DNA from: Candidatus Bathyarchaeia archaeon | Lineage (GTDB): Bacteria; Patescibacteriota; Microgenomatia; PFEM01; JAFGMK01 | NCBI GenBank assembly: GCA_035529595.1 | Contig: DATKWK010000017.1 | Coordinates: 250,961-314,960 of the forward strand | Length of the DNA stretch: 64,000 nucleotides | Reading direction: 5' to 3' | Shown here: positions 1 through 64,000 of the stretch, piece by piece | How the letters are laid out: each line of letters opens with the position of its first letter | How positions within the stretch are numbered: position 1 is the first letter of the stretch | Notes under the pieces: model-generated | Databases searched by the model: none | What the model was told of the DNA's origin: nothing | The model's input: only the letters and a program-made list of their open reading frames with translations | Position numbers and translations under genes: made by a program

Positions 1-183
1 ATTAAACCCGCTCCTCCCGGTACGGGACTAATCACCGGAGGAGCAATTAGAGCCGTAGCAGAGGCAGTAGGAATCAAAGACATGGTAAGTAAAATTTTGG
101 GAACTAAAAATAAGGCGAGTAATGTCTATGCAACAATTGAAGCGTTCAGAAAACTAAAACCGGTGGAGCATTCAAAAAGTTAA
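1..183 (+). CDS. rpsE: 30S ribosomal protein S5, C-terminal fragment (5' end lies outside the window)
   Basis: The frame is open from base 1 to TAA at 181-183. The translation ...IKPAPPGTGLITGGAIRAVAEAVGIKDMVSKILGTKNKASNVYATIEAFRKL matches the conserved S5 C-terminal domain. It sits directly upstream of rplO-secY, as in the spc operon. Confidence 0.85.
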   Translation: MKPAPPGTGLITGGAIRAVAEAVGIKDMVSKILGTKNKASNVYATIEAFRKLKPVEHSKS

Positions 184-238
184 AGCCGACGGAGGTAAGA
201 GACGCTCAGAAATAAACTTTAGAAATTAAGGAGGCGGA

Positions 239-733
239 ATGGCAACTGTTTTAAATAGATTACCCAAGATAACAGCCAAATCAAAAAAAAGGCTCGGCCG
301 GGGTTATGGCTCAGGTAAAGGCGGGCATACGGTTGGAAGAGGAGCAAAGGGAGATAAGGCACGCGGCAAGACAGGACTGTTGTTCCAGGGAACAAAAGCA
401 AAAAAATCTTATGTCAGGCGTTTACCTCTAAGACGGGGTAAAGGTAGGTTTAAGCCGCTAAAGCCCCGGCCTCTAGTTTTAAATGTTAGGGTTTTAAACT
501 TGTTGCCGGAGGAAAGTTTGGTAACGGCAGAATTTCTTGTTAAGCAGGGAATTGTCCATCAACAAGAGATCATCGGTTCGGGAGTAAAAATCCTGGGCGG
601 TGGCGAAATAGGAATCCCCTTAACTGTGGCATTGCCTTGTTCTTTATCAGCCAGAAAAAAGATTGAAAAAGCCGGCGGTAAGGTAGTTGATTCAAAAGTC
701 GCTTCTGGGAAAAAAGAGGTAAGTAATGAATAA
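239..733 (+). CDS. rplO: 50S ribosomal protein L15
   Basis: 164 aa with a Gly/Lys/Arg-rich N-terminus ([21 protein letters not shown]) typical of L15. It lies between S5 and SecY. An RBS (AAGGAGG) sits upstream. Confidence 0.9.
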
Positions 734-2012
734 AATATTGGCCGTCTTTAAAAGCGGATTGAAGATCCCTGAGATTAAAAAAAGAATTTTCTTTACCGCT
801 TTTATTTTTGTTATCTTTCGGTTGGCGGCCCATATCCCTGTTCCCGGCGTTGACCTTAAGGCCTTAAAGCAGCTTTTTTCTCAAAACCAGCTTTTAGGGC
901 TTTTGGATATTTTTTCCGGCGGGACGCTGGCCAATTTTTCTATTTTAGCCTTGGGTCTTAATCCCTATATTAACGCCTCGATAGTCTTTCAACTTTTAAC
1001 TATGGTGATTCCTTCTCTGGAGGAACTTTCGAAAGAGGGCGAATACGGCCGGGAAAAGATTAACCAATATACCCGGTTTGTCACTATTCCCTTAGCTGTT
1101 TTCCAATCGCTGGGCATGTATGCTCTTTTAAAGAATCAGCAAATTATTGGTCGCCTGCCGATCTTTAACTTGATCAGTTTTGTTGCTACTATGGTGACCG
1201 GAACAATCTTTTTGATGTGGTTAGGCGAACTTTTAACCGAGAGAGGGATAGGTAACGGTATTTCGATGCTGATTTTTGCCGGGATAGTTGGTCGGGTTCC
1301 CATTTCCTTCGGGCAAACCTTGACGATTTTTGAAAGTCAAAATTTATTCAGTCTCTTAGTGTTTCTGTTGATGGCCTTTGCCGTTATTTTTTTTATTGTC
1401 CTGGTCAACGAAACCAGTGTTAAAATTAAAATAGCCTACGCCCGGCGAATCCAAGGAAGACGGATGTATGGCGGTCAAGCGACTCATTTACCTCTTCGTC
1501 TTAATCAGGCCGGAGTGATTCCGATTATCTTTGCAATTTCTATCGTTCTTTTGCCCTCGATGGTCGGTAATTTTTTGCGGGGAGCGGCTAATCCGGTAAT
1601 TGCCCGGCTAGCCCAAACTGCCGTTGATCTCTTTCGGCCTAACGGGCTGGTTTATAATTTAGTTTATTTCTTATTGGTTGTCTGTTTTACTTATTTTTAC
1701 ACCGCTTTTGTCTTCGATCCTAAAAAGATTGCCGAGGAAATTAAAAAGTACGGCGGATTTATTCCGGGAATCCGACCCGGTTTACCGACGGCTGAGTATC
1801 TGAATCGAATTATTTCCCGGATTACTCTGCCCGGAGCGCTTTTCCTAGGCTTAATTGCCATCTTGCCTTCTTTTGCTCAGAGTCTTACCGGGGTAGGTAC
1901 TATGAGTATTGGCGGGACAGGGATTTTAATCGTTGTATCGGTAGTTTTGGAGACGACAAAGCAGCTTGAGTCAATGGTGGTAATGAGAAGTTATGATGGG
2001 TTTTTAAAATAG
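726..2012 (+). CDS. secY: preprotein translocase subunit SecY
   Basis: 428-aa polytopic membrane protein in the canonical position after L15. Overlaps rplO by 8 nt. Confidence 0.93.
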
Positions 2013-2027
2013 TAGAGTATCTTAATC

Positions 2028-2690
2028 ATGATTCTAATTATTACTGGCCCACAGGCGTCTGGTAAGGGAATCCAGGCCGAATCACTCAAGGATAAATTCG
2101 GATTGATACACTTTTCTATGGGTGATGTTTTAAGAGAACTTGTCAAAACGGGCGGTGAGACCGGAAAGAAGATAGATGAATACATGAATCGCCGTGGAGC
2201 TTTGGTACCTGACGAGATAGCATCCGAAGTGATTAGCCGTTTCTTAACCAAGAAATATATTAAAAAAGGGATTATTTTTGACGGTTATCCTAGGACTAAG
2301 AAACAGCTCGAGATACTGGAAAAGTTAGTCCGGCAGAAGGGAGCATCAATAGATTTGGTTCTTTATCTATATGCCTCAGAAAAAGTTATTAACCAAAGAT
2401 TATCGGGACGATTGGTTTGCCCAAGATGCGGAAGGAACTACCATACGGTAAATATGCCTCCTAAGATTAAAAACGTTTGCGATGATTGTAAGATTAAGTT
2501 GGTAAGAAGAAAAGATGAAAACCCTGAGGCAATTAAAGAGAGATTGGCTATATACCGGCAAGAGACTGCTCCACTGCTTCAAATATATCGGAAAATGGGA
2601 ATATTGGAGGAGTTAGATGGTGACGAGCCTCCGAAAAACGTTTTTGCCGATATCTTGGTTAGACTTGAGAAAGCAGGCTTGACTAAATGA
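2028..2690 (+). CDS. adk: adenylate kinase (long form with a Cys4 zinc lid)
   Basis: P-loop GPQASGKGIQ and a LID region with CPRCGRNYH...CDDCKIKL (Zn knuckle). Located after secY. Confidence 0.93.
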   Translation: MILIITGPQASGKGIQAESLKDKFGLIHFSMGDVLRELVKTGGETGKKIDEYMNRRGALVPDEIASEVISRFLTKKYIKKGIIFDGYPRTKKQLEILEKLVRQKGASIDLVLYLYASEKVINQRLSGRLVCPRCGRNYHTVNMPPKIKNVCDDCKIKLVRRKDENPEAIKERLAIYRQETAPLLQIYRKMGILEELDGDEPPKNVFADILVRLEKAGLTK

Positions 2691-3484
2691 AAATTCCCGT
2701 AAAGACGACAAAAGAAACAGCACTAATGATTGAGGGAGGCAAGAAATTAGCTCGTGTTGCCAGAAAGGTATTGAAACAGACTAAACCTGGTGTTAAATTA
2801 GACAGCCTCAATCAATCAGCCGAAAATTCCATTTACGGGGAAAAAGGGGAACCTTCTTTTAAGAAAGTGCCAAACTATCATTGGGCGACTTGTATCAACA
2901 TAAATGACGGTGTCGTGCATGGTATTCCCGGCGCTTATAAAATTCAAGAAGGCGATCTGGTAAGCCTTGACTTAGGGATGGTTTATCGCGGCTACCACAC
3001 TGATATGGCGCGTACAATCTGCGTCAGAAGTCAAAAATCACCCGTTCTCGACTTCGTCTCGACGAGGTCGGGAAAAAGCGGAATTCAAAAAGACCTTTTT
3101 TTAGAAGTAGGTAAAAAAGCTTTGAAGCAAGCTATTAAGGCAGCTAGGGCCGGAAACCGAGTGGGAGATATTTCCCAGTCGATTGAAAAAGTGGTTAAAG
3201 GCTCTGGTTTTTACCCGGTCGAAAACTTGACCGGGCACGGGATCGGCAAGAATCTGCATGAAGCACCGTCAATCCCTTGTTTTTTGGCTGACAGGGTGGC
3301 AGATACTCTTTCTCTGAAGACAGGAATGGCTCTGGCAATTGAAGTTATTTATACTCAAAGAAAGACTGATTTATACATTACCGAAGATGGTTGGACGGTA
3401 AGGACGAGGGATGGAAGTCTGGCGGCTTTGTTTGAAGACACCGTTTTAATTACTGATTTAGGATCAAAAGTAATTACCCGATAG
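2687..3484 (+). CDS. map: methionine aminopeptidase type I
   Basis: 265 aa with the pita-bread fold order (TCINI...D-x-G...HGIG). ATGA overlap with adk. Confidence 0.88.
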   Translation: MKIPVKTTKETALMIEGGKKLARVARKVLKQTKPGVKLDSLNQSAENSIYGEKGEPSFKKVPNYHWATCININDGVVHGIPGAYKIQEGDLVSLDLGMVYRGYHTDMARTICVRSQKSPVLDFVSTRSGKSGIQKDLFLEVGKKALKQAIKAARAGNRVGDISQSIEKVVKGSGFYPVENLTGHGIGKNLHEAPSIPCFLADRVADTLSLKTGMALAIEVIYTQRKTDLYITEDGWTVRTRDGSLAALFEDTVLITDLGSKVITR

Positions 3485-3552
3485 GAGGATTATCGGATTA
3501 GGCTTGAATTAAGGCCGATAGTTTGGTAAAATCTGGACGTATAATCTTGATT

Positions 3553-3771
3553 ATGAGTAAGGAAAAAGGGATAGTTCTAGAAGGTGAAGTAATCGAAGCA
3601 CTGCCTAACGCGATGTTTAGAGTTAAAACTGAAGACAAAGGGATGGTTCTTTGTCATCTTTCGGGTAAAATGAGGCTTAATCACATTAAAGTTTTACCTG
3701 GAGACGGGGTCAAAATCGAAGTTTCGCCTTACGATTACTCGAGAGGAAGAATTACTTATAGACAAAAATAG
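3553..3771 (+). CDS. infA: translation initiation factor IF-1
   Basis: [24 protein letters not shown]... S1-like fold. I prefer the ATG at 3553 to the TTG at 3523 that the ORF track used. Confidence 0.88.
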
Positions 3772-3781
3772 AGAGGTGGAA

Positions 3782-3895
3782 TTGAAGGTTCAAGCGTCAG
3801 TTAAAAAACGTTGTAAGAAATGCAAGATTGTCCGTCGTCGAGGCCGGGTTTTTGTTGTTTGCGAAAACCCTAGGCACAAACAGCGGCAAGGATGA
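3782..3895 (+). CDS. rpmJ: 50S ribosomal protein L36 (TTG start; missed by the ORF track)
   Basis: The hand translation from TTG 3782 is [37 protein letters not shown] (37 aa, C-x2-C...C...H zinc ribbon). It is preceded by AGAGGTGGA and lies between infA and rpsM. Confidence 0.8.
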
Positions 3896-3936
3896 AAAGA
3901 AATCTTAAAATCACGAATTTATAGTTGAAAATTATT

Positions 3937-4353
3937 ATGGTCAGGGTTTCAGGAGTAATTTTGCCGGAAAACAAAAAAGTTGCCGTTGGCTTAACGACAA
4001 TTTGCGGTATCGGTCGCCCCAGAGCAATTCAGTTCTTAAACCGAGCCGGAGTTGATTCTAATAAAAGAGTTCGGGAATTGACTAGCGAAGAAATTGTCCG
4101 GCTACAAAAAGTCATTGGAGAAATTCCGGTCGAAGGGGCATTAAGAAGAGTTGTTAGCCAGGATATCCAGAGGCTCAAAAATATTGGTTCATACCGCGGC
4201 CTGCGCCATGGCCAAGGTCTGCCGGTAAGAGGACAAAGAACCCGTTCCAATGCCAGAACCAGGAGAGGTAGAAGAATTACTATTGGGGCAATGAAAAAAG
4301 AGGCGCTGGGTAAATTGGATACAGCTAAGAAACAAAAGGAAGTCGCTAAATGA
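3937..4353 (+). CDS. rpsM: 30S ribosomal protein S13
   Basis: [30 protein letters not shown]... with an Arg-rich C-terminus. The track ORF begins 12 nt earlier at 3925. Confidence 0.9.
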
Positions 4354-4754
4354 CAGAAGCAGCTAAAAAGAAGATTACCGGAAAAAATAAGACAAAACCA
4401 ACTCTATTAATAAGAAGAGGAAAGGTTTTCATTCAGGCGACCTTTAATAATACGGTGATTACCTTTACGGATTTCGGAGGTAATACAATCTGTTGGGGTT
4501 CAGCCGGGTCAGTGGGCTTTAAAGGGACGAGAAAACATACGCCCTTTGCTGCCACAACTGCTCTCGAAGCGGTGGCTAAAAAAGCGAAAAATTTGGGAGT
4601 TAGGGAACTTGAAGTTTACGTTAAGGGTCCGGGATCAGGAAGAGATGCGGCCTTGAGGGCCCTAAAAACGTCAGGTTTTAAAATGGATTTAATTGCCGAC
4701 ATTACTCCAATTCCACATAATGGACCGAGGGCAAGGAAAAGAAGGAGAGTTTAA
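4350..4754 (+). CDS. rpsK: 30S ribosomal protein S11
   Basis: [41 protein letters not shown] matches the S11 core. ATGA overlap with rpsM. Confidence 0.9.
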
Positions 4755-4786
4755 AATTTAATTTAAGTTGGTCGGAACGGAGAAAA

Positions 4787-5410
4787 ATGGCCCGATATAC
4801 AGAACCTAAATGCAGACTATGTCGAAGAGAAGGAGCAAAGCTCTTTTTAAAAGGCTCTCGTTGTTATTCGACAAAGTGCCCGATTGAAAAGAAGGGCGCC
4901 GTTCCCCCAGGTCAACACGGATTAAAAGCGGCTAGAAGATTAAGTGATTATGGCCGGCAGTTAAGGGAAAAACAGAAGGCTAAGAAAATTTATGGCGTTT
5001 TAGAAAGACAGTTTAAAAATTATTTTGATCGGGCTTTAAAGGTAAAAAAACAAGTCGGTGAGGTTCTTTTACAACTATTGGAATCACGTCTTGATAATGT
5101 GGTTTATCGGCTGGGTTTAGCTCCGTCAAGATCAGTAGCGCGACAACTGGTTTCCCACGGTCATATTCTGGTAGACAACAAAAAAGTCAATATCTCTTCT
5201 TATCAGGTTAAACCCGGTCAGTTAACTTCTGTAGTTTCCCGAAGCCTTAAAATCGACCAGATCGAAAGTTCTCTTAAAGATGATGAGCGTAAGGTGCCGA
5301 AGTGGTTGTCAAGAAAAGCAGCGGTTGGGAAGATGATTCGTTTGCCGAAGAGAGAGGAAGTTGAGACGGATATTAATGAAGATTTAATTATTGAATTTTA
5401 TTCACGATAA
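4787..5410 (+). CDS. rpsD: 30S ribosomal protein S4
   Basis: N-terminal C-x2-C...C zinc motif (CRLCRREG...CYSTKC) and an S4 RNA-binding domain. Confidence 0.9.
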   Translation: MARYTEPKCRLCRREGAKLFLKGSRCYSTKCPIEKKGAVPPGQHGLKAARRLSDYGRQLREKQKAKKIYGVLERQFKNYFDRALKVKKQVGEVLLQLLESRLDNVVYRLGLAPSRSVARQLVSHGHILVDNKKVNISSYQVKPGQLTSVVSRSLKIDQIESSLKDDERKVPKWLSRKAAVGKMIRLPKREEVETDINEDLIIEFYSR

Positions 5411-5434
5411 AAATATTATAAAAGGAGGCTAGTA

Positions 5435-6352
5435 ATGTTAGAGCCTATTTTTACGATTAAGGCAGAAAAAGAAGTTGAAGGTTTCGCCAAATTTTCTATA
5501 GAACCCCTCGAACAAGGTTATGGACATACTCTTGGTAACGCCATTCGGCGGGTGCTTTTATCAAGTATCCCCGGTGCTGCCGTCACTCAAGTTAAAATTA
5601 AAGGGGTGAAACATCGTTTTTCCACTTTAGAAGGCCTGCGGGAGGATATTATCGAGTTAATCTTGAATATTAAGAACATTAGATTGGTTTACGAGGGAAA
5701 AAAACCGGAAAAGATTACTCTGGAAAAAACCGGGCCGGGTGAGATAAGAGCAAGTGATATTACGACACCGGCGACAGTAAAAATTGTCAACCCGGAACTG
5801 GTGATAGGTTATCTTGCTTCAGCTCAAAATACCATTAAGGCCGAGCTGACAGTCGAACGTGGTTTCGGTTATTTACCCGCTGAAGGACGGGCGAGTAATG
5901 TCTTGGGTTTGATTCCGATTGACGCTGTCTTTTCACCGGTTTTAAGTGTTAATTATAAAGTGGAAAGCACCCGGGTGGGTCGTCGGACCGACTTAGACCA
6001 GTTAATTCTGGAGATTACAACTGATAAGACTGTCTCTCCCTCGGAAACTTTAAAAATGGCGGCCAAAATTTTGATAGACTTTTTTAAACAAGTAGTTAAT
6101 CCTAAAAAACCGCCGAAAGAAGAAAGAGAAGAAAAACCAGTCTTTTCAGAGCTATTAAACCTGACTGTTGAAGAACTTAATCTGCCGACGCGGATTGCCA
6201 ATGCCTTAAGAAGGGGTGGGTTTGGTACCTTGAGTGATTTGATTCAGGCACCTCTCGAGAACCTTCTTAAAGTCAAAAATTTGGGAGAAAAATCGATCAA
6301 GATTATTAGTGCTGCCTTGGATGAAAAAGGATTTTCTCTTAAGAAAGGATAG
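5435..6352 (+). CDS. rpoA: DNA-directed RNA polymerase alpha subunit
   Basis: 305 aa with an N-terminal dimerisation domain and a C-terminal HhH CTD (LNLPTRIANALRRGGFGTLSDL). Located after rpsD. Confidence 0.93.
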   Translation: MLEPIFTIKAEKEVEGFAKFSIEPLEQGYGHTLGNAIRRVLLSSIPGAAVTQVKIKGVKHRFSTLEGLREDIIELILNIKNIRLVYEGKKPEKITLEKTGPGEIRASDITTPATVKIVNPELVIGYLASAQNTIKAELTVERGFGYLPAEGRASNVLGLIPIDAVFSPVLSVNYKVESTRVGRRTDLDQLILEITTDKTVSPSETLKMAAKILIDFFKQVVNPKKPPKEEREEKPVFSELLNLTVEELNLPTRIANALRRGGFGTLSDLIQAPLENLLKVKNLGEKSIKIISAALDEKGFSLKKG

Positions 6353-6357
6353 GGAAG

Positions 6358-6819
6358 ATGCGGCATCATTACCAGAAAAAAAAGCTGAATCGGAATACCG
6401 GCCAACGACAAGCGTTGTTTAAGAATCTGATTAAGTCTCTTATTGTGCATGAAGAGATAAAAACAACTGAAAGTAAAGCCAAGGTAGTGAGGAGAATTTT
6501 TGAAAAGTTGGTCACGAAAGGAAAGGAAAGAACTATTCATGCACGTCGCCTGATCCACGCGTTTCTGCAGAATAAAAAGGCAGTTGGCAAACTGGTTGAT
6601 AAACTTGCGCCCCTGTTCAAGGGAAGAAAGGGCGGTTTTACGCGAATTGTCAGAGTTGGAGAGAGAAAAGGCGATCGGGCGATGATGGTAAAATTGGAAT
6701 TGATTGCCCGAACCCAAGAAAATACCAAAGAAAAAGAAAAGAAGAAAAAAGGAAAACCGGATAAAAAAACAGCAATTAAGAAGAATAAAGTCAATAAGGG
6801 AGAAAAACCGGAGAAATGA
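6358..6819 (+). CDS. rplQ: 50S ribosomal protein L17 with a Lys-rich C-terminal extension
   Basis: MRHHYQKKKLNRNTGQRQALFKNL... L17 core followed by KEKEKKKKGKPDKK... The tail explains the long shadow ORFs on the opposite strand. Confidence 0.9.
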   Translation: MRHHYQKKKLNRNTGQRQALFKNLIKSLIVHEEIKTTESKAKVVRRIFEKLVTKGKERTIHARRLIHAFLQNKKAVGKLVDKLAPLFKGRKGGFTRIVRVGERKGDRAMMVKLELIARTQENTKEKEKKKKGKPDKKTAIKKNKVNKGEKPEK

Positions 6820-7235
6820 AAAAAACTCATTCAAAAAAAACTTTAGAAATTGTTAGACAGTGGCATTTATTTGATTTAAATGATCAAATTCTTGGCCGCG
6901 TAGCGACTGAAATCGCTTTACTGTTAATGGGGAAGAAAAAAGTTAACTTTTCTTCACACTTGGACGGTGGAGATTATGTCGTGGCAGTTAACTGCGAAAA
7001 AGTTAAAGTTACCGGTAAAAAGTCCGGGCAGAAGAAATATTATCGCCATTCCGGCTATCCGGGCGGTTTCAGAGAGACTACTTTTCGAAAACAGATGGAA
7101 AAACATCCGATGGAAATAATTCGTCATGCCGTATCCGGGATGTTGCCTAAGAATCGGTTGAAAGAGAAGAGATTGTTCAGACTGAAGCTATTTGTCGGCG
7201 ATAATCATCCGTATCAAGACAAGTTGAAAAATTAA
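6816..7235 (+). CDS. rplM: 50S ribosomal protein L13
   Basis: TLEIVRQWHLFDLNDQILGRVATEIALLLMGK is an L13 signature. ATGA overlap with rplQ. Confidence 0.9.
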   Translation: MKKTHSKKTLEIVRQWHLFDLNDQILGRVATEIALLLMGKKKVNFSSHLDGGDYVVAVNCEKVKVTGKKSGQKKYYRHSGYPGGFRETTFRKQMEKHPMEIIRHAVSGMLPKNRLKEKRLFRLKLFVGDNHPYQDKLKN

Positions 7236-7237
7236 AA

Positions 7238-7690
7238 TTGACTATGGAAGAGCAAAAAAAAAGAGCAAAACGATCAGCTAAGAAAAAGTCTGTTAAAAAA
7301 AGTTTCATCTATGCTGTCGGGAGAAGAAAGACTGCTTCGGCCAGAGTCCGTTTATACCTAGGTAAAGGTGAGATGCTAGTTAATGGCAAGCTGATTTCGC
7401 AGTACTTCCCGGGGAAAACAAATGAAGTTTTTTACACGAAGCCGTTGCGTATTTGTAATGTTTTAGGGAAATACTATGCCACAGTTAAGGTTGTCGGATC
7501 GGGTAAAAATGCCCAACTGGAAGCGGTAGTCCACGGTTTAGCTCGGGCTCTTGATAAGCTGGATAAGGAGCAATTTCATTCCTTTTTGAAAAAACACAAA
7601 CTTCTAACCCGTGATTCTCGGATGAGAGAGCGCCGAAAGGCCGGTCAGGCCGGTAGAGCTCGTCACAAGAAACAATCCCCGAAGAGATAG
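7238..7690 (+). CDS. rpsI: 30S ribosomal protein S9 with a Lys-rich N-terminal extension
   Basis: Ends ...GQAGRARHKKQSPKR, the conserved S9 C-terminus. Follows L13. Confidence 0.9.
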   Translation: MTMEEQKKRAKRSAKKKSVKKSFIYAVGRRKTASARVRLYLGKGEMLVNGKLISQYFPGKTNEVFYTKPLRICNVLGKYYATVKVVGSGKNAQLEAVVHGLARALDKLDKEQFHSFLKKHKLLTRDSRMRERRKAGQAGRARHKKQSPKR

Positions 7691-7757
7691 AAAACTGCGA
7701 TTATTTGTAATATTTTGATCTACTTTTCAGGTGGATAGACTAGGATACTTGATTGTA

Positions 7758-8570
7758 TCAGTTAAAATGAAGTCTAGAAATAGATGTGAATACCAAATAA
7801 GAATCTTTATTTCCACAAGCCCCCGTTGATTCCTCAGTAAAATTTAAAATAAATGGCTTTCCGAAATCGTAATAAAAATATATTGAACCTATATATGCGC
7901 CCGGTTCTTCAACTCCTTCTTTTAATGTAACTTCAAGAGAGGGTGGCCATTGCCAATTATCTTCATAAAACTCTTCTATACAACCATCAAACGGAATAAC
8001 ATCTAAAGCAGTATTGTAATCGCCAGGAATTTTATGTCCGCCAATCTCTGTCTTCATATTTTTTTGCCACCAGTCTACCAGGTTATTTTTATCAGTAGTA
8101 TTTGCGTCATAAATTGTATAAACATTTGGAAAATCTTCAGTGCTACTATCGCTTCGATGAGTTGTGTTTATGATGATAATTTGAGAATCTCTTTCTTCCA
8201 ATCTAAACGAAGAGGAAAGTTCTCCTTTAAAATATCGATCCTGCGGGTAATTAAATTTAAAGTTATATTTTTCATTTTTATATACTCGTTGATTTGATGT
8301 TGTGAGTGACAAGGTAGGTTTTGTAATCAAGGTAGGCTGTTCTTGTTGGGGCGATGAAATTTGAGTTATTAGGTTTGTTGTAGAAGTAGTTGTATTTACC
8401 CTGTTGTCTTGAAGATAACCATAGCCGAGAGCTCCAACAGCCATAAAAAATATTGCCCCAAAAACATAAAGGAACACTTTAACAAATTTATTATTTTGTG
8501 TTTGAATGATAGGTCGATCAGGTATTATTGATGGCTGATTCGTATTTACTGAAGGGGCGTTTGTCTTCAT
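7758..8570 (-). CDS. hypothetical membrane-anchored extracytoplasmic protein
   Basis: 270-aa ORF with one N-terminal TM helix (VFLYVFGAIFFMAVGALGYGYL), a Thr/Ser/Pro-rich linker and then a globular domain with 3 Cys. No recognisable family. AT-rich codon usage. Confidence 0.5.
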   Translation of the reverse strand: MKTNAPSVNTNQPSIIPDRPIIQTQNNKFVKVFLYVFGAIFFMAVGALGYGYLQDNRVNTTTSTTNLITQISSPQQEQPTLITKPTLSLTTSNQRVYKNEKYNFKFNYPQDRYFKGELSSSFRLEERDSQIIIINTTHRSDSSTEDFPNVYTIYDANTTDKNNLVDWWQKNMKTEIGGHKIPGDYNTALDVIPFDGCIEEFYEDNWQWPPSLEVTLKEGVEEPGAYIGSIYFYYDFGKPFILNFTEESTGACGNKDSYLVFTSISRLHFN

Positions 8571-8763
8571 TTATTCTCTCTAGAATTAAAATCGACCCTC
8601 TATTTATTATTTAATATTTTCTCTATTTTTTTTGTATCCCGCTTGAATATTGAAAAGCTCTTTTGGGTCAATAGTGAAGGCGGTTACTTTTGTACCCAAT
8701 TGGTAGGTTGAAAAAGCCAAGAGTGAGCTGTCAATTTGCTTCATAGAGTAAAATAGGCTAGCG

Positions 8764-10338
8764 ATGATTATGAATTTGAATGACTTGATTCTAACCATAA
8801 TCCGGGAAAAAGTAAATTCCCGTCATCAATTAGAAAAGTTAATGAGGCAGTATGCTAAAGAGAAGGTAACTCCCATCCCAAAAAAATATCAGCTTTTACG
8901 GCAGTATCAAATGCTTTTAAAAAAAGGACGGCTAACTAAGCAGCCGTGGCTTGAGGAGCTACTTCTGGCTAAGCCGGTCCGAACTCTCTCCGGGGTGACG
9001 CCTTTGACAGTTCTGCTTAAACCTTATCCCTGTCCGGGAGAGTGCATTTATTGTCCTGACCAAGCCGGGATTCCTAAGAGCTATTTGGCCGATGAGCCGG
9101 CGGTTTTACGGGCAAAGAAACTCGATTTTAATCCGTTTGAACAGGTTAAATACCGGTTATGGGTTTTTAAGCTGATGGGCCATCAGGTATCCAAAATTGA
9201 GCTTATTATTCTGGGAGGGACATTTTCTTCATATCCGAAACAGTACCGTGTTGCTTTCATAAAAAAATGCTTTGATGCTTGCAATCAACAGAAATCAGTA
9301 AATTTATCGGCGGCTCAAAAAGCCAACCAGTCAGCCAGAAGAAAAATCATTGGCATTACCGTTGAAACCAGACCTGATTTGGTTAATGAACAGGAAATTA
9401 AATTCTGGCGCCAGTTAGGAGTGACGCGGGTTGAGCTGGGGGTTCAATCTCTGTACCCTGTCATCCTTAAAACCATCAGGCGCGGACATGCTCTGTCGGC
9501 AATCGTAAAAGCAACTAAATTATTAAAAGATAACGGCTTTAAGGTATGTTATCATCTTATGCCCGGGCTGCCGGGCTCAGATTTTACCAAAGACCTAGCT
9601 ATGTTTAAAAAGACTTTTAGCAATTCACATTTCCGGCCGGATTTTGTTAAAATTTATCCTTGTGTTGTCTTAAAAGAGAGTCCGTTATATCAGGATTGGT
9701 TGGCCGGAAAATTCAGGCCGCTTGAGGACAGGCAGCTAGTCAAGCTATTGGTAAGTATCAAAAAAAATATCCCGGAATATGTCCGGATTAACCGCTTAGG
9801 TCGTGATATTCCGATTGCCAATATCGTTGCCGGCTACCGGTATTCCCATATTCGGGAAATGGTGCAGGAAGAACTGCAAAAACAAAAATCCTCCTGTCAA
9901 TGTATCCGCTGTCGAGAGATAAGAGAAGGCAAATTTAAAGATAATAATTTAAAATTAAAAATTTCTCGGTATCCAGCTTCAGGTGGTAGGGAATTTTTTT
10001 TGCAGATTATAGATTCTGATAACCGGCTCCATGCTCTGCTGCGATTAAGGTTTCCGGGAAAAAACCGGCAGGATGTTTTTCCGGTTCTAAAGGGCGCCGC
10101 TTTGGTTCGGGAACTTCATACTTTCGGCCAATCGCTGGCTTTAACAGAAAGAAAAAAGCCGGCCAGTCAGCACCGGGGATTAGGTAAAAAGCTTCTTGAG
10201 GAAGCAGAGAAAATCTCCCGCCAAAACGGTTTCCTAAAGGTTGCGGTGATCGCCGGTGTTGGTGTCAGAGATTATTACCGCCGGCTGGGTTATCAGCTCC
10301 GCCAAACTTATGTGATTAAGAGATTATTATCTGATTAA
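8764..10338 (+). CDS. ELP3-family radical-SAM / GNAT acetyltransferase (putative tRNA wobble-uridine modification enzyme)
   Basis: CPGECIYCPDQ radical-SAM cysteine triad, a central TIM-barrel region, and a C-terminal GNAT with QHRGLGKKLLEEAEKI...AVIAGVGVRDYYRRLGY, typical of the Elp3 C-terminus. Confidence 0.82.
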   Translation: MIMNLNDLILTIIREKVNSRHQLEKLMRQYAKEKVTPIPKKYQLLRQYQMLLKKGRLTKQPWLEELLLAKPVRTLSGVTPLTVLLKPYPCPGECIYCPDQAGIPKSYLADEPAVLRAKKLDFNPFEQVKYRLWVFKLMGHQVSKIELIILGGTFSSYPKQYRVAFIKKCFDACNQQKSVNLSAAQKANQSARRKIIGITVETRPDLVNEQEIKFWRQLGVTRVELGVQSLYPVILKTIRRGHALSAIVKATKLLKDNGFKVCYHLMPGLPGSDFTKDLAMFKKTFSNSHFRPDFVKIYPCVVLKESPLYQDWLAGKFRPLEDRQLVKLLVSIKKNIPEYVRINRLGRDIPIANIVAGYRYSHIREMVQEELQKQKSSCQCIRCREIREGKFKDNNLKLKISRYPASGGREFFLQIIDSDNRLHALLRLRFPGKNRQDVFPVLKGAALVRELHTFGQSLALTERKKPASQHRGLGKKLLEEAEKISRQNGFLKVAVIAGVGVRDYYRRLGYQLRQTYVIKRLLSD

Positions 10339-10384
10339 TTCTTGTTGTTTATCCAAAACACGGCTATACTGTAGTTGTTCTATT

Positions 10385-11692
10385 ATGGTTGATCAAAAAC
10401 TAACGGATTATATCAGGCAACAGCTTCAGCTGGGGCGGCTACATGAGCAAATAACCAAAAGTCTTTTGGATGCAGGCTGGCCGGAGGGGGAAATTCAAAC
10501 TGCTTTTCAATTGATTGACGCCCAAAATCAAACACCGGCTGCCATTCAGAACTCAACGGTAGCCAGTAGCAATTCTTTACCTTCCGTTGATTCGCTAATT
10601 AAAGAAAGCTGGCTAGTTTTTAGCAAACAGATTAAAACCTTGTTAGGAATTATTCTGCTGCCGGTCTTAGCTGCTATTCCTATCGTCATACTCTATTTTA
10701 TTGGTGCCGGATTTGGGGTTGCCTTATTAGTTAAAGATATTTCCGTCGTCAAGATTGTTTCAGTAATTGTTGTTTCAATATTATTAGGCCTGATAACGGT
10801 TTATATTTATGCTTGGAGCCAAGCAGCCCTGATTTTTACCCTGGACTCCTCGCCGGAACAGATCGGCATTCGGGAGTCATACCGGCGGGGCCGGAAAAAG
10901 ATCGGTGCTCTATTTTCCACTTATTCATGGTCTGGCTTGGTCATTTTAGGGGCTGTTTTCCTGCTGGTTGTACCGGCAATTTTTTTGGCTGTCAGTTTTT
11001 TTACCGCTTCTTATATTGCTGTTCTTGAAGACCAAAAAGGAATTAACGCTCTTTTAAAAAGCCGGCAATATATTAAAGGCAGATGGTGGGCGGTTTTTGG
11101 CCGTTTGATTTTTGTCAACTTGGTTTATATGCTTATTTTTTTTGCGGTTAAATTGCTTCTCTCGGGTATTCTTTCTCCTTTTAAGCTTGCCTCTTTAGCC
11201 AATCTTCTTTCGTCTGTACTATCGTTCTTAAGTCGTCTGTTTCTAGTGGTTTTTAATTTTGTCCTCTATCGTCACTTGAAGGGGATTAAAGGCGAATTTG
11301 TTTTCTCGCCGAGCAAAAAATCAAAGATCGGTTTGGTTTTAATATCTTTGTTATCACTTCTTAGTATTCTTGCGCCTTTGATTCTAGTGGCTATTAATCC
11401 GGTCGGGCAACTTTCCCAAGCCCGTGACAGCCAAAGAATGGCCGACCAGGTATTAATCAGCGGTGCTTTAGAACAATATTTTGTAAAAAATAACGTCTAT
11501 CCTGAATCATTAAATCAATTAGTCCCTCAATATTTAGAAACACTGCCTGATGATCCAAAGCCGGGAAAAAGTTATGATTATCTTCAGCTTTCAAAAAATG
11601 ATTATCAACTATGTTTTGAATTTGAGACTAAAGGACGCCAGTGTTCAAATTCTTCCGGAGAAGAACAAAAAATTCCCAAGCTTATATTTTAG
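10385..11692 (+). CDS. hypothetical polytopic membrane protein with a C-terminal pseudopilin-like (T2SS GspG-type) globular domain
   Basis: 435 aa. It has a soluble N-terminal region of about 55 aa and at least 6 predicted TM helices. The C-terminal region (ADQVLISGALEQYFVKNNVYPESLNQLVPQYLETLPDDPKPGKSYDY) resembles the type-II-secretion G/pseudopilin globular domain. Confidence 0.5.
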   Translation: MVDQKLTDYIRQQLQLGRLHEQITKSLLDAGWPEGEIQTAFQLIDAQNQTPAAIQNSTVASSNSLPSVDSLIKESWLVFSKQIKTLLGIILLPVLAAIPIVILYFIGAGFGVALLVKDISVVKIVSVIVVSILLGLITVYIYAWSQAALIFTLDSSPEQIGIRESYRRGRKKIGALFSTYSWSGLVILGAVFLLVVPAIFLAVSFFTASYIAVLEDQKGINALLKSRQYIKGRWWAVFGRLIFVNLVYMLIFFAVKLLLSGILSPFKLASLANLLSSVLSFLSRLFLVVFNFVLYRHLKGIKGEFVFSPSKKSKIGLVLISLLSLLSILAPLILVAINPVGQLSQARDSQRMADQVLISGALEQYFVKNNVYPESLNQLVPQYLETLPDDPKPGKSYDYLQLSKNDYQLCFEFETKGRQCSNSSGEEQKIPKLIF

Positions 11693-11707
11693 CCCTTTTT
11701 GTCTTTT

Positions 11708-12082
11708 TTAGTTTTTCCACAGGCCATGAAGATTGCAGTATTCCCGGGCGGAAATTTCTTTTGTCTGGACTGGAAATTCAGCTTCCGGTAACTGGCCAGG
11801 TGAAAGAAACTGACGATAGGTCTTACCATTAGCGATGATCTCGATCCATTCAACGAAATGGGTCTCTTCCATTGGGTGGGCGACCGAACCGACTTTGACT
11901 TTAACTCCAGTTTCGGTTTTTTCAATCACCGGGACATGTTTTTCCCTGCCTTGGTCTTGTGTCTTTTCAACCAGCGGCTCCATTGGTTGGCCGCAGCAGA
12001 CCAGTTGACCGCCGCCGACATGCAAAATCTGGATGATGTTGCCGCAGATGTTACATCGATAGATCTGGTTTCGTTGAACCAT
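11708..12082 (-). CDS. dfx: desulfoferrodoxin / superoxide reductase (2Fe-SOR)
   Basis: N-terminal desulforedoxin-like C-x2-C...CC (YRCNICGN...VCCGQPM) followed by an SOR domain with EKHVP and CNLHGLW motifs. Confidence 0.9.
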
Positions 12083-12160
12083 AATTTCTCCTTTATAATT
12101 AATTTAGATAACTTCTATTAGTCTAGTAGTAGTTATTGGGTTTGTCAAGGTGCTATTTTA

Positions 12161-12204
12161 GTGAAGTCGGCTTCACTTGACGCCGGGCGGTAAACCGTTA
12201 CAAT
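12161..12204 (+). promoter_or_regulatory. sigma70-like promoter (TTGACG-16-TACAAT) with a 6-bp perfect palindrome (GTGAAGtcggCTTCAC) abutting the -35, in the dfx / wHTH-NUDIX divergent intergenic region
   Basis: Palindrome at 12161-12176, -35 at 12177-12182, -10 at 12199-12204, ATG at 12214. The downstream mRNA would be nearly leaderless. Confidence 0.4.
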
Positions 12205-12213
12205 ATCCCTAAG

Positions 12214-12915
12214 ATGAGTTTTGAAATTAACATTCATTCTATTCAAGCTCAAGTTTTGATGGCTCTGTTGTTTAAACGGAAGGCTCGTTTTTCCGAGTTA
12301 AACTCCGACAAAATTCCGACCGATCATTTCACTTTTCATCTCAAGCAGTTGGTTAACCAGGCTTTAGTTAAGAAAATTGGTAATGGAAAATATTGTCTGA
12401 CTAACCAGGGTAAAGAGTTTGCTAACCGTTTTGACACCGAGAGGGCAAAATTTGAAAAGCAAGCGAAAATCGGTGTGGTCGTTTGTGGTGTTAAACTGGC
12501 AAACGGGGTCCGGAAATATTTAGTCCAGCAAAGACTGAAGCAACCCTTTTATGGCTATTACGGTTTTGTCTCCGGCAAAATACGTTTTGGAGAAACAGTT
12601 TCGGAAACTGCCGTTCGGGAGTTCCAGGAGGAAACCGGTCTAACCGGTCAGTTTTCCTTGACTGGTATAGAACATAAGATGGATTTTTCGGAAAAAGGTG
12701 AGCTTTTAGAAGATAAATTTTTCTTTATTTTTCGGGTTAAAAAGCCGTTGGGAAAGCTGGTTAAGTCTTTTGCTGGCGGTCGGAACCAATGGCTGGCGAA
12801 AAAAGAAATTGAGAAACTGGATAAGCGTTTTGGGGATGTCATGGCAATCATCAAAGTGCTTGAACAAAGAAAATTTACCTTTTGGGAGAATAAGTTTATC
12901 GTTTCCGGTTTTTAA
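12214..12915 (+). CDS. winged-helix (ArsR/MarR-like) DNA-binding domain fused to a NUDIX hydrolase domain
   Basis: N-terminal wHTH (FSELNSDKIPTDHFTFHLKQLVNQALVKKIGNGKYCLTNQG). C-terminal Nudix box GKIRFGETVSETAVREFQEETGL. Confidence 0.7.
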   Translation: MSFEINIHSIQAQVLMALLFKRKARFSELNSDKIPTDHFTFHLKQLVNQALVKKIGNGKYCLTNQGKEFANRFDTERAKFEKQAKIGVVVCGVKLANGVRKYLVQQRLKQPFYGYYGFVSGKIRFGETVSETAVREFQEETGLTGQFSLTGIEHKMDFSEKGELLEDKFFFIFRVKKPLGKLVKSFAGGRNQWLAKKEIEKLDKRFGDVMAIIKVLEQRKFTFWENKFIVSGF

Positions 12916-12951
12916 GTATTTCTCCTGTTTCTGCTTTGGGGAATCTTCCCT

Positions 12952-14037
12952 TTAGATTACTTCAACTTCATTCTCGAGCCAAATTCCGAAGTGACTAAAT
13001 ACCTCTTTCCGGATTGTTTCTATAAATGAAAGTAATTCATTAGGCGTTGCCTGGCCATGGTTAACCACGACTAAAGCGTGTTTATTCCAAGTACCGCAGT
13101 TGCCGATTCTTTTTCCCTTCCAGCCGATTTCTTCCAGTAGCCAACCGGCAGCGACTTTAACGTAATTATCCTGTTCTAAAGGCAAGCTATCTGGTTTTGG
13201 GTAGGTTAATTTACTGATCGGATAAAATTGAATGCCCGGTGCCTTCTTTTGCAGTTCTTTCAATTTTTTCTTACTGACGACCGGGTTTTTAAAAAAAGAT
13301 CCGGCATTGCCGACTCTTCTGATATCCGGCAGCTTCCTTTTCCGGATACTGACAATTGCTCGATAAACATCTTTTATAGTGTAGGGTTTTTTGGCTATTC
13401 TTTGCAGTTCTTTTTCTACCGATTCATAACGTGAGTGATAGGATATTTCAGGCTTAGGGTTTTTATCAAGCTTTAATCGGATCTTGGTAACCAGATAGCG
13501 ATTCGTTAGTCTTTCTTTAAAGATACTGCTTCGGTAAGCAAACTGGCAATCTGTTTTCTTAAAAACCTTCTTCCGGCCAGTAATTAAGTTAATAGCCTCA
13601 AGCGAAATAAAGCAATCTTCTAGATTATGGCCGTAACAGGCAATGTTTTGGACCGGGGCAGCCCCAGCCGTTCCGGGTACCAGCGCTAAATTTTCAATTC
13701 CCCCCCACTCTTTATCAACAACATAGTCGACTAAGGTCGGCCAGTCTTCGCCGCCGGCGATTTCCAGGATAATTTCTTTTCGGTTTTTTTCGATTATCTC
13801 TTTCCCCTGAAGCGAATTTTTTAAGACTAAACCGTCAAAGTTCTGACTGAAAAGGATATTGGCACCATGACCCAGAACCAGGATTTTTTCCTTAGCTAAT
13901 TTCTCTTGATTAAGGATTTCTAATATATCTTTTTCGTCTTTGACTTCAGTGAAATATTTTGCTTTGACATCAAGATGAAAAGTATTATGCTTTTCAAGCG
14001 GATAATTTTTTTTGATCTTTACCATTTCATATTTCAC
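12952..14037 (-). CDS. murB: UDP-N-acetylenolpyruvoylglucosamine reductase
   Basis: FAD-binding N-terminus (LVLGHGANILF) and a MurB C-terminal domain. The start may be the internal ATG at 14025 (MVKIKK...), which would remove the overlap with the upstream ORF. Confidence 0.85.
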   Translation of the reverse strand: MKYEMVKIKKNYPLEKHNTFHLDVKAKYFTEVKDEKDILEILNQEKLAKEKILVLGHGANILFSQNFDGLVLKNSLQGKEIIEKNRKEIILEIAGGEDWPTLVDYVVDKEWGGIENLALVPGTAGAAPVQNIACYGHNLEDCFISLEAINLITGRKKVFKKTDCQFAYRSSIFKERLTNRYLVTKIRLKLDKNPKPEISYHSRYESVEKELQRIAKKPYTIKDVYRAIVSIRKRKLPDIRRVGNAGSFFKNPVVSKKKLKELQKKAPGIQFYPISKLTYPKPDSLPLEQDNYVKVAAGWLLEEIGWKGKRIGNCGTWNKHALVVVNHGQATPNELLSFIETIRKEVFSHFGIWLENEVEVI

Positions 14038-14410
14038 CCCGGGGGCTTCTGGAGGCCCTCTTTTTATTAAAAACCTGCTTTCTAATTAATTGCCAGATCT
14101 TTATCAAAATTTTCTTAGTAACTACCCAGAGGAAATTATTCGTTTGGGTAAAAATCGGTTTACCGGCACCGATCATCCTTGACCAACAGGAAAGGACTAC
14201 CCATTCCCTTCTTTCATTCTGCTTGGCAATAATTTCGATTCTCTGCAAACCGTAGGTCTTATAGAACTTGAATGATCCCGGAGTTTTTCCCCTAATACTG
14301 GTATCCGGCCGCCTTAAAGTATACCAGGCATCCGATTGGGCGATGCCGCGTTGGTAAAGGCGCTCGATAGCGTGCTTGGTGAAAATCACTCCTTTAAAAA
14401 TTTCCTGCAT
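14027..14410 (-). CDS. hypothetical protein, DUF4258-like (RelE/ParE-fold toxin-like) N-terminal domain
   Basis: FTKHAIERLYQRGI...IEIIAKQNERREWVVLSCW matches the DUF4258 pattern (HAxxRMxERGI...VVITvy). There is a C-terminal basic tail. No partner antitoxin is evident. Confidence 0.4.
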   Translation of the reverse strand: MQEIFKGVIFTKHAIERLYQRGIAQSDAWYTLRRPDTSIRGKTPGSFKFYKTYGLQRIEIIAKQNERREWVVLSCWSRMIGAGKPIFTQTNNFLWVVTKKILIKIWQLIRKQVFNKKRASRSPRGEI

Positions 14411-14541
14411 AAGGTTATTTTAACATTTGGTTTGAGTTTAAGTCAGATATAATTACTGGTAGCTACTCAGGCTCTTTGATAAGACGGCCTTTTTTGAACA
14501 TCTAATAGTAATCGGAGTCAGAATGATAAACGGGAGGGAAT

Positions 14542-15024
14542 CTAAGGAAAAAAGAGGATCTGGTTGCCAACCTTAATATCCAATTTTTTAATCTCTCCGG
14601 CGTTTATTTCCAGAACTCTATCAAAAGGTTTCTTCGAAATTACTACCTGGGGTGCTTCTCCTGTTTTGGGGAAGGGAATATTTTCTGCTAGATCAACCAC
14701 TTCTCTTCCATTAATAAAGACAAAATCCAGGTTGAATTTCATTTTATTCATCCAAAAGGGGGTCAGTCTGGATTCCTGAAAAACGAAAAGCATTCCCTGG
14801 TTTGATTCCAAAGCTTCTTTGCCTGAAAGACCTCGGGTAATTTCCAGCGGATCATCGGCGATTTCTACATAAATTTTTTGCTTATTGATATTAAGGTAGG
14901 GTTTTAAATCTTGGGATATGGACCTATTTTTTCTTGTTAATATTAGCAACGGGATAAGAATTAGAAACCAGAGAAGAAACTTGATCCTGGTAAATATTTT
15001 ATTCTTTGAGGGCATTAACAACAA
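14542..15024 (-). CDS. DUF192 (COG1430) family protein, membrane anchored
   Basis: N-terminal TM helix, then the conserved DUF192 core (GLSGKEALESNQGMLFVF...FWMNKMKFNLDFVFI...VLEINAG). Confidence 0.65.
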   Translation of the reverse strand: MLLMPSKNKIFTRIKFLLWFLILIPLLILTRKNRSISQDLKPYLNINKQKIYVEIADDPLEITRGLSGKEALESNQGMLFVFQESRLTPFWMNKMKFNLDFVFINGREVVDLAENIPFPKTGEAPQVVISKKPFDRVLEINAGEIKKLDIKVGNQILFFP

Positions 15025-15536
15025 AAACTCCTCTTGTAAAATTTCACGAATAAGTATGCCAATACTCCTCCGGCGATAGCGGTCAAAAGCTGAGGCCAGC
15101 TCATCATTATTGCTGCTTGACGGGCAATTTCCTTTTTCAAAAGTAAATTGACAACTGTTAAACTGGTACCAGACAAAAAAGCAAATTTTAAAATACTGGC
15201 CAATATCACTCCAAGCCAGTAGTTTCTGTCCTTTAAAACATTAAAAGTCACCACCAAAATAGCGTTCCCTACCATAATAAACGGGATCATTGGCGTCAGT
15301 ACCGGCGGTAAAAGACCGGCTGAAAGGGCGATTATACTGGGAACCAAACCGACGATAATTCCGGCTTGAAACCCCAAAAGCATCGTTGAAACGAAAAGCG
15401 TGGCATTGATAACTGGTCCGGTAATCGTCTGCTGGTGAAATAAGGGGACTATTGTGGCAACACCCACTAAGGTAATAAATTGGATTAAAACGGTAATCTT
15501 TTCTCTGCTGATGGCTAAGGTTTCGGTATTATTCAT
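15015..15536 (-). CDS. small 5-6 TM membrane protein, possibly an ECF-transporter S-component-like substrate carrier
   Basis: 173 aa and very hydrophobic. HQQTITGPVINATLF resembles the first loop of ECF S components. The call is weak. Confidence 0.35.
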   Translation of the reverse strand: MNNTETLAISREKITVLIQFITLVGVATIVPLFHQQTITGPVINATLFVSTMLLGFQAGIIVGLVPSIIALSAGLLPPVLTPMIPFIMVGNAILVVTFNVLKDRNYWLGVILASILKFAFLSGTSLTVVNLLLKKEIARQAAIMMSWPQLLTAIAGGVLAYLFVKFYKRSFCC

Positions 15537-17247
15537 GAGTTTCTTTGGAATCTTTCAGTTTTTTAATTTCTGATTTTTTTCGAGGCGCAAAATGAGTGTG
15601 GAGTATTTTTTTAACCGATTCATCATTGAAAAACAAATCAGCATATATTTTTTTGACCGCCAAACTGTTATGCGCGCCTTTCAGTTCTCTCTGCTGGTCG
15701 ATGAAATATAGCGATTCAGATCTTTTTTGGACTATTCTTTTATTTGTCGGTAACGATTGACCGCCTCCGCCGACACAGCCCCCGGGGCAGGCCATAACTT
15801 CAACGGCGTTATATATCCCTGGATTATTTTTTAACTCTTCCATTACTTTTTGCGCATTTTTTATACCGCTCACTACACAAATCCTTAAAATCTCATCGCC
15901 GATCTTTATTTCTTTTTTCTTTATTCCCTCCATCCCCCTAATCTCTTTTACGGTATTCTTTGGCATTTCTTCTCCGGTTACTTTGAAGTATGCCGTTCGA
16001 AATGCCGACTCAAAAACCCCTCCGCTTGATCCGTAAATTACTCCCGCTCCGGAAGGTGACCCAAGTGGATCGTCAGCTTCCTGCGGTATTATTTTTTTAA
16101 AATCAATTTTGTTTTTCTTAAACAGCCTTACCAATTCTCGGGTGGTTAAAACGCAATCAACCGGGTAGCGCCCTTCTATTTTTAATTCCTCTCGTTTGAT
16201 TTCGAATTTTTTAGCCACACAAGGCATGATTGAGACAACAACAATATTTTTCGGGTCGATATTTTTTTCTTTACTCCAATATTCTTTAATGATCCCTCCC
16301 AGCATTATCTGGGGCGATCTTGAAGTACACAGGTTCGGAATAAATTCCGGGTAGTCGAATTCCACAAATTTAACCCAGGCCGGGCAACAGGAAGACAGAA
16401 CCGGCAAATTTTGGTTTGTTCGCAATCGCTCAATCAGTTCATTGGCTTCTTCCATTGTCGTAAAGTCTGCACCCGAGGCCGTATCAAAAACATAGTCAAA
16501 GCCGAGTTTTTTAAGTCCGGAAACCAATTGTCCAGTTGCAATTTTTCCCATCTCCATCCCAAATTCTTCTCCGACGCTTGTTCGTATAGACGGTGCGAAC
16601 TGAACCACCGTAATTTTATTTTTGTCTTTAAATAGCTGCTCTAATTCTTCAAATTCGCCAACTCCTTCAATTGCGCCGAATGGGCAGTGAAGAATGCATT
16701 GTCCGCAACTTATGCACTCTTTTTTTTCGTCGCTTGACGGCTCTACTTTTTCCAGCTTATTTAAGTCTAAGAAATCAACCGGACAGACGCTCAAACAATT
16801 CTCGCAACCGATGCATTTTGTCTGATCGAAAACAATTGTTCCTGTTTGTAAAACCTGGTAGGCGTCATTTTTTTTACCTTTTGGCGTTATTTCGAATTTT
16901 CTGACTAATTCTAAAAGTTTACAATGTTCAAACCAGACGCAATCGTCGCACTCTAAAAGATGTTCTTTTAAAATTAATCGCAGATTTTTATCTCTTTCTT
17001 TTTTGATTTCTGGTGATTCCGTAAATATTTCCATTCCGTTTTCTACCTGTGTTGAACAAGCACGCTTAAGTTTGTCAAAACCACTAATTTTAACCAAGCA
17101 CATCCCGCAATGATGTTTTATCTCAATATCCGGATGGTAGCAGAGGAACGGAATCTCGATTTTATTTTCCAAAGCCGTATCTAAAATCGTTTTTCCTACG
17201 TCGGTAGATATTAGTTTGCCATTTATCTTAACTGAGACTTTTTTCAT
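15529..17247 (-). CDS. hydA: [FeFe] hydrogenase catalytic subunit (HydA; 2Fe-2S + 2x[4Fe-4S] + H-cluster domain)
   Basis: All three H-cluster motifs are present: L1 SSCCPAW, L2 MPCVAKKFE, L3 EVMACPGGCVGGGGQ. There is also an N-terminal plant-type ferredoxin domain and two C-x2-C-x2-C-x3-CP ferredoxin motifs. Confidence 0.9.
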   Translation of the reverse strand: MKKVSVKINGKLISTDVGKTILDTALENKIEIPFLCYHPDIEIKHHCGMCLVKISGFDKLKRACSTQVENGMEIFTESPEIKKERDKNLRLILKEHLLECDDCVWFEHCKLLELVRKFEITPKGKKNDAYQVLQTGTIVFDQTKCIGCENCLSVCPVDFLDLNKLEKVEPSSDEKKECISCGQCILHCPFGAIEGVGEFEELEQLFKDKNKITVVQFAPSIRTSVGEEFGMEMGKIATGQLVSGLKKLGFDYVFDTASGADFTTMEEANELIERLRTNQNLPVLSSCCPAWVKFVEFDYPEFIPNLCTSRSPQIMLGGIIKEYWSKEKNIDPKNIVVVSIMPCVAKKFEIKREELKIEGRYPVDCVLTTRELVRLFKKNKIDFKKIIPQEADDPLGSPSGAGVIYGSSGGVFESAFRTAYFKVTGEEMPKNTVKEIRGMEGIKKKEIKIGDEILRICVVSGIKNAQKVMEELKNNPGIYNAVEVMACPGGCVGGGGQSLPTNKRIVQKRSESLYFIDQQRELKGAHNSLAVKKIYADLFFNDESVKKILHTHFAPRKKSEIKKLKDSKETHE

Positions 17248-18776
17248 AATTTTTCTTCCTTGTGGAGAACCTTTGCCGTCAGATATTCAACCGGAGAAAA
17301 ATTATCGGTCATTACCGGATGCGAGGAAAAGTCAAATTTGCTCAGATTAATGATTTTCTTCCCCAGCGACCGTATTGTCGGATTTTTGTTGCCGGTGATT
17401 TTTTGGTCGTTAAAGTCGATCTTTTTATCACTATTATAGCCGACGAAAATAATGTTTTGCGATTCGATTTTATCCGGCGAGTCGACGGCAAAAAAATAAC
17501 AGTTTGGGAAAGCAGTCTGGAATGTTCTTATTTCCGACATAATTAGTGATGGTTCCTGCTGCGATAAATCTCCTATTAAATTAGCGATGAATATACCGTC
17601 ATCGTTTAGCTTACTTTTTGCAATTTTAAAGAATTCTTGAGTTGTAAAATGAGCGGGGATGGAAAATAAGGAATAGTAGACATCACTAAATATCAAGTCG
17701 TACCGCTTGTCAGTATCATGAAGCAGTCTGCGCCCATCTTCTGTATAGTTGTGTAAACGCTCTGTTTCAGTTACCCTGAAATACTTTCGGGCAAGTTCAA
17801 AAAGGGACGGCTCGATTTCCGATACATCAATAGTTGCGCCGGGAATATCATTAAGCAGTGCTTTCGGAATTGAATATGCACCCCCGCCGATAATGAGAGC
17901 GTTTTTTACCATGGGCTTGAAAATCTGATATAACGCGTAATATTTTGTGTAGCCGAAAACCAACTCATTAGAATTAAGGAACATGGCTCCGGAATTATTG
18001 CGATCCTGTCGGAAAAACCTGGTTGGTTTTCCATTATATTCTTCATCGTAAATCGTGATTTTCTCATAGACTCCGTCATGGCTATAAATAATATTGTTGT
18101 TCTTGAAGGAAGAGACAGTAACTATCAAGAAAACTCCGACTATGATAAACAGAACAATCGGTAAAAGTGATTTATAATAATTTCCAGGTTTCAAAAGCGG
18201 GATTAGTCCTAAAATCGTGAGGATTAGGGCAATGGTTAAAATAATTTGATTGATTCCGAATTGAGGAATGAGTACGAATCCGGTAAACAAACTGCCGAAT
18301 ATACTACCCAAGGTTGACCAAAAGAAGATTTCCCCAGTGATACTCCCGATCCCCTTTTCAGGGAAACGTAATCCTTGTAACTTAATGGCAAACGGGGACA
18401 GCGTACCAAGCAGTAAACTGGGCAGAAAAAATAAAATAACCGCAGAAATAATGGGCCCGCTCACAATCGAGAGGCCATATCCAAGCGTTGGCAGTAAGAA
18501 CAGATTAAGTAGATGAAGAAAGATAACACTTAGCCCGCTTGTTAAAATGATGGTGTAGAAGAATTTTTCCGAAGGATATTTGTCGGCCAGTTTGCCGCCA
18601 AAGTAATACCCGACGCTTAAGGCCGCTAACACGACGCCGATGACGCTGGAAACAGTAAAAATTGTATTGCCAAAATACGGAGACAAAATTCTAGTCGCAA
18701 TAACCTCCATGACCAAGACACAGGCGCCGGTTGAAAATACGACAAACGGTAAACTAGATTTTTTTATATTATTCAT
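17244..18776 (-). CDS. spermidine-synthase-family aminopropyltransferase fused to an N-terminal multi-TM domain
   Basis: At least 7 TM helices, then a class-I MTase-like fold (ALIIGGGAYSIPKALLNDIPGATIDVSEIEP...IFSDVY) characteristic of membrane-fused spermidine synthase homologs. Confidence 0.72.
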   Translation of the reverse strand: MNNIKKSSLPFVVFSTGACVLVMEVIATRILSPYFGNTIFTVSSVIGVVLAALSVGYYFGGKLADKYPSEKFFYTIILTSGLSVIFLHLLNLFLLPTLGYGLSIVSGPIISAVILFFLPSLLLGTLSPFAIKLQGLRFPEKGIGSITGEIFFWSTLGSIFGSLFTGFVLIPQFGINQIILTIALILTILGLIPLLKPGNYYKSLLPIVLFIIVGVFLIVTVSSFKNNNIIYSHDGVYEKITIYDEEYNGKPTRFFRQDRNNSGAMFLNSNELVFGYTKYYALYQIFKPMVKNALIIGGGAYSIPKALLNDIPGATIDVSEIEPSLFELARKYFRVTETERLHNYTEDGRRLLHDTDKRYDLIFSDVYYSLFSIPAHFTTQEFFKIAKSKLNDDGIFIANLIGDLSQQEPSLIMSEIRTFQTAFPNCYFFAVDSPDKIESQNIIFVGYNSDKKIDFNDQKITGNKNPTIRSLGKKIINLSKFDFSSHPVMTDNFSPVEYLTAKVLHKEEKL

Positions 18777-18812
18777 AATCTTATTTGATTCTCGTAACTG
18801 GATTTAATCTCA

Positions 18813-19589
18813 TTACCGAATAACAAATAACCAAAATAATATAGCAGCAATAATCCGATATACGCCAAACGGAATGAAAGTATGGCTCTTAATGAAGTTG
18901 AGCAGCCATTTTATACTTGTCAAGGCAACAATAAAGGAGATAATAAAGCCGATTGTCAATAAATGAAACTGACTAAAAGAAAAATTGCCTGCGCTTTTTA
19001 ATAAATCAAAACCGGCGGCCGTTGCCATGGTCGGCGCTGCCAAAAGAAACGAAAATTCGACAATGGTCTCGCGGCTAATTCCCATAATTAGACCACCGAC
19101 AATAGTTGCCGCTGACCGCGATACTCCCGGAATCATGGCGATTGATTGGGCGATGCCGATGGCGATCGACTGTTTATAGTCGATTTTTTGTAATTCGATA
19201 TCGATAGCAGAGTTTTTCTTTTTATACCAAAGCTCAAATACAATCAAAGCGATTCCACCGAGAAAAAGCGACCAAAGAGTTAGTTCGCCGTTTGAAAGTA
19301 AATATTTTTTTATCGATTTGTAAAAGATAAACCCTAAAATTGCGGTTGGGATAAAAGCGATTATTACTCTCTTCCAAACTTCTTTATCAGTAAAAACCCG
19401 CCTCCAATACAGCACGACAACCGCCAAAACCGCACCGAGTTGAATGACTATTTCAAAGCTCTTAGTAAAATTGGAATCAGAAACGCCGAGTAAACGATTT
19501 GCTAATATCAAGTGTCCGGTTGAAGAAATCGGCAAAAATTCAGTTATACCTTCGATAATGCTTAAAATTAGAGTTTGGATGAGTGTCAT
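18813..19589 (-). CDS. uppP: undecaprenyl-diphosphate phosphatase
   Basis: MTLIQTLILSIIEGITEFLPISSTGHLIL is the BacA/UppP signature. 8-TM protein. Confidence 0.9.
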   Translation of the reverse strand: MTLIQTLILSIIEGITEFLPISSTGHLILANRLLGVSDSNFTKSFEIVIQLGAVLAVVVLYWRRVFTDKEVWKRVIIAFIPTAILGFIFYKSIKKYLLSNGELTLWSLFLGGIALIVFELWYKKKNSAIDIELQKIDYKQSIAIGIAQSIAMIPGVSRSAATIVGGLIMGISRETIVEFSFLLAAPTMATAAGFDLLKSAGNFSFSQFHLLTIGFIISFIVALTSIKWLLNFIKSHTFIPFGVYRIIAAILFWLFVIR

Positions 19590-19656
19590 ATTATAATCTT
19601 TCTATTCTCTATTTTGGGATTTCCTGGAGGCTTTTTAGAAAAACCTAATTTACCGG

Positions 19657-19730
19657 TCGGGGCGACCGGTTCTGCCCCGGTGACCTCTCGCACCCCATGC
19701 GAGTGCTCTGCCTTTCTGAGCTACGCCCCG
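19657..19730 (-). tRNA. tRNA-Pro (anticodon GGG)-like gene with a non-canonical T-loop; no encoded CCA
   Basis: The minus strand folds as a perfect cloverleaf: acceptor CGGGGCG/CGCCCCG, U8 A9, D arm GCTC-AGAAAGGCA-GAGC, anticodon arm CTCGC-AUGGGGU-GCGAG (U33, GGG anticodon, G37), a 5-nt variable loop, and T arm ACCGG-GGCAGAA-CCGGU. The T-loop lacks TPsiC. Confidence 0.5.
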
Positions 19731-19899
19731 AAATTTTCGGCGGACAAGTGCGCCACTTTCCGACACTTTCTAATTTTATCACAAAAGTGGGTCTTGTTCT
19801 TTTCGGGTTTATTTTGGTAAGATGGAAACAATTAAACCTGATCTTTACAATAAGTTGGTTAGCTGTCTCTTTATTAAATAATTAAGCGCGGGAGGAATT

Positions 19900-20901
19900 A
19901 TGGTTCAAGATATCAAAAAACTGACAGCCGTTAGGATGGCAATGGAGCAAATTGAAAAGCAGTACGGTAAAGGAGCAATTATGAAACTGGGCGCTAAACC
20001 TGAAGTTAGAAAAGTAGATATTATCCCTACCGGCTCAATTGCCTTAGATGTTGCTTTAGGGATTGGCGGTTTACCCCGAGGCCGGGTGGCTGAGATTTAT
20101 GGTCCTGAAGCATCAGGAAAAACTACCCTGACTCTTCATGTAATTGCTGAAGCCCAAAAAAAAGGCGGGGTCGCTGCTTTTATTGATGTAGAACATGCCT
20201 TAGATCCAAGCCGGGCCGAAAGTATCGGGGTTAATTTAGATGAGCTCTTGGTCTCTCAGCCGGATACCGGTGAACAGGCTTTAGAGATAGTTGAAACTCT
20301 GGTTCGCTCCGGGGCGATCGATGTCGTCGTGATTGATTCGGTAGCCGCTCTGGTTCCGAGAGCGGAAATCGAAGGAGAGATGGGCGACGCCATGATCGGA
20401 GTTCAAGCCCGTCTTATGTCTCAAGCCTTGCGCAAACTAACTGCTTCGATTTCCAAATCCAAGACCGTTGTTATATTTACCAATCAGATTCGTCATAAAA
20501 TTGGAGTTATGTTTGGCAACCCGGAAACAACGCCTGGAGGCCTAGCGCTTAAATTTTACTCTTCAGTGATTATTGATCTTCGGAAAATCGAAAGTATCAA
20601 AGAGGGCGATATTGTTATTGGTTCGCGCCACCGGGCCCGGGTGAAAAAGAACAAACTCGCGCCTCCCTTTCGAGAGGCAGAATTCGACATTATGAATGTT
20701 GGCGGCATTTCTCGGGAAGGTGATCTGGTTGACCTTGGGCTTAATTATGATTTGTTAACCAAGTCAGGCGCCTTTTTCCGCTATGAAGATAAAGTCGTCG
20801 GTCAGGGTCGTGAAGCAACAAAACTTTTCCTAAAAGACAATCCTAAAATAGCGGGAAAATTGAAAGATGCAATCTGGAACAAAGTCAAAGAGAGTAAATA
20901 G
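19900..20901 (+). CDS. recA: recombinase RecA
   Basis: Walker [10 protein letters not shown] and the full RecA core (IDAEHALDP-like [18 protein letters not shown]). Confidence 0.95.
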
Positions 20902-20992
20902 TATTTATCGGCTGGATTAGAATTCTTTGCCGTTAATAAAGGTAGTTTTACTAGCCCTTAGTTCTTCAAATAGATTTCCAAGAAATTGACTT

Positions 20993-21667
20993 ATGATCAA
21001 GATTACTCAGATTAAACCTCAAAAAGGAAAATTCCGTTTCAATATTTACCTTGACGGTAAATTTGGTTTTGCTTTATCGGCTGAGGAAGCGGTTAAATCC
21101 CGTCTTAAAGTTGGCCAGGAACTTTCGGAAAATCAGGTTGCAGACTTGTTTTTTAAGGATAAACTCCAAAACCTCTACGATCAGGCGTTGAGGTTTCTCT
21201 CCTTTCGGCCTCGATCTGAAAAGGAAATCCGAGATTATTTGAAAAAGAAAGCTTTAAATATCGAGTTTCGGGCTTTGGGTTTTGCCACAGAGAGCAACAA
21301 GATAAAAGAGGAGCTGATTAAAAAAGTAGTGATCGATTTAGGAAAACAGGGTTTAGTTGATGATTATGCTTTTGCAGGTTGGTGGTGTCGGCAGCGAGCC
21401 CAATTTCGGCCGCGAGGGAAAAAGATGGTTTTGGCGGAACTGCGTCAGAAAGGAGTCGAAGAAAAACTAGCTCGTAAAGCAGTCGATGAATTATTAGATG
21501 AGTTTTTAATCGGACAAGAATTAGTGGTCAGGAAGTTTAAAAAAAGTCATTTGTTGAGAATAGCCAATCGTCGCGAGCGGCAGAAAATAGGGGTTTATTT
21601 GAGTCGGCATGGTTTCGGTTGGCAAACTATTAGGAAGGTGATTGATTCATTTTTAAAAAAGCGGTAA
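20993..21667 (+). CDS. recX: regulatory protein RecX
   Basis: Three-helix repeat architecture with an ALRFLSFRPRSEKEIRDYL...AFAGWWCRQRAQF motif. Immediately downstream of recA. Confidence 0.8.
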   Translation: MIKITQIKPQKGKFRFNIYLDGKFGFALSAEEAVKSRLKVGQELSENQVADLFFKDKLQNLYDQALRFLSFRPRSEKEIRDYLKKKALNIEFRALGFATESNKIKEELIKKVVIDLGKQGLVDDYAFAGWWCRQRAQFRPRGKKMVLAELRQKGVEEKLARKAVDELLDEFLIGQELVVRKFKKSHLLRIANRRERQKIGVYLSRHGFGWQTIRKVIDSFLKKR

Positions 21668-21847
21668 AATTAGGTAGTTTTAATATTAGGATTAATAATA
21701 GCACTGGGCAGATTCGTCCTAAAAATAAGAAGACACTTAATCATGATTACCTCAAAAATAGCCAAGATCAGCGGTTACTCTTTTTAAGCAATCTTTAAGC
21801 GTTAGTCTTCTTTTTTTGGCCGGGAAACTGCCTAATAAGGAGGGTTT

Positions 21848-23365
21848 ATGGCTTCAATTTTTGCCAGGCTTAAGCAGGTTTTAACTGGAGAATTTAGTTC
21901 GAAAGAACCGGTTAAAGAGGAACCGATTCCTGAGCCCGTAAAGGCTAAACTCAGGAAGGTTAAAGTTACCGTTCCCAAAGTTCAAATAGAAGAGCTTATC
22001 GATCAGGCTAAGAAAGAGGCGGCGCGAATTAAGTCTGAGGCTGAAACAAGTGCAGCTAAAATGGGGCAAGAAGCAGAAGAATTAAGAAAGCAGGTTATAC
22101 TTCAGGAAGCGGAAATGGGACGCAAGCGGGGTATTTTAGAAGAGAGAGAGAGAATTATTGAGGAACGCCGAAAGGAAGTCGAAAGAAGACTGGAAGAGAT
22201 CGAAAAGCTCAAGAGAGAACAGGTGGCTAGGTTTGAGAAGATCGCCGGCCTGACTCGGGAAGAGGCCAAGAAAATCATTGTCGATAAGACAGAAAAGAAG
22301 TTAGCGGAGGAGATTTCAGTTCGGGTTCAAGAGGCAGAAGAAGAAATTAAGGCACGATCTGAAGAAAAAGCAAAAGAGGTTTTAGTTGAGGCGATGCAGC
22401 GAGGTGCGACTGACTGGGTAGTAGAGTATACGGTCTCTACCCTAAGACTGGCTGATGAGGAGATAAAAGGAAGAATAATTGGCCGTGAAGGTCGGAATAT
22501 TCGTGCTTTCGAACAGGCTACCGGTGTTGAGATTGAGCTGGATGAAACTAGCGATGTCTATATTTCTTCTTTTAATCCGATTAGGCGCGAAATTGCCCGT
22601 CGGGCCTTAGAAATACTGGTTAAAGATCGACGCATTCGCCCCTCCAGAATCGAAGAGGTAGTGACACGGACCAAGGGGGAGGTGGAACATCTTCTTATAG
22701 AACAAGGTAAAGAACTTTGTCGTCGGGCCGGTGTTTACCGGCTCCATCCTGATTTAATGAAGCTTTTAGGAAGGTATAAATTCAGGTTTTCTTTTGGACA
22801 GAATTTACTAGTCCATACCCTCGAAGTAACTAAAATTGGAGTTGCTCTCGCTAATGAACTCAAGGCTAATGTTAATGTTATCCGTTTGGCTTGTCTCCTC
22901 CATGATATTGGTAAAGTCGTTACTGAGGAAGAGGGAACCCATGTTAATTTGGGGGTTGATTTAGCTAAACGATATCATTTACCACCGGAAGTGATCTCTT
23001 GCATCGAAGAACATCATGAAGATAAGCCATTTTCTTCGGCTGAATCGCGGATCGTATGGGTTGCTGATGCCGTTTCTGGAGCCCGGCCCGGTGCGCGTTA
23101 CGAGCCCCACGAGGAGTATCTTAAAAGGATGACTGAAATCGAGGAAACCGCCTCTAATATAGAAGGGGTAGAAGCAGCCTATGCTTATCAAGCAGGCCGT
23201 GAGGTGCGAGTCCTGGTTAAGCCCGAGGCGGTTTCCGATAAAGAGCTGCCTCTGTTGGCTCATAGAATTAGTCAAGAATTAGAAAAGAAAGTCGCTTACG
23301 TGGGTCAAATTAAAGTAACTTGCATCCGTGAGTCGCGGACCACTGAAACCACGAAGGCAAAATAA
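21848..23365 (+). CDS. rny: ribonuclease Y (KH + HD domains; no N-terminal TM helix)
   Basis: Coiled-coil N-terminus, KH domain (IIGREGRNIRAFE) and HD domain (LLHDIGK...EHHED). Confidence 0.9.
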   Translation: MASIFARLKQVLTGEFSSKEPVKEEPIPEPVKAKLRKVKVTVPKVQIEELIDQAKKEAARIKSEAETSAAKMGQEAEELRKQVILQEAEMGRKRGILEERERIIEERRKEVERRLEEIEKLKREQVARFEKIAGLTREEAKKIIVDKTEKKLAEEISVRVQEAEEEIKARSEEKAKEVLVEAMQRGATDWVVEYTVSTLRLADEEIKGRIIGREGRNIRAFEQATGVEIELDETSDVYISSFNPIRREIARRALEILVKDRRIRPSRIEEVVTRTKGEVEHLLIEQGKELCRRAGVYRLHPDLMKLLGRYKFRFSFGQNLLVHTLEVTKIGVALANELKANVNVIRLACLLHDIGKVVTEEEGTHVNLGVDLAKRYHLPPEVISCIEEHHEDKPFSSAESRIVWVADAVSGARPGARYEPHEEYLKRMTEIEETASNIEGVEAAYAYQAGREVRVLVKPEAVSDKELPLLAHRISQELEKKVAYVGQIKVTCIRESRTTETTKAK

Positions 23366-23471
23366 ATGTTATTAATTTTTGCCTATTTATCTTGACAAAT
23401 TAGTTATTCAGTGTTAGTTTAAAAGGAAAAGCGACTATTTATCAATCACCCTGCCCGGAAAGGATGGTCCC

Positions 23472-23744
23472 ATGATTAAGAGGGAGCTAGTTGATATAAT
23501 AGCCAAGAAATCTCATTTAACCAAGAAGGGATCTCAGGAAGCAGTTGATGCCTTCTTGAATGAAGTTATCAAGGCGCTGAAAAAGGGAGAAAAAGTGCTT
23601 CTTTCCGGTTTTGGAACCTTCAAAGTTGTTAGTGTGAAGGATAAATCCGTATTGGTGCCAGGAACCGGCGAGAAAAAAGTCGTTAAAGCCCACCGGGCGC
23701 CGCGTTTTGTCGCCGGAAAACCCCTTAAACAGGCGGTTCGGTAA
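23472..23744 (+). CDS. hup: HU/IHF-family DNA-binding protein
   Basis: 90 aa with the GFGTFKV...R-P-R beta-arm signature. Confidence 0.9.
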   Translation: MIKRELVDIIAKKSHLTKKGSQEAVDAFLNEVIKALKKGEKVLLSGFGTFKVVSVKDKSVLVPGTGEKKVVKAHRAPRFVAGKPLKQAVR

Positions 23745-23809
23745 AGCTTAATGTTACTTCTTTATCCGATCAATTAGATTTCGTCGTTGGTCTCGCTCGG
23801 CTTTTCCCC

Positions 23810-24625
23810 TTGGTTTATAATCAATTTATGAAAAAGTATTGGGCTTTTTGTCGAGTCAGTGTTCAGAACGCTTTTGTCTATCGTGGACCGATGTTAATTT
23901 GGTTGGTTAGTAACCTTCTTTCCTTGGTAACGATTATTGCGGTTTGGTTTTCTATCTCCGGAAATGAAATTCTTGGCGGTTATACCAAGCCGGAGCTGAT
24001 TACTTATTATGTTGTTGCTCTTTTCTTGGACTGGTTAACGTTGTGGCTGCCCTTTTATGAAATCACAGATCAAATTCAGAACGGAGAAATTATCTTGACG
24101 GTTTTAGCCAAGCCAATTTCTCTTTATTGGCAGAAGTTTAGCCAGGAATTAGGCTGGCATTTAGTCTCGTTGCTGGTTGGCCTGATTTCCACCTCGATAG
24201 TTGCCGTTTTTCTTCGGCAATATCTTTTTTTTCAGTTCTCGCCCGTTAATTTATTTTTGGTTTTATTAACCATAATTCTGGCCATTTTCATTATCTATAC
24301 CTTAAGCCTTAGTCTTGGATTGTTATCTTTTTGGTTTACCGAGGTTTATGCGATTGACAGTTTGTTCTGGGCTGCTAGGACGATTCTTTCCGGCCGGGTG
24401 ATTCCCTTAAGCTTTATTCCTGCCGGTTTAGGCCAGACAGTTGTCAAAATTTTACCTTTTCGGTACATGTTCTCTTTTCCTTTGGAGATCTACTTCAATA
24501 AATTATCGGTTTTTGAAATTTTTCAGGGATTAGTAATTCAATTATTCTGGTTAGGAATTTTACTTTTTATTTATAAAATAACTTGGTCCCGCGGCCGGCG
24601 GGCTTATACCAGTTTCGGACAATAA
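23810..24625 (+). CDS. ABC-2 family transporter permease, type A (C-terminus ...YTSFGQ)
   Basis: 271 aa, 6 TM, in the COG4587/COG3694-like uncharacterised ABC-2 permease family. First of three A-B pairs. Confidence 0.65.
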   Translation: MVYNQFMKKYWAFCRVSVQNAFVYRGPMLIWLVSNLLSLVTIIAVWFSISGNEILGGYTKPELITYYVVALFLDWLTLWLPFYEITDQIQNGEIILTVLAKPISLYWQKFSQELGWHLVSLLVGLISTSIVAVFLRQYLFFQFSPVNLFLVLLTIILAIFIIYTLSLSLGLLSFWFTEVYAIDSLFWAARTILSGRVIPLSFIPAGLGQTVVKILPFRYMFSFPLEIYFNKLSVFEIFQGLVIQLFWLGILLFIYKITWSRGRRAYTSFGQ

Positions 24626-24627
24626 AG

Positions 24628-25416
24628 ATGAAGCGCTATTTTTCGCTGTATTTTCATTTTTTTACCAACTGCCTGATGAGAGATCTGGAGTTTCGATTTA
24701 ATGTTTTAACTTGGGCATTAATGAATTTCTTATGGTTTGGTTTGATATTTTACTCAATCGAGCTGATCTTTGGCCAAGTTGAAAAGATTGTCGGTTGGAC
24801 TAAAGGGGAGGTTCTGCTTCTGGTATGTGTTCAGGCTTTGTTTTTCGATTTTTTTAATACCTTTGTGATGGCAAATTTGAGGCGGTTTTCCCGGCTTGTT
24901 CGCCAGGGCGAACTAGATTTTGCCCTATTGAAGCCGATCAACTCCCGGTTTCTGGTTTCGGCTCGCTATTTTGAATTTGATCATTATCCGAGAATGGTTT
25001 TTCTAATGTTCCTGATAGCCAGGTATTTGGCCGATTTTCAGATTCGGCTTTCTTTGATAAATTGGTTTAATTTTTTTCTGCTTTTTTTCTCGGGAATTTT
25101 TATTTTCTATAATCTGTTTTTTATTTTTGCCACCACTAATATTTGGTTTATCAGGATTTTTAATCTAAGCGATTTGTTTACCGAGACGATCGAGGTTGGT
25201 CGGTTTCCTGTCTATATTTTTAAAACCGGAGCCAGATTCTTTTTTACCTACATTATTCCGGCTGCCTTTGTGGCCACTTTTCCGGTTGAGGTACTCTTGA
25301 AAAGAGCCGGCTTTGAGAAACTGCCGGTTGCTTTGGTGATTTGCTTGGTGATGTTTATCGTTTCCCAAAAGTTTTGGCAGTTTGCTCTTAAGCATTATCA
25401 ATCAGCCAGTTCCTAA
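24628..25416 (+). CDS. ABC-2 family transporter permease, type B (C-terminus ...HYQSASS)
   Basis: Paralog partner of the preceding gene. Start chosen at MKRYFSLYF, just after the upstream stop. Confidence 0.65.
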   Translation: MKRYFSLYFHFFTNCLMRDLEFRFNVLTWALMNFLWFGLIFYSIELIFGQVEKIVGWTKGEVLLLVCVQALFFDFFNTFVMANLRRFSRLVRQGELDFALLKPINSRFLVSARYFEFDHYPRMVFLMFLIARYLADFQIRLSLINWFNFFLLFFSGIFIFYNLFFIFATTNIWFIRIFNLSDLFTETIEVGRFPVYIFKTGARFFFTYIIPAAFVATFPVEVLLKRAGFEKLPVALVICLVMFIVSQKFWQFALKHYQSASS

Positions 25417-25422
25417 AAACCG

Positions 25423-26214
25423 ATGAAAAAATATTGGGCGATTTTCAAAATCTCTTGGCAAAGGAGTCTTGAGTATCGGGCTGAATTTTTAGCCCACATG
25501 ATGCGGAACGTGGTTTATTTAGTGGTTTTGATTTTTATTTGGGGGGCAGTTTTTAATCAAGTCGAAAGCTTTGGTGGCTACACCCTTCCTTCAATGGTCA
25601 CTTATTTAGTGATGGTCAGAGTGATTCATTTTGCCAATCGGGGCAATACCGGCCGAGCGATTGGGGAAGAAATTAAAAACGGCCAGCTTTCCCGCTATCT
25701 GGTCAAGCCGGTCAGTTATCTCAAATATTGGTTTTCTTTGTTTGGAGCTGACCGACTCTTTGATGGCTTAATGAGGTTGTTTTTTTTAGTCATTGCCTTA
25801 ATTGTTGTTCCTTATGTCTTTGAAATCACTTCAGTCAAAACTGTTTTGCTGTTTCTTTTATTCTTACCTTTTTCTTTAGCCCTTAACTTTCTAGTCAATA
25901 TTTTTATGGCCAGCTTCTCTTTTTGGGTGACGGATATCCGCTTGTTTGAAACCGTGGTTAGTTTAACTATTGGTTTTTTTGCCGGCGAGTTAATGCCCTT
26001 GGATATTTTGCCTGGCTTTTTGAAACAAGCGGCTCTTTTTTTGCCTTTTCAGTACGTCCTTTACTTTCCGGTTAAGATTTACCAGGGGACTTTGTCGAAT
26101 TGGGAAATGACCAGGGGATTTTTGTTAGTCTTTTTCTGGTTACTTTTAGGTTATTGGGTTCTAAAACGCTTTTGGCAGAAAGGATTAAAAAGATATGAAG
26201 CGGTGGGTCAATAG
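25423..26214 (+). CDS. ABC-2 family transporter permease, type A (C-terminus ...RYEAVGQ)
   Basis: Paralog of 23810-24625. Confidence 0.65.
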   Translation: MKKYWAIFKISWQRSLEYRAEFLAHMMRNVVYLVVLIFIWGAVFNQVESFGGYTLPSMVTYLVMVRVIHFANRGNTGRAIGEEIKNGQLSRYLVKPVSYLKYWFSLFGADRLFDGLMRLFFLVIALIVVPYVFEITSVKTVLLFLLFLPFSLALNFLVNIFMASFSFWVTDIRLFETVVSLTIGFFAGELMPLDILPGFLKQAALFLPFQYVLYFPVKIYQGTLSNWEMTRGFLLVFFWLLLGYWVLKRFWQKGLKRYEAVGQ

Positions 26215-27004
26215 ACTGAAGCGCTATTTTCGGATTTACCATCTCTTTGTTAAGTTTAGCTTGATTGACCTCTTCATTTTTAGAATTAATGCCATGGTTA
26301 TGGGGTTGGCACCGATTATCTGGCTGGCGACGATGATCGTTTTTTTGCTGACTATCTTTTCTCGGGTCAATAATTTGGGCGGCTGGACTTTTTGGGAAAT
26401 TGTTTTTTTAACCGGTGTTCAGGAGGTTGTTTTTCTTTTGTCTTGGTCAACCTTTATTCAAAACCTAAGAACTTTTGTCGACGATATTCGTTGGGGTCGG
26501 TTTGATTATCAACTTTTGAAACCGTTGAGCCCCCGTTTTACCGCCTCTTTTAAGTTAATTGATTTTACTAGTTGGGGCAGTTTGGCTAATTCTCTTTTTG
26601 TTTTTGTTTTTGCCTTTTTAAAAATTACTAATCGGATTGTCTTTCCGAGACTTCTGGCTTTTTTTGCCTTTTTGCTAATTGGTTACTGGATCGCCTATTT
26701 TCTCTATTTTATTTTTGCCTCTTTGGCTCTGTTTTTTATTGATTCTCGAGCTTTTATGGACCTGGTTTTTGATACTACTGATTTTAGTCGTTATCCAGCC
26801 GAGATTTACGCTCCCTCGGTTCGGATTTTTCTGACTTTCTTTTTGCCGATCTTGTTTTTTGCTTATTTTCCGACGGCTTTTCTTTTGGGGAAAATTAGTT
26901 GGTTTTACCTGTTTTTGGGAGCGGCGATTCTTTTAATTCTATATTTTGTTTCTGATTTGGTTTGGCAGAGGGGTTTGAGGCACTACCAATCAGCCAGTTC
27001 TTAA
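26195..27004 (+). CDS. ABC-2 family transporter permease, type B (C-terminus ...HYQSASS)
   Basis: Paralog of 24628-25416. 20-nt overlap with the upstream gene. Confidence 0.65.
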   Translation: MKRWVNRLKRYFRIYHLFVKFSLIDLFIFRINAMVMGLAPIIWLATMIVFLLTIFSRVNNLGGWTFWEIVFLTGVQEVVFLLSWSTFIQNLRTFVDDIRWGRFDYQLLKPLSPRFTASFKLIDFTSWGSLANSLFVFVFAFLKITNRIVFPRLLAFFAFLLIGYWIAYFLYFIFASLALFFIDSRAFMDLVFDTTDFSRYPAEIYAPSVRIFLTFFLPILFFAYFPTAFLLGKISWFYLFLGAAILLILYFVSDLVWQRGLRHYQSASS

Positions 27005-27028
27005 ACTATAATCACTAGGGGAGATGAA

Positions 27029-28012
27029 ATGTCGATCATTCAAGTAAAAAATCTTAGGAAATACTACAAGGTCCATCAAAAAGAACCCGGTCTTCTGGGG
27101 TCTCTTAAATCTTTATTCAAGAGGAAGTACAAAACTGTTAAAGCGGTTGATAATGTCTCCTTTTCTATTGACGAAGGGGAATTGGTCGGCTTCATCGGTC
27201 CCAACGGCGCCGGCAAAACCACGACTTTAAAGTGCCTCTCCGGATTGCTTTATCCGGACGGTGGTAAGGTTGATGTTCTGGGATTTAACCCCTGGGATCG
27301 AAAGCCTGAGTTCCAAAAGCAATTCTCGTTGGTTATGGGCCAGAAAAATCAGCTTTGGTGGGACTTGCCGCCGATTGAAACTTTCATCCTAAATCGGGAA
27401 ATTTATGAGGTACCCAAGAAAAAATACGACGAAGTTCTTTCCGAATTAACCAAACTCCTGGAAGTTGAAGAGGTTTTGCGGGTTCAGACCCGTAAACTTT
27501 CCCTCGGTCAACGGATGAAATGCGAACTGATTGCCGCTCTGATCCATTCGCCTAAAGTCTTATTTTTGGATGAGCCGACCATTGGTCTGGATGTGGTGAT
27601 GCAAAAAAAGATGCGCGATTTTATCAAGGAATATAACCAGCGGTATAAATCGACTATCATTCTAACTTCTCATTACATGGGCGATGTTAAAGAGCTTTGT
27701 GAAAGAGTGGTTATTATCGATAAAGGAAAATTAGTTTTTGACGGTAAATTGGCAGAAATAATCCAAAAATATGCTGATCATAAGGTTCTTTCGGTCGTTT
27801 TCGCCAAAGAAATCGACCCAAAAAAATTATCAGAGATCGGCGAAATAAAACAATATCAGTTTCCCAAAGCGATTCTTTCAGTGGAAAGAGCGACGGCACC
27901 CATGGCGGCCGCCGAACTGCTGCGCCAGTTTCCGGTCGCCGACCTGACGCTAGAAGAAGAAAAGATTGAAGATATCATCCGGGAACTGTTTACCGGCAAG
28001 GATTATGCCTAG
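27029..28012 (+). CDS. ABC transporter ATP-binding protein (COG4586-like)
   Basis: Walker A GPNGAGKTT, signature LSLGQRMK, Walker B LFLDEPTIGLD, H-loop SHYM. C-terminal extension of about 80 aa. Confidence 0.9.
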   Translation: MSIIQVKNLRKYYKVHQKEPGLLGSLKSLFKRKYKTVKAVDNVSFSIDEGELVGFIGPNGAGKTTTLKCLSGLLYPDGGKVDVLGFNPWDRKPEFQKQFSLVMGQKNQLWWDLPPIETFILNREIYEVPKKKYDEVLSELTKLLEVEEVLRVQTRKLSLGQRMKCELIAALIHSPKVLFLDEPTIGLDVVMQKKMRDFIKEYNQRYKSTIILTSHYMGDVKELCERVVIIDKGKLVFDGKLAEIIQKYADHKVLSVVFAKEIDPKKLSEIGEIKQYQFPKAILSVERATAPMAAAELLRQFPVADLTLEEEKIEDIIRELFTGKDYA

Positions 28013-28026
28013 TAATTTAGAATAGA

Positions 28027-28827
28027 GTGATGAGAAAATACTTCTTTTTTGGCAAAACCGTTTTTCAGGAATATCTCACCTATCGCCTGAGTTTTGTCCT
28101 TTGGCGATTTAGAAACCTGATTAGCTTTTTAGCCTTGATATTCTTATGGTTGGCACTTTACGCCGGCCGGACGGAACTTTTAGGCTACCGGAAAGAACAG
28201 ATATTAACTTATGTCATTGGGGTTGCCTTTTTAAGGGGTGTTGTTTTGGCTTCCCGGACAGCCGATTTGGCCGGCCGGATAAATTCCGGAGAACTGGTAA
28301 AAGATCTGCTTAAACCAATCGGAATTATGAAGATTTACTTTACGCGTGATTTAGTGGATAAATTGCTTAACCTGACTTTTTCCTTTTTCGAAATTGCGCT
28401 TGTCCTCCGGTTTTTTAAATTTTCTCTCTATCTGCCCAAAAGTCAGCTTACTTTTGTTGCTTTTTTAGTTGCATCGTTTATCTCGATTATTCTTTATTTT
28501 CTGATCAGTTTCTGGTTGTCGCTGCTTTCCTTTTGGGTTGACCAGCCGTGGGCGCCGCGCTGGCTGTTTGGGATTATTTTTCTGGAGTTTTTCTCAGGCG
28601 GTATTTTCCCTCTTGATGTCTTGCCGGCTGTTTATGTAAAAATCGCCTCCCTGACCCCTTTTCCTTATCTGATTTTCTTTCCGCTTAAAATCTGGCTTGG
28701 CCAGATTGATCCGAGGCAACAGCTTAAATTAATCATGATCTCTCTATTTTGGGTGATTTCTTTCTGGGTTATCCTTAAAAAAACCTGGATTAAAGGGATA
28801 AAAACCTATACTGCTTATGGTGGATGA
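28027..28827 (+). CDS. ABC-2 family transporter permease, type A (C-terminus ...TYTAYGG)
   Basis: Third type-A paralog. Confidence 0.65.
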   Translation: MMRKYFFFGKTVFQEYLTYRLSFVLWRFRNLISFLALIFLWLALYAGRTELLGYRKEQILTYVIGVAFLRGVVLASRTADLAGRINSGELVKDLLKPIGIMKIYFTRDLVDKLLNLTFSFFEIALVLRFFKFSLYLPKSQLTFVAFLVASFISIILYFLISFWLSLLSFWVDQPWAPRWLFGIIFLEFFSGGIFPLDVLPAVYVKIASLTPFPYLIFFPLKIWLGQIDPRQQLKLIMISLFWVISFWVILKKTWIKGIKTYTAYGG

Positions 28828-28851
28828 TTTACTGTTTGGGCGCTTTTTTAA

Positions 28852-29646
28852 ATGAAAAACGCTAAAAAATTTTTAAAAGTTTGGTTATTGATGGCTAAAA
28901 TGTCGGCCCAGGATCAATTAACCAGTAACTGGGGTGGATTTATTTTTTTGATCGGTAAAATTGTCCGTTTTTTCTTCTTTTCCCTTTTTCTTTTCTCCGT
29001 TCTCGCTGCTTCCGAGACGCTTGCCGGTTATACCCGTGAGCAAGTAATCCTATTTTTTTTAGTTTTTAATCTGGTTGATATTACCTGCCAATTTCTTTTT
29101 CGCGGGGTTTATGTTTTCCGCTGGCGGATCGTCAGCGGTGATTTTGATTTAGATTTAGTAAAACCGCTGCCGTCTTTTTTCAGGCCTCTTTTTGCCTGGA
29201 CGGACTTTTTCGATTTTGTGACCCTCTTTCCCCTTATCGGATTTACAGTCTGGTATCTGATTGCCTACCAGTTAACCTTTTCCTGGTTAGACCTGTTGCT
29301 GTTTTCCCTTCTTTTTTTTAATTCTCTGATTGTCGGTTTTGCAGTTCACCTATTTGTCAGTTCAATCGGTGTCATTACTACCGAAGTTGATCATTTGGTT
29401 TGGATTTGGCGGGACCTTTTTAATTTAGCCCGCTTTCCGACTGACATTTATTCACCCGGCTTGAGGCTGCTGCTGACTCTAATATTTCCAGTCGTGATTG
29501 TCGTAACCGTACCGGCTAAAGCTTTAATGGGCTTGTCAAGCTGGCCAATCATATTTGGATCATGCGGATTCGGTTTTTTAATCTTAGTTTTATCGCTTAA
29601 GTTTTGGCGCTATGCGCTGAAGCGTTATAGCAGCGCTTCAAGTTAG
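28852..29646 (+). CDS. ABC-2 family transporter permease, type B (C-terminus ...RYSSASS)
   Basis: Third type-B paralog. Confidence 0.65.
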   Translation: MKNAKKFLKVWLLMAKMSAQDQLTSNWGGFIFLIGKIVRFFFFSLFLFSVLAASETLAGYTREQVILFFLVFNLVDITCQFLFRGVYVFRWRIVSGDFDLDLVKPLPSFFRPLFAWTDFFDFVTLFPLIGFTVWYLIAYQLTFSWLDLLLFSLLFFNSLIVGFAVHLFVSSIGVITTEVDHLVWIWRDLFNLARFPTDIYSPGLRLLLTLIFPVVIVVTVPAKALMGLSSWPIIFGSCGFGFLILVLSLKFWRYALKRYSSASS

Positions 29647-29670
29647 AAAAATAAACAAAAGGAGGTTTCT

Positions 29671-30105
29671 ATGGCTACCGAAAAAATTATCGGTTATTTT
29701 TTACTGCTGGTGGGAATTGTTACTATCGTTGCCGGCACGTTTTCCCTCTATCAAGTTTTTACCGGAGACAGAAAAGCTCCCCGTCTTTTTCATGTTAAGA
29801 TGCCGGCTATTAGTCTACCCGGCCAGCAAAGCCTTCAGCTTGAATTACCTGAAGGTATGAGTTTGCCGGATGGCCTGTCCCTACCGAAAAATATCGCTTC
29901 GCCCCAACAGGACAGTTCGGAGATGAAGTTGCTGCCGGATGAACTGGTTAATGATTTAACCAATATGAGTCTTTATTTTCTACTGATGGGATTTGTGGTT
30001 TCCTCTGGAGCCAAAGTTGCCTCTATCAGTGTTAAACTGATTAAGGATATTAAAGTTGAAGTTAAAGAAGAAAAGCTAAAGCCGGTTACGGAAAAACTTT
30101 CCTGA
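29671..30105 (+). CDS. hypothetical small membrane protein (TM helices near both ends)
   Basis: 144 aa. Strong RBS (AAAGGAGG). No recognisable family. Confidence 0.4.
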   Translation: MATEKIIGYFLLLVGIVTIVAGTFSLYQVFTGDRKAPRLFHVKMPAISLPGQQSLQLELPEGMSLPDGLSLPKNIASPQQDSSEMKLLPDELVNDLTNMSLYFLLMGFVVSSGAKVASISVKLIKDIKVEVKEEKLKPVTEKLS

Positions 30106-30161
30106 ATTTAATTTGGAAATAATTACCGGGCAAAGTTTTTAATTAGTTGCACCTGTTAACT

Positions 30162-30503
30162 ATGCCAGAATTAACCGAACTGACAGAAACAATTGTTTCA
30201 ACTCCTAAGGAATTACATGAGACTTGGTTTAGGAAACACAGTTCGTCATTAAACTTAGCTAATTTGGGTACGGCTATGGCTAGGGCGGCCGTTGCTCAGG
30301 AACTATTGCAAGGCCGTTCTTATATTGATCGGGTTGCTAATATCTGCTTAGGACTGGGTATTTCCCCGTCATTTGTTACTCGAGTGGCCGAGGCTATTAA
30401 TACAAAAAGACAGGGGATTGCTCTGGTGTTTTTGGTATCAGCGGTGTTAGCTTTCAGTATTTCTGGTGTATACCACGAATCTTTACCAGAGACAATCGAT
30501 TAA
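30162..30503 (+). CDS. hypothetical protein with a C-terminal TM helix
   Basis: The track ORF is 30147-30503. I favour the start at MPELTELT. No family recognised. Confidence 0.35.
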   Translation: MPELTELTETIVSTPKELHETWFRKHSSSLNLANLGTAMARAAVAQELLQGRSYIDRVANICLGLGISPSFVTRVAEAINTKRQGIALVFLVSAVLAFSISGVYHESLPETID

Positions 30504-30564
30504 CTCAAGCCGTCAATGAGAAAATCCAAGTTTCAAATTACTTAATTGCTGTATATTATTTTGG

Positions 30565-31704
30565 TTGATGAATAGAAAAACGGCTATTTTTTGGTGGCTG
30601 CTTTTCTTAGTCGCCCTAGGTCAGCAGCTGACTAAATTATATTTTTTATTTCAGCAAGGAGAGCCGATTGATTTTAATGTCTATTGGCAGGCAGCCAGGA
30701 TTACCGTGGACGGAGGGAATGTTTATCAAAAATTACCCACTGCCGATATCCCCCCTTTTAACTATCCGCCGACCGCCCTCATCTTCTTCAGTTTCTTGCT
30801 GCTGTTACCAAAAACCGTTTCTTTTTGGGTTTTACTTTTTATTTCTCTACTGGGCCTTTTCGGTACCATCCTTCTGTTAGTTAGGCTTTGGTTTACTAAA
30901 AAGATAAGTTGGCCTGCTTTTTTAATACTTGGCACGCTTTTTATTCAGTATTTTCCGACTAAGTTTACCCTTACCTTAGGCCAGATCAATCTGGTAATCC
31001 TTTTTCTAGTTACCTTTTCCTACATTTTATTGGTTAGAAAAAGAGACATTCCGGCCGGAGTTTTGCTGGCTGCTGCCTCCTTGATCAAAATTTTCCCCGC
31101 TGTACTGGTTCTTTTTTTTATTAAGGAGAAAAAGAAAAAAGCTTGTCTTGCTTTTGTTGCTACCTGTCTTTTAGGAATCATACTGACAGCGATTTTCTTT
31201 AAACCGGGCTTGATTACTGATTATTTTGGCCGTATTGGTCAGAATCTCTTTTTTAAGGCCGGAACGGTCTCGTATTTCGATCAATCCTTAAACAGCTTCT
31301 TGCTTCGTCTAAAAATAGCTGATCTCTTCCGGTTAGCAACTCGGATTATGATCTCTTTGGTGCTGGTGATTACTTTTCTGAGAAGTAAAAATCAGGCGGT
31401 TTCTTACTTTGGCTTGCTGACGGTAATGACGCTATTTTTACCCAGTTTTGTCTGGATTCATCACTATGTGATCCTGATCCCCTTAATGATTCTTTTATCT
31501 GCCCAGATTTACCGGCAAAAAAGTTTCCTTCCTAAAATTGCCTTTTTGGCGGCTTATCTTGCTTGCTCTTTGCATTTTAAGGCGCCTGAGATAATTTCAG
31601 GCAAAAATATCCTTCTGGAATCGCACTTTTTCTTGGGTGCTTTTCTTTTGCATTTACTGGCTATAGATAAATTAAAACTTGAGAGAAATCAAACTGGGTT
31701 ATAG
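30565..31704 (+). CDS. DUF2029 / GT87-like polytopic glycosyltransferase (mannosyltransferase family)
   Basis: DFNVYWQAA...GGNVY...FNYPPTALIF is the conserved N-terminal loop of the PF09594 family. At least 9 TM helices. Confidence 0.65.
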   Translation: MMNRKTAIFWWLLFLVALGQQLTKLYFLFQQGEPIDFNVYWQAARITVDGGNVYQKLPTADIPPFNYPPTALIFFSFLLLLPKTVSFWVLLFISLLGLFGTILLLVRLWFTKKISWPAFLILGTLFIQYFPTKFTLTLGQINLVILFLVTFSYILLVRKRDIPAGVLLAAASLIKIFPAVLVLFFIKEKKKKACLAFVATCLLGIILTAIFFKPGLITDYFGRIGQNLFFKAGTVSYFDQSLNSFLLRLKIADLFRLATRIMISLVLVITFLRSKNQAVSYFGLLTVMTLFLPSFVWIHHYVILIPLMILLSAQIYRQKSFLPKIAFLAAYLACSLHFKAPEIISGKNILLESHFFLGAFLLHLLAIDKLKLERNQTGL

Positions 31705-31716
31705 AATAGTGATGTA

Positions 31717-32349
31717 ATGCCAATATTAATGTACCCTTCCGTTATTTATCTTGCTGTAGTGAATTTAATTCCTCTACTGGGTATTCTATTTTTCGGCTGG
31801 AGTGTTCAAGATATTCTGATTTTATATTGGTGTGAAAGCGGCGTTATCGGTTTATACAACGTTTTAAAAATGCTTTTCGTGAAGAATATTCATGCGAATT
31901 TAACGCTTTTCCCTGGGGTTATTTATAGGTTGTTTGTCATTGTATTTTTCATCGTTCATTTCGGCGGTTTTATGTTCATTCACGGTCTGGCTATTTTAGC
32001 CTTAACCAGTCCCGGTAATATAATCGGTATGGATTATTTACCGGGTGTTTTAAAGCCCTTGTGTTTTGGAATTATTGGTTTCTTTGTAAGCCACGGACTT
32101 TCTTTTATTCAAAATTACCTTCTCGGAAAAGAGTATCTCAAGTCCAATCTCGAAAATCTGATGTTTCAGCCCTATGGCCGGGTGGTGATAATGCATTTAT
32201 CGATTTTGTTTGGCGGATTTATTTTTGTTCTTTTTAATGCGCCTGTTTTCTTGCTGGTAATGCTGGTTGTGATAAAGACGACACTTGATATTATTGCTCA
32301 TGTTAAGGAAAGAATAAAATTTAGTAAGCTACCGGAAAAGAATAATTGA
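31717..32349 (+). CDS. hypothetical polytopic membrane protein
   Basis: 210 aa with 6 hydrophobic helices. No recognisable family. Confidence 0.4.
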   Translation: MPILMYPSVIYLAVVNLIPLLGILFFGWSVQDILILYWCESGVIGLYNVLKMLFVKNIHANLTLFPGVIYRLFVIVFFIVHFGGFMFIHGLAILALTSPGNIIGMDYLPGVLKPLCFGIIGFFVSHGLSFIQNYLLGKEYLKSNLENLMFQPYGRVVIMHLSILFGGFIFVLFNAPVFLLVMLVVIKTTLDIIAHVKERIKFSKLPEKNN

Positions 32350-32368
32350 ATATTGGCAAACTAATTTC

Positions 32369-32480
32369 TTTTACTTGTTACAAGTGCTGATATAATTTTA
32401 AGTCAGCAAGAAGGAACGATCTTTTCGGATAATACGCAGGGTTTTAATGAAATTACGAAAATAATTCGTAAAAAGAATAA
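32369..32480 (+). promoter_or_regulatory. conserved promoter + 5'-leader element, copy 1 (TTTTAC-16-TATAAT, then AGTCAGCAAGAAG...ATACGCAGG...TTACGAA-aataa-TTCGTAA hairpin)
   Basis: About 100 nt, with a second near-identical copy at 35585-35695. The -10 lies at 32391-32396 and the conserved +1 region starts at 32401. Confidence 0.5.
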
Positions 32481-32522
32481 ATTATACCCGTCTATTTTTC
32501 TGGCTAAAAATTAAAAATCATA

Positions 32523-33029
32523 ATGAATCAAAAAAAGCTGGGTAACGAAATCGAGCGGAAATTTTTGATTAAAAAGATGCCTGATTTAAGTAATTTAAAA
32601 TCGGTAGTTTGTGAACGCTATTATATTTACCGAGATGAGGTGATTGAACTGCGTGTTCAAAAGATTGGCAACAAATATGAGATTGAACGTAAAGAAATAA
32701 TTAATAAGTTGAAAGCAATTAAAACAAAGTTGGCGATTTTTAAACATGAGTTCGGAAAACTAAAGCGGCTTTGCTCTGCTACAATAGTAAGAGAGAGTTA
32801 CAATATTAGTTCTGATCCCGACGTTTCCATTAAGATATATCACGGTAAATACGAAGGTCTAAGAAAAATCGAAGTCGAGTTTAGTTCGGAAGAAGAAGCA
32901 AGCTTTTTTCAAATTCCTGATTGGTATGGAGAAGAAATTACTGATTCGCTGGTTTCGAGAGATTCAAAATTACTCGATTTGAATGATGAAGAATTTAAAA
33001 TGATTCTCGAGGAAAAAAACAACCACTGA
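32523..33029 (+). CDS. CYTH-domain protein (triphosphate tunnel metalloenzyme family)
   Basis: N-terminal EIERKFLIKK is the CYTH signature (ExExK), followed by alternating charged beta strands. Confidence 0.65.
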   Translation: MNQKKLGNEIERKFLIKKMPDLSNLKSVVCERYYIYRDEVIELRVQKIGNKYEIERKEIINKLKAIKTKLAIFKHEFGKLKRLCSATIVRESYNISSDPDVSIKIYHGKYEGLRKIEVEFSSEEEASFFQIPDWYGEEITDSLVSRDSKLLDLNDEEFKMILEEKNNH

Positions 33030-33087
33030 ATGATGCGTTATTCTTTAAATAGAAATTATTAAATAGTAAAATGTCATTGGTAAAAAT

Positions 33088-33651
33088 ATGAGACAAGAAA
33101 CTTTATTAGAAAGGTTGAAAGAAAAATCAAAAGAAATTATGGGGAAAGGAAAACATTTTCATGACTTTGCTCATGTAACGGATGTTTATAGAAATGTTGA
33201 AAAATTACTTAAATATGAGCGAGGGAATAAGCTGGTTTTATTAACAGCTGCTCTATTTCATGATGTAAAAAGAGACTCTCAGAGTCATGGGACTGGAGGA
33301 GCAAAATATGTAAATGAACTTCTTAAATCGATTCCAGAATTTCCTCAGGATTTGATAGATTCTGTTGTAAAAGTTATTGATTCCCATGATAAAGAGCAAA
33401 AAACACAAGATGAAAAATTGTTTTATGATGCGGACAAAATGGATGCATTCAATGAATTGGCAACAGCAAGATCATTTATGATGTATTCTAAAGAAGAATT
33501 ATCATTAAAGGAAGCCTGTTTTAAGTATTTGGACTTAATTGACCTTTTTTTCAATAAATTACATACGGATACAGCCAAAAAACTAATTAAAAAAGAGTAC
33601 GAGGAAACTAAACGGTTTGCTTTAAAATTAGTTAAAAGATATGAACAATGA
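33088..33651 (+). CDS. HD-domain phosphohydrolase
   Basis: H...HD motif (HDFAHVTDVYRN...LLTAALFHDVKRD), then a downstream D. Confidence 0.72.
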   Translation: MRQETLLERLKEKSKEIMGKGKHFHDFAHVTDVYRNVEKLLKYERGNKLVLLTAALFHDVKRDSQSHGTGGAKYVNELLKSIPEFPQDLIDSVVKVIDSHDKEQKTQDEKLFYDADKMDAFNELATARSFMMYSKEELSLKEACFKYLDLIDLFFNKLHTDTAKKLIKKEYEETKRFALKLVKRYEQ

Positions 33652-33868
33652 CGTGCCTCTTAGAGACTTTTCCTCACTTCGTTCGGTCGGCACATTGCAC
33701 TCTCGCTATCGCTCGGCTTACTTAACACGGCTTATGCGGGAACCTTGTAGCGCTTCGGTTTCCCAAATCCATTTCGTGGACTCCGTTTAAGCCGATACGT
33801 CATATTTAATTTGATTTTTTGGCTTTGCAATCGTACACTTTATGTCAGCCAACTAGCCTTAATATCTT

Positions 33869-34429
33869 ATGAAAGCAATAATTATTCCGGGAAATGGAAC
33901 AACATACATAACTGATAATTGGTTCCAAAATGTCAAAAGAGGATTGGAGAAATTAGGATTAGATGTAATTGCGGAAAACATGCCCGACCCAGACCTGGCA
34001 AGAAAAGAATATTGGCTTCCTTTCATCAAAGAAAAGTTATCTACCGAAGATTCGATTTTAATTGGCCACTCCTCTGGGGCGGTGGCGATTTTAAGATATC
34101 TTGAAGAAAATGAATGTAAACTCGCAATCTTAGTTGGTGTTTGTTATACGGATTTGGGTGATGAATATGAAAAGAAGAGCGGATATTTTAACCAACCTTG
34201 GCAATGGGACAAAATTAAAAAAAATGCCGAAAAGATAGTAATATTTGCGTCAAAAGACGATCCATACATCCCAATTTCTGAGCCATTGTTAATTAAAGAA
34301 AAGACCAATGCTGAATATCATGAGTACAGCGACGAAGGACATTTTGGAGAAGACGTCAACAAAAAAGAATTTCCTGAAATAATTACAGTGGTTAGTAAGT
34401 TTATGCAACGCCAAAAAATCAAACTTTAA
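33869..34429 (+). CDS. RBBP9/YdeN-like alpha/beta serine hydrolase
   Basis: IIPGNGTT...WF...ILIGHSSGA nucleophile elbow and a C-terminal D/H. About 186 aa, as in PF06821. Confidence 0.6.
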   Translation: MKAIIIPGNGTTYITDNWFQNVKRGLEKLGLDVIAENMPDPDLARKEYWLPFIKEKLSTEDSILIGHSSGAVAILRYLEENECKLAILVGVCYTDLGDEYEKKSGYFNQPWQWDKIKKNAEKIVIFASKDDPYIPISEPLLIKEKTNAEYHEYSDEGHFGEDVNKKEFPEIITVVSKFMQRQKIKL

Positions 34430-34497
34430 AATTTTCCTTCGGGCCGTTGTACGAAATCGGCTCCTAGCAAAGCTTATTAAATTGAATTAATATTAAT

Positions 34498-34827
34498 ATG
34501 ACTATGATTACACTCGACGATTTCAAGAAGCTCGAGATTAAAATCGGCAAGGTAAAATCTGTAGAAAAAGTTCCTGATGCCGTTAAGCTACTCAAATTTA
34601 TTTTTGACGTTGGTTCCGAGGAAAGACAAATAATCGCTGGTATGGCTGAGTTTTTTACTGATCCATCAATGCTGGTAGGTAAAGAAATGCCGGTTTTGAT
34701 GAATATCCAGCCGCGTACTTTCAGAGGCTATATAAGTCATGGAATGATTATTGCCGCTGACGTAAATGGTCAGCCGGTACTGTTATATCCTGAAAAAGAA
34801 ATTCCCGCCGGAAGTATAGTGAGATAA
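34498..34827 (+). CDS. tRNA-binding domain protein (Trbp111/CsaA, OB fold)
   Basis: LDDFKKLEIKIGKVKSVEKVPDA.KLLKF.FDVGSEERQIIAGMAEF is the classic Myf/CsaA motif order. Confidence 0.72.
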   Translation: MTMITLDDFKKLEIKIGKVKSVEKVPDAVKLLKFIFDVGSEERQIIAGMAEFFTDPSMLVGKEMPVLMNIQPRTFRGYISHGMIIAADVNGQPVLLYPEKEIPAGSIVR

Positions 34828-34933
34828 ACTGCTATTATGAAAACATATGCTACCGTAATTGGTATCGTCAAATTTGGCGAAAAATTTTACTTTTGAAAAG
34901 AAATCCTGACAGACATTCTTCTCCAAATTTGTT

Positions 34934-35437
34934 ATGGAAATATTGAAAGAAATAAAAGATAAAGAATTTCCTAGTGATGAATCAACTTTGGAAATTAGGG
35001 AAGCTTCAAGAGCTGTACTTTTTGATGAGAATGGCCTAATTCCTTTGCTATTTGTTTCGAAATATAACTATCATAAACTTCCTGGAGGTGGTATCGATGT
35101 TGGTGAGGATAGAACGAAAGCGCTAGCCAGGGAAGTTAAAGAGGAAGTCGGAAGTGAAATAGAAGTCACAGGTGAAATTGGTCAGGTTATTGAATTTCGC
35201 TCAAAATGGAATTTGAAACAAATATCATATTGTTATCTTGGGAAAGTAATCTCAAAAGGTAAGCCTGATTTCACGGAAAAGGAATTAAGTCAAGGATTTA
35301 AACTCGTTTGGTTGCCTTTAAGGGACGCAATTTCCAAAGTTGAAAATGATAAACCAAAAAATTATGAGGGTTCTTTTATTCAGAAAAGAGATATTGTATT
35401 TTTAAAAAAAGCCAAGCAGATGTTACGGGCAAATTAG
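34934..35437 (+). CDS. NUDIX hydrolase
   Basis: Nudix box GGGIDVGEDRTKALAREVKEEVG. Confidence 0.8.
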   Translation: MEILKEIKDKEFPSDESTLEIREASRAVLFDENGLIPLLFVSKYNYHKLPGGGIDVGEDRTKALAREVKEEVGSEIEVTGEIGQVIEFRSKWNLKQISYCYLGKVISKGKPDFTEKELSQGFKLVWLPLRDAISKVENDKPKNYEGSFIQKRDIVFLKKAKQMLRAN

Positions 35438-35584
35438 CAACGTGCGCCGCTTCGTTACGCACCCCGCTGTGTTTTCACTTCGCTGTGTTTTGTTCGGGGT
35501 CACATAACACTGCTATGCAGTACGTTTATGTAAACTAAACCTAATCCTGATAAGATTAAAATCAGGACTCCATATCGAATAAAA

Positions 35585-35695
35585 TTTTTGTTATCCAAAG
35601 TGCTAAAATAATTTGGAGTCAGCAAGAAGAGACAATCGTCTCGTATGATACGCAGGATTTATTTGAGTTACAAAACACTTCGTATAAAAAAGAGT
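35585..35695 (+). promoter_or_regulatory. conserved promoter + 5'-leader element, copy 2 (TTTTTG-16-AATAAT; AGTCAGCAAGAAG at 35617; ATACGCAGG at 35648)
   Basis: Aligns along its length with 32369-32480. Its variable segment forms a GAGAC-aatc-GTCTC hairpin. Confidence 0.5.
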
Positions 35696-35716
35696 CAGGC
35701 GAAATCAGATAGCATT

Positions 35717-36499
35717 ATGGCAGTATCAAAAGATATTGAAAAGAATCATATTAAAGGCTTCAAAAGGGAAATCGCTAAACAAAAAAATAGAAATGATTTT
35801 TTTACCTGGTTTACTAGTTCAAAGAATGCTGATTCAGCACTTGTACAAGGCCATTGGGATTTTTCACTACATATAGCCTATCCACTCGCCATATTCTTAA
35901 AAAATCCTGAAGAAAAAATTGTTCTAGAAATTGGGCATGGTGGAGGAAGGATGTTACTATCAGCCGCGCAACATTTTAATACTGCTATTGGGATTGATAT
36001 CCATGATAGTAATGCTATCGTAGAAGATGATTTAAAGATAAGAGGAGTTCATAATTTCAAGTTAATTAAAACCGACGGTAAAAATATACCTTTAGATGAG
36101 AATTCGGTTGACCTTGTTTATTCCTTTATTGTTTTGCAGCATGTTGAGAAAATTGAGATTTTTGAAAATTATTTTAAGGAAGCATACCGAATACTCAAAC
36201 CTAACGGATTAGCAATTCTTTATTTTGGTAGATATTATAAGTTCTCTATTAATAGAGCTTCTAAATTTTTATATTTACTAGATAATTTCTTAGAATTGAT
36301 TAAATTAAAAGGCAGGTATTTGGAACTTCCTGCTCGCATCAATGAGATTAATTTAAAAGTTTCTTTGATATATGCTAAAAAAATTGCTAAGAAATTTGGT
36401 TTTGAAGTTTGCAAAACACTTGTTTCTCATAAGAAAGTTCCAAATGGTATGCGGCTATATGGGGGACAACATGGTCTTATACTTCAAAAACCACACTAA
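35717..36499 (+). CDS. class I SAM-dependent methyltransferase (Methyltransf_11-like)
   Basis: VLEIGHGGGRML motif I, then LVYSFIVLQHV and ILKPNGLAILYF. I prefer the start at MAVSKD (35717). The track ORF start at 35645 lies inside the conserved leader. Confidence 0.68.
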   Translation: MAVSKDIEKNHIKGFKREIAKQKNRNDFFTWFTSSKNADSALVQGHWDFSLHIAYPLAIFLKNPEEKIVLEIGHGGGRMLLSAAQHFNTAIGIDIHDSNAIVEDDLKIRGVHNFKLIKTDGKNIPLDENSVDLVYSFIVLQHVEKIEIFENYFKEAYRILKPNGLAILYFGRYYKFSINRASKFLYLLDNFLELIKLKGRYLELPARINEINLKVSLIYAKKIAKKFGFEVCKTLVSHKKVPNGMRLYGGQHGLILQKPH

Positions 36500-36642
36500 G
36501 CTCTACACCCGATGTGGTTTTCTTCTTGAACCTCGGTTGTCTTCTTTTTTCGTTCCTATACGAGGTGGTTCTAGCGCTTCTTTCGCTCTTATGCGTTATA
36601 ATACCTAAAAAGTTTGTTTTTGAATTTAAAAAATTCCGTAAG

Positions 36643-37821
36643 ATGGAATCTAAGGTTAAGAAATATTACATTAAGACTTTTGGCTGTCAGATGAATGAGG
36701 CGGAGTCGGAGATGATTGCCGCTGGCTACGAATGCCGGGGTTGGAAACAGGTAAAAAACTGGCAAGAGGCGAATGAGGTAGTGATTAATTCCTGCTCGGT
36801 CCGGGAATCAGCGGAAAATCGGGTTTTCGGATTGGTTAATAATATTAGTAAATTTAAAATTAAAAATACAAAATGCGAAAGTACAATTCGAAATCTAAAA
36901 CTTGAAAGACCAAAGATAATTCTGAGCGGTTGTATGGTCGGGTCAGCTATGGGAGAAAGAAAGAGATATACTTTCAAACAATTAAAACAAAGGCTGCCGC
37001 AAGTGGCTGAGTTTAGGCCCTGGTGGGAATGGGATTTTAAAAAGATGAAAGCTATTAAGACCCGAAAGGATAAGCAGAAGGCTTTGGTGCCAATCATGAC
37101 CGGCTGCAATCACTTTTGCAGTTATTGCGTTGTCCCATATGCCAAAGGTAAAGAAATTTCTTTTCCCTTTGAAGACATTCTTTGTCAAATAAAAGAATTC
37201 GGCAAAAAAGGTTGGCAGGAGGTTATTCTACTCGGTCAAAATGTCAATACTTACGGTAAAGATTTTACCAAAGAAGAAAAAGATAAGATTATTTCTTGCT
37301 ATCATGATTCATGTCATAGTATCAAAGATATTTCGATTTTTTCTTTGCTATTAAGAGCCGTTCATAAAATTAAAAAGATAACCAAAATCTCTTTTCTGAC
37401 GTCGAATCCCTGGGATTTAACCGACGATATTATCCAAGCGATGAAACTGCCGAAGGTTGACCGGTATTTGCATCTGCCCCTGCAATCAGGTGACAACACA
37501 ATACTTAAAAATATGAATCGGCCTTACACGGTTGAACAATATTGGGAATTAGTCAGAAAGATCAGAAACGAAATTCCGGGGATAAAGATCGGCACTGATC
37601 TTATCGTCGGTTTTCCGGGGGAAACCAAAAAAGCCTTTGAAAACACGGTCAAACTCTGCCAAAAAATCGGTTTTGAAAAAGCCTATATTGCTATGTATTC
37701 TCCGCGCCCCGGAACTTCTGCTTTTAAATTTAAAGATAATATTTCTTACCAGGAGAAAAAACGAAGGTGGTCGGTCTTGGAAAAATTGATAAACAAAAAA
37801 TTGTCGGTTAAAGAAAGTTAA
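36643..37821 (+). CDS. MiaB/RimO-family radical-SAM methylthiotransferase (with an internal insertion)
   Basis: MTTase N-domain (YIKTFGCQMNEAESE...VVINSCSVRE), radical-SAM CNHFCSYCVVP and a TRAM-like C-terminus. Start chosen at ATG 36643 (MESKVKK). A TATAAT at 36594 lies upstream. Confidence 0.82.
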   Translation: MESKVKKYYIKTFGCQMNEAESEMIAAGYECRGWKQVKNWQEANEVVINSCSVRESAENRVFGLVNNISKFKIKNTKCESTIRNLKLERPKIILSGCMVGSAMGERKRYTFKQLKQRLPQVAEFRPWWEWDFKKMKAIKTRKDKQKALVPIMTGCNHFCSYCVVPYAKGKEISFPFEDILCQIKEFGKKGWQEVILLGQNVNTYGKDFTKEEKDKIISCYHDSCHSIKDISIFSLLLRAVHKIKKITKISFLTSNPWDLTDDIIQAMKLPKVDRYLHLPLQSGDNTILKNMNRPYTVEQYWELVRKIRNEIPGIKIGTDLIVGFPGETKKAFENTVKLCQKIGFEKAYIAMYSPRPGTSAFKFKDNISYQEKKRRWSVLEKLINKKLSVKES

Positions 37822-39416
37822 AAGGAATCAACATTGATTACCGGTATCAATTCTTCCTCAAAGTGTCTTAGCAGTAATTTTTTAATCATTATTCGTATTT
37901 TCTTGAGTTCGGTTTTGGGTATTTTCATGCCAAGCAAATTCTTTTTAATTTGTCTTAAAACTATATTCGGCACGCCCCAAGAGCTAATTTTAATTTCTCC
38001 GTTTCTTGGATGGACTAAGACAGTTAACAGTCCCCGTTGAGCAGCTTTTTTTCTTTGATTGATAATTTCCGATCCATCCTTGACTACCAGGTCACTGATT
38101 ACTACTCCCGGTTTTTTCATTTTGCCGCCTGTTTTCTTAAAACCTCGCTGATTAATAATCACTGGCTGGTTATTTTTTGCCAAGATTAACTGCCCTTTTT
38201 GATAGCCTAGTGAGTGGGCAAGATGGGCCAGTTGGTGCCGAAAGGAAATATAGCCTTCAACCGGCAGTATAAATCGCGGTTTAAGTAATTGAATCATTTC
38301 TTTAAGTTCATCCTGATGAGCGTGGCCGCCGGCATGAATGTCAATAATGTCATCGGTATATACCCGGCAGCCGCGGTCGGCGAAGCTGTCCACCATTTTT
38401 TGGATGGTGACGATATTGCTGGGGATTGAAGAAGATGAAAGAATGATTGTGTCAGTCGGCTTTATCTTAAAGTTACCTGTTTTTGCTTCAAGCATTCGCT
38501 TCAAGGCTGCTTTTTCTTCGCCCTGACTGCCGGTGGCCAGCAGCAGGATTTGCGAATCAGGGTAGTTTTTCATTTCTTCAGCGTCTTTAAATTTCAAACT
38601 TCTGTCCAGCAGATCCATTTCTTTGGCAATTCTGATTGTTTTCTCCAAGGTTGTTCCTTTGATGAAACTTTGCCGCCCATACTTTTTACCAATAAGCGTG
38701 ATTTGATTGATACGCGTTATCATTTGGGCGAAGGTACTGACGATGACTCTTCCGGCCGATTTCTTAATCAGTTTATCTAAATTTTCGGCGATAGAAGTCT
38801 CTGATCTTGAGTGACCCTCTCTATTCGCTCTGGTACTGTCAATCATTGCGACAAGAATATTTTCTTGACTAGCCTGCCGAAGGGAATCATAATCAGATAC
38901 TTTCTCCCGGAAAGGGGCCTCGTCTAACTTGAAGTCACCGGTATGGAAAATATTTCCATAGTTAGTTTTTAGAAGGTATCCATAGCTGCCGATGATACTG
39001 TGGGTCAAATGAATCGCTTTTATATTTACTTTCCCCAGGTTTACTTCTTGACGGGGATAAAGAGGAATAAAGCGAGTCAATTTTTCTTTTTTAAATCTTC
39101 TCAAGTGTTGCCTAATCAATTGAATGGTAAAGGGAGAACCATAAATCGGCGGATAGCCGAGCTTGTCAATTAGGAAGGGAAGAGCGCCCCGATGGTCATA
39201 ATGACCATGAGTTATAAGCAGTCCTCTTATCTTGTCAAGTTTACTTTCAAGCAGGTCGATATTGGGGATGTAGTAATCTAGGCCGAAACATTCATCGTCA
39301 AAGTTATTCCCAAGGTCGATGATGACTATGTCGTCTGCTGTCTCGATCACCGTAGAGTTAAGGCCGATTTCTTCCTGGCCTCCTAGTACGGTAATTTTAA
39401 GTTGATCGTCATTCAT
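37818..39416 (-). CDS. rnj: ribonuclease J (metallo-beta-lactamase / beta-CASP)
   Basis: HGHYDHRG motif II, a beta-CASP region and a C-terminal domain. 532 aa. Confidence 0.9.
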   Translation of the reverse strand: MNDDQLKITVLGGQEEIGLNSTVIETADDIVIIDLGNNFDDECFGLDYYIPNIDLLESKLDKIRGLLITHGHYDHRGALPFLIDKLGYPPIYGSPFTIQLIRQHLRRFKKEKLTRFIPLYPRQEVNLGKVNIKAIHLTHSIIGSYGYLLKTNYGNIFHTGDFKLDEAPFREKVSDYDSLRQASQENILVAMIDSTRANREGHSRSETSIAENLDKLIKKSAGRVIVSTFAQMITRINQITLIGKKYGRQSFIKGTTLEKTIRIAKEMDLLDRSLKFKDAEEMKNYPDSQILLLATGSQGEEKAALKRMLEAKTGNFKIKPTDTIILSSSSIPSNIVTIQKMVDSFADRGCRVYTDDIIDIHAGGHAHQDELKEMIQLLKPRFILPVEGYISFRHQLAHLAHSLGYQKGQLILAKNNQPVIINQRGFKKTGGKMKKPGVVISDLVVKDGSEIINQRKKAAQRGLLTVLVHPRNGEIKISSWGVPNIVLRQIKKNLLGMKIPKTELKKIRIMIKKLLLRHFEEELIPVINVDSF

Positions 39417-39631
39417 TATTTTATTATTCTAACCTTTTTTTTGTGTTAATAAAAGTAGTTTCTTTAGTTCAGGTCAAGACACGTCGGGTATGAAAATATT
39501 GGGCGTCTAATCAAGAAGCTCTAGCGGATTTCCGAGTTTCAAGATGAAGATAAAAGATGGGTGGGAGTGAGTCTGCGGGTTACGGTGTGTCTTTAAGTCC
39601 GCCTCGGTGCTAAAATACAAGCAGGAGAAGA

Positions 39632-40636
39632 ATGAAAAAATTACTGGTAATTTGCGGACCGACGGCAACCGGTAAAACCAGTCTCGGGCTGCATTTGGCT
39701 AAAAATTTTGATGGCGAGCTCGTTTCGGCCGACTCCCGCCAGGTTTACCGGGGAATGAATATTGGCACCGGTAAAGAATTAGCGTCAAATTCTGAATTCA
39801 GAATTCTAAATTCTAAAATTGAATATAAAATTAGAGAATCTCTGGATAAGAAAGTAACAATTGGTGTCTATAAAGTCGGCAATGTTGCTGTTTGGGGATT
39901 TGATCTAGTCGAACCAAATCAGGATTTTTCCGTTGCCTTATATTGTAAGTTTGCCAAATGGGCGATTGAAGATATCTGGAAAAGAGATAAGTTACCGGTT
40001 TTGGTGGGAGGGACCGGCTTTTATCTTAAGGCGATCACGGACGGGATTGAAACTTTGGGGATGCCTCCCGATTGGGAATTGCGTTGGCGTCTGAGAAATT
40101 TAACGGTTGCGGATCTGTTTAATCTTCTTGCCCGGCTTGACCCGGATAAAACAGCCACTCTAAATTATTCTGACCGTCGGAATCCGCGCCGGCTTATTCG
40201 AGCAATTGAATTAAGTTATCAGAAAGATAGCTCAAAAGAGAAAAAGGGAGTTGAAAAACTAAACCTGGAAAAACTACTGACTATTGGTTTGATTGCAGCC
40301 AATAAAGTAATTTATGAGAGAATTGACCGGCGGGTTGAGAATAGATTAAAACAAGGGATTGAAGAAGAGATAAAAGGTCTTCTGAAAAAAGGTTACAGCT
40401 GGGATAACTCGGTACTTAACCAGACTTTAGGTTATCGGGAATGGCGGTCTTTTTTTGAGGGAAAATCATCAAGAGAAGACGTGGTGCAGCGCTGGAAATA
40501 TAATGAACATGCCTATGTTAGGAGACAGTTAACTTGGTTTAGGAGAGATAAGCGAGTCAGGTGGTTTGATATAATCGAAAAGGATTGGCAAGTGAAGGCA
40601 GAGAAACAAATAACCCTTTGGTTTAAGGAAAATTGA
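39632..40636 (+). CDS. miaA: tRNA dimethylallyltransferase
   Basis: P-loop GPTATGKT, then SADSRQVYRGMNIGT. About 30-aa insertion after the P-loop region. Confidence 0.9.
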   Translation: MKKLLVICGPTATGKTSLGLHLAKNFDGELVSADSRQVYRGMNIGTGKELASNSEFRILNSKIEYKIRESLDKKVTIGVYKVGNVAVWGFDLVEPNQDFSVALYCKFAKWAIEDIWKRDKLPVLVGGTGFYLKAITDGIETLGMPPDWELRWRLRNLTVADLFNLLARLDPDKTATLNYSDRRNPRRLIRAIELSYQKDSSKEKKGVEKLNLEKLLTIGLIAANKVIYERIDRRVENRLKQGIEEEIKGLLKKGYSWDNSVLNQTLGYREWRSFFEGKSSREDVVQRWKYNEHAYVRRQLTWFRRDKRVRWFDIIEKDWQVKAEKQITLWFKEN

Positions 40637-40675
40637 AATTAGAAATTGTAAATTGATTATGTTATATTTTAGCTA

Positions 40676-41683
40676 ATGGTTAGAAAAGTCGAAGTATCCC
40701 ACCGGACGATTGTTTTTACGGTTCTTTTTCTGGTTTTCCTCTGGCTGCTTTATCAAATTAAGGACATTATTTTTAATCTCTTTATTGCTTTTGTGATGAT
40801 GGCGGCTCTCAATTCCTCAGTAGAAAAAATGGAAAAGATTAAAATCCCCAGGCCGATTGCCATTATCATGATTTATTTGGTTTTTTTCGGTTTTATCAGC
40901 GTGGTGATAGCTGGAGTTATTCCCCCCTTGGTTGATCAAACTTCAACTCTGATTAATAAAATCCCAAACTACGTCAAGGAAATTAACCTTCCTTGGCTTA
41001 ATAAGGAGGCAATTTTGTCCCAGTTTTCGTCCCTGGCATCAATTCCTGAAAACTTGGTTAAATTAACGGTTAATGTGTTCAGGAATATTCTGGCAATTTT
41101 CGTACTGGCGGTTATTAATTTCTACTTATTGATGGAAAGAAAAAACCTGGGAAAATATTTAACCGTTTTATTCGGAGGTGATGGCCATGACAGAGCAGCC
41201 AAATTTATCGAAAGATTGGAGGGGCGTTTGGGAAGCTGGGTTAGAGCTGAGCTTCTTTTGATGACAATTATTGGGGTTATGTCTTATATCGGTTTGAGAA
41301 TTTTAGGTATTGATTTTGCTCTGCCATTGGCGGTTTTTGCTGGTTTTTTGGAAGTTGTGCCCAATATCGGGCCGACTATTTCAGCGATTCCGGCGGTGAT
41401 TTCCGGTTTGACTATATCTCCTCTATACGGTTTAGCGGTATTGGCTCTTTATTTCTTAATTCAACAGGTTGAAAACAGTATAATTGTCCCTAAGGTGATG
41501 GAAAAAGGACTTGGTCTTAATCCCTTAGTGGTTATTGTCTGCTTGGCAGTTGGTTTAAGGCTTGGGGGTATTATCGGTATGATATTGGCGATTCCCGTCT
41601 TTCTAGTGATCCAAGAAATTTCTTCAGAAATTGTTATTCTGGATCGTTTTTCCAAAAACTCAAAAAGCCCGGGAAGCTTGTAA
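40676..41683 (+). CDS. AI-2E family transporter (UPF0118/PF01594)
   Basis: 8 TM helices and the family-typical loop IERLEGRLGSWVRAELLLMTIIGVMSYIGL. Confidence 0.82.
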   Translation: MVRKVEVSHRTIVFTVLFLVFLWLLYQIKDIIFNLFIAFVMMAALNSSVEKMEKIKIPRPIAIIMIYLVFFGFISVVIAGVIPPLVDQTSTLINKIPNYVKEINLPWLNKEAILSQFSSLASIPENLVKLTVNVFRNILAIFVLAVINFYLLMERKNLGKYLTVLFGGDGHDRAAKFIERLEGRLGSWVRAELLLMTIIGVMSYIGLRILGIDFALPLAVFAGFLEVVPNIGPTISAIPAVISGLTISPLYGLAVLALYFLIQQVENSIIVPKVMEKGLGLNPLVVIVCLAVGLRLGGIIGMILAIPVFLVIQEISSEIVILDRFSKNSKSPGSL

Positions 41684-41995
41684 GCCAGATTCTGTTCTCC
41701 GGCTAAAAGTCGGAGTGCAGCTATCTATCTTGTGCCCTCTATCCTTGAAGCGTAGCCGAAACTTCGGCTTCGGGGAAGCATCCTGGTAACGCTTCGGTCG
41801 GAGGTTGCAGCGGGGAGGGTTGCCTCTTTTCACTCTCTATTCCGACAGTTACGTCGGACTGAGTCGTCGTCTCTGTGGTCCTATCTGTCTTCCGACTTTG
41901 CAGTCGGAGCCTCCGAATTTACTCGGAGCACCCTGCTTCCTGCTGTCTGGACTTTCCTGGCCGAAATTTCGGCCTCGCTGCCGGCTTCCCGGACC
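41667..41995 (-). ncRNA. rnpB: RNase P RNA (bacterial type; compact)
   Basis: The minus strand reads ...CCGGGAAGC(P1)...CCAGGAAAGUCCAGACAGCAGGAAGCAGGGUGCUCC...ACAGAAUCUGGCUUA...GCUUCCCGG(P1'). The universally conserved P4 is present, with the bulged U and compensatory changes (AAGUCCAGA / UCUGGCUU). The RNA has many UUCG/GAAA-capped helices. The 3' P1 strand overlaps the last ~17 nt of the AI-2E gene. The end coordinates are approximate (about 10 nt either way). Confidence 0.78.
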
Positions 41996-42052
41996 ACCTA
42001 AATTATACTAGACTGGCACAATTTTTGCTAATTGTTGTATACTCAGCCAATT

Positions 42053-42271
42053 TTAACTTTTGCTTTTTTCTTTTAGATCCCAGTTTTCGCGAAGATTTTG
42101 AATCCTTTTTACTAACTCATCGCAGTACTTAAGTCCTTCTTCAAGATAGTACTTCGTTTTTTTGTCTACCGGTTGGGTCTTTTCCATCAGAAGGTAGAAG
42201 AAAATATTGCGAACCGATGAAACCGGGCCCAATAGATTGTGAAATAAAACAGAGACCTTATCCTTTTCCAT
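42053..42271 (-). CDS. free-standing HisKA/DHp (histidine-kinase phosphoacceptor) domain mini-protein, about 72 aa
   Basis: KVSVLFHNLLGPVSSVRNIFFYLLMEK...LEEGLKYCDELVKRIQNLRE aligns residue-for-residue with the DHp of both neighbouring kinases (FVSIASHELRTPMTAVNNYIWMTL / FVSVASHELRAPMTTIKGYISMIL), including the phospho-His. No ATPase domain is present. Start chosen at MEKDK (42271). Confidence 0.5.
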   Translation of the reverse strand: MEKDKVSVLFHNLLGPVSSVRNIFFYLLMEKTQPVDKKTKYYLEEGLKYCDELVKRIQNLRENWDLKEKSKS

Positions 42272-42344
42272 AACTAGTATTCTACTATAATGTTGCCAAC
42301 TTTGCATTGATTATAGCGCTAAATCATGTTATCCTTATTCTATA

Positions 42345-42719
42345 ATGGAAAAGATACTGTTGGTTGAAGATGATAAGCATACGCGCGATCTTTATAGGTT
42401 ATTCCTTAAAGAAGCCGGCTATCAGGTTGAGATAGCTGAAGATGGTAAAACCGGTTTGTCGAAGGCAATCCAGGGAGGATATGACTTGATTCTTCTTGAT
42501 ATTATCTTACCGGAGATAGACGGCTTGAAATTCCTGGAGGAATTCAAAAAAGTTTCCCCTCGGCCAAAAAGTAAAGTGGTGATGTTGACGGTTTTAGATC
42601 AGGACGACTATCTTAAAAAGGCGATCGATCTGGGTGCGGCCGGCTATTTAGTTAAAAGTATCCTTAGTCCGGATGAAGTTTTGGCGATGGTGAAGGGCTT
42701 TTTAAAAGATAAACCATAG
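42345..42719 (+). CDS. single-domain response regulator (receiver only, CheY-like)
   Basis: LLVEDD...D(55) in LILLDIILPEIDG...K. No output domain. Confidence 0.85.
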   Translation: MEKILLVEDDKHTRDLYRLFLKEAGYQVEIAEDGKTGLSKAIQGGYDLILLDIILPEIDGLKFLEEFKKVSPRPKSKVVMLTVLDQDDYLKKAIDLGAAGYLVKSILSPDEVLAMVKGFLKDKP

Positions 42720-42722
42720 GTA

Positions 42723-43091
42723 TTACTTCAGATAGGCTTTTATCTTTTCCACCAGTTTATCCGGTGTCAGCGAACTCTTAATCAGGTACTCGTCAACTTC
42801 AATCCGGCCTTTCTTTTTCATGATTGCTTCACCGCTTAAATTAGTCAGCAGGAAAATCGTTTTGCTTTGTTTTAGTTTGCCCTCTTTTTGCAGTTTTTGG
42901 AGAATATCGATACCGTCAAGCTTGGGCAACATGATATCTAAAAGAACTAGATCATAGCTTTTTTTCTTCATTTCTTCATAGCCTTTTTGACCGTCACTGG
43001 CGCAGGTTATCTGATAACCCTCATCTTTTAAGACTTCCTCGTAGATATCTCTGATGAATTGATCGTCTTCAACGATTAAGATTTTTTTCAA
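42723..43091 (-). CDS. single-domain response regulator (receiver only)
   Basis: ILIVEDD, LVLLDIMLPKLDG and a conserved T/K. Its ATG overlaps the stop of the upstream kinase (ATGA). Confidence 0.85.
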   Translation of the reverse strand: MKKILIVEDDQFIRDIYEEVLKDEGYQITCASDGQKGYEEMKKKSYDLVLLDIMLPKLDGIDILQKLQKEGKLKQSKTIFLLTNLSGEAIMKKKGRIEVDEYLIKSSLTPDKLVEKIKAYLK

Positions 43092-45859
43092 GGTTTCACC
43101 TCCTCGGTAACTTTTAGGTTAAAATAAAAAGTTGAGCCCTTTTCCGGTTTTGATTCTGCTCCGATTTTCCCGTGGTGGAGATCGATAATTTGCTTGCAGA
43201 TATAAAGCCCCAGGCCGGTACCGCCGGTTTCGGCCACCGTGGCAAAGGATTTTTCCAAACGGCCAAATTTTTTAAATAGCTTTGGAATATCGCTTTTGGC
43301 AATTCCGCGGCCGGTATCGCTAATTTGGGTAGAGATCAGTTTCCCTTTCCGTTTAAAAGAAATTTTGATCGTACCGTTGATATCGGTGAATTTAATCGCA
43401 TTGCCGATCAAGTTAAGTAGTACCTCTCTGATTCTGTCCTGGTCAAGTGATACCAGGGGTAATTCCTTTTTGGGAGTTTCAAGAAAAGTTTTGATTTTCT
43501 TCTCTTTGGCTTTTGGTTGCAGCTCTTCAAAAACATTTTTTGCCAAAGCAACAATATTTCCCGGTGTCGGGTTGACTTCCAATTTGCCACCCTCAATTCG
43601 GGAGACGGTTAGCATATCTTCAACCAGGCTGATCAGTCTTTTTGTCGATAGGGCCGCTCTTTCCAGATAGAACTGCTGTTTTTGGGAAATTTTTCCGCCT
43701 TTGCCGTGCAAAGTCATCCAAATATAGTTATTAACGGCGGTCATCGGTGTTCGCAGCTCATGGCTGGCAATAGAAACAAACTCGTCTTTCATCCGGTCCA
43801 GCTCCCGGAGTTTTAAGTTAATTTTTCTTAATTTTCCGATGCTTTTTTCTAATCTATCGTAAAGAAGGGTGTTATCAAGGGCAATACCGGTTTGATCGAT
43901 AACACTTTGCATTAAATCTCTTTCCCGGGAAGAAATTTCTCTCTCGGCTTTTTTCCAGGCAAAAACCAAGACGCCCAGCACCTTTGTTTTACTGATGATC
44001 GGGTAAGCCCAATAAGTTTGGGTTTTAATTTTCATCTGCCATTTTTTTAATTTTACCGGTGATAAGGAAGGAGGGAAAACATCAACTAGATTTTCGGCAT
44101 AGATCTCCCGTTTAGTATTGATTGTTTTGGTTACCGATCCGTTTTCAATATCCAGCGGAAAGTAGATATCTTCGATAGCGATTTTTCTTGAAGCCAAAAG
44201 CCTGGCTAGTTGGGACTGGCTGGTAATGGCCTTAAAATAAAGTCGGTTATGGTTTTCATCAATCAGGCCGATTAAGCCAAATTGGCATCTCAGCTCTAAA
44301 GATAAGGCGTCAACGATTTTTTGACACAAGCTATTGATATCCAAGGTTTCCATTATGATAAGATCAAGGCGCCGTAAAGCTGCTAGAAAGCGATTTTGAT
44401 CCGTCAGTTCATGGGTGGCTTTCCTGATTTCCTCTTTCAGTTTTGCATTGAAGGTTTGGATTTCTGAAAACAGTCTGGCATTTTCGACGGCAAAAGAGGT
44501 TTGCGGAGTAAAGTTTTCCAGTACCCGGAGCTCGTTTAGGGTAAAAGCATCTAGTGACGGTTTTTCGCCAATAAATAAAAAGCCGTTTAAGGTTTCCTTG
44601 GTTCTAATAGGTAGGATGGTGGCTATTTCTTTAAACTTCATCTGGTTGACAATTTCTTGAGTCAGATGATCGTTCATTTGGGTAGCCTTTTTTGACAGCT
44701 CTTCTTGGATGAATGGAGACTGGTTACTTTCGGTAAATTTGATTAGGCTGTTGATATTATCCCAGTTAACTTTTTTGTCTCCGGAGCTGATAAAGCGGTA
44801 ATCTTTTCCTTCATCGATTTGAGAATCCATTAAAAGAAAGCCGGCAAACTTAATATTGAGCTCTTCTTTTAGAGTTTTTGAGACGTGGGTTAGCATTTCT
44901 TCAAAACCGATAGTTGAGGAAAGAATATCAGTGAGTTTTTCCAAAAGAATTTTAGGCTCATAACCGCTTCTGAAAAGATATCTACGGGTGAAGTTGCCTG
45001 ATTTTTCAGCTAAGTATTCAAAAGAAAAAACAATAAAGATCATTGCGCCAATAATTGGGAAAATAACTTCGCGAGGAACGCTTCTTTCAAAGACTAAGCC
45101 GTAGAAATAAGTCGCGGTACCTGAAATCAGAGAAAGAACAATCGCAATAATCGTTTTAACAATCAAGTTTTTTACCAGCAGCCTTAAGTCCAGCAAACGA
45201 TATCTGATGATGGCATAGCTGGTTGAGGTGATAAAAGGAACAATAAAAAGCGAGGACGCCCAAAAATACTTTGAGCTGCCTGCATAAAGAGGAACAATTA
45301 TATCCACGATTATCGTTCCGACAGCCAAAATAAAAACTCCCACAAAAATATACTTTAACTGAAGCCGGACAATTCCTTTGTAGGTGGCGTATTTCCTGAT
45401 GAAATTTCTAAAGATCAGTCCGCCAAAAAGAAGGTTGAATAAACCCCAGTATTTGTAAGCCGGCCCTAAAATAGTTTCAAAACCCCAGTCAGTTTCGACT
45501 ACCCCTTTGACCCATTTATTAGTAAACCAAAGTAAATATAGAAAGACGGCCGCAGTCGACCAATAAACTACCTGCCAGCGATTGGCTGCTTCGGTTCTCT
45601 CTTCCGGAAAAACAAAAGAAAAGTAAAGCGATGAGGCAATCAGGAAAAAAACCAGCGAAAAAACGACTTTGATCCAAGTTAAGCCGGAAAAAAGAATCGG
45701 TTGCGTATAGAAAAAAAGGCTTAGGGACCAGGTTGCCCCCGCCAAACAGAAAGCCGCCAAAGAGATATTGACCGGGCTTTTTCTACCTTTATGAAGAACA
45801 CTAGTGCCAAGGAGAGAGGTAAATATTGAAGTCAGAACACTAAGAAATCTTAAGTCCAT
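43088..45859 (-). CDS. sensor histidine kinase: N-terminal ~7-TM domain, two GAF-like domains, HisKA, HATPase_c
   Basis: 923 aa. H-box SHELRTPM, N-box NLIGNAIKFT, G1 DTGRGI, G2 GGTGLGL. Confidence 0.9.
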   Translation of the reverse strand: MDLRFLSVLTSIFTSLLGTSVLHKGRKSPVNISLAAFCLAGATWSLSLFFYTQPILFSGLTWIKVVFSLVFFLIASSLYFSFVFPEERTEAANRWQVVYWSTAAVFLYLLWFTNKWVKGVVETDWGFETILGPAYKYWGLFNLLFGGLIFRNFIRKYATYKGIVRLQLKYIFVGVFILAVGTIIVDIIVPLYAGSSKYFWASSLFIVPFITSTSYAIIRYRLLDLRLLVKNLIVKTIIAIVLSLISGTATYFYGLVFERSVPREVIFPIIGAMIFIVFSFEYLAEKSGNFTRRYLFRSGYEPKILLEKLTDILSSTIGFEEMLTHVSKTLKEELNIKFAGFLLMDSQIDEGKDYRFISSGDKKVNWDNINSLIKFTESNQSPFIQEELSKKATQMNDHLTQEIVNQMKFKEIATILPIRTKETLNGFLFIGEKPSLDAFTLNELRVLENFTPQTSFAVENARLFSEIQTFNAKLKEEIRKATHELTDQNRFLAALRRLDLIIMETLDINSLCQKIVDALSLELRCQFGLIGLIDENHNRLYFKAITSQSQLARLLASRKIAIEDIYFPLDIENGSVTKTINTKREIYAENLVDVFPPSLSPVKLKKWQMKIKTQTYWAYPIISKTKVLGVLVFAWKKAEREISSRERDLMQSVIDQTGIALDNTLLYDRLEKSIGKLRKINLKLRELDRMKDEFVSIASHELRTPMTAVNNYIWMTLHGKGGKISQKQQFYLERAALSTKRLISLVEDMLTVSRIEGGKLEVNPTPGNIVALAKNVFEELQPKAKEKKIKTFLETPKKELPLVSLDQDRIREVLLNLIGNAIKFTDINGTIKISFKRKGKLISTQISDTGRGIAKSDIPKLFKKFGRLEKSFATVAETGGTGLGLYICKQIIDLHHGKIGAESKPEKGSTFYFNLKVTEEVKP

Positions 45860-45899
45860 TACCTTGATTATAAGTTAAGACGGGGAAGAAAAACAATTG

Positions 45900-46757
45900 T
45901 CAGGCTTTTACTGCCCGGAGAGCATGGCCGGCAGGACCCTCAGGATCTTCAGGCCAGAAAGTGTTTTCTACTTGGGTAACTCTCAATCCGTTTCTCGAAA
46001 TAAGATTTGTCATTTCTTCAAGTGTCGGTCGGGTAGCCCCGACCAGGCCAGAGGTAATTTGTCGTTCCATAGCATCAGTATGGGTTCTGGAAAAAAGCGC
46101 TCCTGCAGTTGCCCGCCAACTATGTCTTATTTCGTCTCGGATATGGCGCTTGACTCTTGCTTGATTCCATCTTTTATTTCGGAAACCAATGACTGCCTGG
46201 CCATTTGGAGTAAGATGCTTGGCGATTTGGGTCATTACTTGCTCTCTTTGGTCAGGTGTCAGCCAGCAAATTACCAGGTGGGAAAAGATGGCATCAAATT
46301 GGCCTTCTACGCCTTGCTCTTGCCATGGTTTGGCAATATCCACTTGCCGCAGGTCGATTTTTTGTACAGGATTTGCTCGCCCTAGTTCTTTAGCAAGACT
46401 TTGGGCGTCTGCAAGCATTGTTTCGGAAAGATCAAGTCCCAAAAGGTAATCTGCTTGGGTGGCCGCCAAAATAGGTGGAAAGGCAGTTCCCTTACCGCAG
46501 CCAAGATCTAGGACACTGCCTCTGGGTATAGAAGGTAGAAGTTCGAGGGTTGTTTCAAGACTTTCTCGGTAAACATGAAGCCGCGTAAATGCTGCATAAG
46601 CTGAATCTGCCTGAGTAATCGCTGACATTTGTTCATATACCCAAGCTTGAACCCGGTTTCCAGCACCCTTAGCCCACTCTGGCCAATCTGCTCCATATCT
46701 TTCCCACCAACCTGGATCGATTTTTGGTCCTGTAGCTGCTTGTGCTTCGACAGTCAT
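45900..46757 (-). CDS. class I SAM-dependent methyltransferase with atypical (GC-rich) composition
   Basis: VLDLGCGKGTAF motif I, LDLSETML and FDAIFSHLVICWL. Codons are visibly GC-richer than the flanking genes (GCC/GGC/CTG-rich). Long shadow ORFs on the opposite strand agree with that. Confidence 0.75.
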   Translation of the reverse strand: MTVEAQAATGPKIDPGWWERYGADWPEWAKGAGNRVQAWVYEQMSAITQADSAYAAFTRLHVYRESLETTLELLPSIPRGSVLDLGCGKGTAFPPILAATQADYLLGLDLSETMLADAQSLAKELGRANPVQKIDLRQVDIAKPWQEQGVEGQFDAIFSHLVICWLTPDQREQVMTQIAKHLTPNGQAVIGFRNKRWNQARVKRHIRDEIRHSWRATAGALFSRTHTDAMERQITSGLVGATRPTLEEMTNLISRNGLRVTQVENTFWPEDPEGPAGHALRAVKA

Positions 46758-46857
46758 TTTTTCCCTTTAGATAGGTAAAAATTGATTGATCGTATTTTAA
46801 CATATAAGTCAAGAAAATTAAACCTATAGTCGAAATTAACAGTAAGGTATGCAGTCG

Positions 46858-46922
46858 TATTGATACCTTGTGACCCCAATAATCTAATACACGCCGGGGT
46901 GTAACTCTATTGACACCTTGGG
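46858..46922 (+). promoter_or_regulatory. 15-nt direct repeat pair (TATTGATACCTTGTG ... TATTGACACCTTGGG, 50-nt spacing) upstream of the kinase gene at 46981
   Basis: DR1 at 46858-46872 and DR2 at 46908-46922. Between them lies GTGACCCC...GGGGTGTAAC, a partial inverted repeat. Confidence 0.3.
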
Positions 46923-46980
46923 AATTCAGGTTTTCCAGTTTATTGCATCCTCAAGCTGATAATGATATTCTGTATTTAAG

Positions 46981-48360
46981 ATGGAACAGGAGAGAGAAAA
47001 GCAAACAAGAAAGATCCAATCCGGTTTCGAAGGCGCCCGGTCTTTTCTTGCCTCCGGCGCCCGGATTTGGAACCAATTTATGATGTTCATTGTCGTGGTT
47101 GGTGCTCTGCCGATAATTTTTCCTCAATGGGTGAACATCGGTAACAAAATCATTGTTTTAGCCATCGTCGCTTCATTGTTCGCTACCAGTCTGTTTAGTG
47201 AAATTATTCGCCGTTATTTAGAAAAGAGGAAAAAAAATACCGCCTCGGTAGTCAACTTTCAGCTTCTTTCACGAGCGATTCTTCTTACACTATTTCTCCA
47301 TCTTTTTGGCCGTATTAACGGCCCATTTTTTGTTCTTTATCTTCTGGTTGTCATGGAATCTTTCTTAAGCGCTAACCGTTTTCTTTCCAATCTGATTGTC
47401 AGTTTTATGGTTTTTGCTACCTCGTTTGAGTTTTTACTTCTGCTTTGGGTAAGGGAAGCGGTATTTGATTATGATTCGGCGATTGCTTTTTTGATCAGGA
47501 TAATTTCCATCATTTTTATGCATGCTTATGGCGGCGTTCTCGCAGAAAAGATAGCTTCCGAACAAGAAGCGGAAAATAATACCCGGGAGGTAGTTAAAGA
47601 AACTGAGAAATTGTCCCAGCAAATTAAGAAGACTAATTATAAATTAAAAGAACTGTCAGCTTTGAAAGATGAATTTGTTTCCGTTGCTTCCCATGAATTG
47701 CGGGCGCCGATGACGACAATCAAAGGCTATATTTCTATGATTCTTGAAGGTGATGCCGGTAAAATCCCGCCGAAAGTCAAGGAGTTCTTGAGAGATGCCT
47801 ATGAAAGCAACGACAGGATGATTCGGTTAGTTAATAATATGCTTAATGTTTCCCGGATTGAATCGGGTCGGCTGATTATTAGCCTCCAGGATATCCAGAT
47901 CGAACAGGCGATCGATGAGGTGGTTAGGAATTTTCAATTGGAAGCCGACCAGCATGGCTTGGAATTAAAGTATTTCCGATCCAAGAAAAAACTGCCTAAA
48001 GTTCGGGTTGATCCGGACCGGATTAGGGAGGTTATCTCCAATATTGTCGGCAATGCGGTTAATTTTACTCCTCATGGCCACATTTATGTTAAGAGTTACC
48101 GGGATGATGATTTGGTGACGGTTTCGATTGAAGACACCGGTGTTGGTCTGGCAATTGCCGATCAGGAACAGCTTTTTAAGAAGTTTTCTCAGATTGGAGT
48201 TGGGGCACCCTTGAAAAAGGGTTCCGGCCTAGGGCTTTATATCTGTAAAATGTTGATTAACGAGTTCGGTGGTGATATTTGGTTAAATTCGAGAGTCGGT
48301 AAAGGCACAACTTTTTATTTCAGCCTGCCGGTAATCGAAAACCATAAAGAAAAGGGCTAA
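46981..48360 (+). CDS. membrane sensor histidine kinase (5-6 TM + HisKA + HATPase_c)
   Basis: H-box SHELRAPM, N-box NIVGNAVNFT, G-boxes DTGVGL and GSGLGLYICK. Confidence 0.9.
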   Translation: MEQEREKQTRKIQSGFEGARSFLASGARIWNQFMMFIVVVGALPIIFPQWVNIGNKIIVLAIVASLFATSLFSEIIRRYLEKRKKNTASVVNFQLLSRAILLTLFLHLFGRINGPFFVLYLLVVMESFLSANRFLSNLIVSFMVFATSFEFLLLLWVREAVFDYDSAIAFLIRIISIIFMHAYGGVLAEKIASEQEAENNTREVVKETEKLSQQIKKTNYKLKELSALKDEFVSVASHELRAPMTTIKGYISMILEGDAGKIPPKVKEFLRDAYESNDRMIRLVNNMLNVSRIESGRLIISLQDIQIEQAIDEVVRNFQLEADQHGLELKYFRSKKKLPKVRVDPDRIREVISNIVGNAVNFTPHGHIYVKSYRDDDLVTVSIEDTGVGLAIADQEQLFKKFSQIGVGAPLKKGSGLGLYICKMLINEFGGDIWLNSRVGKGTTFYFSLPVIENHKEKG

Positions 48361-48391
48361 TAAAAATCTATAATCATGAAAGGATAACCGG

Positions 48392-48793
48392 ATGGATAAT
48401 AACGGTAGCCAAGTAAACCAAACCACGGCCTCAAGGACGATTTTAATGGTTGAAGACGATCTGCCGATGGTAAAGATGTATTCAACCAAACTTAAGATCG
48501 AGGGTTTTGAAGTTATTGTCGCTCATGATGGCGAGGAAGGGTTAAAGAAACTAAGAGAACAATCAGTAAACCTGGTTTTACTTGATTTAATGATTCCTAA
48601 ATTGGGAGGAATGGAAGTTCTCGAGAAAATGAGACAGGAAGAAAAGACAAAAAAAATGCCGGTGGTTATTCTGTCTAATTTATCGCAAGAGGAAGACATT
48701 CAGAGAGCGAGTGAACTTGGCGTAAAAAATTTCTTGATCAAATCGAACTATACCCCAAGCCAGGTTGTCAAAGTTGTTAAGAGTTATTTCTAA
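48392..48793 (+). CDS. single-domain response regulator (receiver only)
   Basis: ILMVEDD, LVLLDLMIPKLGG and SNLSQEED...K. Confidence 0.85.
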   Translation: MDNNGSQVNQTTASRTILMVEDDLPMVKMYSTKLKIEGFEVIVAHDGEEGLKKLREQSVNLVLLDLMIPKLGGMEVLEKMRQEEKTKKMPVVILSNLSQEEDIQRASELGVKNFLIKSNYTPSQVVKVVKSYF

Positions 48794-48796
48794 GAA

Positions 48797-50479
48797 GTGA
48801 AAATACTGCCCGAAAAACTGAAGGAAATTCTCCTCAAGGACGGCTATGTCAATCAGGAGGATTTTAATAATGCGGTTCAAATTTCCCAAGATCTGGATAA
48901 ACCTCTTGAGGATGTGTTAATCTTCCGTGGCTTAATTAATGAAGAATCTTTAGGCCAACTTATTGCCGAACATTACCAAGTCCCCTTTGTCTCTTTAAGG
49001 CATAAACTTATTCCTCTGGAAGTCTTGCAGCTCATACCTGAAAATTTGGCCCGATCCTACCGGATCTTACCTTTTGAAAAAACCGGCGAGGAAGTTTGTT
49101 TGGCGATGGAGGATCCGGAAGACTTTGAAGCAGTAGAGTTTGCGAAAAGGCAAATCGGATTGAGGATAAAACCCTTCTTTGCCACCTCTGAGGCTCTGGT
49201 TAAGGGGCTTTCTCAGTACAAAAAAAATATCAGGAAAGACTTCGAAAAGATCATCAGCGAAAACTTGAGAAAAACAAAAACCGTCAGGGGTAAGGATTTA
49301 GCCAAAGCCGCCGTTGATATCCCGGTTGTCAAGATTCTGGATACGATTTTGGAATACGCCATTGCCGAAAGGGCTTCCGATATTCATATTGAACTTTTGG
49401 AAAATGAGTTAATGGTTCGTTACCGGATCGATGGCCTGCTTCACGACATAATTTCTTTACCGCAAGAAATTCACGCGGCAATCGTCGCCCGGATTAAAGT
49501 TATGACGCGTCTAAAGATTGATGAACATCGGATACCACAAGACGGCCGCTTTAAATTTCAAATTGATGAGGACTATATTTCTCTTCGGGTTTCAATCATT
49601 CCCGCTTTTTATGGGGAAAACATCGTGATGCGGTTGTTGTTTGAATCAGCCCGGCCTTTAAGTCTGGAGGAATTAGGTCTAGCCGGAAAAAATTTTGAAA
49701 CCCTCCAAAGAAACATTAAAAAACCTCATGGCATGCTTTTGGTTACCGGACCAACGGGTTGCGGAAAGACGACTACCCTTTATAGTATCTTGAACATTGT
49801 CAATACAGCCGAGACTAAAATTTGCACAATTGAGGATCCGATTGAATATGGTATGGAAAGAGTAACTCAGATCCAGGTTAACCCGACCGCCGGTTTGACC
49901 TTTGCCACCGGTCTTCGGGCGTTAGTCAGGCATGATCCTGATGTAATCATGGTCGGAGAAATTAGAGATAAAGAAACCGTGGAAATGGCAATTCATTCGG
50001 CGCTGACCGGCCATCTGGTTCTTTCGACATTACACACTAACGATGCACCGGGGGCGATCCCGCGCTTATTGGATATGGGAGCCGAAGATTTCTTGGTTGC
50101 CTCGACCGTCAATATTGTGATTGCCCAGCGACTTGTTCGCCGGATTTGTACTGCCTGCATTCAGAGGTTCAAGCCCGAGGTAAAGGCAATGGAACTAATC
50201 GAGAAACGCTTTGGGGTAAAAATCAAGAGTTGCGATTTTTACCGGGGGAAAGGCTGTGCAGAATGTAATGGAAAAGGCTATCGGGGCAGGGTGGGAATTT
50301 TTGAGATTTTAGAAGTGACCGATGAGATTAGAGAATTAATTCTGAAAAAAGTTTCGGTAGGAGCCATCAGAAAAGCAGCCATTAAAACGAGCATGATAAC
50401 GATGTTGCTTGACGGCTTGGATAAAATCGCCGCCGGAATTACGACAGTTGAAGAAGTTTTAAGAGTTGTTCAGGAATAA
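48797..50479 (+). CDS. pilB: type IV pilus assembly ATPase PilB (GspE family)
   Basis: N-terminal GSPII_E_N-like domain, Walker A GPTGCGKTTT, Asp/His boxes, and a tetracysteine (CTAC...CAEC) zinc motif. Confidence 0.9.
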   Translation: MKILPEKLKEILLKDGYVNQEDFNNAVQISQDLDKPLEDVLIFRGLINEESLGQLIAEHYQVPFVSLRHKLIPLEVLQLIPENLARSYRILPFEKTGEEVCLAMEDPEDFEAVEFAKRQIGLRIKPFFATSEALVKGLSQYKKNIRKDFEKIISENLRKTKTVRGKDLAKAAVDIPVVKILDTILEYAIAERASDIHIELLENELMVRYRIDGLLHDIISLPQEIHAAIVARIKVMTRLKIDEHRIPQDGRFKFQIDEDYISLRVSIIPAFYGENIVMRLLFESARPLSLEELGLAGKNFETLQRNIKKPHGMLLVTGPTGCGKTTTLYSILNIVNTAETKICTIEDPIEYGMERVTQIQVNPTAGLTFATGLRALVRHDPDVIMVGEIRDKETVEMAIHSALTGHLVLSTLHTNDAPGAIPRLLDMGAEDFLVASTVNIVIAQRLVRRICTACIQRFKPEVKAMELIEKRFGVKIKSCDFYRGKGCAECNGKGYRGRVGIFEILEVTDEIRELILKKVSVGAIRKAAIKTSMITMLLDGLDKIAAGITTVEEVLRVVQE

Positions 50480-50529
50480 ATTGAGATAGTTGAATAACGT
50501 TTTTCCAATTATTCAGTGGAATATGGACC

Positions 50530-51765
50530 ATGCCTGTTTTTAAATATAAAGCCGAAACTAAAAAGCATGAGATTAAAGAAGGGGTTTTAGTGGCGGCTTC
50601 GAAAAAAGATGCCGGCGAACAACTTAAAGACCAGCAACTTTCCCCCTTGTTTGTCCAGGAAACGACTACTGGGGGCAAAAAGCAATCCGGGGTTTTATTT
50701 GCCCGGGGAGTGAGTTTAGTTGATAAGGCCAATCTCTGTCGCTACCTTTCGACGATGATTAACTCGGGATTGGCTTTAACCGAGGCGGTGGAGGTATTGG
50801 CTGAGGAGTCAGACCACCCTAAAATGCAGCAGGTTTTAGATGATGTACGCGTTAGTCTTCAGGCTGGCCAGCCTCTTTCGGCTGCTTTTACTCAGCACCC
50901 GGACGTTTTCGACGACGTTTTCCTGACACTCGTCAAAGCCGGAGAAGAAAGCGGTACCCTAGGAAAGTCGTTTGACTATCTTGGCAAACAGCTTTATGCG
51001 GATTACGAATTGACACAAAAAGTAAAAAGTACCTTGGCTTATCCGATTGTGATTGTTTTAACGACTTCAGCTTTAGGAGTGGCGATGTTAGTCTTTGTCG
51101 TCCCTAAAATTGCTCCTATTCTGCTGAACCTCAACCGCGAATTTCCGCTGCCGGTTTATACTCTGTTTATCCTGCGCTTCGGTTTGCTGCTTTCAAAGAA
51201 CATCCCCTTTTTTTTAGCAGGAATAATCTTTTTAGGATTTTGTCTTTTTTTGATTTTTCGTAAACCTGCCGGCAGAAAAGTTCTTGGTAATTTTATTTCC
51301 CGAATCCCTTTTTTCGGGCAGCTTTTAATTAAGCTTGTTCTTGGCAGGTTTAACCGGACTTTAGCGACTCTTCTCAAAAGCGGTGTTCCGATTACTAATT
51401 CGCTTCGGGTATCCGCCGCTACTTTAAATTTGCCCCAATTTAAAAATATGGGCAGTTATTTTGTTGAGGAAGTAGAAAAAGGGGTTGCCCTGTCTGAGAT
51501 CTTAAAAAAAACTAAACTTTTTCCTTCGATTATGATTCGGATGGTTTCCACCGGCGAGAAAACCGGCTCTATAGATAAACTGCTGATTGATTTAGCCCAA
51601 TTTTACGAGGAGGAAGTCAGTAATGCCCTGAAAACCCTCACTAGCGTTATTGAACCGATTATGATGTTGTTTATCGGTATTGGGGTAGGAGTTATCGTAA
51701 TTTCGGTGATTGCTCCTATATATTCATTTGTAGGCAGTCTCTCTAAAAGCCTCACGACCCATTAG
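50530..51765 (+). CDS. pilC: type IV pilus inner-membrane platform protein PilC (GspF family, two T2SS-F domains)
   Basis: 411 aa with a duplicated GspF domain and 3 TM helices. Confidence 0.9.
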   Translation: MPVFKYKAETKKHEIKEGVLVAASKKDAGEQLKDQQLSPLFVQETTTGGKKQSGVLFARGVSLVDKANLCRYLSTMINSGLALTEAVEVLAEESDHPKMQQVLDDVRVSLQAGQPLSAAFTQHPDVFDDVFLTLVKAGEESGTLGKSFDYLGKQLYADYELTQKVKSTLAYPIVIVLTTSALGVAMLVFVVPKIAPILLNLNREFPLPVYTLFILRFGLLLSKNIPFFLAGIIFLGFCLFLIFRKPAGRKVLGNFISRIPFFGQLLIKLVLGRFNRTLATLLKSGVPITNSLRVSAATLNLPQFKNMGSYFVEEVEKGVALSEILKKTKLFPSIMIRMVSTGEKTGSIDKLLIDLAQFYEEEVSNALKTLTSVIEPIMMLFIGIGVGVIVISVIAPIYSFVGSLSKSLTTH

Positions 51766-51774
51766 GTCAAAACG

Positions 51775-52266
51775 ATGATGCAAGTAAAAAAAGAAGCGAC
51801 CGGTTTTACTCTAATTGAAATATTGTTAACTGTTGGCCTGTTAGCAATTCTCTTAGGACTGGGGACAATCGTTTTTGGAAATTTTTCCCGTCAAGACCAA
51901 CTAAATTCGACTGCCGAAAAAATCGTTTCCTGTCTAAGCGAGGCTCAAACCCGGACGGTTGCCGGATATTCCCTGGGACAGGCAGCCGCTTTCAATTTTG
52001 GAGTCCACTTTAACGATAGCAGTTACACTATTTTTCCCGGTACGGCTTTTGATCCCAATGATGTACGCAATCAACGCTTTGAATTACCGGCCACCCTGGA
52101 AATAAAACCGATATTTCTGCCTTTAAGTAATATTGTTTTTGAAAAAATTACCGGTGAAGTCCGTGATTATAATCCCAGCCAAAATTATCTTATTTTGACC
52201 GGTAAACAATCCGGTAAAGAAAAAAATATCATTATTAATAAGTTGGGAGTAGCGAAAATAGAATAA
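51775..52266 (+). CDS. prepilin-type N-terminal cleavage/methylation domain protein (minor pilin/pseudopilin)
   Basis: Class III signal KEATG|FTLIEILLTVGLLAILL with Glu at position +5. Confidence 0.75.
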   Translation: MMQVKKEATGFTLIEILLTVGLLAILLGLGTIVFGNFSRQDQLNSTAEKIVSCLSEAQTRTVAGYSLGQAAAFNFGVHFNDSSYTIFPGTAFDPNDVRNQRFELPATLEIKPIFLPLSNIVFEKITGEVRDYNPSQNYLILTGKQSGKEKNIIINKLGVAKIE

Positions 52267-53642
52267 TGTCAATAGTTAAAAACCGGAAATTTATGGAAAA
52301 AGGCCTGGTTCTTGTCGAAGTGTTAATTGCCAGCGGAATTTTGGCTCTATTACTGGTTCCAATCCTGAGTTTCTTTGTCACCAGTCTTGAATCAAACTGG
52401 TTTGCCTCAAAAGAAATTAAGGCCCAAAGCTTGCTTTTGGAGCAACTGGAGGCAGTTAGATCAATCCGGGAAAGAAATTGGCCGGAATTAAAAGACGGCA
52501 CTTATTATTTGCAGTTGGAAGAGGGTAGCTGGAAATTGGTTGAAAACCAAAATGGAGAAACCGTTGGCTCTTTTACCCGTAAAATCGAAATCTTGCCCGT
52601 ATATCGGAGTATAAACGATCTGATTGTCGAGGCGGCTGAGCCGGGTTCCCGCCTTGATCCGTCAACCAAAAAAATTACGGCAACCGTTTCCTGGCATGTC
52701 TTGCGTGACCGAAGTATTAGTGTCAGCACTTATTTAACCCGCCATCTTGATAATTTGATTTGGAAGCAGACCACCCAGGCGGAATTCGACCTCGGGGAAA
52801 AGCAGTATGTTGAGACGACTCAGGTTGTTGACGGTGAAGTTCAGCTTGAAGGCGGCTGCGGCGAGAATCCGGCCGGTGCCTGGATTTATAATGAATCTTT
52901 TCAGAATACCTGGCAAATTCATCCCTCGGCCCAAAATAATATTCGTGAAATAACTCAACCACCCGGTTATGTTTATGAAGGAACTAAGGCTTTGGAACTG
53001 TCTTCCTTTTCCGGGGCCGACACGAAACTTAGGAATGTTGGTAGTGTCTGTACGCTTGGTTTCACCCGGTTTGATTTTTATGCCTATAATTCGGCCAGTA
53101 TCGAACAATCTTTCCAGATTGGCGGTGATTGGCAAGGAGGTTTTGTTGAGGTCGTCCTGCCATCTAATTCCTGGCAGTTTTTTTCTATTGCTTACAATAA
53201 GATCAGCGGTGATAATGAGAATAACTTAAGTTTTCTCTTTTTTAAACCGGGGAATGCCTTACCGGAGACCAAATTTTATCTGGATAATATGACTTTAAGC
53301 GGTGGGGTCGGCGGATATTATAGTGAGGGAACGTTAATCTCCTTGATCTTAGATGGTAATCGCGAAACAGTTTTTAATCAGATTTCTTATACTGCTAACT
53401 TGCCGGCTCAAACCGAAATCGGCTTTCAGATTGCGACTTCAAACAGCAGTGAGGGCCCCTGGTTTTTCTACGGGCCAGGCGGCGCCACCGAAACGAACGA
53501 TCTATATACTCAGGCGGAAGGTGAAGGGATCTGGTTGGGGAATAATTTCGGCAGATTCTTGCGTTATAAAGCCTACTTGCGTTCACTTGATGGCACCGGC
53601 ACACCGGTTTTATCCGACGTCACTATCAATTACTCGCCATGA
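52266..53642 (+). CDS. large pilin-like protein (prepilin N-terminus + ~400-aa beta-rich extracellular domain)
   Basis: EKG|LVLVEVLIASGILALLL prepilin-like N-terminus with Glu +5. 458 aa. Possibly a tip or minor pilin. Confidence 0.55.
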   Translation: MSIVKNRKFMEKGLVLVEVLIASGILALLLVPILSFFVTSLESNWFASKEIKAQSLLLEQLEAVRSIRERNWPELKDGTYYLQLEEGSWKLVENQNGETVGSFTRKIEILPVYRSINDLIVEAAEPGSRLDPSTKKITATVSWHVLRDRSISVSTYLTRHLDNLIWKQTTQAEFDLGEKQYVETTQVVDGEVQLEGGCGENPAGAWIYNESFQNTWQIHPSAQNNIREITQPPGYVYEGTKALELSSFSGADTKLRNVGSVCTLGFTRFDFYAYNSASIEQSFQIGGDWQGGFVEVVLPSNSWQFFSIAYNKISGDNENNLSFLFFKPGNALPETKFYLDNMTLSGGVGGYYSEGTLISLILDGNRETVFNQISYTANLPAQTEIGFQIATSNSSEGPWFFYGPGGATETNDLYTQAEGEGIWLGNNFGRFLRYKAYLRSLDGTGTPVLSDVTINYSP

Positions 53643-54151
53643 AATTGTCAAAAATTAATCCAAGTCACCCCTGGAGTGAAATATCAGGTTATACTTTAAT
53701 TGAAGTATTGCTTTACTCCCTGATTTTATCGCTTTTTCTCTTACTTACCACTCAGGTGTTTATTACCGTTAAGCTCTCCAGTACCCAATCAAATATTTTC
53801 GTTTATCTGTCCCGGAATTTTCGCCGGGCAAGTAGTGATTTTACCCAAACTATAAGGGGTGCGGCAAATGTGAGTTCTCCCTTGCCGGGTAGCTTGTCTG
53901 CCAGTCTTGTTTTGAATAATGGCGCGATTACTTACCAGCTTGACCAGGGGATTCTGAAAAAAACTCAATCCGGTCAGACTTGGGATTTGACTACTGATGA
54001 GGTAACCGTTTCTGATCTTTCCTTCGAAAACGCGGCTGAATCAACGCAAACAGCTCTCTTAAGAATCAGTATGAAAATTGAATCAAATTATCTTTTAGAA
54101 GGAGGCAGGAAAATATCAGAAGATTTTGAAACAACGATCGGATTAAGATAG
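53639..54151 (+). CDS. prepilin-type pseudopilin
   Basis: SG|YTLIEVLLYSLILSLFLL class III signal. Confidence 0.7.
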   Translation: MKLSKINPSHPWSEISGYTLIEVLLYSLILSLFLLLTTQVFITVKLSSTQSNIFVYLSRNFRRASSDFTQTIRGAANVSSPLPGSLSASLVLNNGAITYQLDQGILKKTQSGQTWDLTTDEVTVSDLSFENAAESTQTALLRISMKIESNYLLEGGRKISEDFETTIGLR

Positions 54152-54152
54152 G

Positions 54153-54545
54153 GTGAATTTTAAAATGACAATTAAAACCACTAAGGGTCAAGCTTTATTA
54201 CCGCTTCTGATTGTTATTGTGATAGTTTTGACTATTGGCACAGCCTCTATCGAACTGGCTATAAGTAACGTAGTTATTAACCGCTATTTTCAGGAAGGGT
54301 TAACCGGTTATTTTACTGTTGAGGCCGCTTTAGAAAATGCTTTCTTAAGAATTCTGCGCAATCCCGGATATACCGGCGAGAATTTGCAGATCAATCAGGC
54401 GTCTTGTACAATAGAAGTAAGCGGCATGTCGCCTAAAATAGTTTCTGCCCGTTGTGATACCGGCCGGCAAATTAGAAAAATGCAGGCTGAGATAACTTAC
54501 AATCAGGGGATAATGACGGTCGGAAATATCAAGGAAGTTGAATAA
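54153..54545 (+). CDS. pilin-like hypothetical protein (hydrophobic N-terminus lacking the conserved Glu +5)
   Basis: TKG|QALLPLLIVIVIVL. 130 aa. Lies inside the pilus locus. Confidence 0.4.
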   Translation: MNFKMTIKTTKGQALLPLLIVIVIVLTIGTASIELAISNVVINRYFQEGLTGYFTVEAALENAFLRILRNPGYTGENLQINQASCTIEVSGMSPKIVSARCDTGRQIRKMQAEITYNQGIMTVGNIKEVE

Positions 54546-55953
54546 TATGCTTTTTGCAAAACGAAGGAAGAACTATTTCGCTCTCAGCTTCTCTGATCAG
54601 GAGATCCGGTTAGCCCAGGTTGACCAAAAAGGCAATTTAGTCTTGAATTCAAAATTAGAGCTCAAATCCGGCATTATTGAGAGGGGTTGGATAAGAAAGG
54701 CCCAAGAGCTGGTAACCCTCTTGGGAAATTTCCTTAAGCCGTTAAAGTTAAAAAAGAGATTTGTGGCCGTTGGTTTACCGGAAATCGTCTCCTTTAGCCG
54801 CGTTTTAACCCTGCCTGCCCTTCCCAGTGAAGAACTTGATGATGCGGTCAGGTGGCAAATAGAGTCTTTGCTTCCCCTGCCTCTGAATGAGACCTATTTG
54901 GACTGGATGCTTCTGGATAAAGATGAAACTTCCGTTCGGGTTTTAGTAATGGCCTTGCCGGCCCAATTAATTGAGGATTTTGCCAAAGTGCTTGAGAATT
55001 TAAATCTGGTGCCGGTTGCCTTTGAACCTACTTCGTTGAGCCTATCCCGCTTAGCGGAAAAAGGAGACAAAAACTGCCTGATAGTCGAGATTAACGAAAA
55101 AGAAGCGGTGCTAGTGTTAGTCGGACCCCATGGCGAGATTGAACTGACTTCCACAACTGCTTTTAAGGATCAGGGTATAAAAGAGAACCTGCCTGTCACG
55201 ATAGAGGAACTTTTGGGTTTCTATAAAAAGAAGTTTAGTGAAAAGGCAAAGATTGTAAAGGTCCTTTTATGCGGTGGCGGAGTTAGTGATGAATTGACAG
55301 CTGAAATCAAAAAGAAAACGTCTTTAGAAACGGCACCAATTCCCATTAAGCCACTCGGGTTCGCCAGTACTATTTCTCTGGCTAAAAAAGATGTCGCCGC
55401 GCCGATCGATGAAAAAACTGTTAATCTGATTCCACCCCGAATCCAGGGGGTTTTCGACTTAGCAGAAAAAAGCCGGGTCCTGAGTAATTGGGTCAAATTC
55501 TGGTTATTTAGTCTCTTTTTAATCTTGTTTGCTTTTGGGGTTACGGCGGCTCGGGTTTATTTTGATCTCAAACAGATTGAGGGTGAGATTATTGAGCGTC
55601 AGGTAAAAATCACGCCCGAGATGAAAAAGGTTGAAGGGGAAGCCAAAAGAATAACCAAAAAAGCCAGCCAAATTCTGACTCTGGTTGATGCCTCGCGGGA
55701 GACGATTTCCTTATTGGGGTTGATTCAGGCTGCGGTACCGGAAGGAATAAGTCTTAATCATTATTCAATCGACTTTGGGAAACAGCAGATTATTATTAAT
55801 GGGGTAGCCGATCATCGTGATCAACTGATAAAGTTTAAGCAGGCTCTTGAAAACGAGGAAAAACTGTCTCAGGTTAGAATTCCCCTTTCCAGTCTAGAAA
55901 AGGAGGAAAATGTCGTCTTTACCGTTTCGCTTATCGCGAAAACCGGCTCATAA
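54538..55953 (+). CDS. PilM-like actin-fold protein fused to a PilN-like TM + periplasmic segment
   Basis: N-terminal PilM-like region (FALSFSDQEIRLAQVD...). A TM helix (WVKFWLFSLFLILFAFGV) at about residue 320, then a coiled-coil/periplasmic tail. Confidence 0.65.
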   Translation: MNNMLFAKRRKNYFALSFSDQEIRLAQVDQKGNLVLNSKLELKSGIIERGWIRKAQELVTLLGNFLKPLKLKKRFVAVGLPEIVSFSRVLTLPALPSEELDDAVRWQIESLLPLPLNETYLDWMLLDKDETSVRVLVMALPAQLIEDFAKVLENLNLVPVAFEPTSLSLSRLAEKGDKNCLIVEINEKEAVLVLVGPHGEIELTSTTAFKDQGIKENLPVTIEELLGFYKKKFSEKAKIVKVLLCGGGVSDELTAEIKKKTSLETAPIPIKPLGFASTISLAKKDVAAPIDEKTVNLIPPRIQGVFDLAEKSRVLSNWVKFWLFSLFLILFAFGVTAARVYFDLKQIEGEIIERQVKITPEMKKVEGEAKRITKKASQILTLVDASRETISLLGLIQAAVPEGISLNHYSIDFGKQQIIINGVADHRDQLIKFKQALENEEKLSQVRIPLSSLEKEENVVFTVSLIAKTGS

Positions 55954-55993
55954 AACAGCCTCTTCTCGACCAGAGAAGTCGGAAGCGTTATCT

Positions 55994-56575
55994 ATGAATA
56001 ACGGAGTAAAACTTAAGTCGCCGGCACCAAAAAAAATAGTGCCCTATCCCTATCTTCATTTATCGGTAGCGATTTTTTTTACCCTTTTATTTCTCGGTGG
56101 CATTTTTCTTTCGTCAGGGAAATTAATTTCTTTGAGCCAGAAAACAGCTGCCAGCCGCGGCCAATTGACAGCTTTAAGAGAAAATGTAGTTGCTCTTACT
56201 GCCCTGTCTCAGAATTTGGAATCGGTTAGAGGGGAAATCACTTTGCTTGATAAAGCATTGCCTAAAGAAGACGGCATTGTTGATTTTGTTAAAGCGATTA
56301 AGGGAATCAGCCGGGAGATTTCGCTTGAGACATTTGCCTTCGGTTCGGATCAGCCAAGTCTCAATGCCGCCGGTAATGCCTATATCGATTTTGGGATTGA
56401 GATGAAAGGTGCCTTTCCAGCCTTGCGAATTTTTTTGGACCGCTTCACTAACCTTCCTTATATAGTGAAGGTGCAAATGGTTAACTTGGCAAGTATTGAT
56501 CAGGAAGAAGCTCAACTGACAGTTCAAGCAAGAATTTATGTCAATGACTCATTTTTTTCCCAGGCGGACCAATGA
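55994..56575 (+). CDS. PilO-like bitopic protein
   Basis: Single TM helix (LHLSVAIFFTLLFLGGIFL), a coiled coil (LTALRENVVALTALSQNLESVRGEITLLDKAL), then a ferredoxin-like C-terminus. Start chosen at ATG 55994. Confidence 0.5.
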   Translation: MNNGVKLKSPAPKKIVPYPYLHLSVAIFFTLLFLGGIFLSSGKLISLSQKTAASRGQLTALRENVVALTALSQNLESVRGEITLLDKALPKEDGIVDFVKAIKGISREISLETFAFGSDQPSLNAAGNAYIDFGIEMKGAFPALRIFLDRFTNLPYIVKVQMVNLASIDQEEAQLTVQARIYVNDSFFSQADQ

Positions 56576-56847
56576 ATGAATTAAAAATTGTCAAGGTAAT
56601 AAAAATATTGGTTTTCATTTTGATTTTAGGCAGTTGGGTAGTTGCCGGAAGGGTTATTTATAATAATCTTTATCGGGCGACAAAAATCGACCCGGCTTTA
56701 GTGGAGCTTTACCAGCCACGATTAGATACTGACCTGGTAAAGAGAGCAGCAGAAGTCTTACGAGGAAGGGAAAGCTTTGTCGATATGCCGATTGAAGAAA
56801 CGATTACCGAAGAAAAAGAAGCAACCAAAGGTGGTGTTCTAGAGTAA
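56572..56847 (+). CDS. small bitopic protein in the pilus locus (PilP-like?)
   Basis: 91 aa with an N-terminal TM helix. ATGA overlap with the upstream gene. Confidence 0.35.
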   Translation: MNELKIVKVIKILVFILILGSWVVAGRVIYNNLYRATKIDPALVELYQPRLDTDLVKRAAEVLRGRESFVDMPIEETITEEKEATKGGVLE

Positions 56848-56954
56848 TACCTGCCAGGTTTTATAGTTATTGTGTTGACAAGAGCTTTCTTAGTTTGTTA
56901 AGCTGGACTTGTGATTAAAAACAAATAGAATGTTTTGGGAAAGGGGGTGAAAAA

Positions 56955-57401
56955 ATGAAACTGCCCAAAAAAACTTTAGGTTTTACTTTAATTGAGCTTT
57001 TGGTGGTTATTGGAGTAATTGCGATTTTGGCGGCAATTGTTCTGGTAGCCGTTAATCCGGCTCGAAATTTCGCCCAAGCCAGGAATACTCAAAGAAGAAA
57101 CGATATTTATCAGGTCTTAAACGCCTGCCATCAATTCGCGGTTTCCAATAACGGTAATTTCCCGACTTCGATCACATCTACTGCGACTGATATAGGAACA
57201 ACAGGTTTGAATTTGGCTGCCGCAGTCGATAGCAACGGTAATCCTTTTGTCCCGATGTACATTCCCTCCACCCCGTTTGATCCGACTACCGGTTATGATG
57301 TTGCAACAACCGGCTATGTCCTGTTTGAAGAAGCGGATGGAAGGTTGACAGCTAGCGCCAGCGGCGCAGAACTGAGTGAAACGATTACGATTACCCGGTA
57401 A
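56955..57401 (+). CDS. pilA: type IVa major pilin
   Basis: LG|FTLIELLVVIGVIAILAAIVLVAV is the canonical class III signal plus alpha1-N. 148 aa. Strong RBS (AAAGGGGGTGA). A TTGACA -35 at about 56876 lies upstream. Confidence 0.85.
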   Translation: MKLPKKTLGFTLIELLVVIGVIAILAAIVLVAVNPARNFAQARNTQRRNDIYQVLNACHQFAVSNNGNFPTSITSTATDIGTTGLNLAAAVDSNGNPFVPMYIPSTPFDPTTGYDVATTGYVLFEEADGRLTASASGAELSETITITR

Positions 57402-57423
57402 ATTCTTTAGGAGTTTATATAAA

Positions 57424-57460
57424 AAGACTGAAAGGTAAAGAACCTTTTGGTCTTTTTTAT
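57424..57460. terminator. bidirectional rho-independent terminator between convergent pilA and the ABC permease
   Basis: AAGACTGAAAGG-taaagaa-CCTTTTGGTCTT followed by TTTTT. An A-run precedes it, so the hairpin also works on the minus strand. Confidence 0.6.
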
Positions 57461-57491
57461 CCAAAGTTTTTTTAGTTGATATTCGGAAATC

Positions 57492-59147
57492 TTAAATTTG
57501 GTATTTGTTTATTCTTTTCGCTACTTGGTAAAAGATCGGCAAGATTATCAATAAGCTTACGGACCAAATAAAAAGCTGCCTTGCCGGACTGAATAAATCT
57601 TTTTGGTAAAAAAGAACCAGGCTGATTAGGCCGTTGTAGACCAGGCAGACGGTTGTTGCCAAGATCCCTCCCGGATTGGTTGAAAGTTTTTCCGGGTTCT
57701 TCTCCCAAAAGTTTGGCTTGATTGCTCCCATTCCCAGAGTTATTGCCGTGATTGTCAAACTGACTGGGAGGTTAATCAAGAATAACTGCCATTGAGAAAA
57801 AAATGCGATTTTAAATACCGCTGCGGCAAAAAAAGTCGAGGTTGTCAACCAAGCTAAGAGAAGCAAGAAAGAGGAGATGAATTTTTGCCAAAAAAGTTTT
57901 ATTCTTGGCAAGGGCGAGGACCAGACAATCCAGCTGCTTTGTCCCTCCAGGCTGATCATGGGAAAGAAAAAGCGCATTGCCAGAATCGAAGCCAGGTAGT
58001 TGGCAAAGAGAAGGTTCAAAGCCACCAGCTGGTTTTTATACCAGAAGGGGAATAAATACCCTATTCTATTAACTGGCAAGCGGGAAATAATCAGGAAGTA
58101 TAATATTTGTAAAAAAACGATAAACAGCAGCTGGAAAAATTGACCGGGTGAACGGAAAATCAGCAGCCAGTCTTTTTCCGTCAGAGCCCCCATCTTTCCT
58201 TTAAGGATGTAGGGAAATGAACGGTATTTCCCCGGCGTAATATCTTGCGGTCCGGCGATGAATCTTCCCTCCATAGTTTGACTGACGCTTCTGAGATAAA
58301 ATTTCTTTCTAAGCTGGCTGGTTAAAAAGGAAATCACTAAGATCGAGAAGGTTAGCCGAAAAAAACCGGCCAGCACCGGTGATAAATTTTTGTCCCAGTA
58401 AAAGATTACCTCTACCAGCCAGGTTGTGGGTAAATATTTTGCCATCAAGGTTTGGTGCCTAAGCAGCCAGGTAATCTGTTCGACGGTCAGGCTTTCCAAA
58501 TTATCAAGCAGCTGGTTTGGAAGCAGGAATTTAATCAACGCTCCGGCAATTAGGGGCAAGCTTATTAAGGCCGCTATTCTCAGAATTTTGCTCTTCTTGC
58601 CGATTCTGGCGAATTGGCTGATTAGCAGGCTGGAAACGATTCCTAAAAGGTTGGCAAATACAGTCAAGAATAAAAGGCCGGCTAAAAAAACAAAACTTGA
58701 AGTTAAACTCATTTTAAAAGCTTTACTGAATCCAAAAACTAGGGGAACGGCAAAAATAAAAATCGGCCAGCTGCTTAAAATGATGATATCAATTAATCGT
58801 GACTCGAAGATTATTGCTGTTTCGATCGGTAAACTGAAAAGCAGAATGTTATCTTCTCTCTGAAATAGACCGCCTAAACTGGCGACAATTGCGGAAACGA
58901 ATACTAGAAGAAAAGAAAGGATAAAAGTAACTGCCAAAGAATAGATAATAATCGGCTGGCTGGTTTCCGGATATTGGGCCAAAAATAAGAAACTATTGAG
59001 GCTGAATAAAAATACGGCTAACGATAGACCGGCGAAAATCAGCAAAGAACCAAAGATTACCGCTATTTGCGCCCAGTTGTTCTTTCTAAATAGCGACAGG
59101 AAGCGGTTGATTTTATCTGTCTGAAGGATAAAAAACTTTTTAAGCAT
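57492..59147 (-). CDS. large polytopic ABC exporter permease (putative)
   Basis: 551 aa with at least 12 hydrophobic helices. Overlaps the upstream ABC ATPase by 8 nt, so the two are translationally coupled. Confidence 0.55.
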   Translation of the reverse strand: MLKKFFILQTDKINRFLSLFRKNNWAQIAVIFGSLLIFAGLSLAVFLFSLNSFLFLAQYPETSQPIIIYSLAVTFILSFLLVFVSAIVASLGGLFQREDNILLFSLPIETAIIFESRLIDIIILSSWPIFIFAVPLVFGFSKAFKMSLTSSFVFLAGLLFLTVFANLLGIVSSLLISQFARIGKKSKILRIAALISLPLIAGALIKFLLPNQLLDNLESLTVEQITWLLRHQTLMAKYLPTTWLVEVIFYWDKNLSPVLAGFFRLTFSILVISFLTSQLRKKFYLRSVSQTMEGRFIAGPQDITPGKYRSFPYILKGKMGALTEKDWLLIFRSPGQFFQLLFIVFLQILYFLIISRLPVNRIGYLFPFWYKNQLVALNLLFANYLASILAMRFFFPMISLEGQSSWIVWSSPLPRIKLFWQKFISSFLLLLAWLTTSTFFAAAVFKIAFFSQWQLFLINLPVSLTITAITLGMGAIKPNFWEKNPEKLSTNPGGILATTVCLVYNGLISLVLFYQKDLFSPARQLFIWSVSLLIILPIFYQVAKRINKYQI

Positions 59148-59874
59148 CTTGTTTGGAGTTTACGGCGGTCAGTTTTAAAAAAAGTTCCTCTAAGTGCTGC
59201 CCTTTTTTCTTAACAATTTTTTCCAGTTGTCTGATTGTGCCTTCAAAAATAAGCCTTCCCTGGTCAATCACTCCAATTCGGTCACAAATTTTTTCAGCGA
59301 TGTCTAAGGTGTGAGTAGAGACAAAAATACTGCCTTTTTTTCGGGCAAATTCTTTGAAAAGGTCAATAGTAATTTGAACACTAAGCGGATCAAGGCCTAT
59401 CATCGGCTCATCAATGATAAGAATTTCAGGCTGGTGTAGAAAAGCGGCCAGAATGGTTAATTTTTGCTTATTGCCGCGGGAATAATCTTTAAAAGGGCCG
59501 TCAACCGTTTTCTCAAGCTTATAGACCAGCAGCAATTTTTTGATTTTCTCCTCAAGATTTTTGACTTCAAAAAGCCGGCCGACCAGATATAAAAATTCTC
59601 TGCCGGTTAGCTCCGGATAGACATAAGGATCATCAGGAATGTAGCCGATTAACTGTTTAGCTTTGACTGGGTCTTTTTCCAGGTCATAACCACCGATTTC
59701 TATTGTGCCTGAAGTCGGCATCAGAACACCGGTCAGCATTTTAATCGTGGTTGTCTTGCCGGCGCCGTTGGGGCCGATGAAGCCGAAGATCTCGCCTTTC
59801 TCAATCTGGAGACTTAAGTTATCAACTGCCAAAAACCGGTCAAATTTTTTGGTCAAATTTGAGATTTTAATCAT
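59140..59874 (-). CDS. ABC transporter ATP-binding protein
   Basis: Walker A GPNGAGKTTT, a signature variant YSRGNKQKL and Walker B ILIIDEPMIGLD. Confidence 0.9.
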   Translation of the reverse strand: MIKISNLTKKFDRFLAVDNLSLQIEKGEIFGFIGPNGAGKTTTIKMLTGVLMPTSGTIEIGGYDLEKDPVKAKQLIGYIPDDPYVYPELTGREFLYLVGRLFEVKNLEEKIKKLLLVYKLEKTVDGPFKDYSRGNKQKLTILAAFLHQPEILIIDEPMIGLDPLSVQITIDLFKEFARKKGSIFVSTHTLDIAEKICDRIGVIDQGRLIFEGTIRQLEKIVKKKGQHLEELFLKLTAVNSKQDA

Positions 59875-59915
59875 CTTTTGCCGTTATTGAGATTATTATC
59901 AGAAATGTGCCTAAA

Positions 59916-59951
59916 CACCTTCGAGGTGACCGAATGGGCTCCTCGAAGGTG
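59916..59951. promoter_or_regulatory. perfect 11-bp inverted repeat CACCTTCGAGG-N14-CCTCGAAGGTG in the divergent promoter region
   Basis: Located 42-77 nt upstream of the ABC ATPase start codon and upstream of the TTACAA-18-TATAAT promoter of the gene at 60058. Confidence 0.4.
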
Positions 59952-60057
59952 AATTAAAAGAAAAAAGCTAGTTTCTATCGGTATTATTTATACTTCAATA
60001 ATCTCAAAAATTAGCAAAAATTACAAGGAAACTGAGTTATTTGTTATAATTACACCA

Positions 60058-60954
60058 ATGGATAATGAACATGATCATCTCACGAGACAAGAGGCTGTTA
60101 CTCTTGCTGATGGACCGCTTTCCGAAACCATTGCCGGACCGGAATTGCCGGTAGTTGATCAGATCGTTTTTCTTTGGGCTGAATATCATGACCGATATCC
60201 GCCTTTTATGCCTTCCCCGGAAATTGCTTTTGATCCGGGTGGAGAAGAACGCCATCTGAGTTTATTGGTCAGGCGTGATCTTGAACCTAATACTGTTGCC
60301 CAGGAGGGATTTTATCCCACAGTAACTAGAGTTATTCAAGAGCAAAGCAGCTTTCTGCGTCGAAGAGATGAATTTCCAGCTGACGAAAAATCTCGTTTAG
60401 GTAGAATTTCAGATAGACATAGAACTATCAATTCCGGAATCAAGGTAATCTTTCAAAATCCTCACTATCAGCCGATCTTGGCTTTACCTGGATATTACTT
60501 TATGTTTGATAATATGAGACTTAGTATGTTTGATTTCCGTAATGGCCAAGTTGTCCCTGGTGAAATAGGAAAATATATCCAATATGCACCGGCTTACTTA
60601 GCTTTAGGCCACGATCCTGCCTATTTGGCTCTTAATCTTTGGCACGACGACCAAGCTGACGGTCGTCGTCAAGTAGTCCGCGCTTTCTATGACCAGTTTC
60701 CGCCCCAGTTGCAACAGTTTTATCGGGATATTTTTTGTCACAATCTTTTAAGAAAAGGAATCGAAGTTTCTTTGGATCAACTCAAGCAAGCAATCAATCT
60801 TTCCGAAAAAACACCTGCCGAGCGTCTGGAGCACCAGCAACGCTGTATTGCTACCCTCGGTTTACTGGAAACAGCTTTATCCTTACCGGCAACAGTTGCC
60901 GCTTTAGCTGATTCAATCGGCCGTCCGTTTGTTGCTCTTGCTTCTTCTTCATAA
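60058..60954 (+). CDS. hypothetical protein (GC-richer composition, no recognisable family)
   Basis: 298 aa. Internal short repeat YAPAYLALGHDPAYLALNLWHDD. A leaderless-like start directly after a TATAAT at 60041-60046. Confidence 0.5.
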   Translation: MDNEHDHLTRQEAVTLADGPLSETIAGPELPVVDQIVFLWAEYHDRYPPFMPSPEIAFDPGGEERHLSLLVRRDLEPNTVAQEGFYPTVTRVIQEQSSFLRRRDEFPADEKSRLGRISDRHRTINSGIKVIFQNPHYQPILALPGYYFMFDNMRLSMFDFRNGQVVPGEIGKYIQYAPAYLALGHDPAYLALNLWHDDQADGRRQVVRAFYDQFPPQLQQFYRDIFCHNLLRKGIEVSLDQLKQAINLSEKTPAERLEHQQRCIATLGLLETALSLPATVAALADSIGRPFVALASSS

Positions 60955-60985
60955 GAAAACTTCTACTTTATGATAGACTGGAATC

Positions 60986-62068
60986 ATGCTTGGCCAACGG
61001 AATTACCTGAAAAATCTGAACTTTATCAAAAAACTTGCCAAAAAAAAGAACTGGCAAATAGATTTTAAGCTGGTTGGGCAGAAATTGAGAAAAGATCGCC
61101 CCCATTTTCTGGATTTCCCTTTGGTTGATGATTCAGGCAAAACATTGTTTTTTAAAACCTGCATATTCGGCCGGCAGGATCTCTGTCCGGGATTGCGAAA
61201 TGAATTTGCAATTCAAGAGTGGCTTGAATCAATCGGCGGTCCGGTAGGTAAAATCTATGATTACGCTGGTAAAGGTGACCTTTTTTGGTATGTCCGGGAG
61301 TATTTTCCCCAGGACGAGGGGGTTATCTGTCAGGAAGAGGATGTGTCACCTCTTAATGTCAGTAATATAACCCAACTTGCCGGCTGGCTTAAATTTCTCT
61401 GGCAGATAAAAAAATCCCAGATCCCGGCGGATCTATTTAACCGGCTCCTGTTAACACCCAAGAACTACCGGACTTTCAAACAGTTTGAAGAAAAAGTTAT
61501 CGAATATTTATCCATGCTTGATCAAGCTTTTAAAATCAAGAATTTAATTTGGCAAGAAAAAGATCGAGACAAAGTTCTTGTTTTTATCAGGCAAGTAAAA
61601 TCCGAAATTGTCGCTGTTGAAAACGGGGAGGGTATTGTTGTCCACGGTGACTTATCGCCCAATAATATCTATTTTGGAAAAAAAGTAATTATCTTTGACT
61701 GGGAGTGGATCTGTTATTGCGACAACCTGTTATTGGGTTTGGGAATTGATGTGGCTAATTTTTATACCCGCTCTTGGCAAAGACTTAAGTTGGGAAAAAA
61801 GTTTCTCGAGGAAGTGAAAAAACAAAACTTATTTAATAAGAGTATCTTTAATCAGGCCTTGCGGATTGGCATGGTCTTTTCGGTCTTACAAAAACTCGGT
61901 CCCATATTCAGGCACGGTTTTTATGAAAGTGAATACGACCAGCGCCACTTCAATGTCTTGGTTAAAATTATGAGGGAATACATTTCTGAGGTGTCAGGGT
62001 TTTACACCTTGGAGGCAGCTGGTGTTCTGGTTGTGCGGCAGAGGTCGGAAAAACAAGATTTCTCTTGA
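60986..62068 (+). CDS. aminoglycoside-phosphotransferase (APH)/choline-kinase-like protein kinase-fold enzyme
   Basis: Brenner motif VVHGDLSPNNIYF and a downstream IIFDWEW (D-x-E). 360 aa. Confidence 0.68.
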   Translation: MLGQRNYLKNLNFIKKLAKKKNWQIDFKLVGQKLRKDRPHFLDFPLVDDSGKTLFFKTCIFGRQDLCPGLRNEFAIQEWLESIGGPVGKIYDYAGKGDLFWYVREYFPQDEGVICQEEDVSPLNVSNITQLAGWLKFLWQIKKSQIPADLFNRLLLTPKNYRTFKQFEEKVIEYLSMLDQAFKIKNLIWQEKDRDKVLVFIRQVKSEIVAVENGEGIVVHGDLSPNNIYFGKKVIIFDWEWICYCDNLLLGLGIDVANFYTRSWQRLKLGKKFLEEVKKQNLFNKSIFNQALRIGMVFSVLQKLGPIFRHGFYESEYDQRHFNVLVKIMREYISEVSGFYTLEAAGVLVVRQRSEKQDFS

Positions 62069-62193
62069 GGTAAAGATTAGATTAATTGGAACATATACAT
62101 TAGAGTCCTCCATACCCTGAAAGAAATCAGAACTCTTTTCCGCGAAAATCCCGACGCTGAATTTCGTGCTAACTTCGTTGGCGCGCCGCCTCG

Positions 62194-62985
62194 TTAGTTT
62201 TTGTTTAAGATTTCTTCAGCTTTCCGTCTTCCGGTTGACCGCAATAATAGATTGTCATTCCCATCAATATCAAGATAGGACGATAATCTTCCGAGTTTAA
62301 TTGCTGATTGTTTAAAATTGTGTCGTTTCAAACTCTTTATAAGATTATCTTTACTAATTCTTTTCGGATATTTTTTGTATAAAATAAGCAAGCTACACTC
62401 TGGAACACTTTTAAATTTTTTATTATCTACATAAATTCGCCCATCAATTTCTTCAAAAATTGGGTATTTGCGTTCAATCAAAGAGTCAATAATTTTTTTT
62501 GTTTCCTCAATACTTATTAGATTTTTAGCCGAAAATCTAAAAAGCTCTGCTAATATCCAAGAACACATCGGTAAAACAGTGGAACAATCCATCTCGTTAG
62601 CGTCTACCTCGTCGGAATCATGCCTGCCTCCGCGATTTGAAGTAATATCGTAAACAAAAATACTTGCACGAGGTATTTGAAGCCGAATACCATCGTCTGC
62701 GATGGTTGTAGTATTAACTTGATCTATAATTTTTTGAGCGAACGATGTAGCTTTAAATTCTTTTTGTTTTGTGGGTAAAGAGTTGCCGGCAAAAACCCAC
62801 AATAATTTTATAGTTGCTTCAATAAATTTACCGGCTTTGGTTAATGAAGTTTCCCAGTCGCCTTCTTCAAATTTTTGTACACATAAAATATAATGACTAA
62901 CAATTGAATTAACTCTTTTAGCTTCAAATTTTTGTCCCAACAGGTTTTTTATTTGGCCTTCTGCTTTCATAACACATTTTTCCAT
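62194..62985 (-). CDS. hypothetical protein (N-terminal helical domain with an SNRGGRHDSDE motif; C-terminal putative winged helix)
   Basis: 263 aa with AT-rich codons. The C-terminus SVPECSLLILYKKYPKRISKDNLIKSLK...LLLRSTGRRKAEEIL looks like a wHTH. First gene of the AT-rich island. Confidence 0.5.
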   Translation of the reverse strand: MEKCVMKAEGQIKNLLGQKFEAKRVNSIVSHYILCVQKFEEGDWETSLTKAGKFIEATIKLLWVFAGNSLPTKQKEFKATSFAQKIIDQVNTTTIADDGIRLQIPRASIFVYDITSNRGGRHDSDEVDANEMDCSTVLPMCSWILAELFRFSAKNLISIEETKKIIDSLIERKYPIFEEIDGRIYVDNKKFKSVPECSLLILYKKYPKRISKDNLIKSLKRHNFKQSAIKLGRLSSYLDIDGNDNLLLRSTGRRKAEEILNKN

Positions 62986-63365
62986 TCATTTGTAAGATTA
63001 TATTTTCCATATTCTTTTGAATTAATCCAACCACGGGTTTTTGCGTCATTCGGATAAAACATATTAAATTTGCCAAGTAGGGTTTTTGCAGTCATTTTAT
63101 TCCAACACTTCTTTAGTTCGCTTAGCTCGATATTTTTGCTTTTATCTCCCTTAGAAAGATAAGCGAGTAGTAAAGTGAACCTTTTAGGGCCACTTTTATC
63201 TATAGTATATCTTTTAACAAAAGCTCGCTCATTAAGAGAAAAGTCCACATTAGTTCCCGGCAGTTTCTTGGAGGGTGTTTTGCTTGTTTTTGTATCAGGG
63301 CCAAATACTGCTTTTTCAAGCTTTTCAATTCTGGCTATAATTTGAGTTAAATTATTATCTGTCAC
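62967..63365 (-). CDS. hypothetical small protein, paralog A
   Basis: 132 aa. Shares architecture with the next gene: an N-terminal helix (IIARIEKLEKAVF), a Lys/Thr/Ser-rich linker, a domain with RFTLLLAYLSKGDK, and a C-terminal NEWKNVL. Confidence 0.45.
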   Translation of the reverse strand: MTDNNLTQIIARIEKLEKAVFGPDTKTSKTPSKKLPGTNVDFSLNERAFVKRYTIDKSGPKRFTLLLAYLSKGDKSKNIELSELKKCWNKMTAKTLLGKFNMFYPNDAKTRGWINSKEYGKYNLTNEWKNVL

Positions 63366-63377
63366 TTTTTTATTTAA

Positions 63378-63719
63378 TTATTTTCTTAATACATATTCCC
63401 AATTTTTTGTATCCTTATTTTTAAGTCGGTTAAATACTCGTCTTTTTGTTAAATTTAATAAATTCATAGAGATGGATGTTTGTGGGTAGTATCTTCCAAT
63501 TTCTTTTAATTTCTCCATAATAGAGGCGATGTTTTGGGGTTTATCGAAAAAACCATCCTCAGTTAACAAAGTCAGCGCTCCTATTGCACCCTTTGGAACA
63601 GAAGTTCCATCTCTTTTCTTGGCCGACTGTTTTTTAGCAGGCGTTACTCCAGATAATACCGCAAGTTCATCTACTAAATTTTTAATTTGTTCTGCGATTT
63701 TTTGTGCGTTTCTTTCCAT
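63378..63719 (-). CDS. hypothetical small protein, paralog B
   Basis: 113 aa. N-terminal helix (IAEQIKNLVDELAVL), Lys-rich linker, GALTLLTEDGFFDK, and a C-terminal KNWEYVL. Confidence 0.45.
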   Translation of the reverse strand: MERNAQKIAEQIKNLVDELAVLSGVTPAKKQSAKKRDGTSVPKGAIGALTLLTEDGFFDKPQNIASIMEKLKEIGRYYPQTSISMNLLNLTKRRVFNRLKNKDTKNWEYVLRK

Positions 63720-64000
63720 AGATTTATAAGTTAATATTATTTATTATTATAATAATATACTTACCATTTTTTATTGTCAAGTTTAAATGTGAGTAAATTA
63801 ATGAAGTAAAGTTAACAATTAATGGTACAACTAATAGTTTATTAGTAAATTACTAATACTAAGTAAATGTTTTGTTGTCATAAAACTCTTATTTTAAGAG
63901 TAAAAGTTAACTTTTAGTCGACTATTTTAATAATTATATTTATTTATTAGAAAATAAATATAATATACTACACCCAATGTCGTTTTCTCCTCGCATATCG

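Follow-up and report, generated by a model that had tools for sequence, protein, structure and literature searches.

A DHp-only mini-protein beside receiver-only regulators in a Patescibacteria type IV pilus locus: a possible minimal histidine phosphotransfer protein

Two-component signalling usually involves a kinase and a regulator, and additional relay steps are carried out by HPt domains or by Spo0B and ChpT, in which the ATPase domain is vestigial. Spo0B (B. subtilis) and ChpT (Caulobacter and Brucella) are dimeric DHp-type histidine phosphotransferases, made of a hairpin carrying the phospho-accepting histidine and a C-terminal CA-like alpha/beta domain, for a total of 192 and about 225 amino acids, respectively. 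How much of this architecture is really needed? Isolated EnvZ domain A, an engineered 67-residue DHp fragment, dimerises, is phosphorylated in trans, transfers its phosphate to OmpR and dephosphorylates OmpR~P in vitro, so a bare DHp domain can be functional. Other systems (the RetS-GacS DHp heterodimer, Sda, and Spo0E, a small helical hairpin with an SQELD motif) regulate two-component signalling via a helical hairpin or a DHp-DHp contact. Closest in domain content are the HK-like proteins classified as “HisKA, no HATPase” (“possible incomplete histidine kinase” in P2CS). Described mainly from archaea, these carry N-terminal PAS/GAF or REC domains along with a HisKA-like domain and its conserved histidine, and they have been proposed, without experimental test, to be phosphoacceptor/phosphotransfer proteins or phosphatases (Galperin et al., 2018, PMC5847659). 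On the output side, PilG/PilH, PixG/PixH, and EmvR are PilB-linked regulators with no DNA-binding output; their input comes from CheA-type or ordinary kinases, and no DHp-only partner has been described for any of them. Of these, EmvR is a single-domain regulator that binds PilB, whose ATPase it represses (PMC11973254).

The locus described here lies in a 64-kb window, that is, the whole stretch of DNA analysed. A sequence-only reading had placed two kinases, three receiver-only regulators and a 72-aa ORF at 42053-48793, directly upstream of type IV pilus genes. All of these are present, and Pfam matches bear out the pilus genes (pilB, pilC, pilins, pilMN, and pilO):

42053..42271, minus strand: mini-gene for the putative DHp-only mini-protein, 72 aa; GenBank HUW21401.1, annotated “hypothetical protein”
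42279..42284, minus strand: -10-like hexamer TAGAAT, 7 nt upstream of the start codon of the 72-aa ORF
42345..42719, plus strand: REC-A, receiver-only, 124 aa; Pfam Response_reg (1.7e-25)
42723..43091, minus strand: REC-B, receiver-only, 122 aa; Pfam Response_reg
43088..45859, minus strand: HK1, membrane histidine kinase, 923 aa; Pfam GAF (twice), HisKA, and HATPase_c; TM region
45900..46757, minus strand: SAM-dependent methyltransferase, 285 aa; Pfam Methyltransf_12/25/11 and a sub-threshold CheR match
46981..48360, plus strand: HK2, membrane histidine kinase, 459 aa; Pfam HisKA (1.3e-17) and HATPase_c (3.2e-27)
48392..48793, plus strand: REC-C, receiver-only, 133 aa; Pfam Response_reg
48797..50479, plus strand: PilB/GspE-type pilus assembly ATPase; Pfam T2SSE (1.5e-131) and MshEN
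50530..57401, plus strand: remainder of the type IV pilus operon (PilC, pilin-like proteins, a PilM-PilN fusion, PilO, and a pilin); Pfam T2SSF, N_methyl, PilM_2 with PilN, and PilO

The mini-gene and REC-A are divergent. Starting from the ATG at 42307 would give a mini-protein of 84 aa, and this codon is not kept in the homologues of the family alignment. REC-A, which has the DD, D, T, and K residues, is the only one of the three receivers with no kinase gene of its own adjoining it: the REC-B start codon overlaps the HK1 stop codon, while HK2 is the first gene of the pilus operon and is followed by REC-C, which ends 3 nt before pilB. Each kinase has 5-6 hydrophobic, TM-like segments. As had been claimed, the regulators have no effector domain, Response_reg being the only domain that Pfam finds in REC-A, REC-B, and REC-C. 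When every ORF in the window was scanned with profiles, no further receiver or kinase came up, and therefore no DNA-binding regulator.

The same reading had taken the 72-aa ORF for a bare HisKA/DHp domain matching those of the local kinases position by position. The match is real: BLASTP aligns the mini-protein without gaps to both kinase DHp domains over 60 residues, with the histidines aligned (E 4e-6 for HK1 and 5e-5 for HK2) and an identity of 20-25%. The domain call itself stands at the level of the family and not for the window protein alone, which has no Pfam HisKA match at E<=1, an outcome that the sequence-only reading had itself named as refuting the call. An exhaustive homologue search yielded 18 small proteins of 64-96 aa (seven clusters at 50% identity, 18 at 90%), a family confined to a Pacebacteria-like lineage of Patescibacteria. 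HisKA is the sole Pfam family matched by most of them (10/18), and weakly so (best E 2.9e-5), with no member seen to reach the PF00512 gathering threshold of 26.9 bits. Aligned by hhalign with 20 kinase DHp segments, the family gives 91.9% and an E of 7e-7 over 63 columns, His on His. Besides the mini-proteins, the family HMM matches kinase DHp regions only, and over its full length. The nearest are of the HK1 type (26-32 bits in loci L048, L055, and L056), the window's own HK1 and HK2 scoring 19.5 and 21 bits.

Structure prediction agrees with this. From the 18-sequence alignment, AF2 models two helices, at residues 2-28 and 37-71 (pLDDT 92.1, pTM 0.72), the first of which bears a wide hydrophobic stripe as read from its sequence. 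The top Foldseek neighbours of this hairpin in the PDB are the DHp domains of RetS, GacS, ERS1, YF1-type kinases, and HK853, the best being the RetS/GacS DHp co-complex, although these E-values exceed 0.3 and are not significant, and any helical hairpin resembles this one. Only 10 residues precede the histidine, and the protein ends after the hairpin with no HATPase_c; across the family, the tails that follow helix 2 are short and unconserved. With two predicted helices and no Hpt match (PF01627), the mini-protein does not fall among the monomeric HPt domains, whose four-helix bundle is formed by a single chain of about 120 aa. The 18 members show no match to SPOB_a (PF14689), HPTransfase (PF10090), or the Pfam families of Spo0E and CheZ, and their alignment contains no SQELD-like motif. 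By alignment and predicted fold, the mini-protein is a stand-alone DHp domain, with neither a sensor nor an ATP-binding domain. Its family is a variant of the already known “HisKA, no HATPase” proteins, from which it differs in being a bare hairpin, bacterial (Patescibacteria), and fixed in a receiver/pilus operon context.

A short ORF with no Pfam match and annotated only as hypothetical might well be a decayed kinase fragment, as the sequence-only reading had allowed, or else a spurious ORF with no function. The comparison covers a small sample of 13 distinct loci, all metagenomic and many on short contigs, and in each of them the ORF is intact (64-96 aa, 39-63% identity); relatives have it at syntenic positions. 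In close pairs dN/dS is 0.04-0.19, far below 1; synonymous sites are saturated, and pN is 0.26-0.40. One relative, reached independently via RNase J, has its copy as an uncalled ORF. His11 and Arg21 (the latter at H+10) are invariant in 18/18 members, and the same face of the helix bears a Ser/Thr at H+7. In addition, 11/11 loci compared carry a TAnnAT hexamer ahead of the start codon, at a distance of 7-11 nt; the position of this -10-like element suggests an mRNA that is leaderless or has a very short leader. Decay or spuriousness is rejected on these grounds, the promoter-like hexamer included, to which the translational coupling predicted below may be added, and its remaining probability is negligible. 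Judged by this pattern of substitution and synteny, the mini-gene is a real gene under purifying selection.

The association with receivers and pili turned out to be stronger than had been proposed. In 13/13 distinct loci a receiver-only gene immediately adjoins the mini-gene, and this occurs in two arrangements: the mini-gene is either divergent from REC-A (type 1), as in the window, or placed ahead of the receiver that precedes pilB (type 2). REC-A orthologues, 52-78% identical, are found in L047, L049, L055, and L056, with the mini-gene adjoining each time, while the REC-B orthologue group is 54-73% identical. The HK2-REC-C-PilB order is kept in L047, L056, and L057, where the pilB-preceding receivers are 69-70% identical to REC-C. 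L057 lacks HK1, REC-A, REC-B, and the mini-gene together, HK2-REC-C-PilB remaining, which is to be expected if the four missing genes form one input branch. The type-2 order, mini-gene then receiver (then pilB where the contig reaches that far), occurs in six loci representing five mini-protein clusters. Here the mini-gene sits in the slot that HK2 holds in the window, and the receiver after it most resembles REC-C (42-47%). In three of these loci, the mini-gene stop and the receiver start overlap by 8 nt (ATGTCTAA), and by this arrangement the type-2 mini-gene is predicted to be translationally coupled to the receiver. No upstream kinase or donor receiver is visible in the type-2 loci, and in L046 there is no kinase within 8 kb of the mini-gene.

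This distribution bears directly on the possibility that the hairpin is a dominant-negative “microprotein” that blocks the autophosphorylation of HK1 or HK2, either by heterodimerising with their DHp or by occupying the CA domain, RetS-GacS being the obvious comparison. The homology to the DHp domains of the two local kinases (the HK1 type being the nearest), the RetS/GacS co-complex as best structural neighbour, and the proximity of the HK1 module in type-1 loci would all suit such an anti-kinase. However, the mini-gene persists in L047, where HK1 is absent, and in six type-2 loci with neither HK1 nor HK2 adjoining; its conserved neighbour is a receiver and not a kinase, and 20-25% identity is low for a heterodimerising mimic. 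Moreover, a pure dimerisation decoy would have no need of an invariant His and Arg, which counts in favour of a His-based role. Unlike the mini-protein, RetS is a large hybrid kinase; an H-box is missing from both Sda and Spo0E, and neither shows any sequence relation to the family (no Pfam matches). The anti-kinase alternative is weakened, and we consider it improbable.

What, then, do the residues around the histidine indicate? The family H-box is F-H-D-L-L-G(-P), and the canonical kinase form H-[E/D]-x-[R/K]-[T/N]-P was not found in it. Position H+1 is D in 15/18 mini-proteins and N in three, the window protein among the latter. At H+3, L, I, or F occupies 18/18 sequences, as against R or K in 20/20 kinases. 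H+4 is G in 13 (including the window protein), N in three, and S in two, compared to T in 18/20 kinases; H+5 is D in 10, P in seven, and Q in one. The box of ChpT is C-H-D-F-I-S-P (4FMT) and that of Spo0B R-H-D-W-M-N (1IXM). Set beside FHDLLGP, both share an Asp at H+1 and a hydrophobic residue in place of the kinase Arg(+3); the kinase Thr/Asn(+4) is absent in ChpT as in the mini-protein, the likeness of Spo0B being at +3. With hhalign, the ChpT H-box falls in register with that of the family (E 2.5e-4, probability 43%), over 22 columns covering the H-box only. The mini-protein H-box thus reads as transferase type rather than kinase type.

Such a box fits poorly with a split kinase, in which the CA domain of HK1, HK2, or another kinase would phosphorylate the free DHp dimer in trans, so that it becomes an additional phosphodonor, specific for a receiver of its own (REC-A). 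There are indeed three DHp-bearing proteins for three receivers, with REC-A alone lacking a kinase gene of its own, and the specificity positions (H+7, +8, +11, +12, and +15) of the mini-protein differ from those of both kinases. Autophosphorylation chemistry requires an acidic H+1, which 15/18 members retain, and EnvZ domains A and B, which work in trans in vitro, provide a trans-acting example. EnvZ domain A also has the size and fold of the mini-protein, but it is a laboratory fragment with an HDLRTP box, whereas the mini-protein is the product of a natural gene that has neither Arg(+3) nor Thr(+4). With the kinase Arg/Lys at H+3, Thr at H+4, and (in 11/18) Pro at H+5 all lost, no stand-alone CA gene in the 64-kb window by profile scan, and no kinase visible in type-2 loci, the split kinase appears very unlikely.

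Somewhat less remote, yet still unlikely, is a receiver phosphatase or phosphate sink, comparable to isolated EnvZ DHp or to Spo0E, a small hairpin protein. The DHp dimer would bind the phosphorylated form of the neighbouring receiver (REC-A, or the pilB-linked receiver in type 2) and speed its dephosphorylation, or drain phosphate by back-transfer to the histidine. The strict pairing of mini-protein and receiver would then be self-sufficient in type-2 loci with no nearby kinase, and the DHp fold is kept along with its receiver-facing residues. However, the histidine is dispensable for phosphatase activity in several kinases, so its invariance is left unexplained, and the family shows no Spo0E or CheZ Pfam signal. 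Phosphatase activity has been proposed for “HisKA, no HATPase” proteins (PMC5847659), but the Thr/Asn at H+4 that four tested HisKA kinases need for this activity (PMC3510030) is replaced by Gly or Ser in 15/18 mini-proteins, with Asn in the other three.

The reading that we prefer, and hold tentatively at somewhat less than even confidence, makes the mini-protein a histidine phosphotransfer protein that consists of a DHp dimer alone and supplies receiver-only regulators, which in turn act on the pilus motor. We infer dimerisation, phosphorylation of the histidine, the direction of phosphate flow, and the motor output. As in kinase DHp domains, two hairpins would come together in a four-helix bundle, of which the hydrophobic stripe on helix 1 is the one indirect sign, and the invariant histidine would take a phosphoryl group from one receiver-only protein and hand it to another, by analogy with Spo0B and ChpT. 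Like these, the mini-protein would have no ATP-dependent autophosphorylation, and its place is between proteins that consist of a receiver or carry one. Within the window, phosphate would likely run from HK1 to REC-B (and/or REC-A), then to the histidine of the mini-protein, and on to a REC-C-type receiver, while HK2 would phosphorylate REC-C without intermediates. Lacking an output domain and apparently co-transcribed with pilB, REC-C would bind the pilus motor and not DNA. PilB is the likely target of the receiver-only regulators, EmvR offering a precedent for a single-domain regulator that acts on it directly, and gene order is what points to its binding by REC-C.

Some features count against this phosphotransfer role. 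A phosphotransferase as small as a dimer of 72-aa chains would have no precedent; it is devoid of the C-terminal alpha/beta domain of Spo0B and ChpT and matches neither of their Pfam families, and H+1 is Asn instead of Asp in the window protein and two other members. As neither a kinase nor a donor is visible in type-2 loci, and L047 has no HK1, the relay would also need unseen partners elsewhere in those genomes. More doubtful still, though conceivable, is the fullest version: the smallest natural histidine phosphotransferase, in a His-Asp-His-Asp relay made of single-domain proteins only, whose end receiver gates PilB directly and in which the type-2 mini-protein replaces the operon kinase. 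If this were true, ultra-small Patescibacteria would possess transcription-independent control of their host-attachment pili, and in type-2 lineages the mini-protein would have replaced the operon kinase as immediate phosphodonor.

Type IV pili are considered central to the way Patescibacteria live, attached to their hosts and dependent on them, and this pilus circuit seems to lack DNA-binding regulators. A 70-residue DHp hairpin that is natural and under selection would show that the hairpin alone is a sufficient signalling module, and the mini-protein would define a minimal histidine phosphotransfer protein (or a minimal receiver modulator). The family also provides a testable handle on pilus control in Patescibacteria, all components being small and soluble except for the two kinases. 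Annotation readily overlooks such genes or leaves them without a name, as seen from the uncalled copy and the sub-threshold Pfam matches.

Finally, the 285-aa methyltransferase gene between the two kinases had not been mentioned in the sequence-only reading. Its GC content is 48%, compared to about 40% in its surroundings. Neither of the syntenic loci L047 and L056 has it, the latter carrying a Y1 transposase at that spot, and it is probably an insertion instead of a conserved part of the module.

The two membrane histidine kinases (HK1 and HK2), the three receiver-only regulators (REC-A, REC-B and REC-C) and the small DHp-only ORF that the sequence-only reading had assigned to positions 42053-48793 are all present there. 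That reading had passed over one further gene, a methyltransferase located between the kinases.

Genes of the signalling cluster
42053..42271, minus strand: mini-ORF, 72 aa (84 aa if started at the upstream ATG 42307)
42345..42719, plus strand: REC-A, Pfam receiver domain only
42723..43091, minus strand: REC-B, Pfam receiver domain only; its start codon overlaps the HK1 stop codon
43088..45859, minus strand: HK1, 923 aa, Pfam HisKA and HATPase_c with two GAF domains
45900..46757, minus strand: SAM-dependent methyltransferase, between HK1 and HK2
46981..48360, plus strand: HK2, 459 aa, Pfam HisKA and HATPase_c
48392..48793, plus strand: REC-C, Pfam receiver domain only

Both HK1 and HK2 contain several transmembrane-like segments. 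Since Pfam finds a receiver domain alone in REC-A, REC-B and REC-C, the suggestion that none of them has an effector domain is borne out. A profile scan of every ORF of the 64 kb detects no further receiver or kinase, and no DNA-binding response regulator is encoded within the window. HK2 is separated from REC-C by 31 nt and REC-C from PilB by 3 nt, with PilC, pilin-like genes, a PilM-PilN fusion, PilO and another pilin following downstream. The fusion is a single 471-aa protein (54538-55953, plus strand), also found in L046, one of the homologous loci from relatives (478 aa). As for the methyltransferase, its CheR match is sub-threshold. The gene stands out in GC content (about 48%, against about 40% around it) and is missing at the syntenic positions in L047 and L056, of which L056 has a Y1 transposase there. 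Taken together, these signs suggest that insertions at this point of the signalling cluster vary between relatives.

The mini-protein is deposited as HUW21401.1, a 72-aa hypothetical protein. A word-indexed protein search with this single sequence returns only itself, and an exhaustive HMMER search of 1.84 billion representatives turns up no kinase and seven small homologues of 64-81 aa, with identities of 45-59% and E-values as low as 1e-18. A subsequent profile search brings the family, whose members are called minis here, to 18 clusters, every one 64-96 aa, among 5.8 billion sequences. Scanning metagenome contigs with the family alignment adds one further locus only, the short L050; scanning genome contigs with REC-A gives distant receivers only (identity at most 46%), and none of these 43 loci holds a mini homologue. 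Five residues are invariant in the alignment (His11, Arg21, Leu28, Leu53 and Leu60) and six more are at least 90% conserved (Phe10, Leu13, Ser18, Lys31, Thr39 and Leu43). Distant pairs are saturated at synonymous sites (pS 0.75-0.97 versus pN 0.26-0.40), and three close pairs give dN/dS values of 0.04, 0.08 and 0.19. Relatives were also reached independently, via the neighbouring RNase J gene, and in one of them, L056 (a "Candidatus Pacebacteria" MAG), the mini-ORF lies intact at the syntenic place, uncalled by annotators. The sequence-only reading had raised the possibility of a decayed kinase fragment, to be judged by conservation and dN/dS in related genomes. With the ORF intact in relatives, dN/dS far below 1, a family of 18 clusters and syntenic homologues, including the independent copy in L056, this possibility is ruled out, and a non-functional fragment or pseudogene is effectively excluded. 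The loci sampled are metagenomic throughout, many of them short; the family is rare and, judged by RNase J similarity, confined to a Pacebacteria-like group of Patescibacteria. The L056 copy (5522-5800, plus strand; GCA_016927565.1, JAFGMK010000006.1) matches P0019 and overlaps a convergent bacA at its 3' end; the same locus has two REC-A copies in tandem, of 125 and 124 aa.

The claimed match to the DHp of both kinases is confirmed by ungapped BLASTP over 60 residues, which sets His on His (HK1, E 4e-6; HK2, E 5e-5). The HisKA assignment that went with it stands at the level of the family and not of the window protein, which alone has no Pfam HisKA match, an outcome that the sequence-only reading had named as refuting the domain call. 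HisKA is the sole Pfam family matched by most minis (10/18, best E 2.9e-5). In hhalign, the 18-member family aligns with 20 kinase DHp segments from the fetched loci over 63 columns in register (91.9% probability, E 7e-7). When run over all ORFs of all loci, the family HMM finds the minis first and then kinase DHp regions only, at full profile length; the best of these are the HK1-type DHp of L048, L055 and L056 (26-32 bits), and the window's own HK1 and HK2 score 19.5 and 21 bits. From the alignment of the family, AlphaFold2 predicts a pair of helices at residues 2-28 and 37-71 (pLDDT 92), and the nearest PDB folds are the DHp domains of RetS, GacS, ERS1, YF1-type chimeras and HK853, with non-significant E-values (>0.3), which is no surprise for a hairpin of 70 residues. 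Searched as a profile against PDB sequences, the family gives no kinase and nothing significant, the best match (E 0.64) being an out-of-register ArcB fragment. Together, the alignments, profiles and predicted fold support the view that these proteins are DHp domains too diverged for the current Pfam model to cover. No natural family of DHp-only small proteins was found described in the literature, nor any such protein linked to type IV pili.

Across the loci, the receivers form three orthologous groups by sequence: REC-A beside the mini-gene, REC-B after HK1, and REC-C before pilB. In type 1 (the window, L047, L048/L049, L055, L056 and, in part, L054), [HK1]-REC-B is followed by convergent REC-A and divergent mini-gene, with HK2-REC-C-pilB a few kb off. 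In type 2 (L046, L051, L052/L053, L058 and L059, five mini clusters), the mini-gene is followed by a REC-C-like receiver and then by pilB, the latter confirmed where the contig reaches it (L046, L052/L053 and L058). In three type-2 loci the end of the mini-gene shares 8 nt with the start of the receiver gene (ATGTCTAA), and in L046 there is no kinase within 8 kb. The type-2 mini-gene therefore stands where HK2 stands in type 1. REC-B, REC-A and the mini-gene are kept in L047, where HK1 is missing; L057 keeps HK2-REC-C-pilB alone, and HK1, REC-A, REC-B and the mini-gene are all missing together. In 13/13 distinct loci the immediate neighbour of the mini-gene is a receiver-only gene. These arrangements bear on the earlier suggestion of a heterodimerising anti-kinase, which we consider decidedly improbable: it is supported by the homology to the HK1 DHp and by the RetS/GacS structural neighbour, but the mini-gene is also kept in loci where HK1 or HK2 is not close by, its conserved neighbour is a receiver, and a decoy has no need of the His. 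What is observed agrees with a DHp-only protein that has receiver domains, and not kinases, for partners.

In L048/L049, HK1 looks as though it were naturally divided into a DHp gene and a CA gene; this was set aside as evidence for a split kinase, the break being a scaffold gap. In L048 (3394-3469 and 4356-4732) a run of Ns splits HK1, and REC-A is frameshifted there and intact in the near-identical L049; both are assembly artefacts, not biology.

The residues around the phospho-acceptor His (the H-box) were compared between 20 kinases and 18 minis.

H-box residues, counted from the His
H+1: kinases E/D/Q; minis D 15, N 3 (window protein N)
H+3: kinases R/K 20/20; minis L/I/F 18/18
H+4: kinases T 18/20; minis G 13, N 3, S 2
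H+5: kinases P 20/20; minis D 10, P 7, Q 1
H+7: kinases mostly T/N/S; minis S/T 18/18
H+10: kinases variable; minis R 18/18

In four HisKA kinases, kinase activity depends on an acidic H+1 and phosphatase activity on Thr/Asn at H+4 (Willett and Kirby, PMC3510030). Read against these roles, the H+4 composition means that 15 of the 18 minis have lost the phosphatase residue. It is unlikely that the mini-protein is a receiver phosphatase or phosphate sink, a function that would account for the self-sufficient mini and receiver pair in type 2 but for which the Thr/Asn at H+4 is missing. The loss of kinase H-box residues likewise speaks against a free DHp that receives its phosphate in trans from the CA domain of a kinase. 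Three DHp-bearing proteins would then match three receivers, but no stand-alone CA gene was found in the window, and we hold this to be very improbable. The H-box pattern is similar to those of two characterised DHp-type phosphotransferases, ChpT (C-H-D-F-I-S-P, checked against 4FMT), with which it aligns in register, and Spo0B (R-H-D-W-M-N, checked against 1IXM). By analogy, the minis would work most like these two proteins, yet they are not members of their families, lacking the C-terminal domain and any profile match. They also fit the loose "HisKA, no HATPase" class, which Galperin and colleagues list chiefly for archaea and describe as not yet studied by experiment (PMC5847659); proteins of that class carry sensor or REC domains, whereas the mini-protein is a bare hairpin.

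On evidence that is computational throughout, the mini-protein may well be a histidine phosphotransfer (relay) protein acting between receivers, a reading we put forward tentatively. Several features speak for such a role: the His is invariant, and Ser/Thr(+7) and Arg(+10), which share its helix face, are conserved; the minis have lost the residues that mark kinase and phosphatase activity; their H-box is similar to that of ChpT and that of Spo0B; the mini-gene lies among several genes for receiver-only proteins; and in type 2 it replaces the operon's kinase directly 5' of the pilB-linked receiver. A bare DHp can be competent in such chemistry: engineered EnvZ domain A dimerises, accepts and donates phosphate, and dephosphorylates its regulator. 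In the proposed relay, HK1, sensing through its GAF domains, would phosphorylate REC-B and perhaps REC-A (the alpha-1 helices of the two are alike). A mini dimer would accept the phosphoryl group on His11 and hand it to a REC-C-type receiver, HK2 would feed REC-C directly, and REC-C would act on the pilus motor through protein contact. Dimerisation, His phosphorylation, the direction of flow and PilB as the target are what we infer for this relay. The motor step has a precedent in EmvR, a single-domain regulator which binds PilB and represses its ATPase (PMC11973254).

Upstream of the mini start codon, a TAnnAT hexamer lies at 7-11 nt in 11/11 loci compared (TAGAAT at 42284..42279 in the window). 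Its position supports the 72-aa start and suggests an mRNA that is leaderless or nearly so. The 84-aa form from ATG 42307 was rejected: homologues begin at the Met13 position, and the conserved -10-like hexamer falls between both ATGs. Four type-1 loci (the window, L047, L055 and L056) share a TTGGCA motif 9-20 nt upstream of this hexamer (window 42272-42300, minus strand); at only 9 nt from TAGAAT, it is too close to be the -35 box of the mini-gene. In the window and L055, TAGTAgaaTACTA forms a 5-bp inverted repeat across the -10 region; an operator may lie here, within the 73 nt of divergent promoter DNA that separate the mini-gene from REC-A.

On the other side of the mini-gene, 60 nt downstream on the same strand, lies a bacterial class A RNase P RNA gene (41665-41992, minus strand; Rfam RF00010, 100.8 bits against a gathering score of 100, which it narrowly exceeds), with a promoter-like site TTAGCA-18-TATAAT at 42031-42002 (minus strand). 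In L048 the same peptide (MKRGNPP.CNLR) occurs in an ORF artefact downstream of the mini-gene, a hint that this adjacency is conserved there; L047, L054 and L056 have bacA after the mini-gene instead. NCBI lists the source MAG as "Candidatus Bathyarchaeia archaeon" (proteins HUW21398.1, HUW21401.1 and HUW21408.1). Its contig carries a type IV pilus operon of bacterial kind, a bacterial RNase P RNA, and genes for MiaA and RNase J; the RNase J is closest to Pacebacteria/Patescibacteria sequences (62-68% identity); from its gene content the label looks wrong, through mis-binning or mislabelling. Elsewhere in the window (23810-29646, plus strand), six paralogous genes for ABC-2-type permeases (PF06182, 263-277 aa) stand in a row, with one ABC ATPase, in a stretch of strongly negative AT skew; for a small genome this is an unusually large permease array.

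Follow-up and report, generated by a model that had tools for sequence, protein, structure and literature searches.

The DNA analysed here, referred to throughout as the window, is a 64,000-nucleotide stretch of a 385-kb metagenomic contig (position x of locus L001 corresponds to position 73720 - x of the window). Three genes, designated A, B and C, are encoded on the minus strand near its end: A at 63378 to 63719 (113 aa), B at 62967 to 63365 (132 aa) and C at 62194 to 62985 (263 aa when read from the first ATG). A 12-nt gap separates A from B, and the 263-aa reading frame of C overlaps B by 19 nt. An earlier note on this DNA had listed three minus-strand open reading frames of these sizes and spacing, and the coordinates were confirmed. 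Translation of C probably begins at Met6 (position 62970), for a protein of 258 aa; deposited gene calls and most homologues of C begin at this residue, and its codon overlaps the stop codon of B as ATGA. Overlaps of the ATGA type are the arrangement of translationally coupled genes. Values of dN/dS between 0.06 and 0.14 indicate that A, B and C are all under strong purifying selection. The locus has the gene layout of a toxin-antitoxin operon, in that the genes are small, adjacent and co-oriented, include an ATGA overlap and are preceded by their own predicted promoter that is conserved in relatives.

The promoter lies in a non-coding leader of 244 nt and 16% GC (63720 to 63963, minus strand) that aligns with the leaders of four other loci (L011, L003, L014 and L015). 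It is predicted to be of the sigma-70 type (63752 to 63780, minus strand), with the hexamers TTGACA and TATTAT separated by 17 nt, only one mismatch to the 12-nt consensus (11 of 12), and a distance of 32 nt from the end of the -10 hexamer to the start codon of A. When leaders of the CPR (candidate phyla radiation) clade were aligned, CTTGACA and TATATTAT were found to be invariant or nearly so. The leader also includes a conserved block, TTTACTAAnAAAnTATTAGT (63830 to 63850), which in several of the aligned copies forms the dyad ACTAA-N7-TTAGT and which we consider a candidate operator. In the distal leader, an inverted repeat (I17; 63898 to 63919, or 9801 to 9822 of L001) forms a palindrome or hairpin. 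Relatives carry AAAAAAGTCGGC-loop-GCCGACTTTTTT at this site and the window copy has a different palindrome there; thus, the stems vary between copies yet the pairing is kept (GTCGGC/GCCGAC versus ATCGG/CCGAT), and the element looks like a two-way terminator or insulator. Divergence of the leader (K of 0.20 to 0.45) was two- to six-fold lower than dS in the adjoining genes (0.5 to 2.4), which indicates that the leader is under constraint, with the qualification that AT-rich alignments inflate identity and so weaken the comparison with dS.

The three genes and their leader, about 1.8 kb in all, form the unit of DNA identity between genomes. By blastn, similarity to other genomes extends from window position 63963 to 62165/62180 (9757 to 11540-11555 of L001), with identities of 79 to 82% to two genomes and 70 to 72% to several others, and the flanking DNA is unrelated on both sides. 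Comparison of L003 with L011 likewise revealed the cassette as the only DNA in common. At the other border, the blastn end points fall within a 3' tail directly past the stop codon of C (62165 to 62193, minus strand). This tail contains the palindrome GGCGCGCC at 62180 to 62187 and a block, CGAGGCGGCGCGCCA, that also occurs in L011 and L003 and beyond which the sequences are unrelated. The GC content of the cassette (62165 to 63963) was found to be 31.1%, compared to 40.5% for the remaining window, and the lowest value for any 1.8-kb stretch of the first 62 kb was 32.2%, in agreement with the compositional discontinuity described previously for this region.

The earlier note had proposed a search past position 64000 for an integrase or att-like repeats. 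None was found to adjoin the cassette: over 10 kb of the source contig to each side, there are neither integrase or transposase genes nor att-like repeats, and no terminal direct or inverted repeats that would suggest site-specific insertion were seen at the borders upon inspection by eye. In this respect the cassette differs from integron cassettes and other elements that encode a recombinase. The cassette lies between a kinase-like gene (60986 to 62068) and an 83-aa gene located past the end of the window; a search for a cassette-free strain with the kinase-like gene returned only the same contig.

Distribution, gene order and neighbourhood

Each of the three proteins has more than 200 close homologues (216 for A) that are 52 to 89% identical, are encoded on the same contigs and derive mostly from Patescibacteria (CPR). 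At an E-value of 0.001 or better, a profile of C retrieved 773 clusters at 50% identity. Among species-representative genomes, the hosts of the C family included Patescibacteria, many Acidobacteriota, Bdellovibrionales, Planctomycetota, Verrucomicrobia, Chloroflexota, Nitrospira, Proteobacteria (such as Nitrosomonas and Alphaproteobacteria), Gemmatimonadota, Rokubacteria and Omnitrophota, among others. The family is, thus, spread patchily over more than ten phyla.

Gene order was determined by use of HMMs of A, B and C on all open reading frames of 70 non-redundant loci, drawn from more than ten phyla, in which the sequence upstream of C covered 1.4 kb or more. By this approach, A- and/or B-like genes were detected directly upstream of C in 69 of the 70 loci, with both kinds present in 52. 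The order A-B-C was the most common (39 loci), followed by A-A-B-C (9), A-A-C (7), B-C (5) and A-C (4); two loci had A-B-C and then a further A-like gene, three had other orders, and C stood alone at one. Downstream of C, no conserved fourth gene was found, as the candidates formed isolated pairs and no family.

The low GC content of the cassette was not particular to the window, as GC was below that of the flanks in 75 of 78 loci, by a mean of 6.2 points. The flanking genes differed from genome to genome, and the loci were not syntenic. These results bear on the possibility that the three genes simply belong to the core genome of the lineage, as an ordinary operon whose GC content is low by chance. 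A second, milder low-GC stretch of the window, at 32 to 37 kb (33 to 36% GC), does code for ordinary small enzymes, in favour of such a reading. By contrast, no other 1.8-kb stretch is equally AT-rich, synteny is lacking, and the patchy distribution over unrelated phyla is accompanied by up to 88% protein identity with the copy in a Candidatus Buchananbacteria genome; a core operon is hardly credible in light of these data. Taken together, the block of DNA with unrelated flanks, the distribution and the shift in GC content reveal that 62165 to 63963 is a discrete, self-contained and horizontally acquired cassette; its horizontal acquisition had been supposed from the sequence of the window.

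Restriction-modification components were the commonest recognizable neighbours of the cassette, with 6 methyltransferases, 3 endonucleases and 2 Vsr proteins among 148 neighbours (types represented were D12 and N6/N4 methyltransferases, Vsr, Tsp45I, ICEA, TdeIII and HinP1I). One copy shares its island with genes for a RES toxin, AbiEii, an integrase and a giant helicase. Since most of the neighbours were ordinary housekeeping genes, any enrichment of the cassette in defence islands would be modest, and the count is an uncontrolled one. HEPN families, to which C is compared below, occur in restriction-modification and Abi contexts (PMC3710099).

Derivation from a phage, either as prophage cargo or as an anti-defence operon, was also considered. 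Small, AT-rich and unannotated genes such as these are typical of phage cargo, and the island locus described above places one copy near an integrase. By contrast, no relative was detected in IMG/VR viral contigs or in 50,697 GenBank phage records, and no phage structural or replication genes flank the cassette in the contig of the window. A phage origin, one of the three possibilities that had been raised for this module at the outset, is accordingly regarded as very unlikely.

Predicted folds of the three proteins

None of the three proteins matched a Pfam, NCBIfam or PADLOC model above threshold, and the same was true of 53 distant members of the C family and of broad sets of A and B. In PADLOC-DB 2.0, distant C members gave weak matches of the winged-helix type only, and A, B and C gave none. 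The impression that no known family is represented at the locus, formed from the sequence alone, is thus extended to these databases.

An AlphaFold2 model of C was obtained with confidence (pLDDT of 83.9) and consists of helices over residues 8 to 170 followed by a helix-strand domain at 177 to 262. The predicted N-terminal domain is an all-alpha, up-and-down bundle that superposes on solved HEPN domains, to which its fold is closest. When the model was used to search with Foldseek, the E-values were not significant, and the matches of highest probability were HEPN entries and AbiV. Residues from about 8 to 170 were, thus, modelled with confidence as a HEPN-like helical bundle and residues 177 to 262 as a winged helix, the latter in accord with the C-terminal winged-helix-like segment that had been proposed for the 263-aa protein. 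By profile search against PDB sequences, winged-helix matches for the C-terminus were sub-threshold and the HEPN part had no match. Likewise, C of the window matched none of the HEPN models of Pfam and NCBIfam, and Pfam Abi_C was matched by only 4 of the 53 distant members, at E-values of 0.02 or worse. C is therefore classified as HEPN-like by its predicted fold and its motif, and is placed outside the named HEPN families because no curated HEPN profile matched.

The motif is located about two-thirds along the HEPN-like domain, at residues 112 to 122 of the window protein (YDITSNRGGRH), and has the consensus Y-D-I-R-N-x-R-G-x-x-H among the 53 diverse members. Arg118 and His122 are each conserved in 52 of these 53 proteins, and Glu56, Asp133, Glu147 and Arg150 are also nearly invariant. 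The possible catalytic motif SNRGGRHD(SDE) that had been picked out in the window protein is thus real, and corresponds to the nearly invariant Arg...His motif of the family. In 40 of the 53 members an additional arginine, R115, gives the spacing R115-x6-H122, which fits the Rx4-6H pattern. C of the window has a threonine at this position (T115), a replacement found in its subclade, and this leaves R118-x3-H122, which is outside the canonical Rx4-6H spacing. Based on the model and the motif, C has the appearance of a HEPN toxin that would cut RNA and that carries, fused to it, a domain for the binding of nucleic acid.

The same architecture could instead belong to a non-toxic module of a regulatory or chromatin type, in which the proteins would bind nucleic acid to control genes of the host or of the element, and the bundle of C would do no more than mediate dimerisation or bind a ligand, like the bundles of sacsin and of the C-terminal domains of nucleotidyltransferases. 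By contrast to what this would predict, Arg118, His122 and several acidic and basic residues are nearly invariant even in divergent members, a pattern like that of a catalytic site. A pure regulator would also be expected to keep a fixed neighbourhood of target genes, whereas the flanks of the cassette are unrelated between genomes, and selfish or conflict modules better account for how widely it has spread by horizontal transfer and for its shift towards AT. We therefore consider a purely regulatory function unlikely.

Proteins A and B have a similar layout, in which a basic, low-complexity linker joins an N-terminal helix to a conserved C-terminal domain. In A, the linker is Lys-rich and the C-terminal domain spans about residues 43 to 113. 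In B, the helix is amphipathic (IIARIEKLEKAVFG), the linker is rich in Lys, Ser and Thr, and the C-terminal domain measures about 90 aa. The C-terminal domain of A is a probable winged helix: when a broad profile of the A family was compared to the PDB, the best match was the winged-helix repressor BlaI (1p6r; E-value of 0.023) and the next was AspA (E-value of 0.2), both of which are sub-threshold. B had no match among PDB sequences or in Pfam, its model was poor, and no fold was recognized. No similarity of A or B to the winged helix of C was detected by hhalign, and no nucleotidyltransferase was matched by A or B or found adjoining the cassette.

The two small proteins had been described as clearly paralogous, and this claim was not sustained in that form. 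Direct comparison of A with B revealed no significant similarity: BLASTP aligned only the N-terminal 40 residues (E=0.018), and the hhalign probability was 0.15% for close-family alignments and 43.5% for broad alignments (E-value of 2.4e-4 over 97 collinear columns). The shared architecture did stand, and a third class of small gene, found in four-gene loci, encodes a mosaic of a B-type N-terminal helix (RLEKAVF) and an A-type C-terminal domain. In view of this mixed evidence, A and B appear to be, at best, modular relatives that share an architecture and are linked by mosaic intermediates. Their N-terminal modules were found to co-vary by clade. The two modules are helical in the CPR clade and of a beta type in Acidobacteriota and others, where MAKAxIxxxxGxxVxxEG is paired with MKVxIxVxDDxGxxFxGEVxL. 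We read this co-variation as a sign that A and B may pair with one another through their N-termini.

The cassette could also be what is left of a partition or maintenance system from a plasmid or integrated element, in which A and B, as small winged-helix proteins, would bind a centromere or operator in the manner of TubR or AspA and C would be an accessory. TubR and AspA are among the structural or weak sequence matches, repeated and dyad elements occur in the conserved leader, and the cassette moves between genomes. However, the DNA that moves is limited to the three genes and the leader and brings along no gene for a partition NTPase, for replication, or for an integrase or transposase, and most copies are on long chromosomal contigs. 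Furthermore, a search of 72,556 plasmid records returned a single distant match, in the archaeal Natronomonas PL131, that was 28% identical and covered the HEPN part alone. A partition remnant is, thus, quite unlikely.

A possible tripartite toxin-antitoxin or defence module

Because the cassette is mobile and C resembles HEPN toxins, the locus is probably an undescribed toxin or defence module and not a housekeeping operon. Of the roles that the earlier note had put forward, those in a toxin-antitoxin or defence system are plausible based on the HEPN-like fold and motif predicted for C. Our main reading, to which we assign a probability of about 0.5, is that the cassette is a horizontally mobile, tripartite HEPN module of the toxin-antitoxin or abortive-infection type. 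In such a module, C would be a dimeric RNase effector, and A and B would be small adaptors, in each of which a basic linker would connect a pairing module at the N-terminus to a winged-helix-like domain. Paired by their N-termini, A and B would keep C inactive and would probably also repress the cassette promoter. A trigger, for example phage infection or loss of the cassette, would free C to cut cellular or invader RNA, and growth would stop. It is also possible, if rather doubtful, that the cassette represents a family of HEPN-based abortive-infection systems that is undescribed, tripartite and widely transferred. In these, two modular winged-helix adaptors with co-evolving N-terminal pairing modules would sense a cue from the invader and release a HEPN-winged-helix RNase.

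Comparison with described systems places the toxin-antitoxin or abortive-infection reading in context. C is like the HEPN toxins AbiJ/Abi_C, AbiV, AbiU2, LsoA/RnlA and the toxin of the HEPN-MNT pair in its predicted bundle fold and its Arg...His motif, and likewise belongs to small operons that are mobile and in many cases have restriction-modification genes as neighbours (PMC3710099). It differs from these toxins in the lack of a profile match, in an invariant pair of the form R-x3-H with the first Arg absent in the window copy, and in the winged helix fused at its C-terminus. The predicted partners also differ, being two new small proteins and not MNT, RnlB or AbiEi, and the cassette is without the adjoining minimal nucleotidyltransferase antitoxin of HEPN-MNT (type VII) systems.

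Tripartite toxin-antitoxin systems such as omega-epsilon-zeta and paaR-paaA-parE have a similar organization of three packed, co-oriented genes, with small proteins of a DNA-binding type, which A and B may be, encoded first and the large toxin, in the cassette the putative toxin C, last, and they similarly have a promoter of their own and a horizontal spread. By contrast, there is no sequence or fold relation between the cassette and these systems, cassette loci carry one to three small genes, and regulator and antitoxin are putative roles for A and B.

In the type IX retron, the active site of a HEPN nuclease that deviates from the canonical Rx4-6H motif is wrapped by a winged-helix protein up to the arrival of a phage cue (bioRxiv 10.64898/2026.07.14.738597). 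The cassette likewise pairs a winged helix with a HEPN-like domain, which in the window copy departs from Rx4-6H. Unlike the retron, it has no reverse transcriptase (none within 10 kb) and no retron RNA (RNase P was the only Rfam match in the window); its winged helix is fused to the HEPN-like domain, and A and B are unrelated to the retron winged-helix protein. A HEPN domain is also combined with a winged helix, the ROQ domain, in Roquin, a eukaryotic protein that is non-catalytic, binds RNA and has another domain order; no homology to C is implied. No description of the A-B-C operon was found in the literature. The putative effector would belong to a well-known superfamily and the proposed logic resembles that of known conflict systems, whereas the operon itself appears to be undescribed.

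The cassette holds two protein families that are outside every curated database searched, and the C family alone, with its 773 clusters, reaches more than ten phyla. Among these are CPR bacteria, of whose defences little is known. The co-variation of the N-terminal modules of A and B points to a swappable pairing interface as a possible design principle. Provided that C is an active HEPN RNase curbed by A and B, a compact three-gene conflict system equipped with its own promoter would be added to the known repertoire. If the HEPN domain is inactive, the cassette would instead be a mobile set of small nucleic-acid-binding proteins. Patescibacteria are largely without CRISPR. Should the abortive-infection reading prove true, the cassette would be a rare dedicated immune module common to the ultra-small Patescibacteria and soil Acidobacteriota.

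Genomic surroundings of the cassette

In the window, the cassette is approached by two adjacent plus-strand genes (60058-62068) that converge on it and encode products of 298 and 360 aa. The 298-aa product was without a family match, and the 360-aa product was matched only weakly to the APH/kinase fold (E 5e-6). At locus L006, which is on a 1.87-Mb contig, the cassette lies within an apparent defence or mobile island (7600-20800) that includes a RES-domain toxin with its partner gene, an HTH_17 protein with a tyrosine integrase, an AbiEii protein with the gene upstream of it, and a 1486-aa helicase with matches to nSTAND3, DUF559 and MTES_1575. In two CPR genomes, complete-looking restriction-modification sets were detected immediately upstream of the cassette (L003, 7120-9555; L009, 6600-8865). 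One of these sets consists of a D12 methyltransferase and a 381-aa gene, and the other of a cytosine methyltransferase, a NOV_C protein, a HinP1I-like endonuclease and Vsr. The DNA identity of the cassette between genomes stops short of both sets.

Start of gene A and gene order downstream of gene C

No Shine-Dalgarno-like sequence was found before gene A in the CPR-clade copies of the cassette, including that of the window (63720-63751; TTATAAATCTATG); AGGAG is present at this position in copies from non-CPR phyla. An AT-only dyad, ATATTATT-N9-AATAATAT, spans the -10 region of the predicted promoter and the transcript start and was indistinguishable from chance. At some loci outside the CPR, an additional A-like gene was located downstream of C and not upstream (L019, 2148-2492; L025, 2286-2606; L075, 6246-6572; L076, 8769-9095). 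At other loci, including L022, L024, L037 and L040, the stop codon of C is overlapped by unrelated genes.

Other regions of the window and source of the contig

A second low-GC stretch of the window (32000-37800) has 33-36% GC, a milder depression than that of the cassette. Directly downstream of a gene for a DUF6498 protein, this stretch encodes a mixed set of small enzymes (an HD domain protein, a serine hydrolase, a NUDIX protein, a SAM methyltransferase and a MiaB-like radical SAM enzyme), a gene content that looks ordinary. Thus, low GC is by itself no marker of the cassette. Six paralogous plus-strand ORFs of about 265-277 aa (23810-29646) share 24-32% mutual identity, fall into two sets of three, and resemble amplified permease subunits of an ABC-type transporter. 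Amid them is a gene (27029-28012) that encodes a Walker-A-like motif, GPNGAGKT, and the AT skew of the array is strongly negative (-0.28 to -0.41).

No tRNA genes were found across the 64-kb window. A bacterial class-A RNase P RNA was detected on the minus strand (41665-41992; 100.8 bits, slightly above the gathering score), and type IV pilus genes (PilM/N/O) are also present on the contig, the proteins of which are labelled 'Candidatus Bathyarchaeia archaeon' at NCBI. Based on this RNA and the pilus genes, the archaeal assignment seems to reflect a mistake in binning or labelling.
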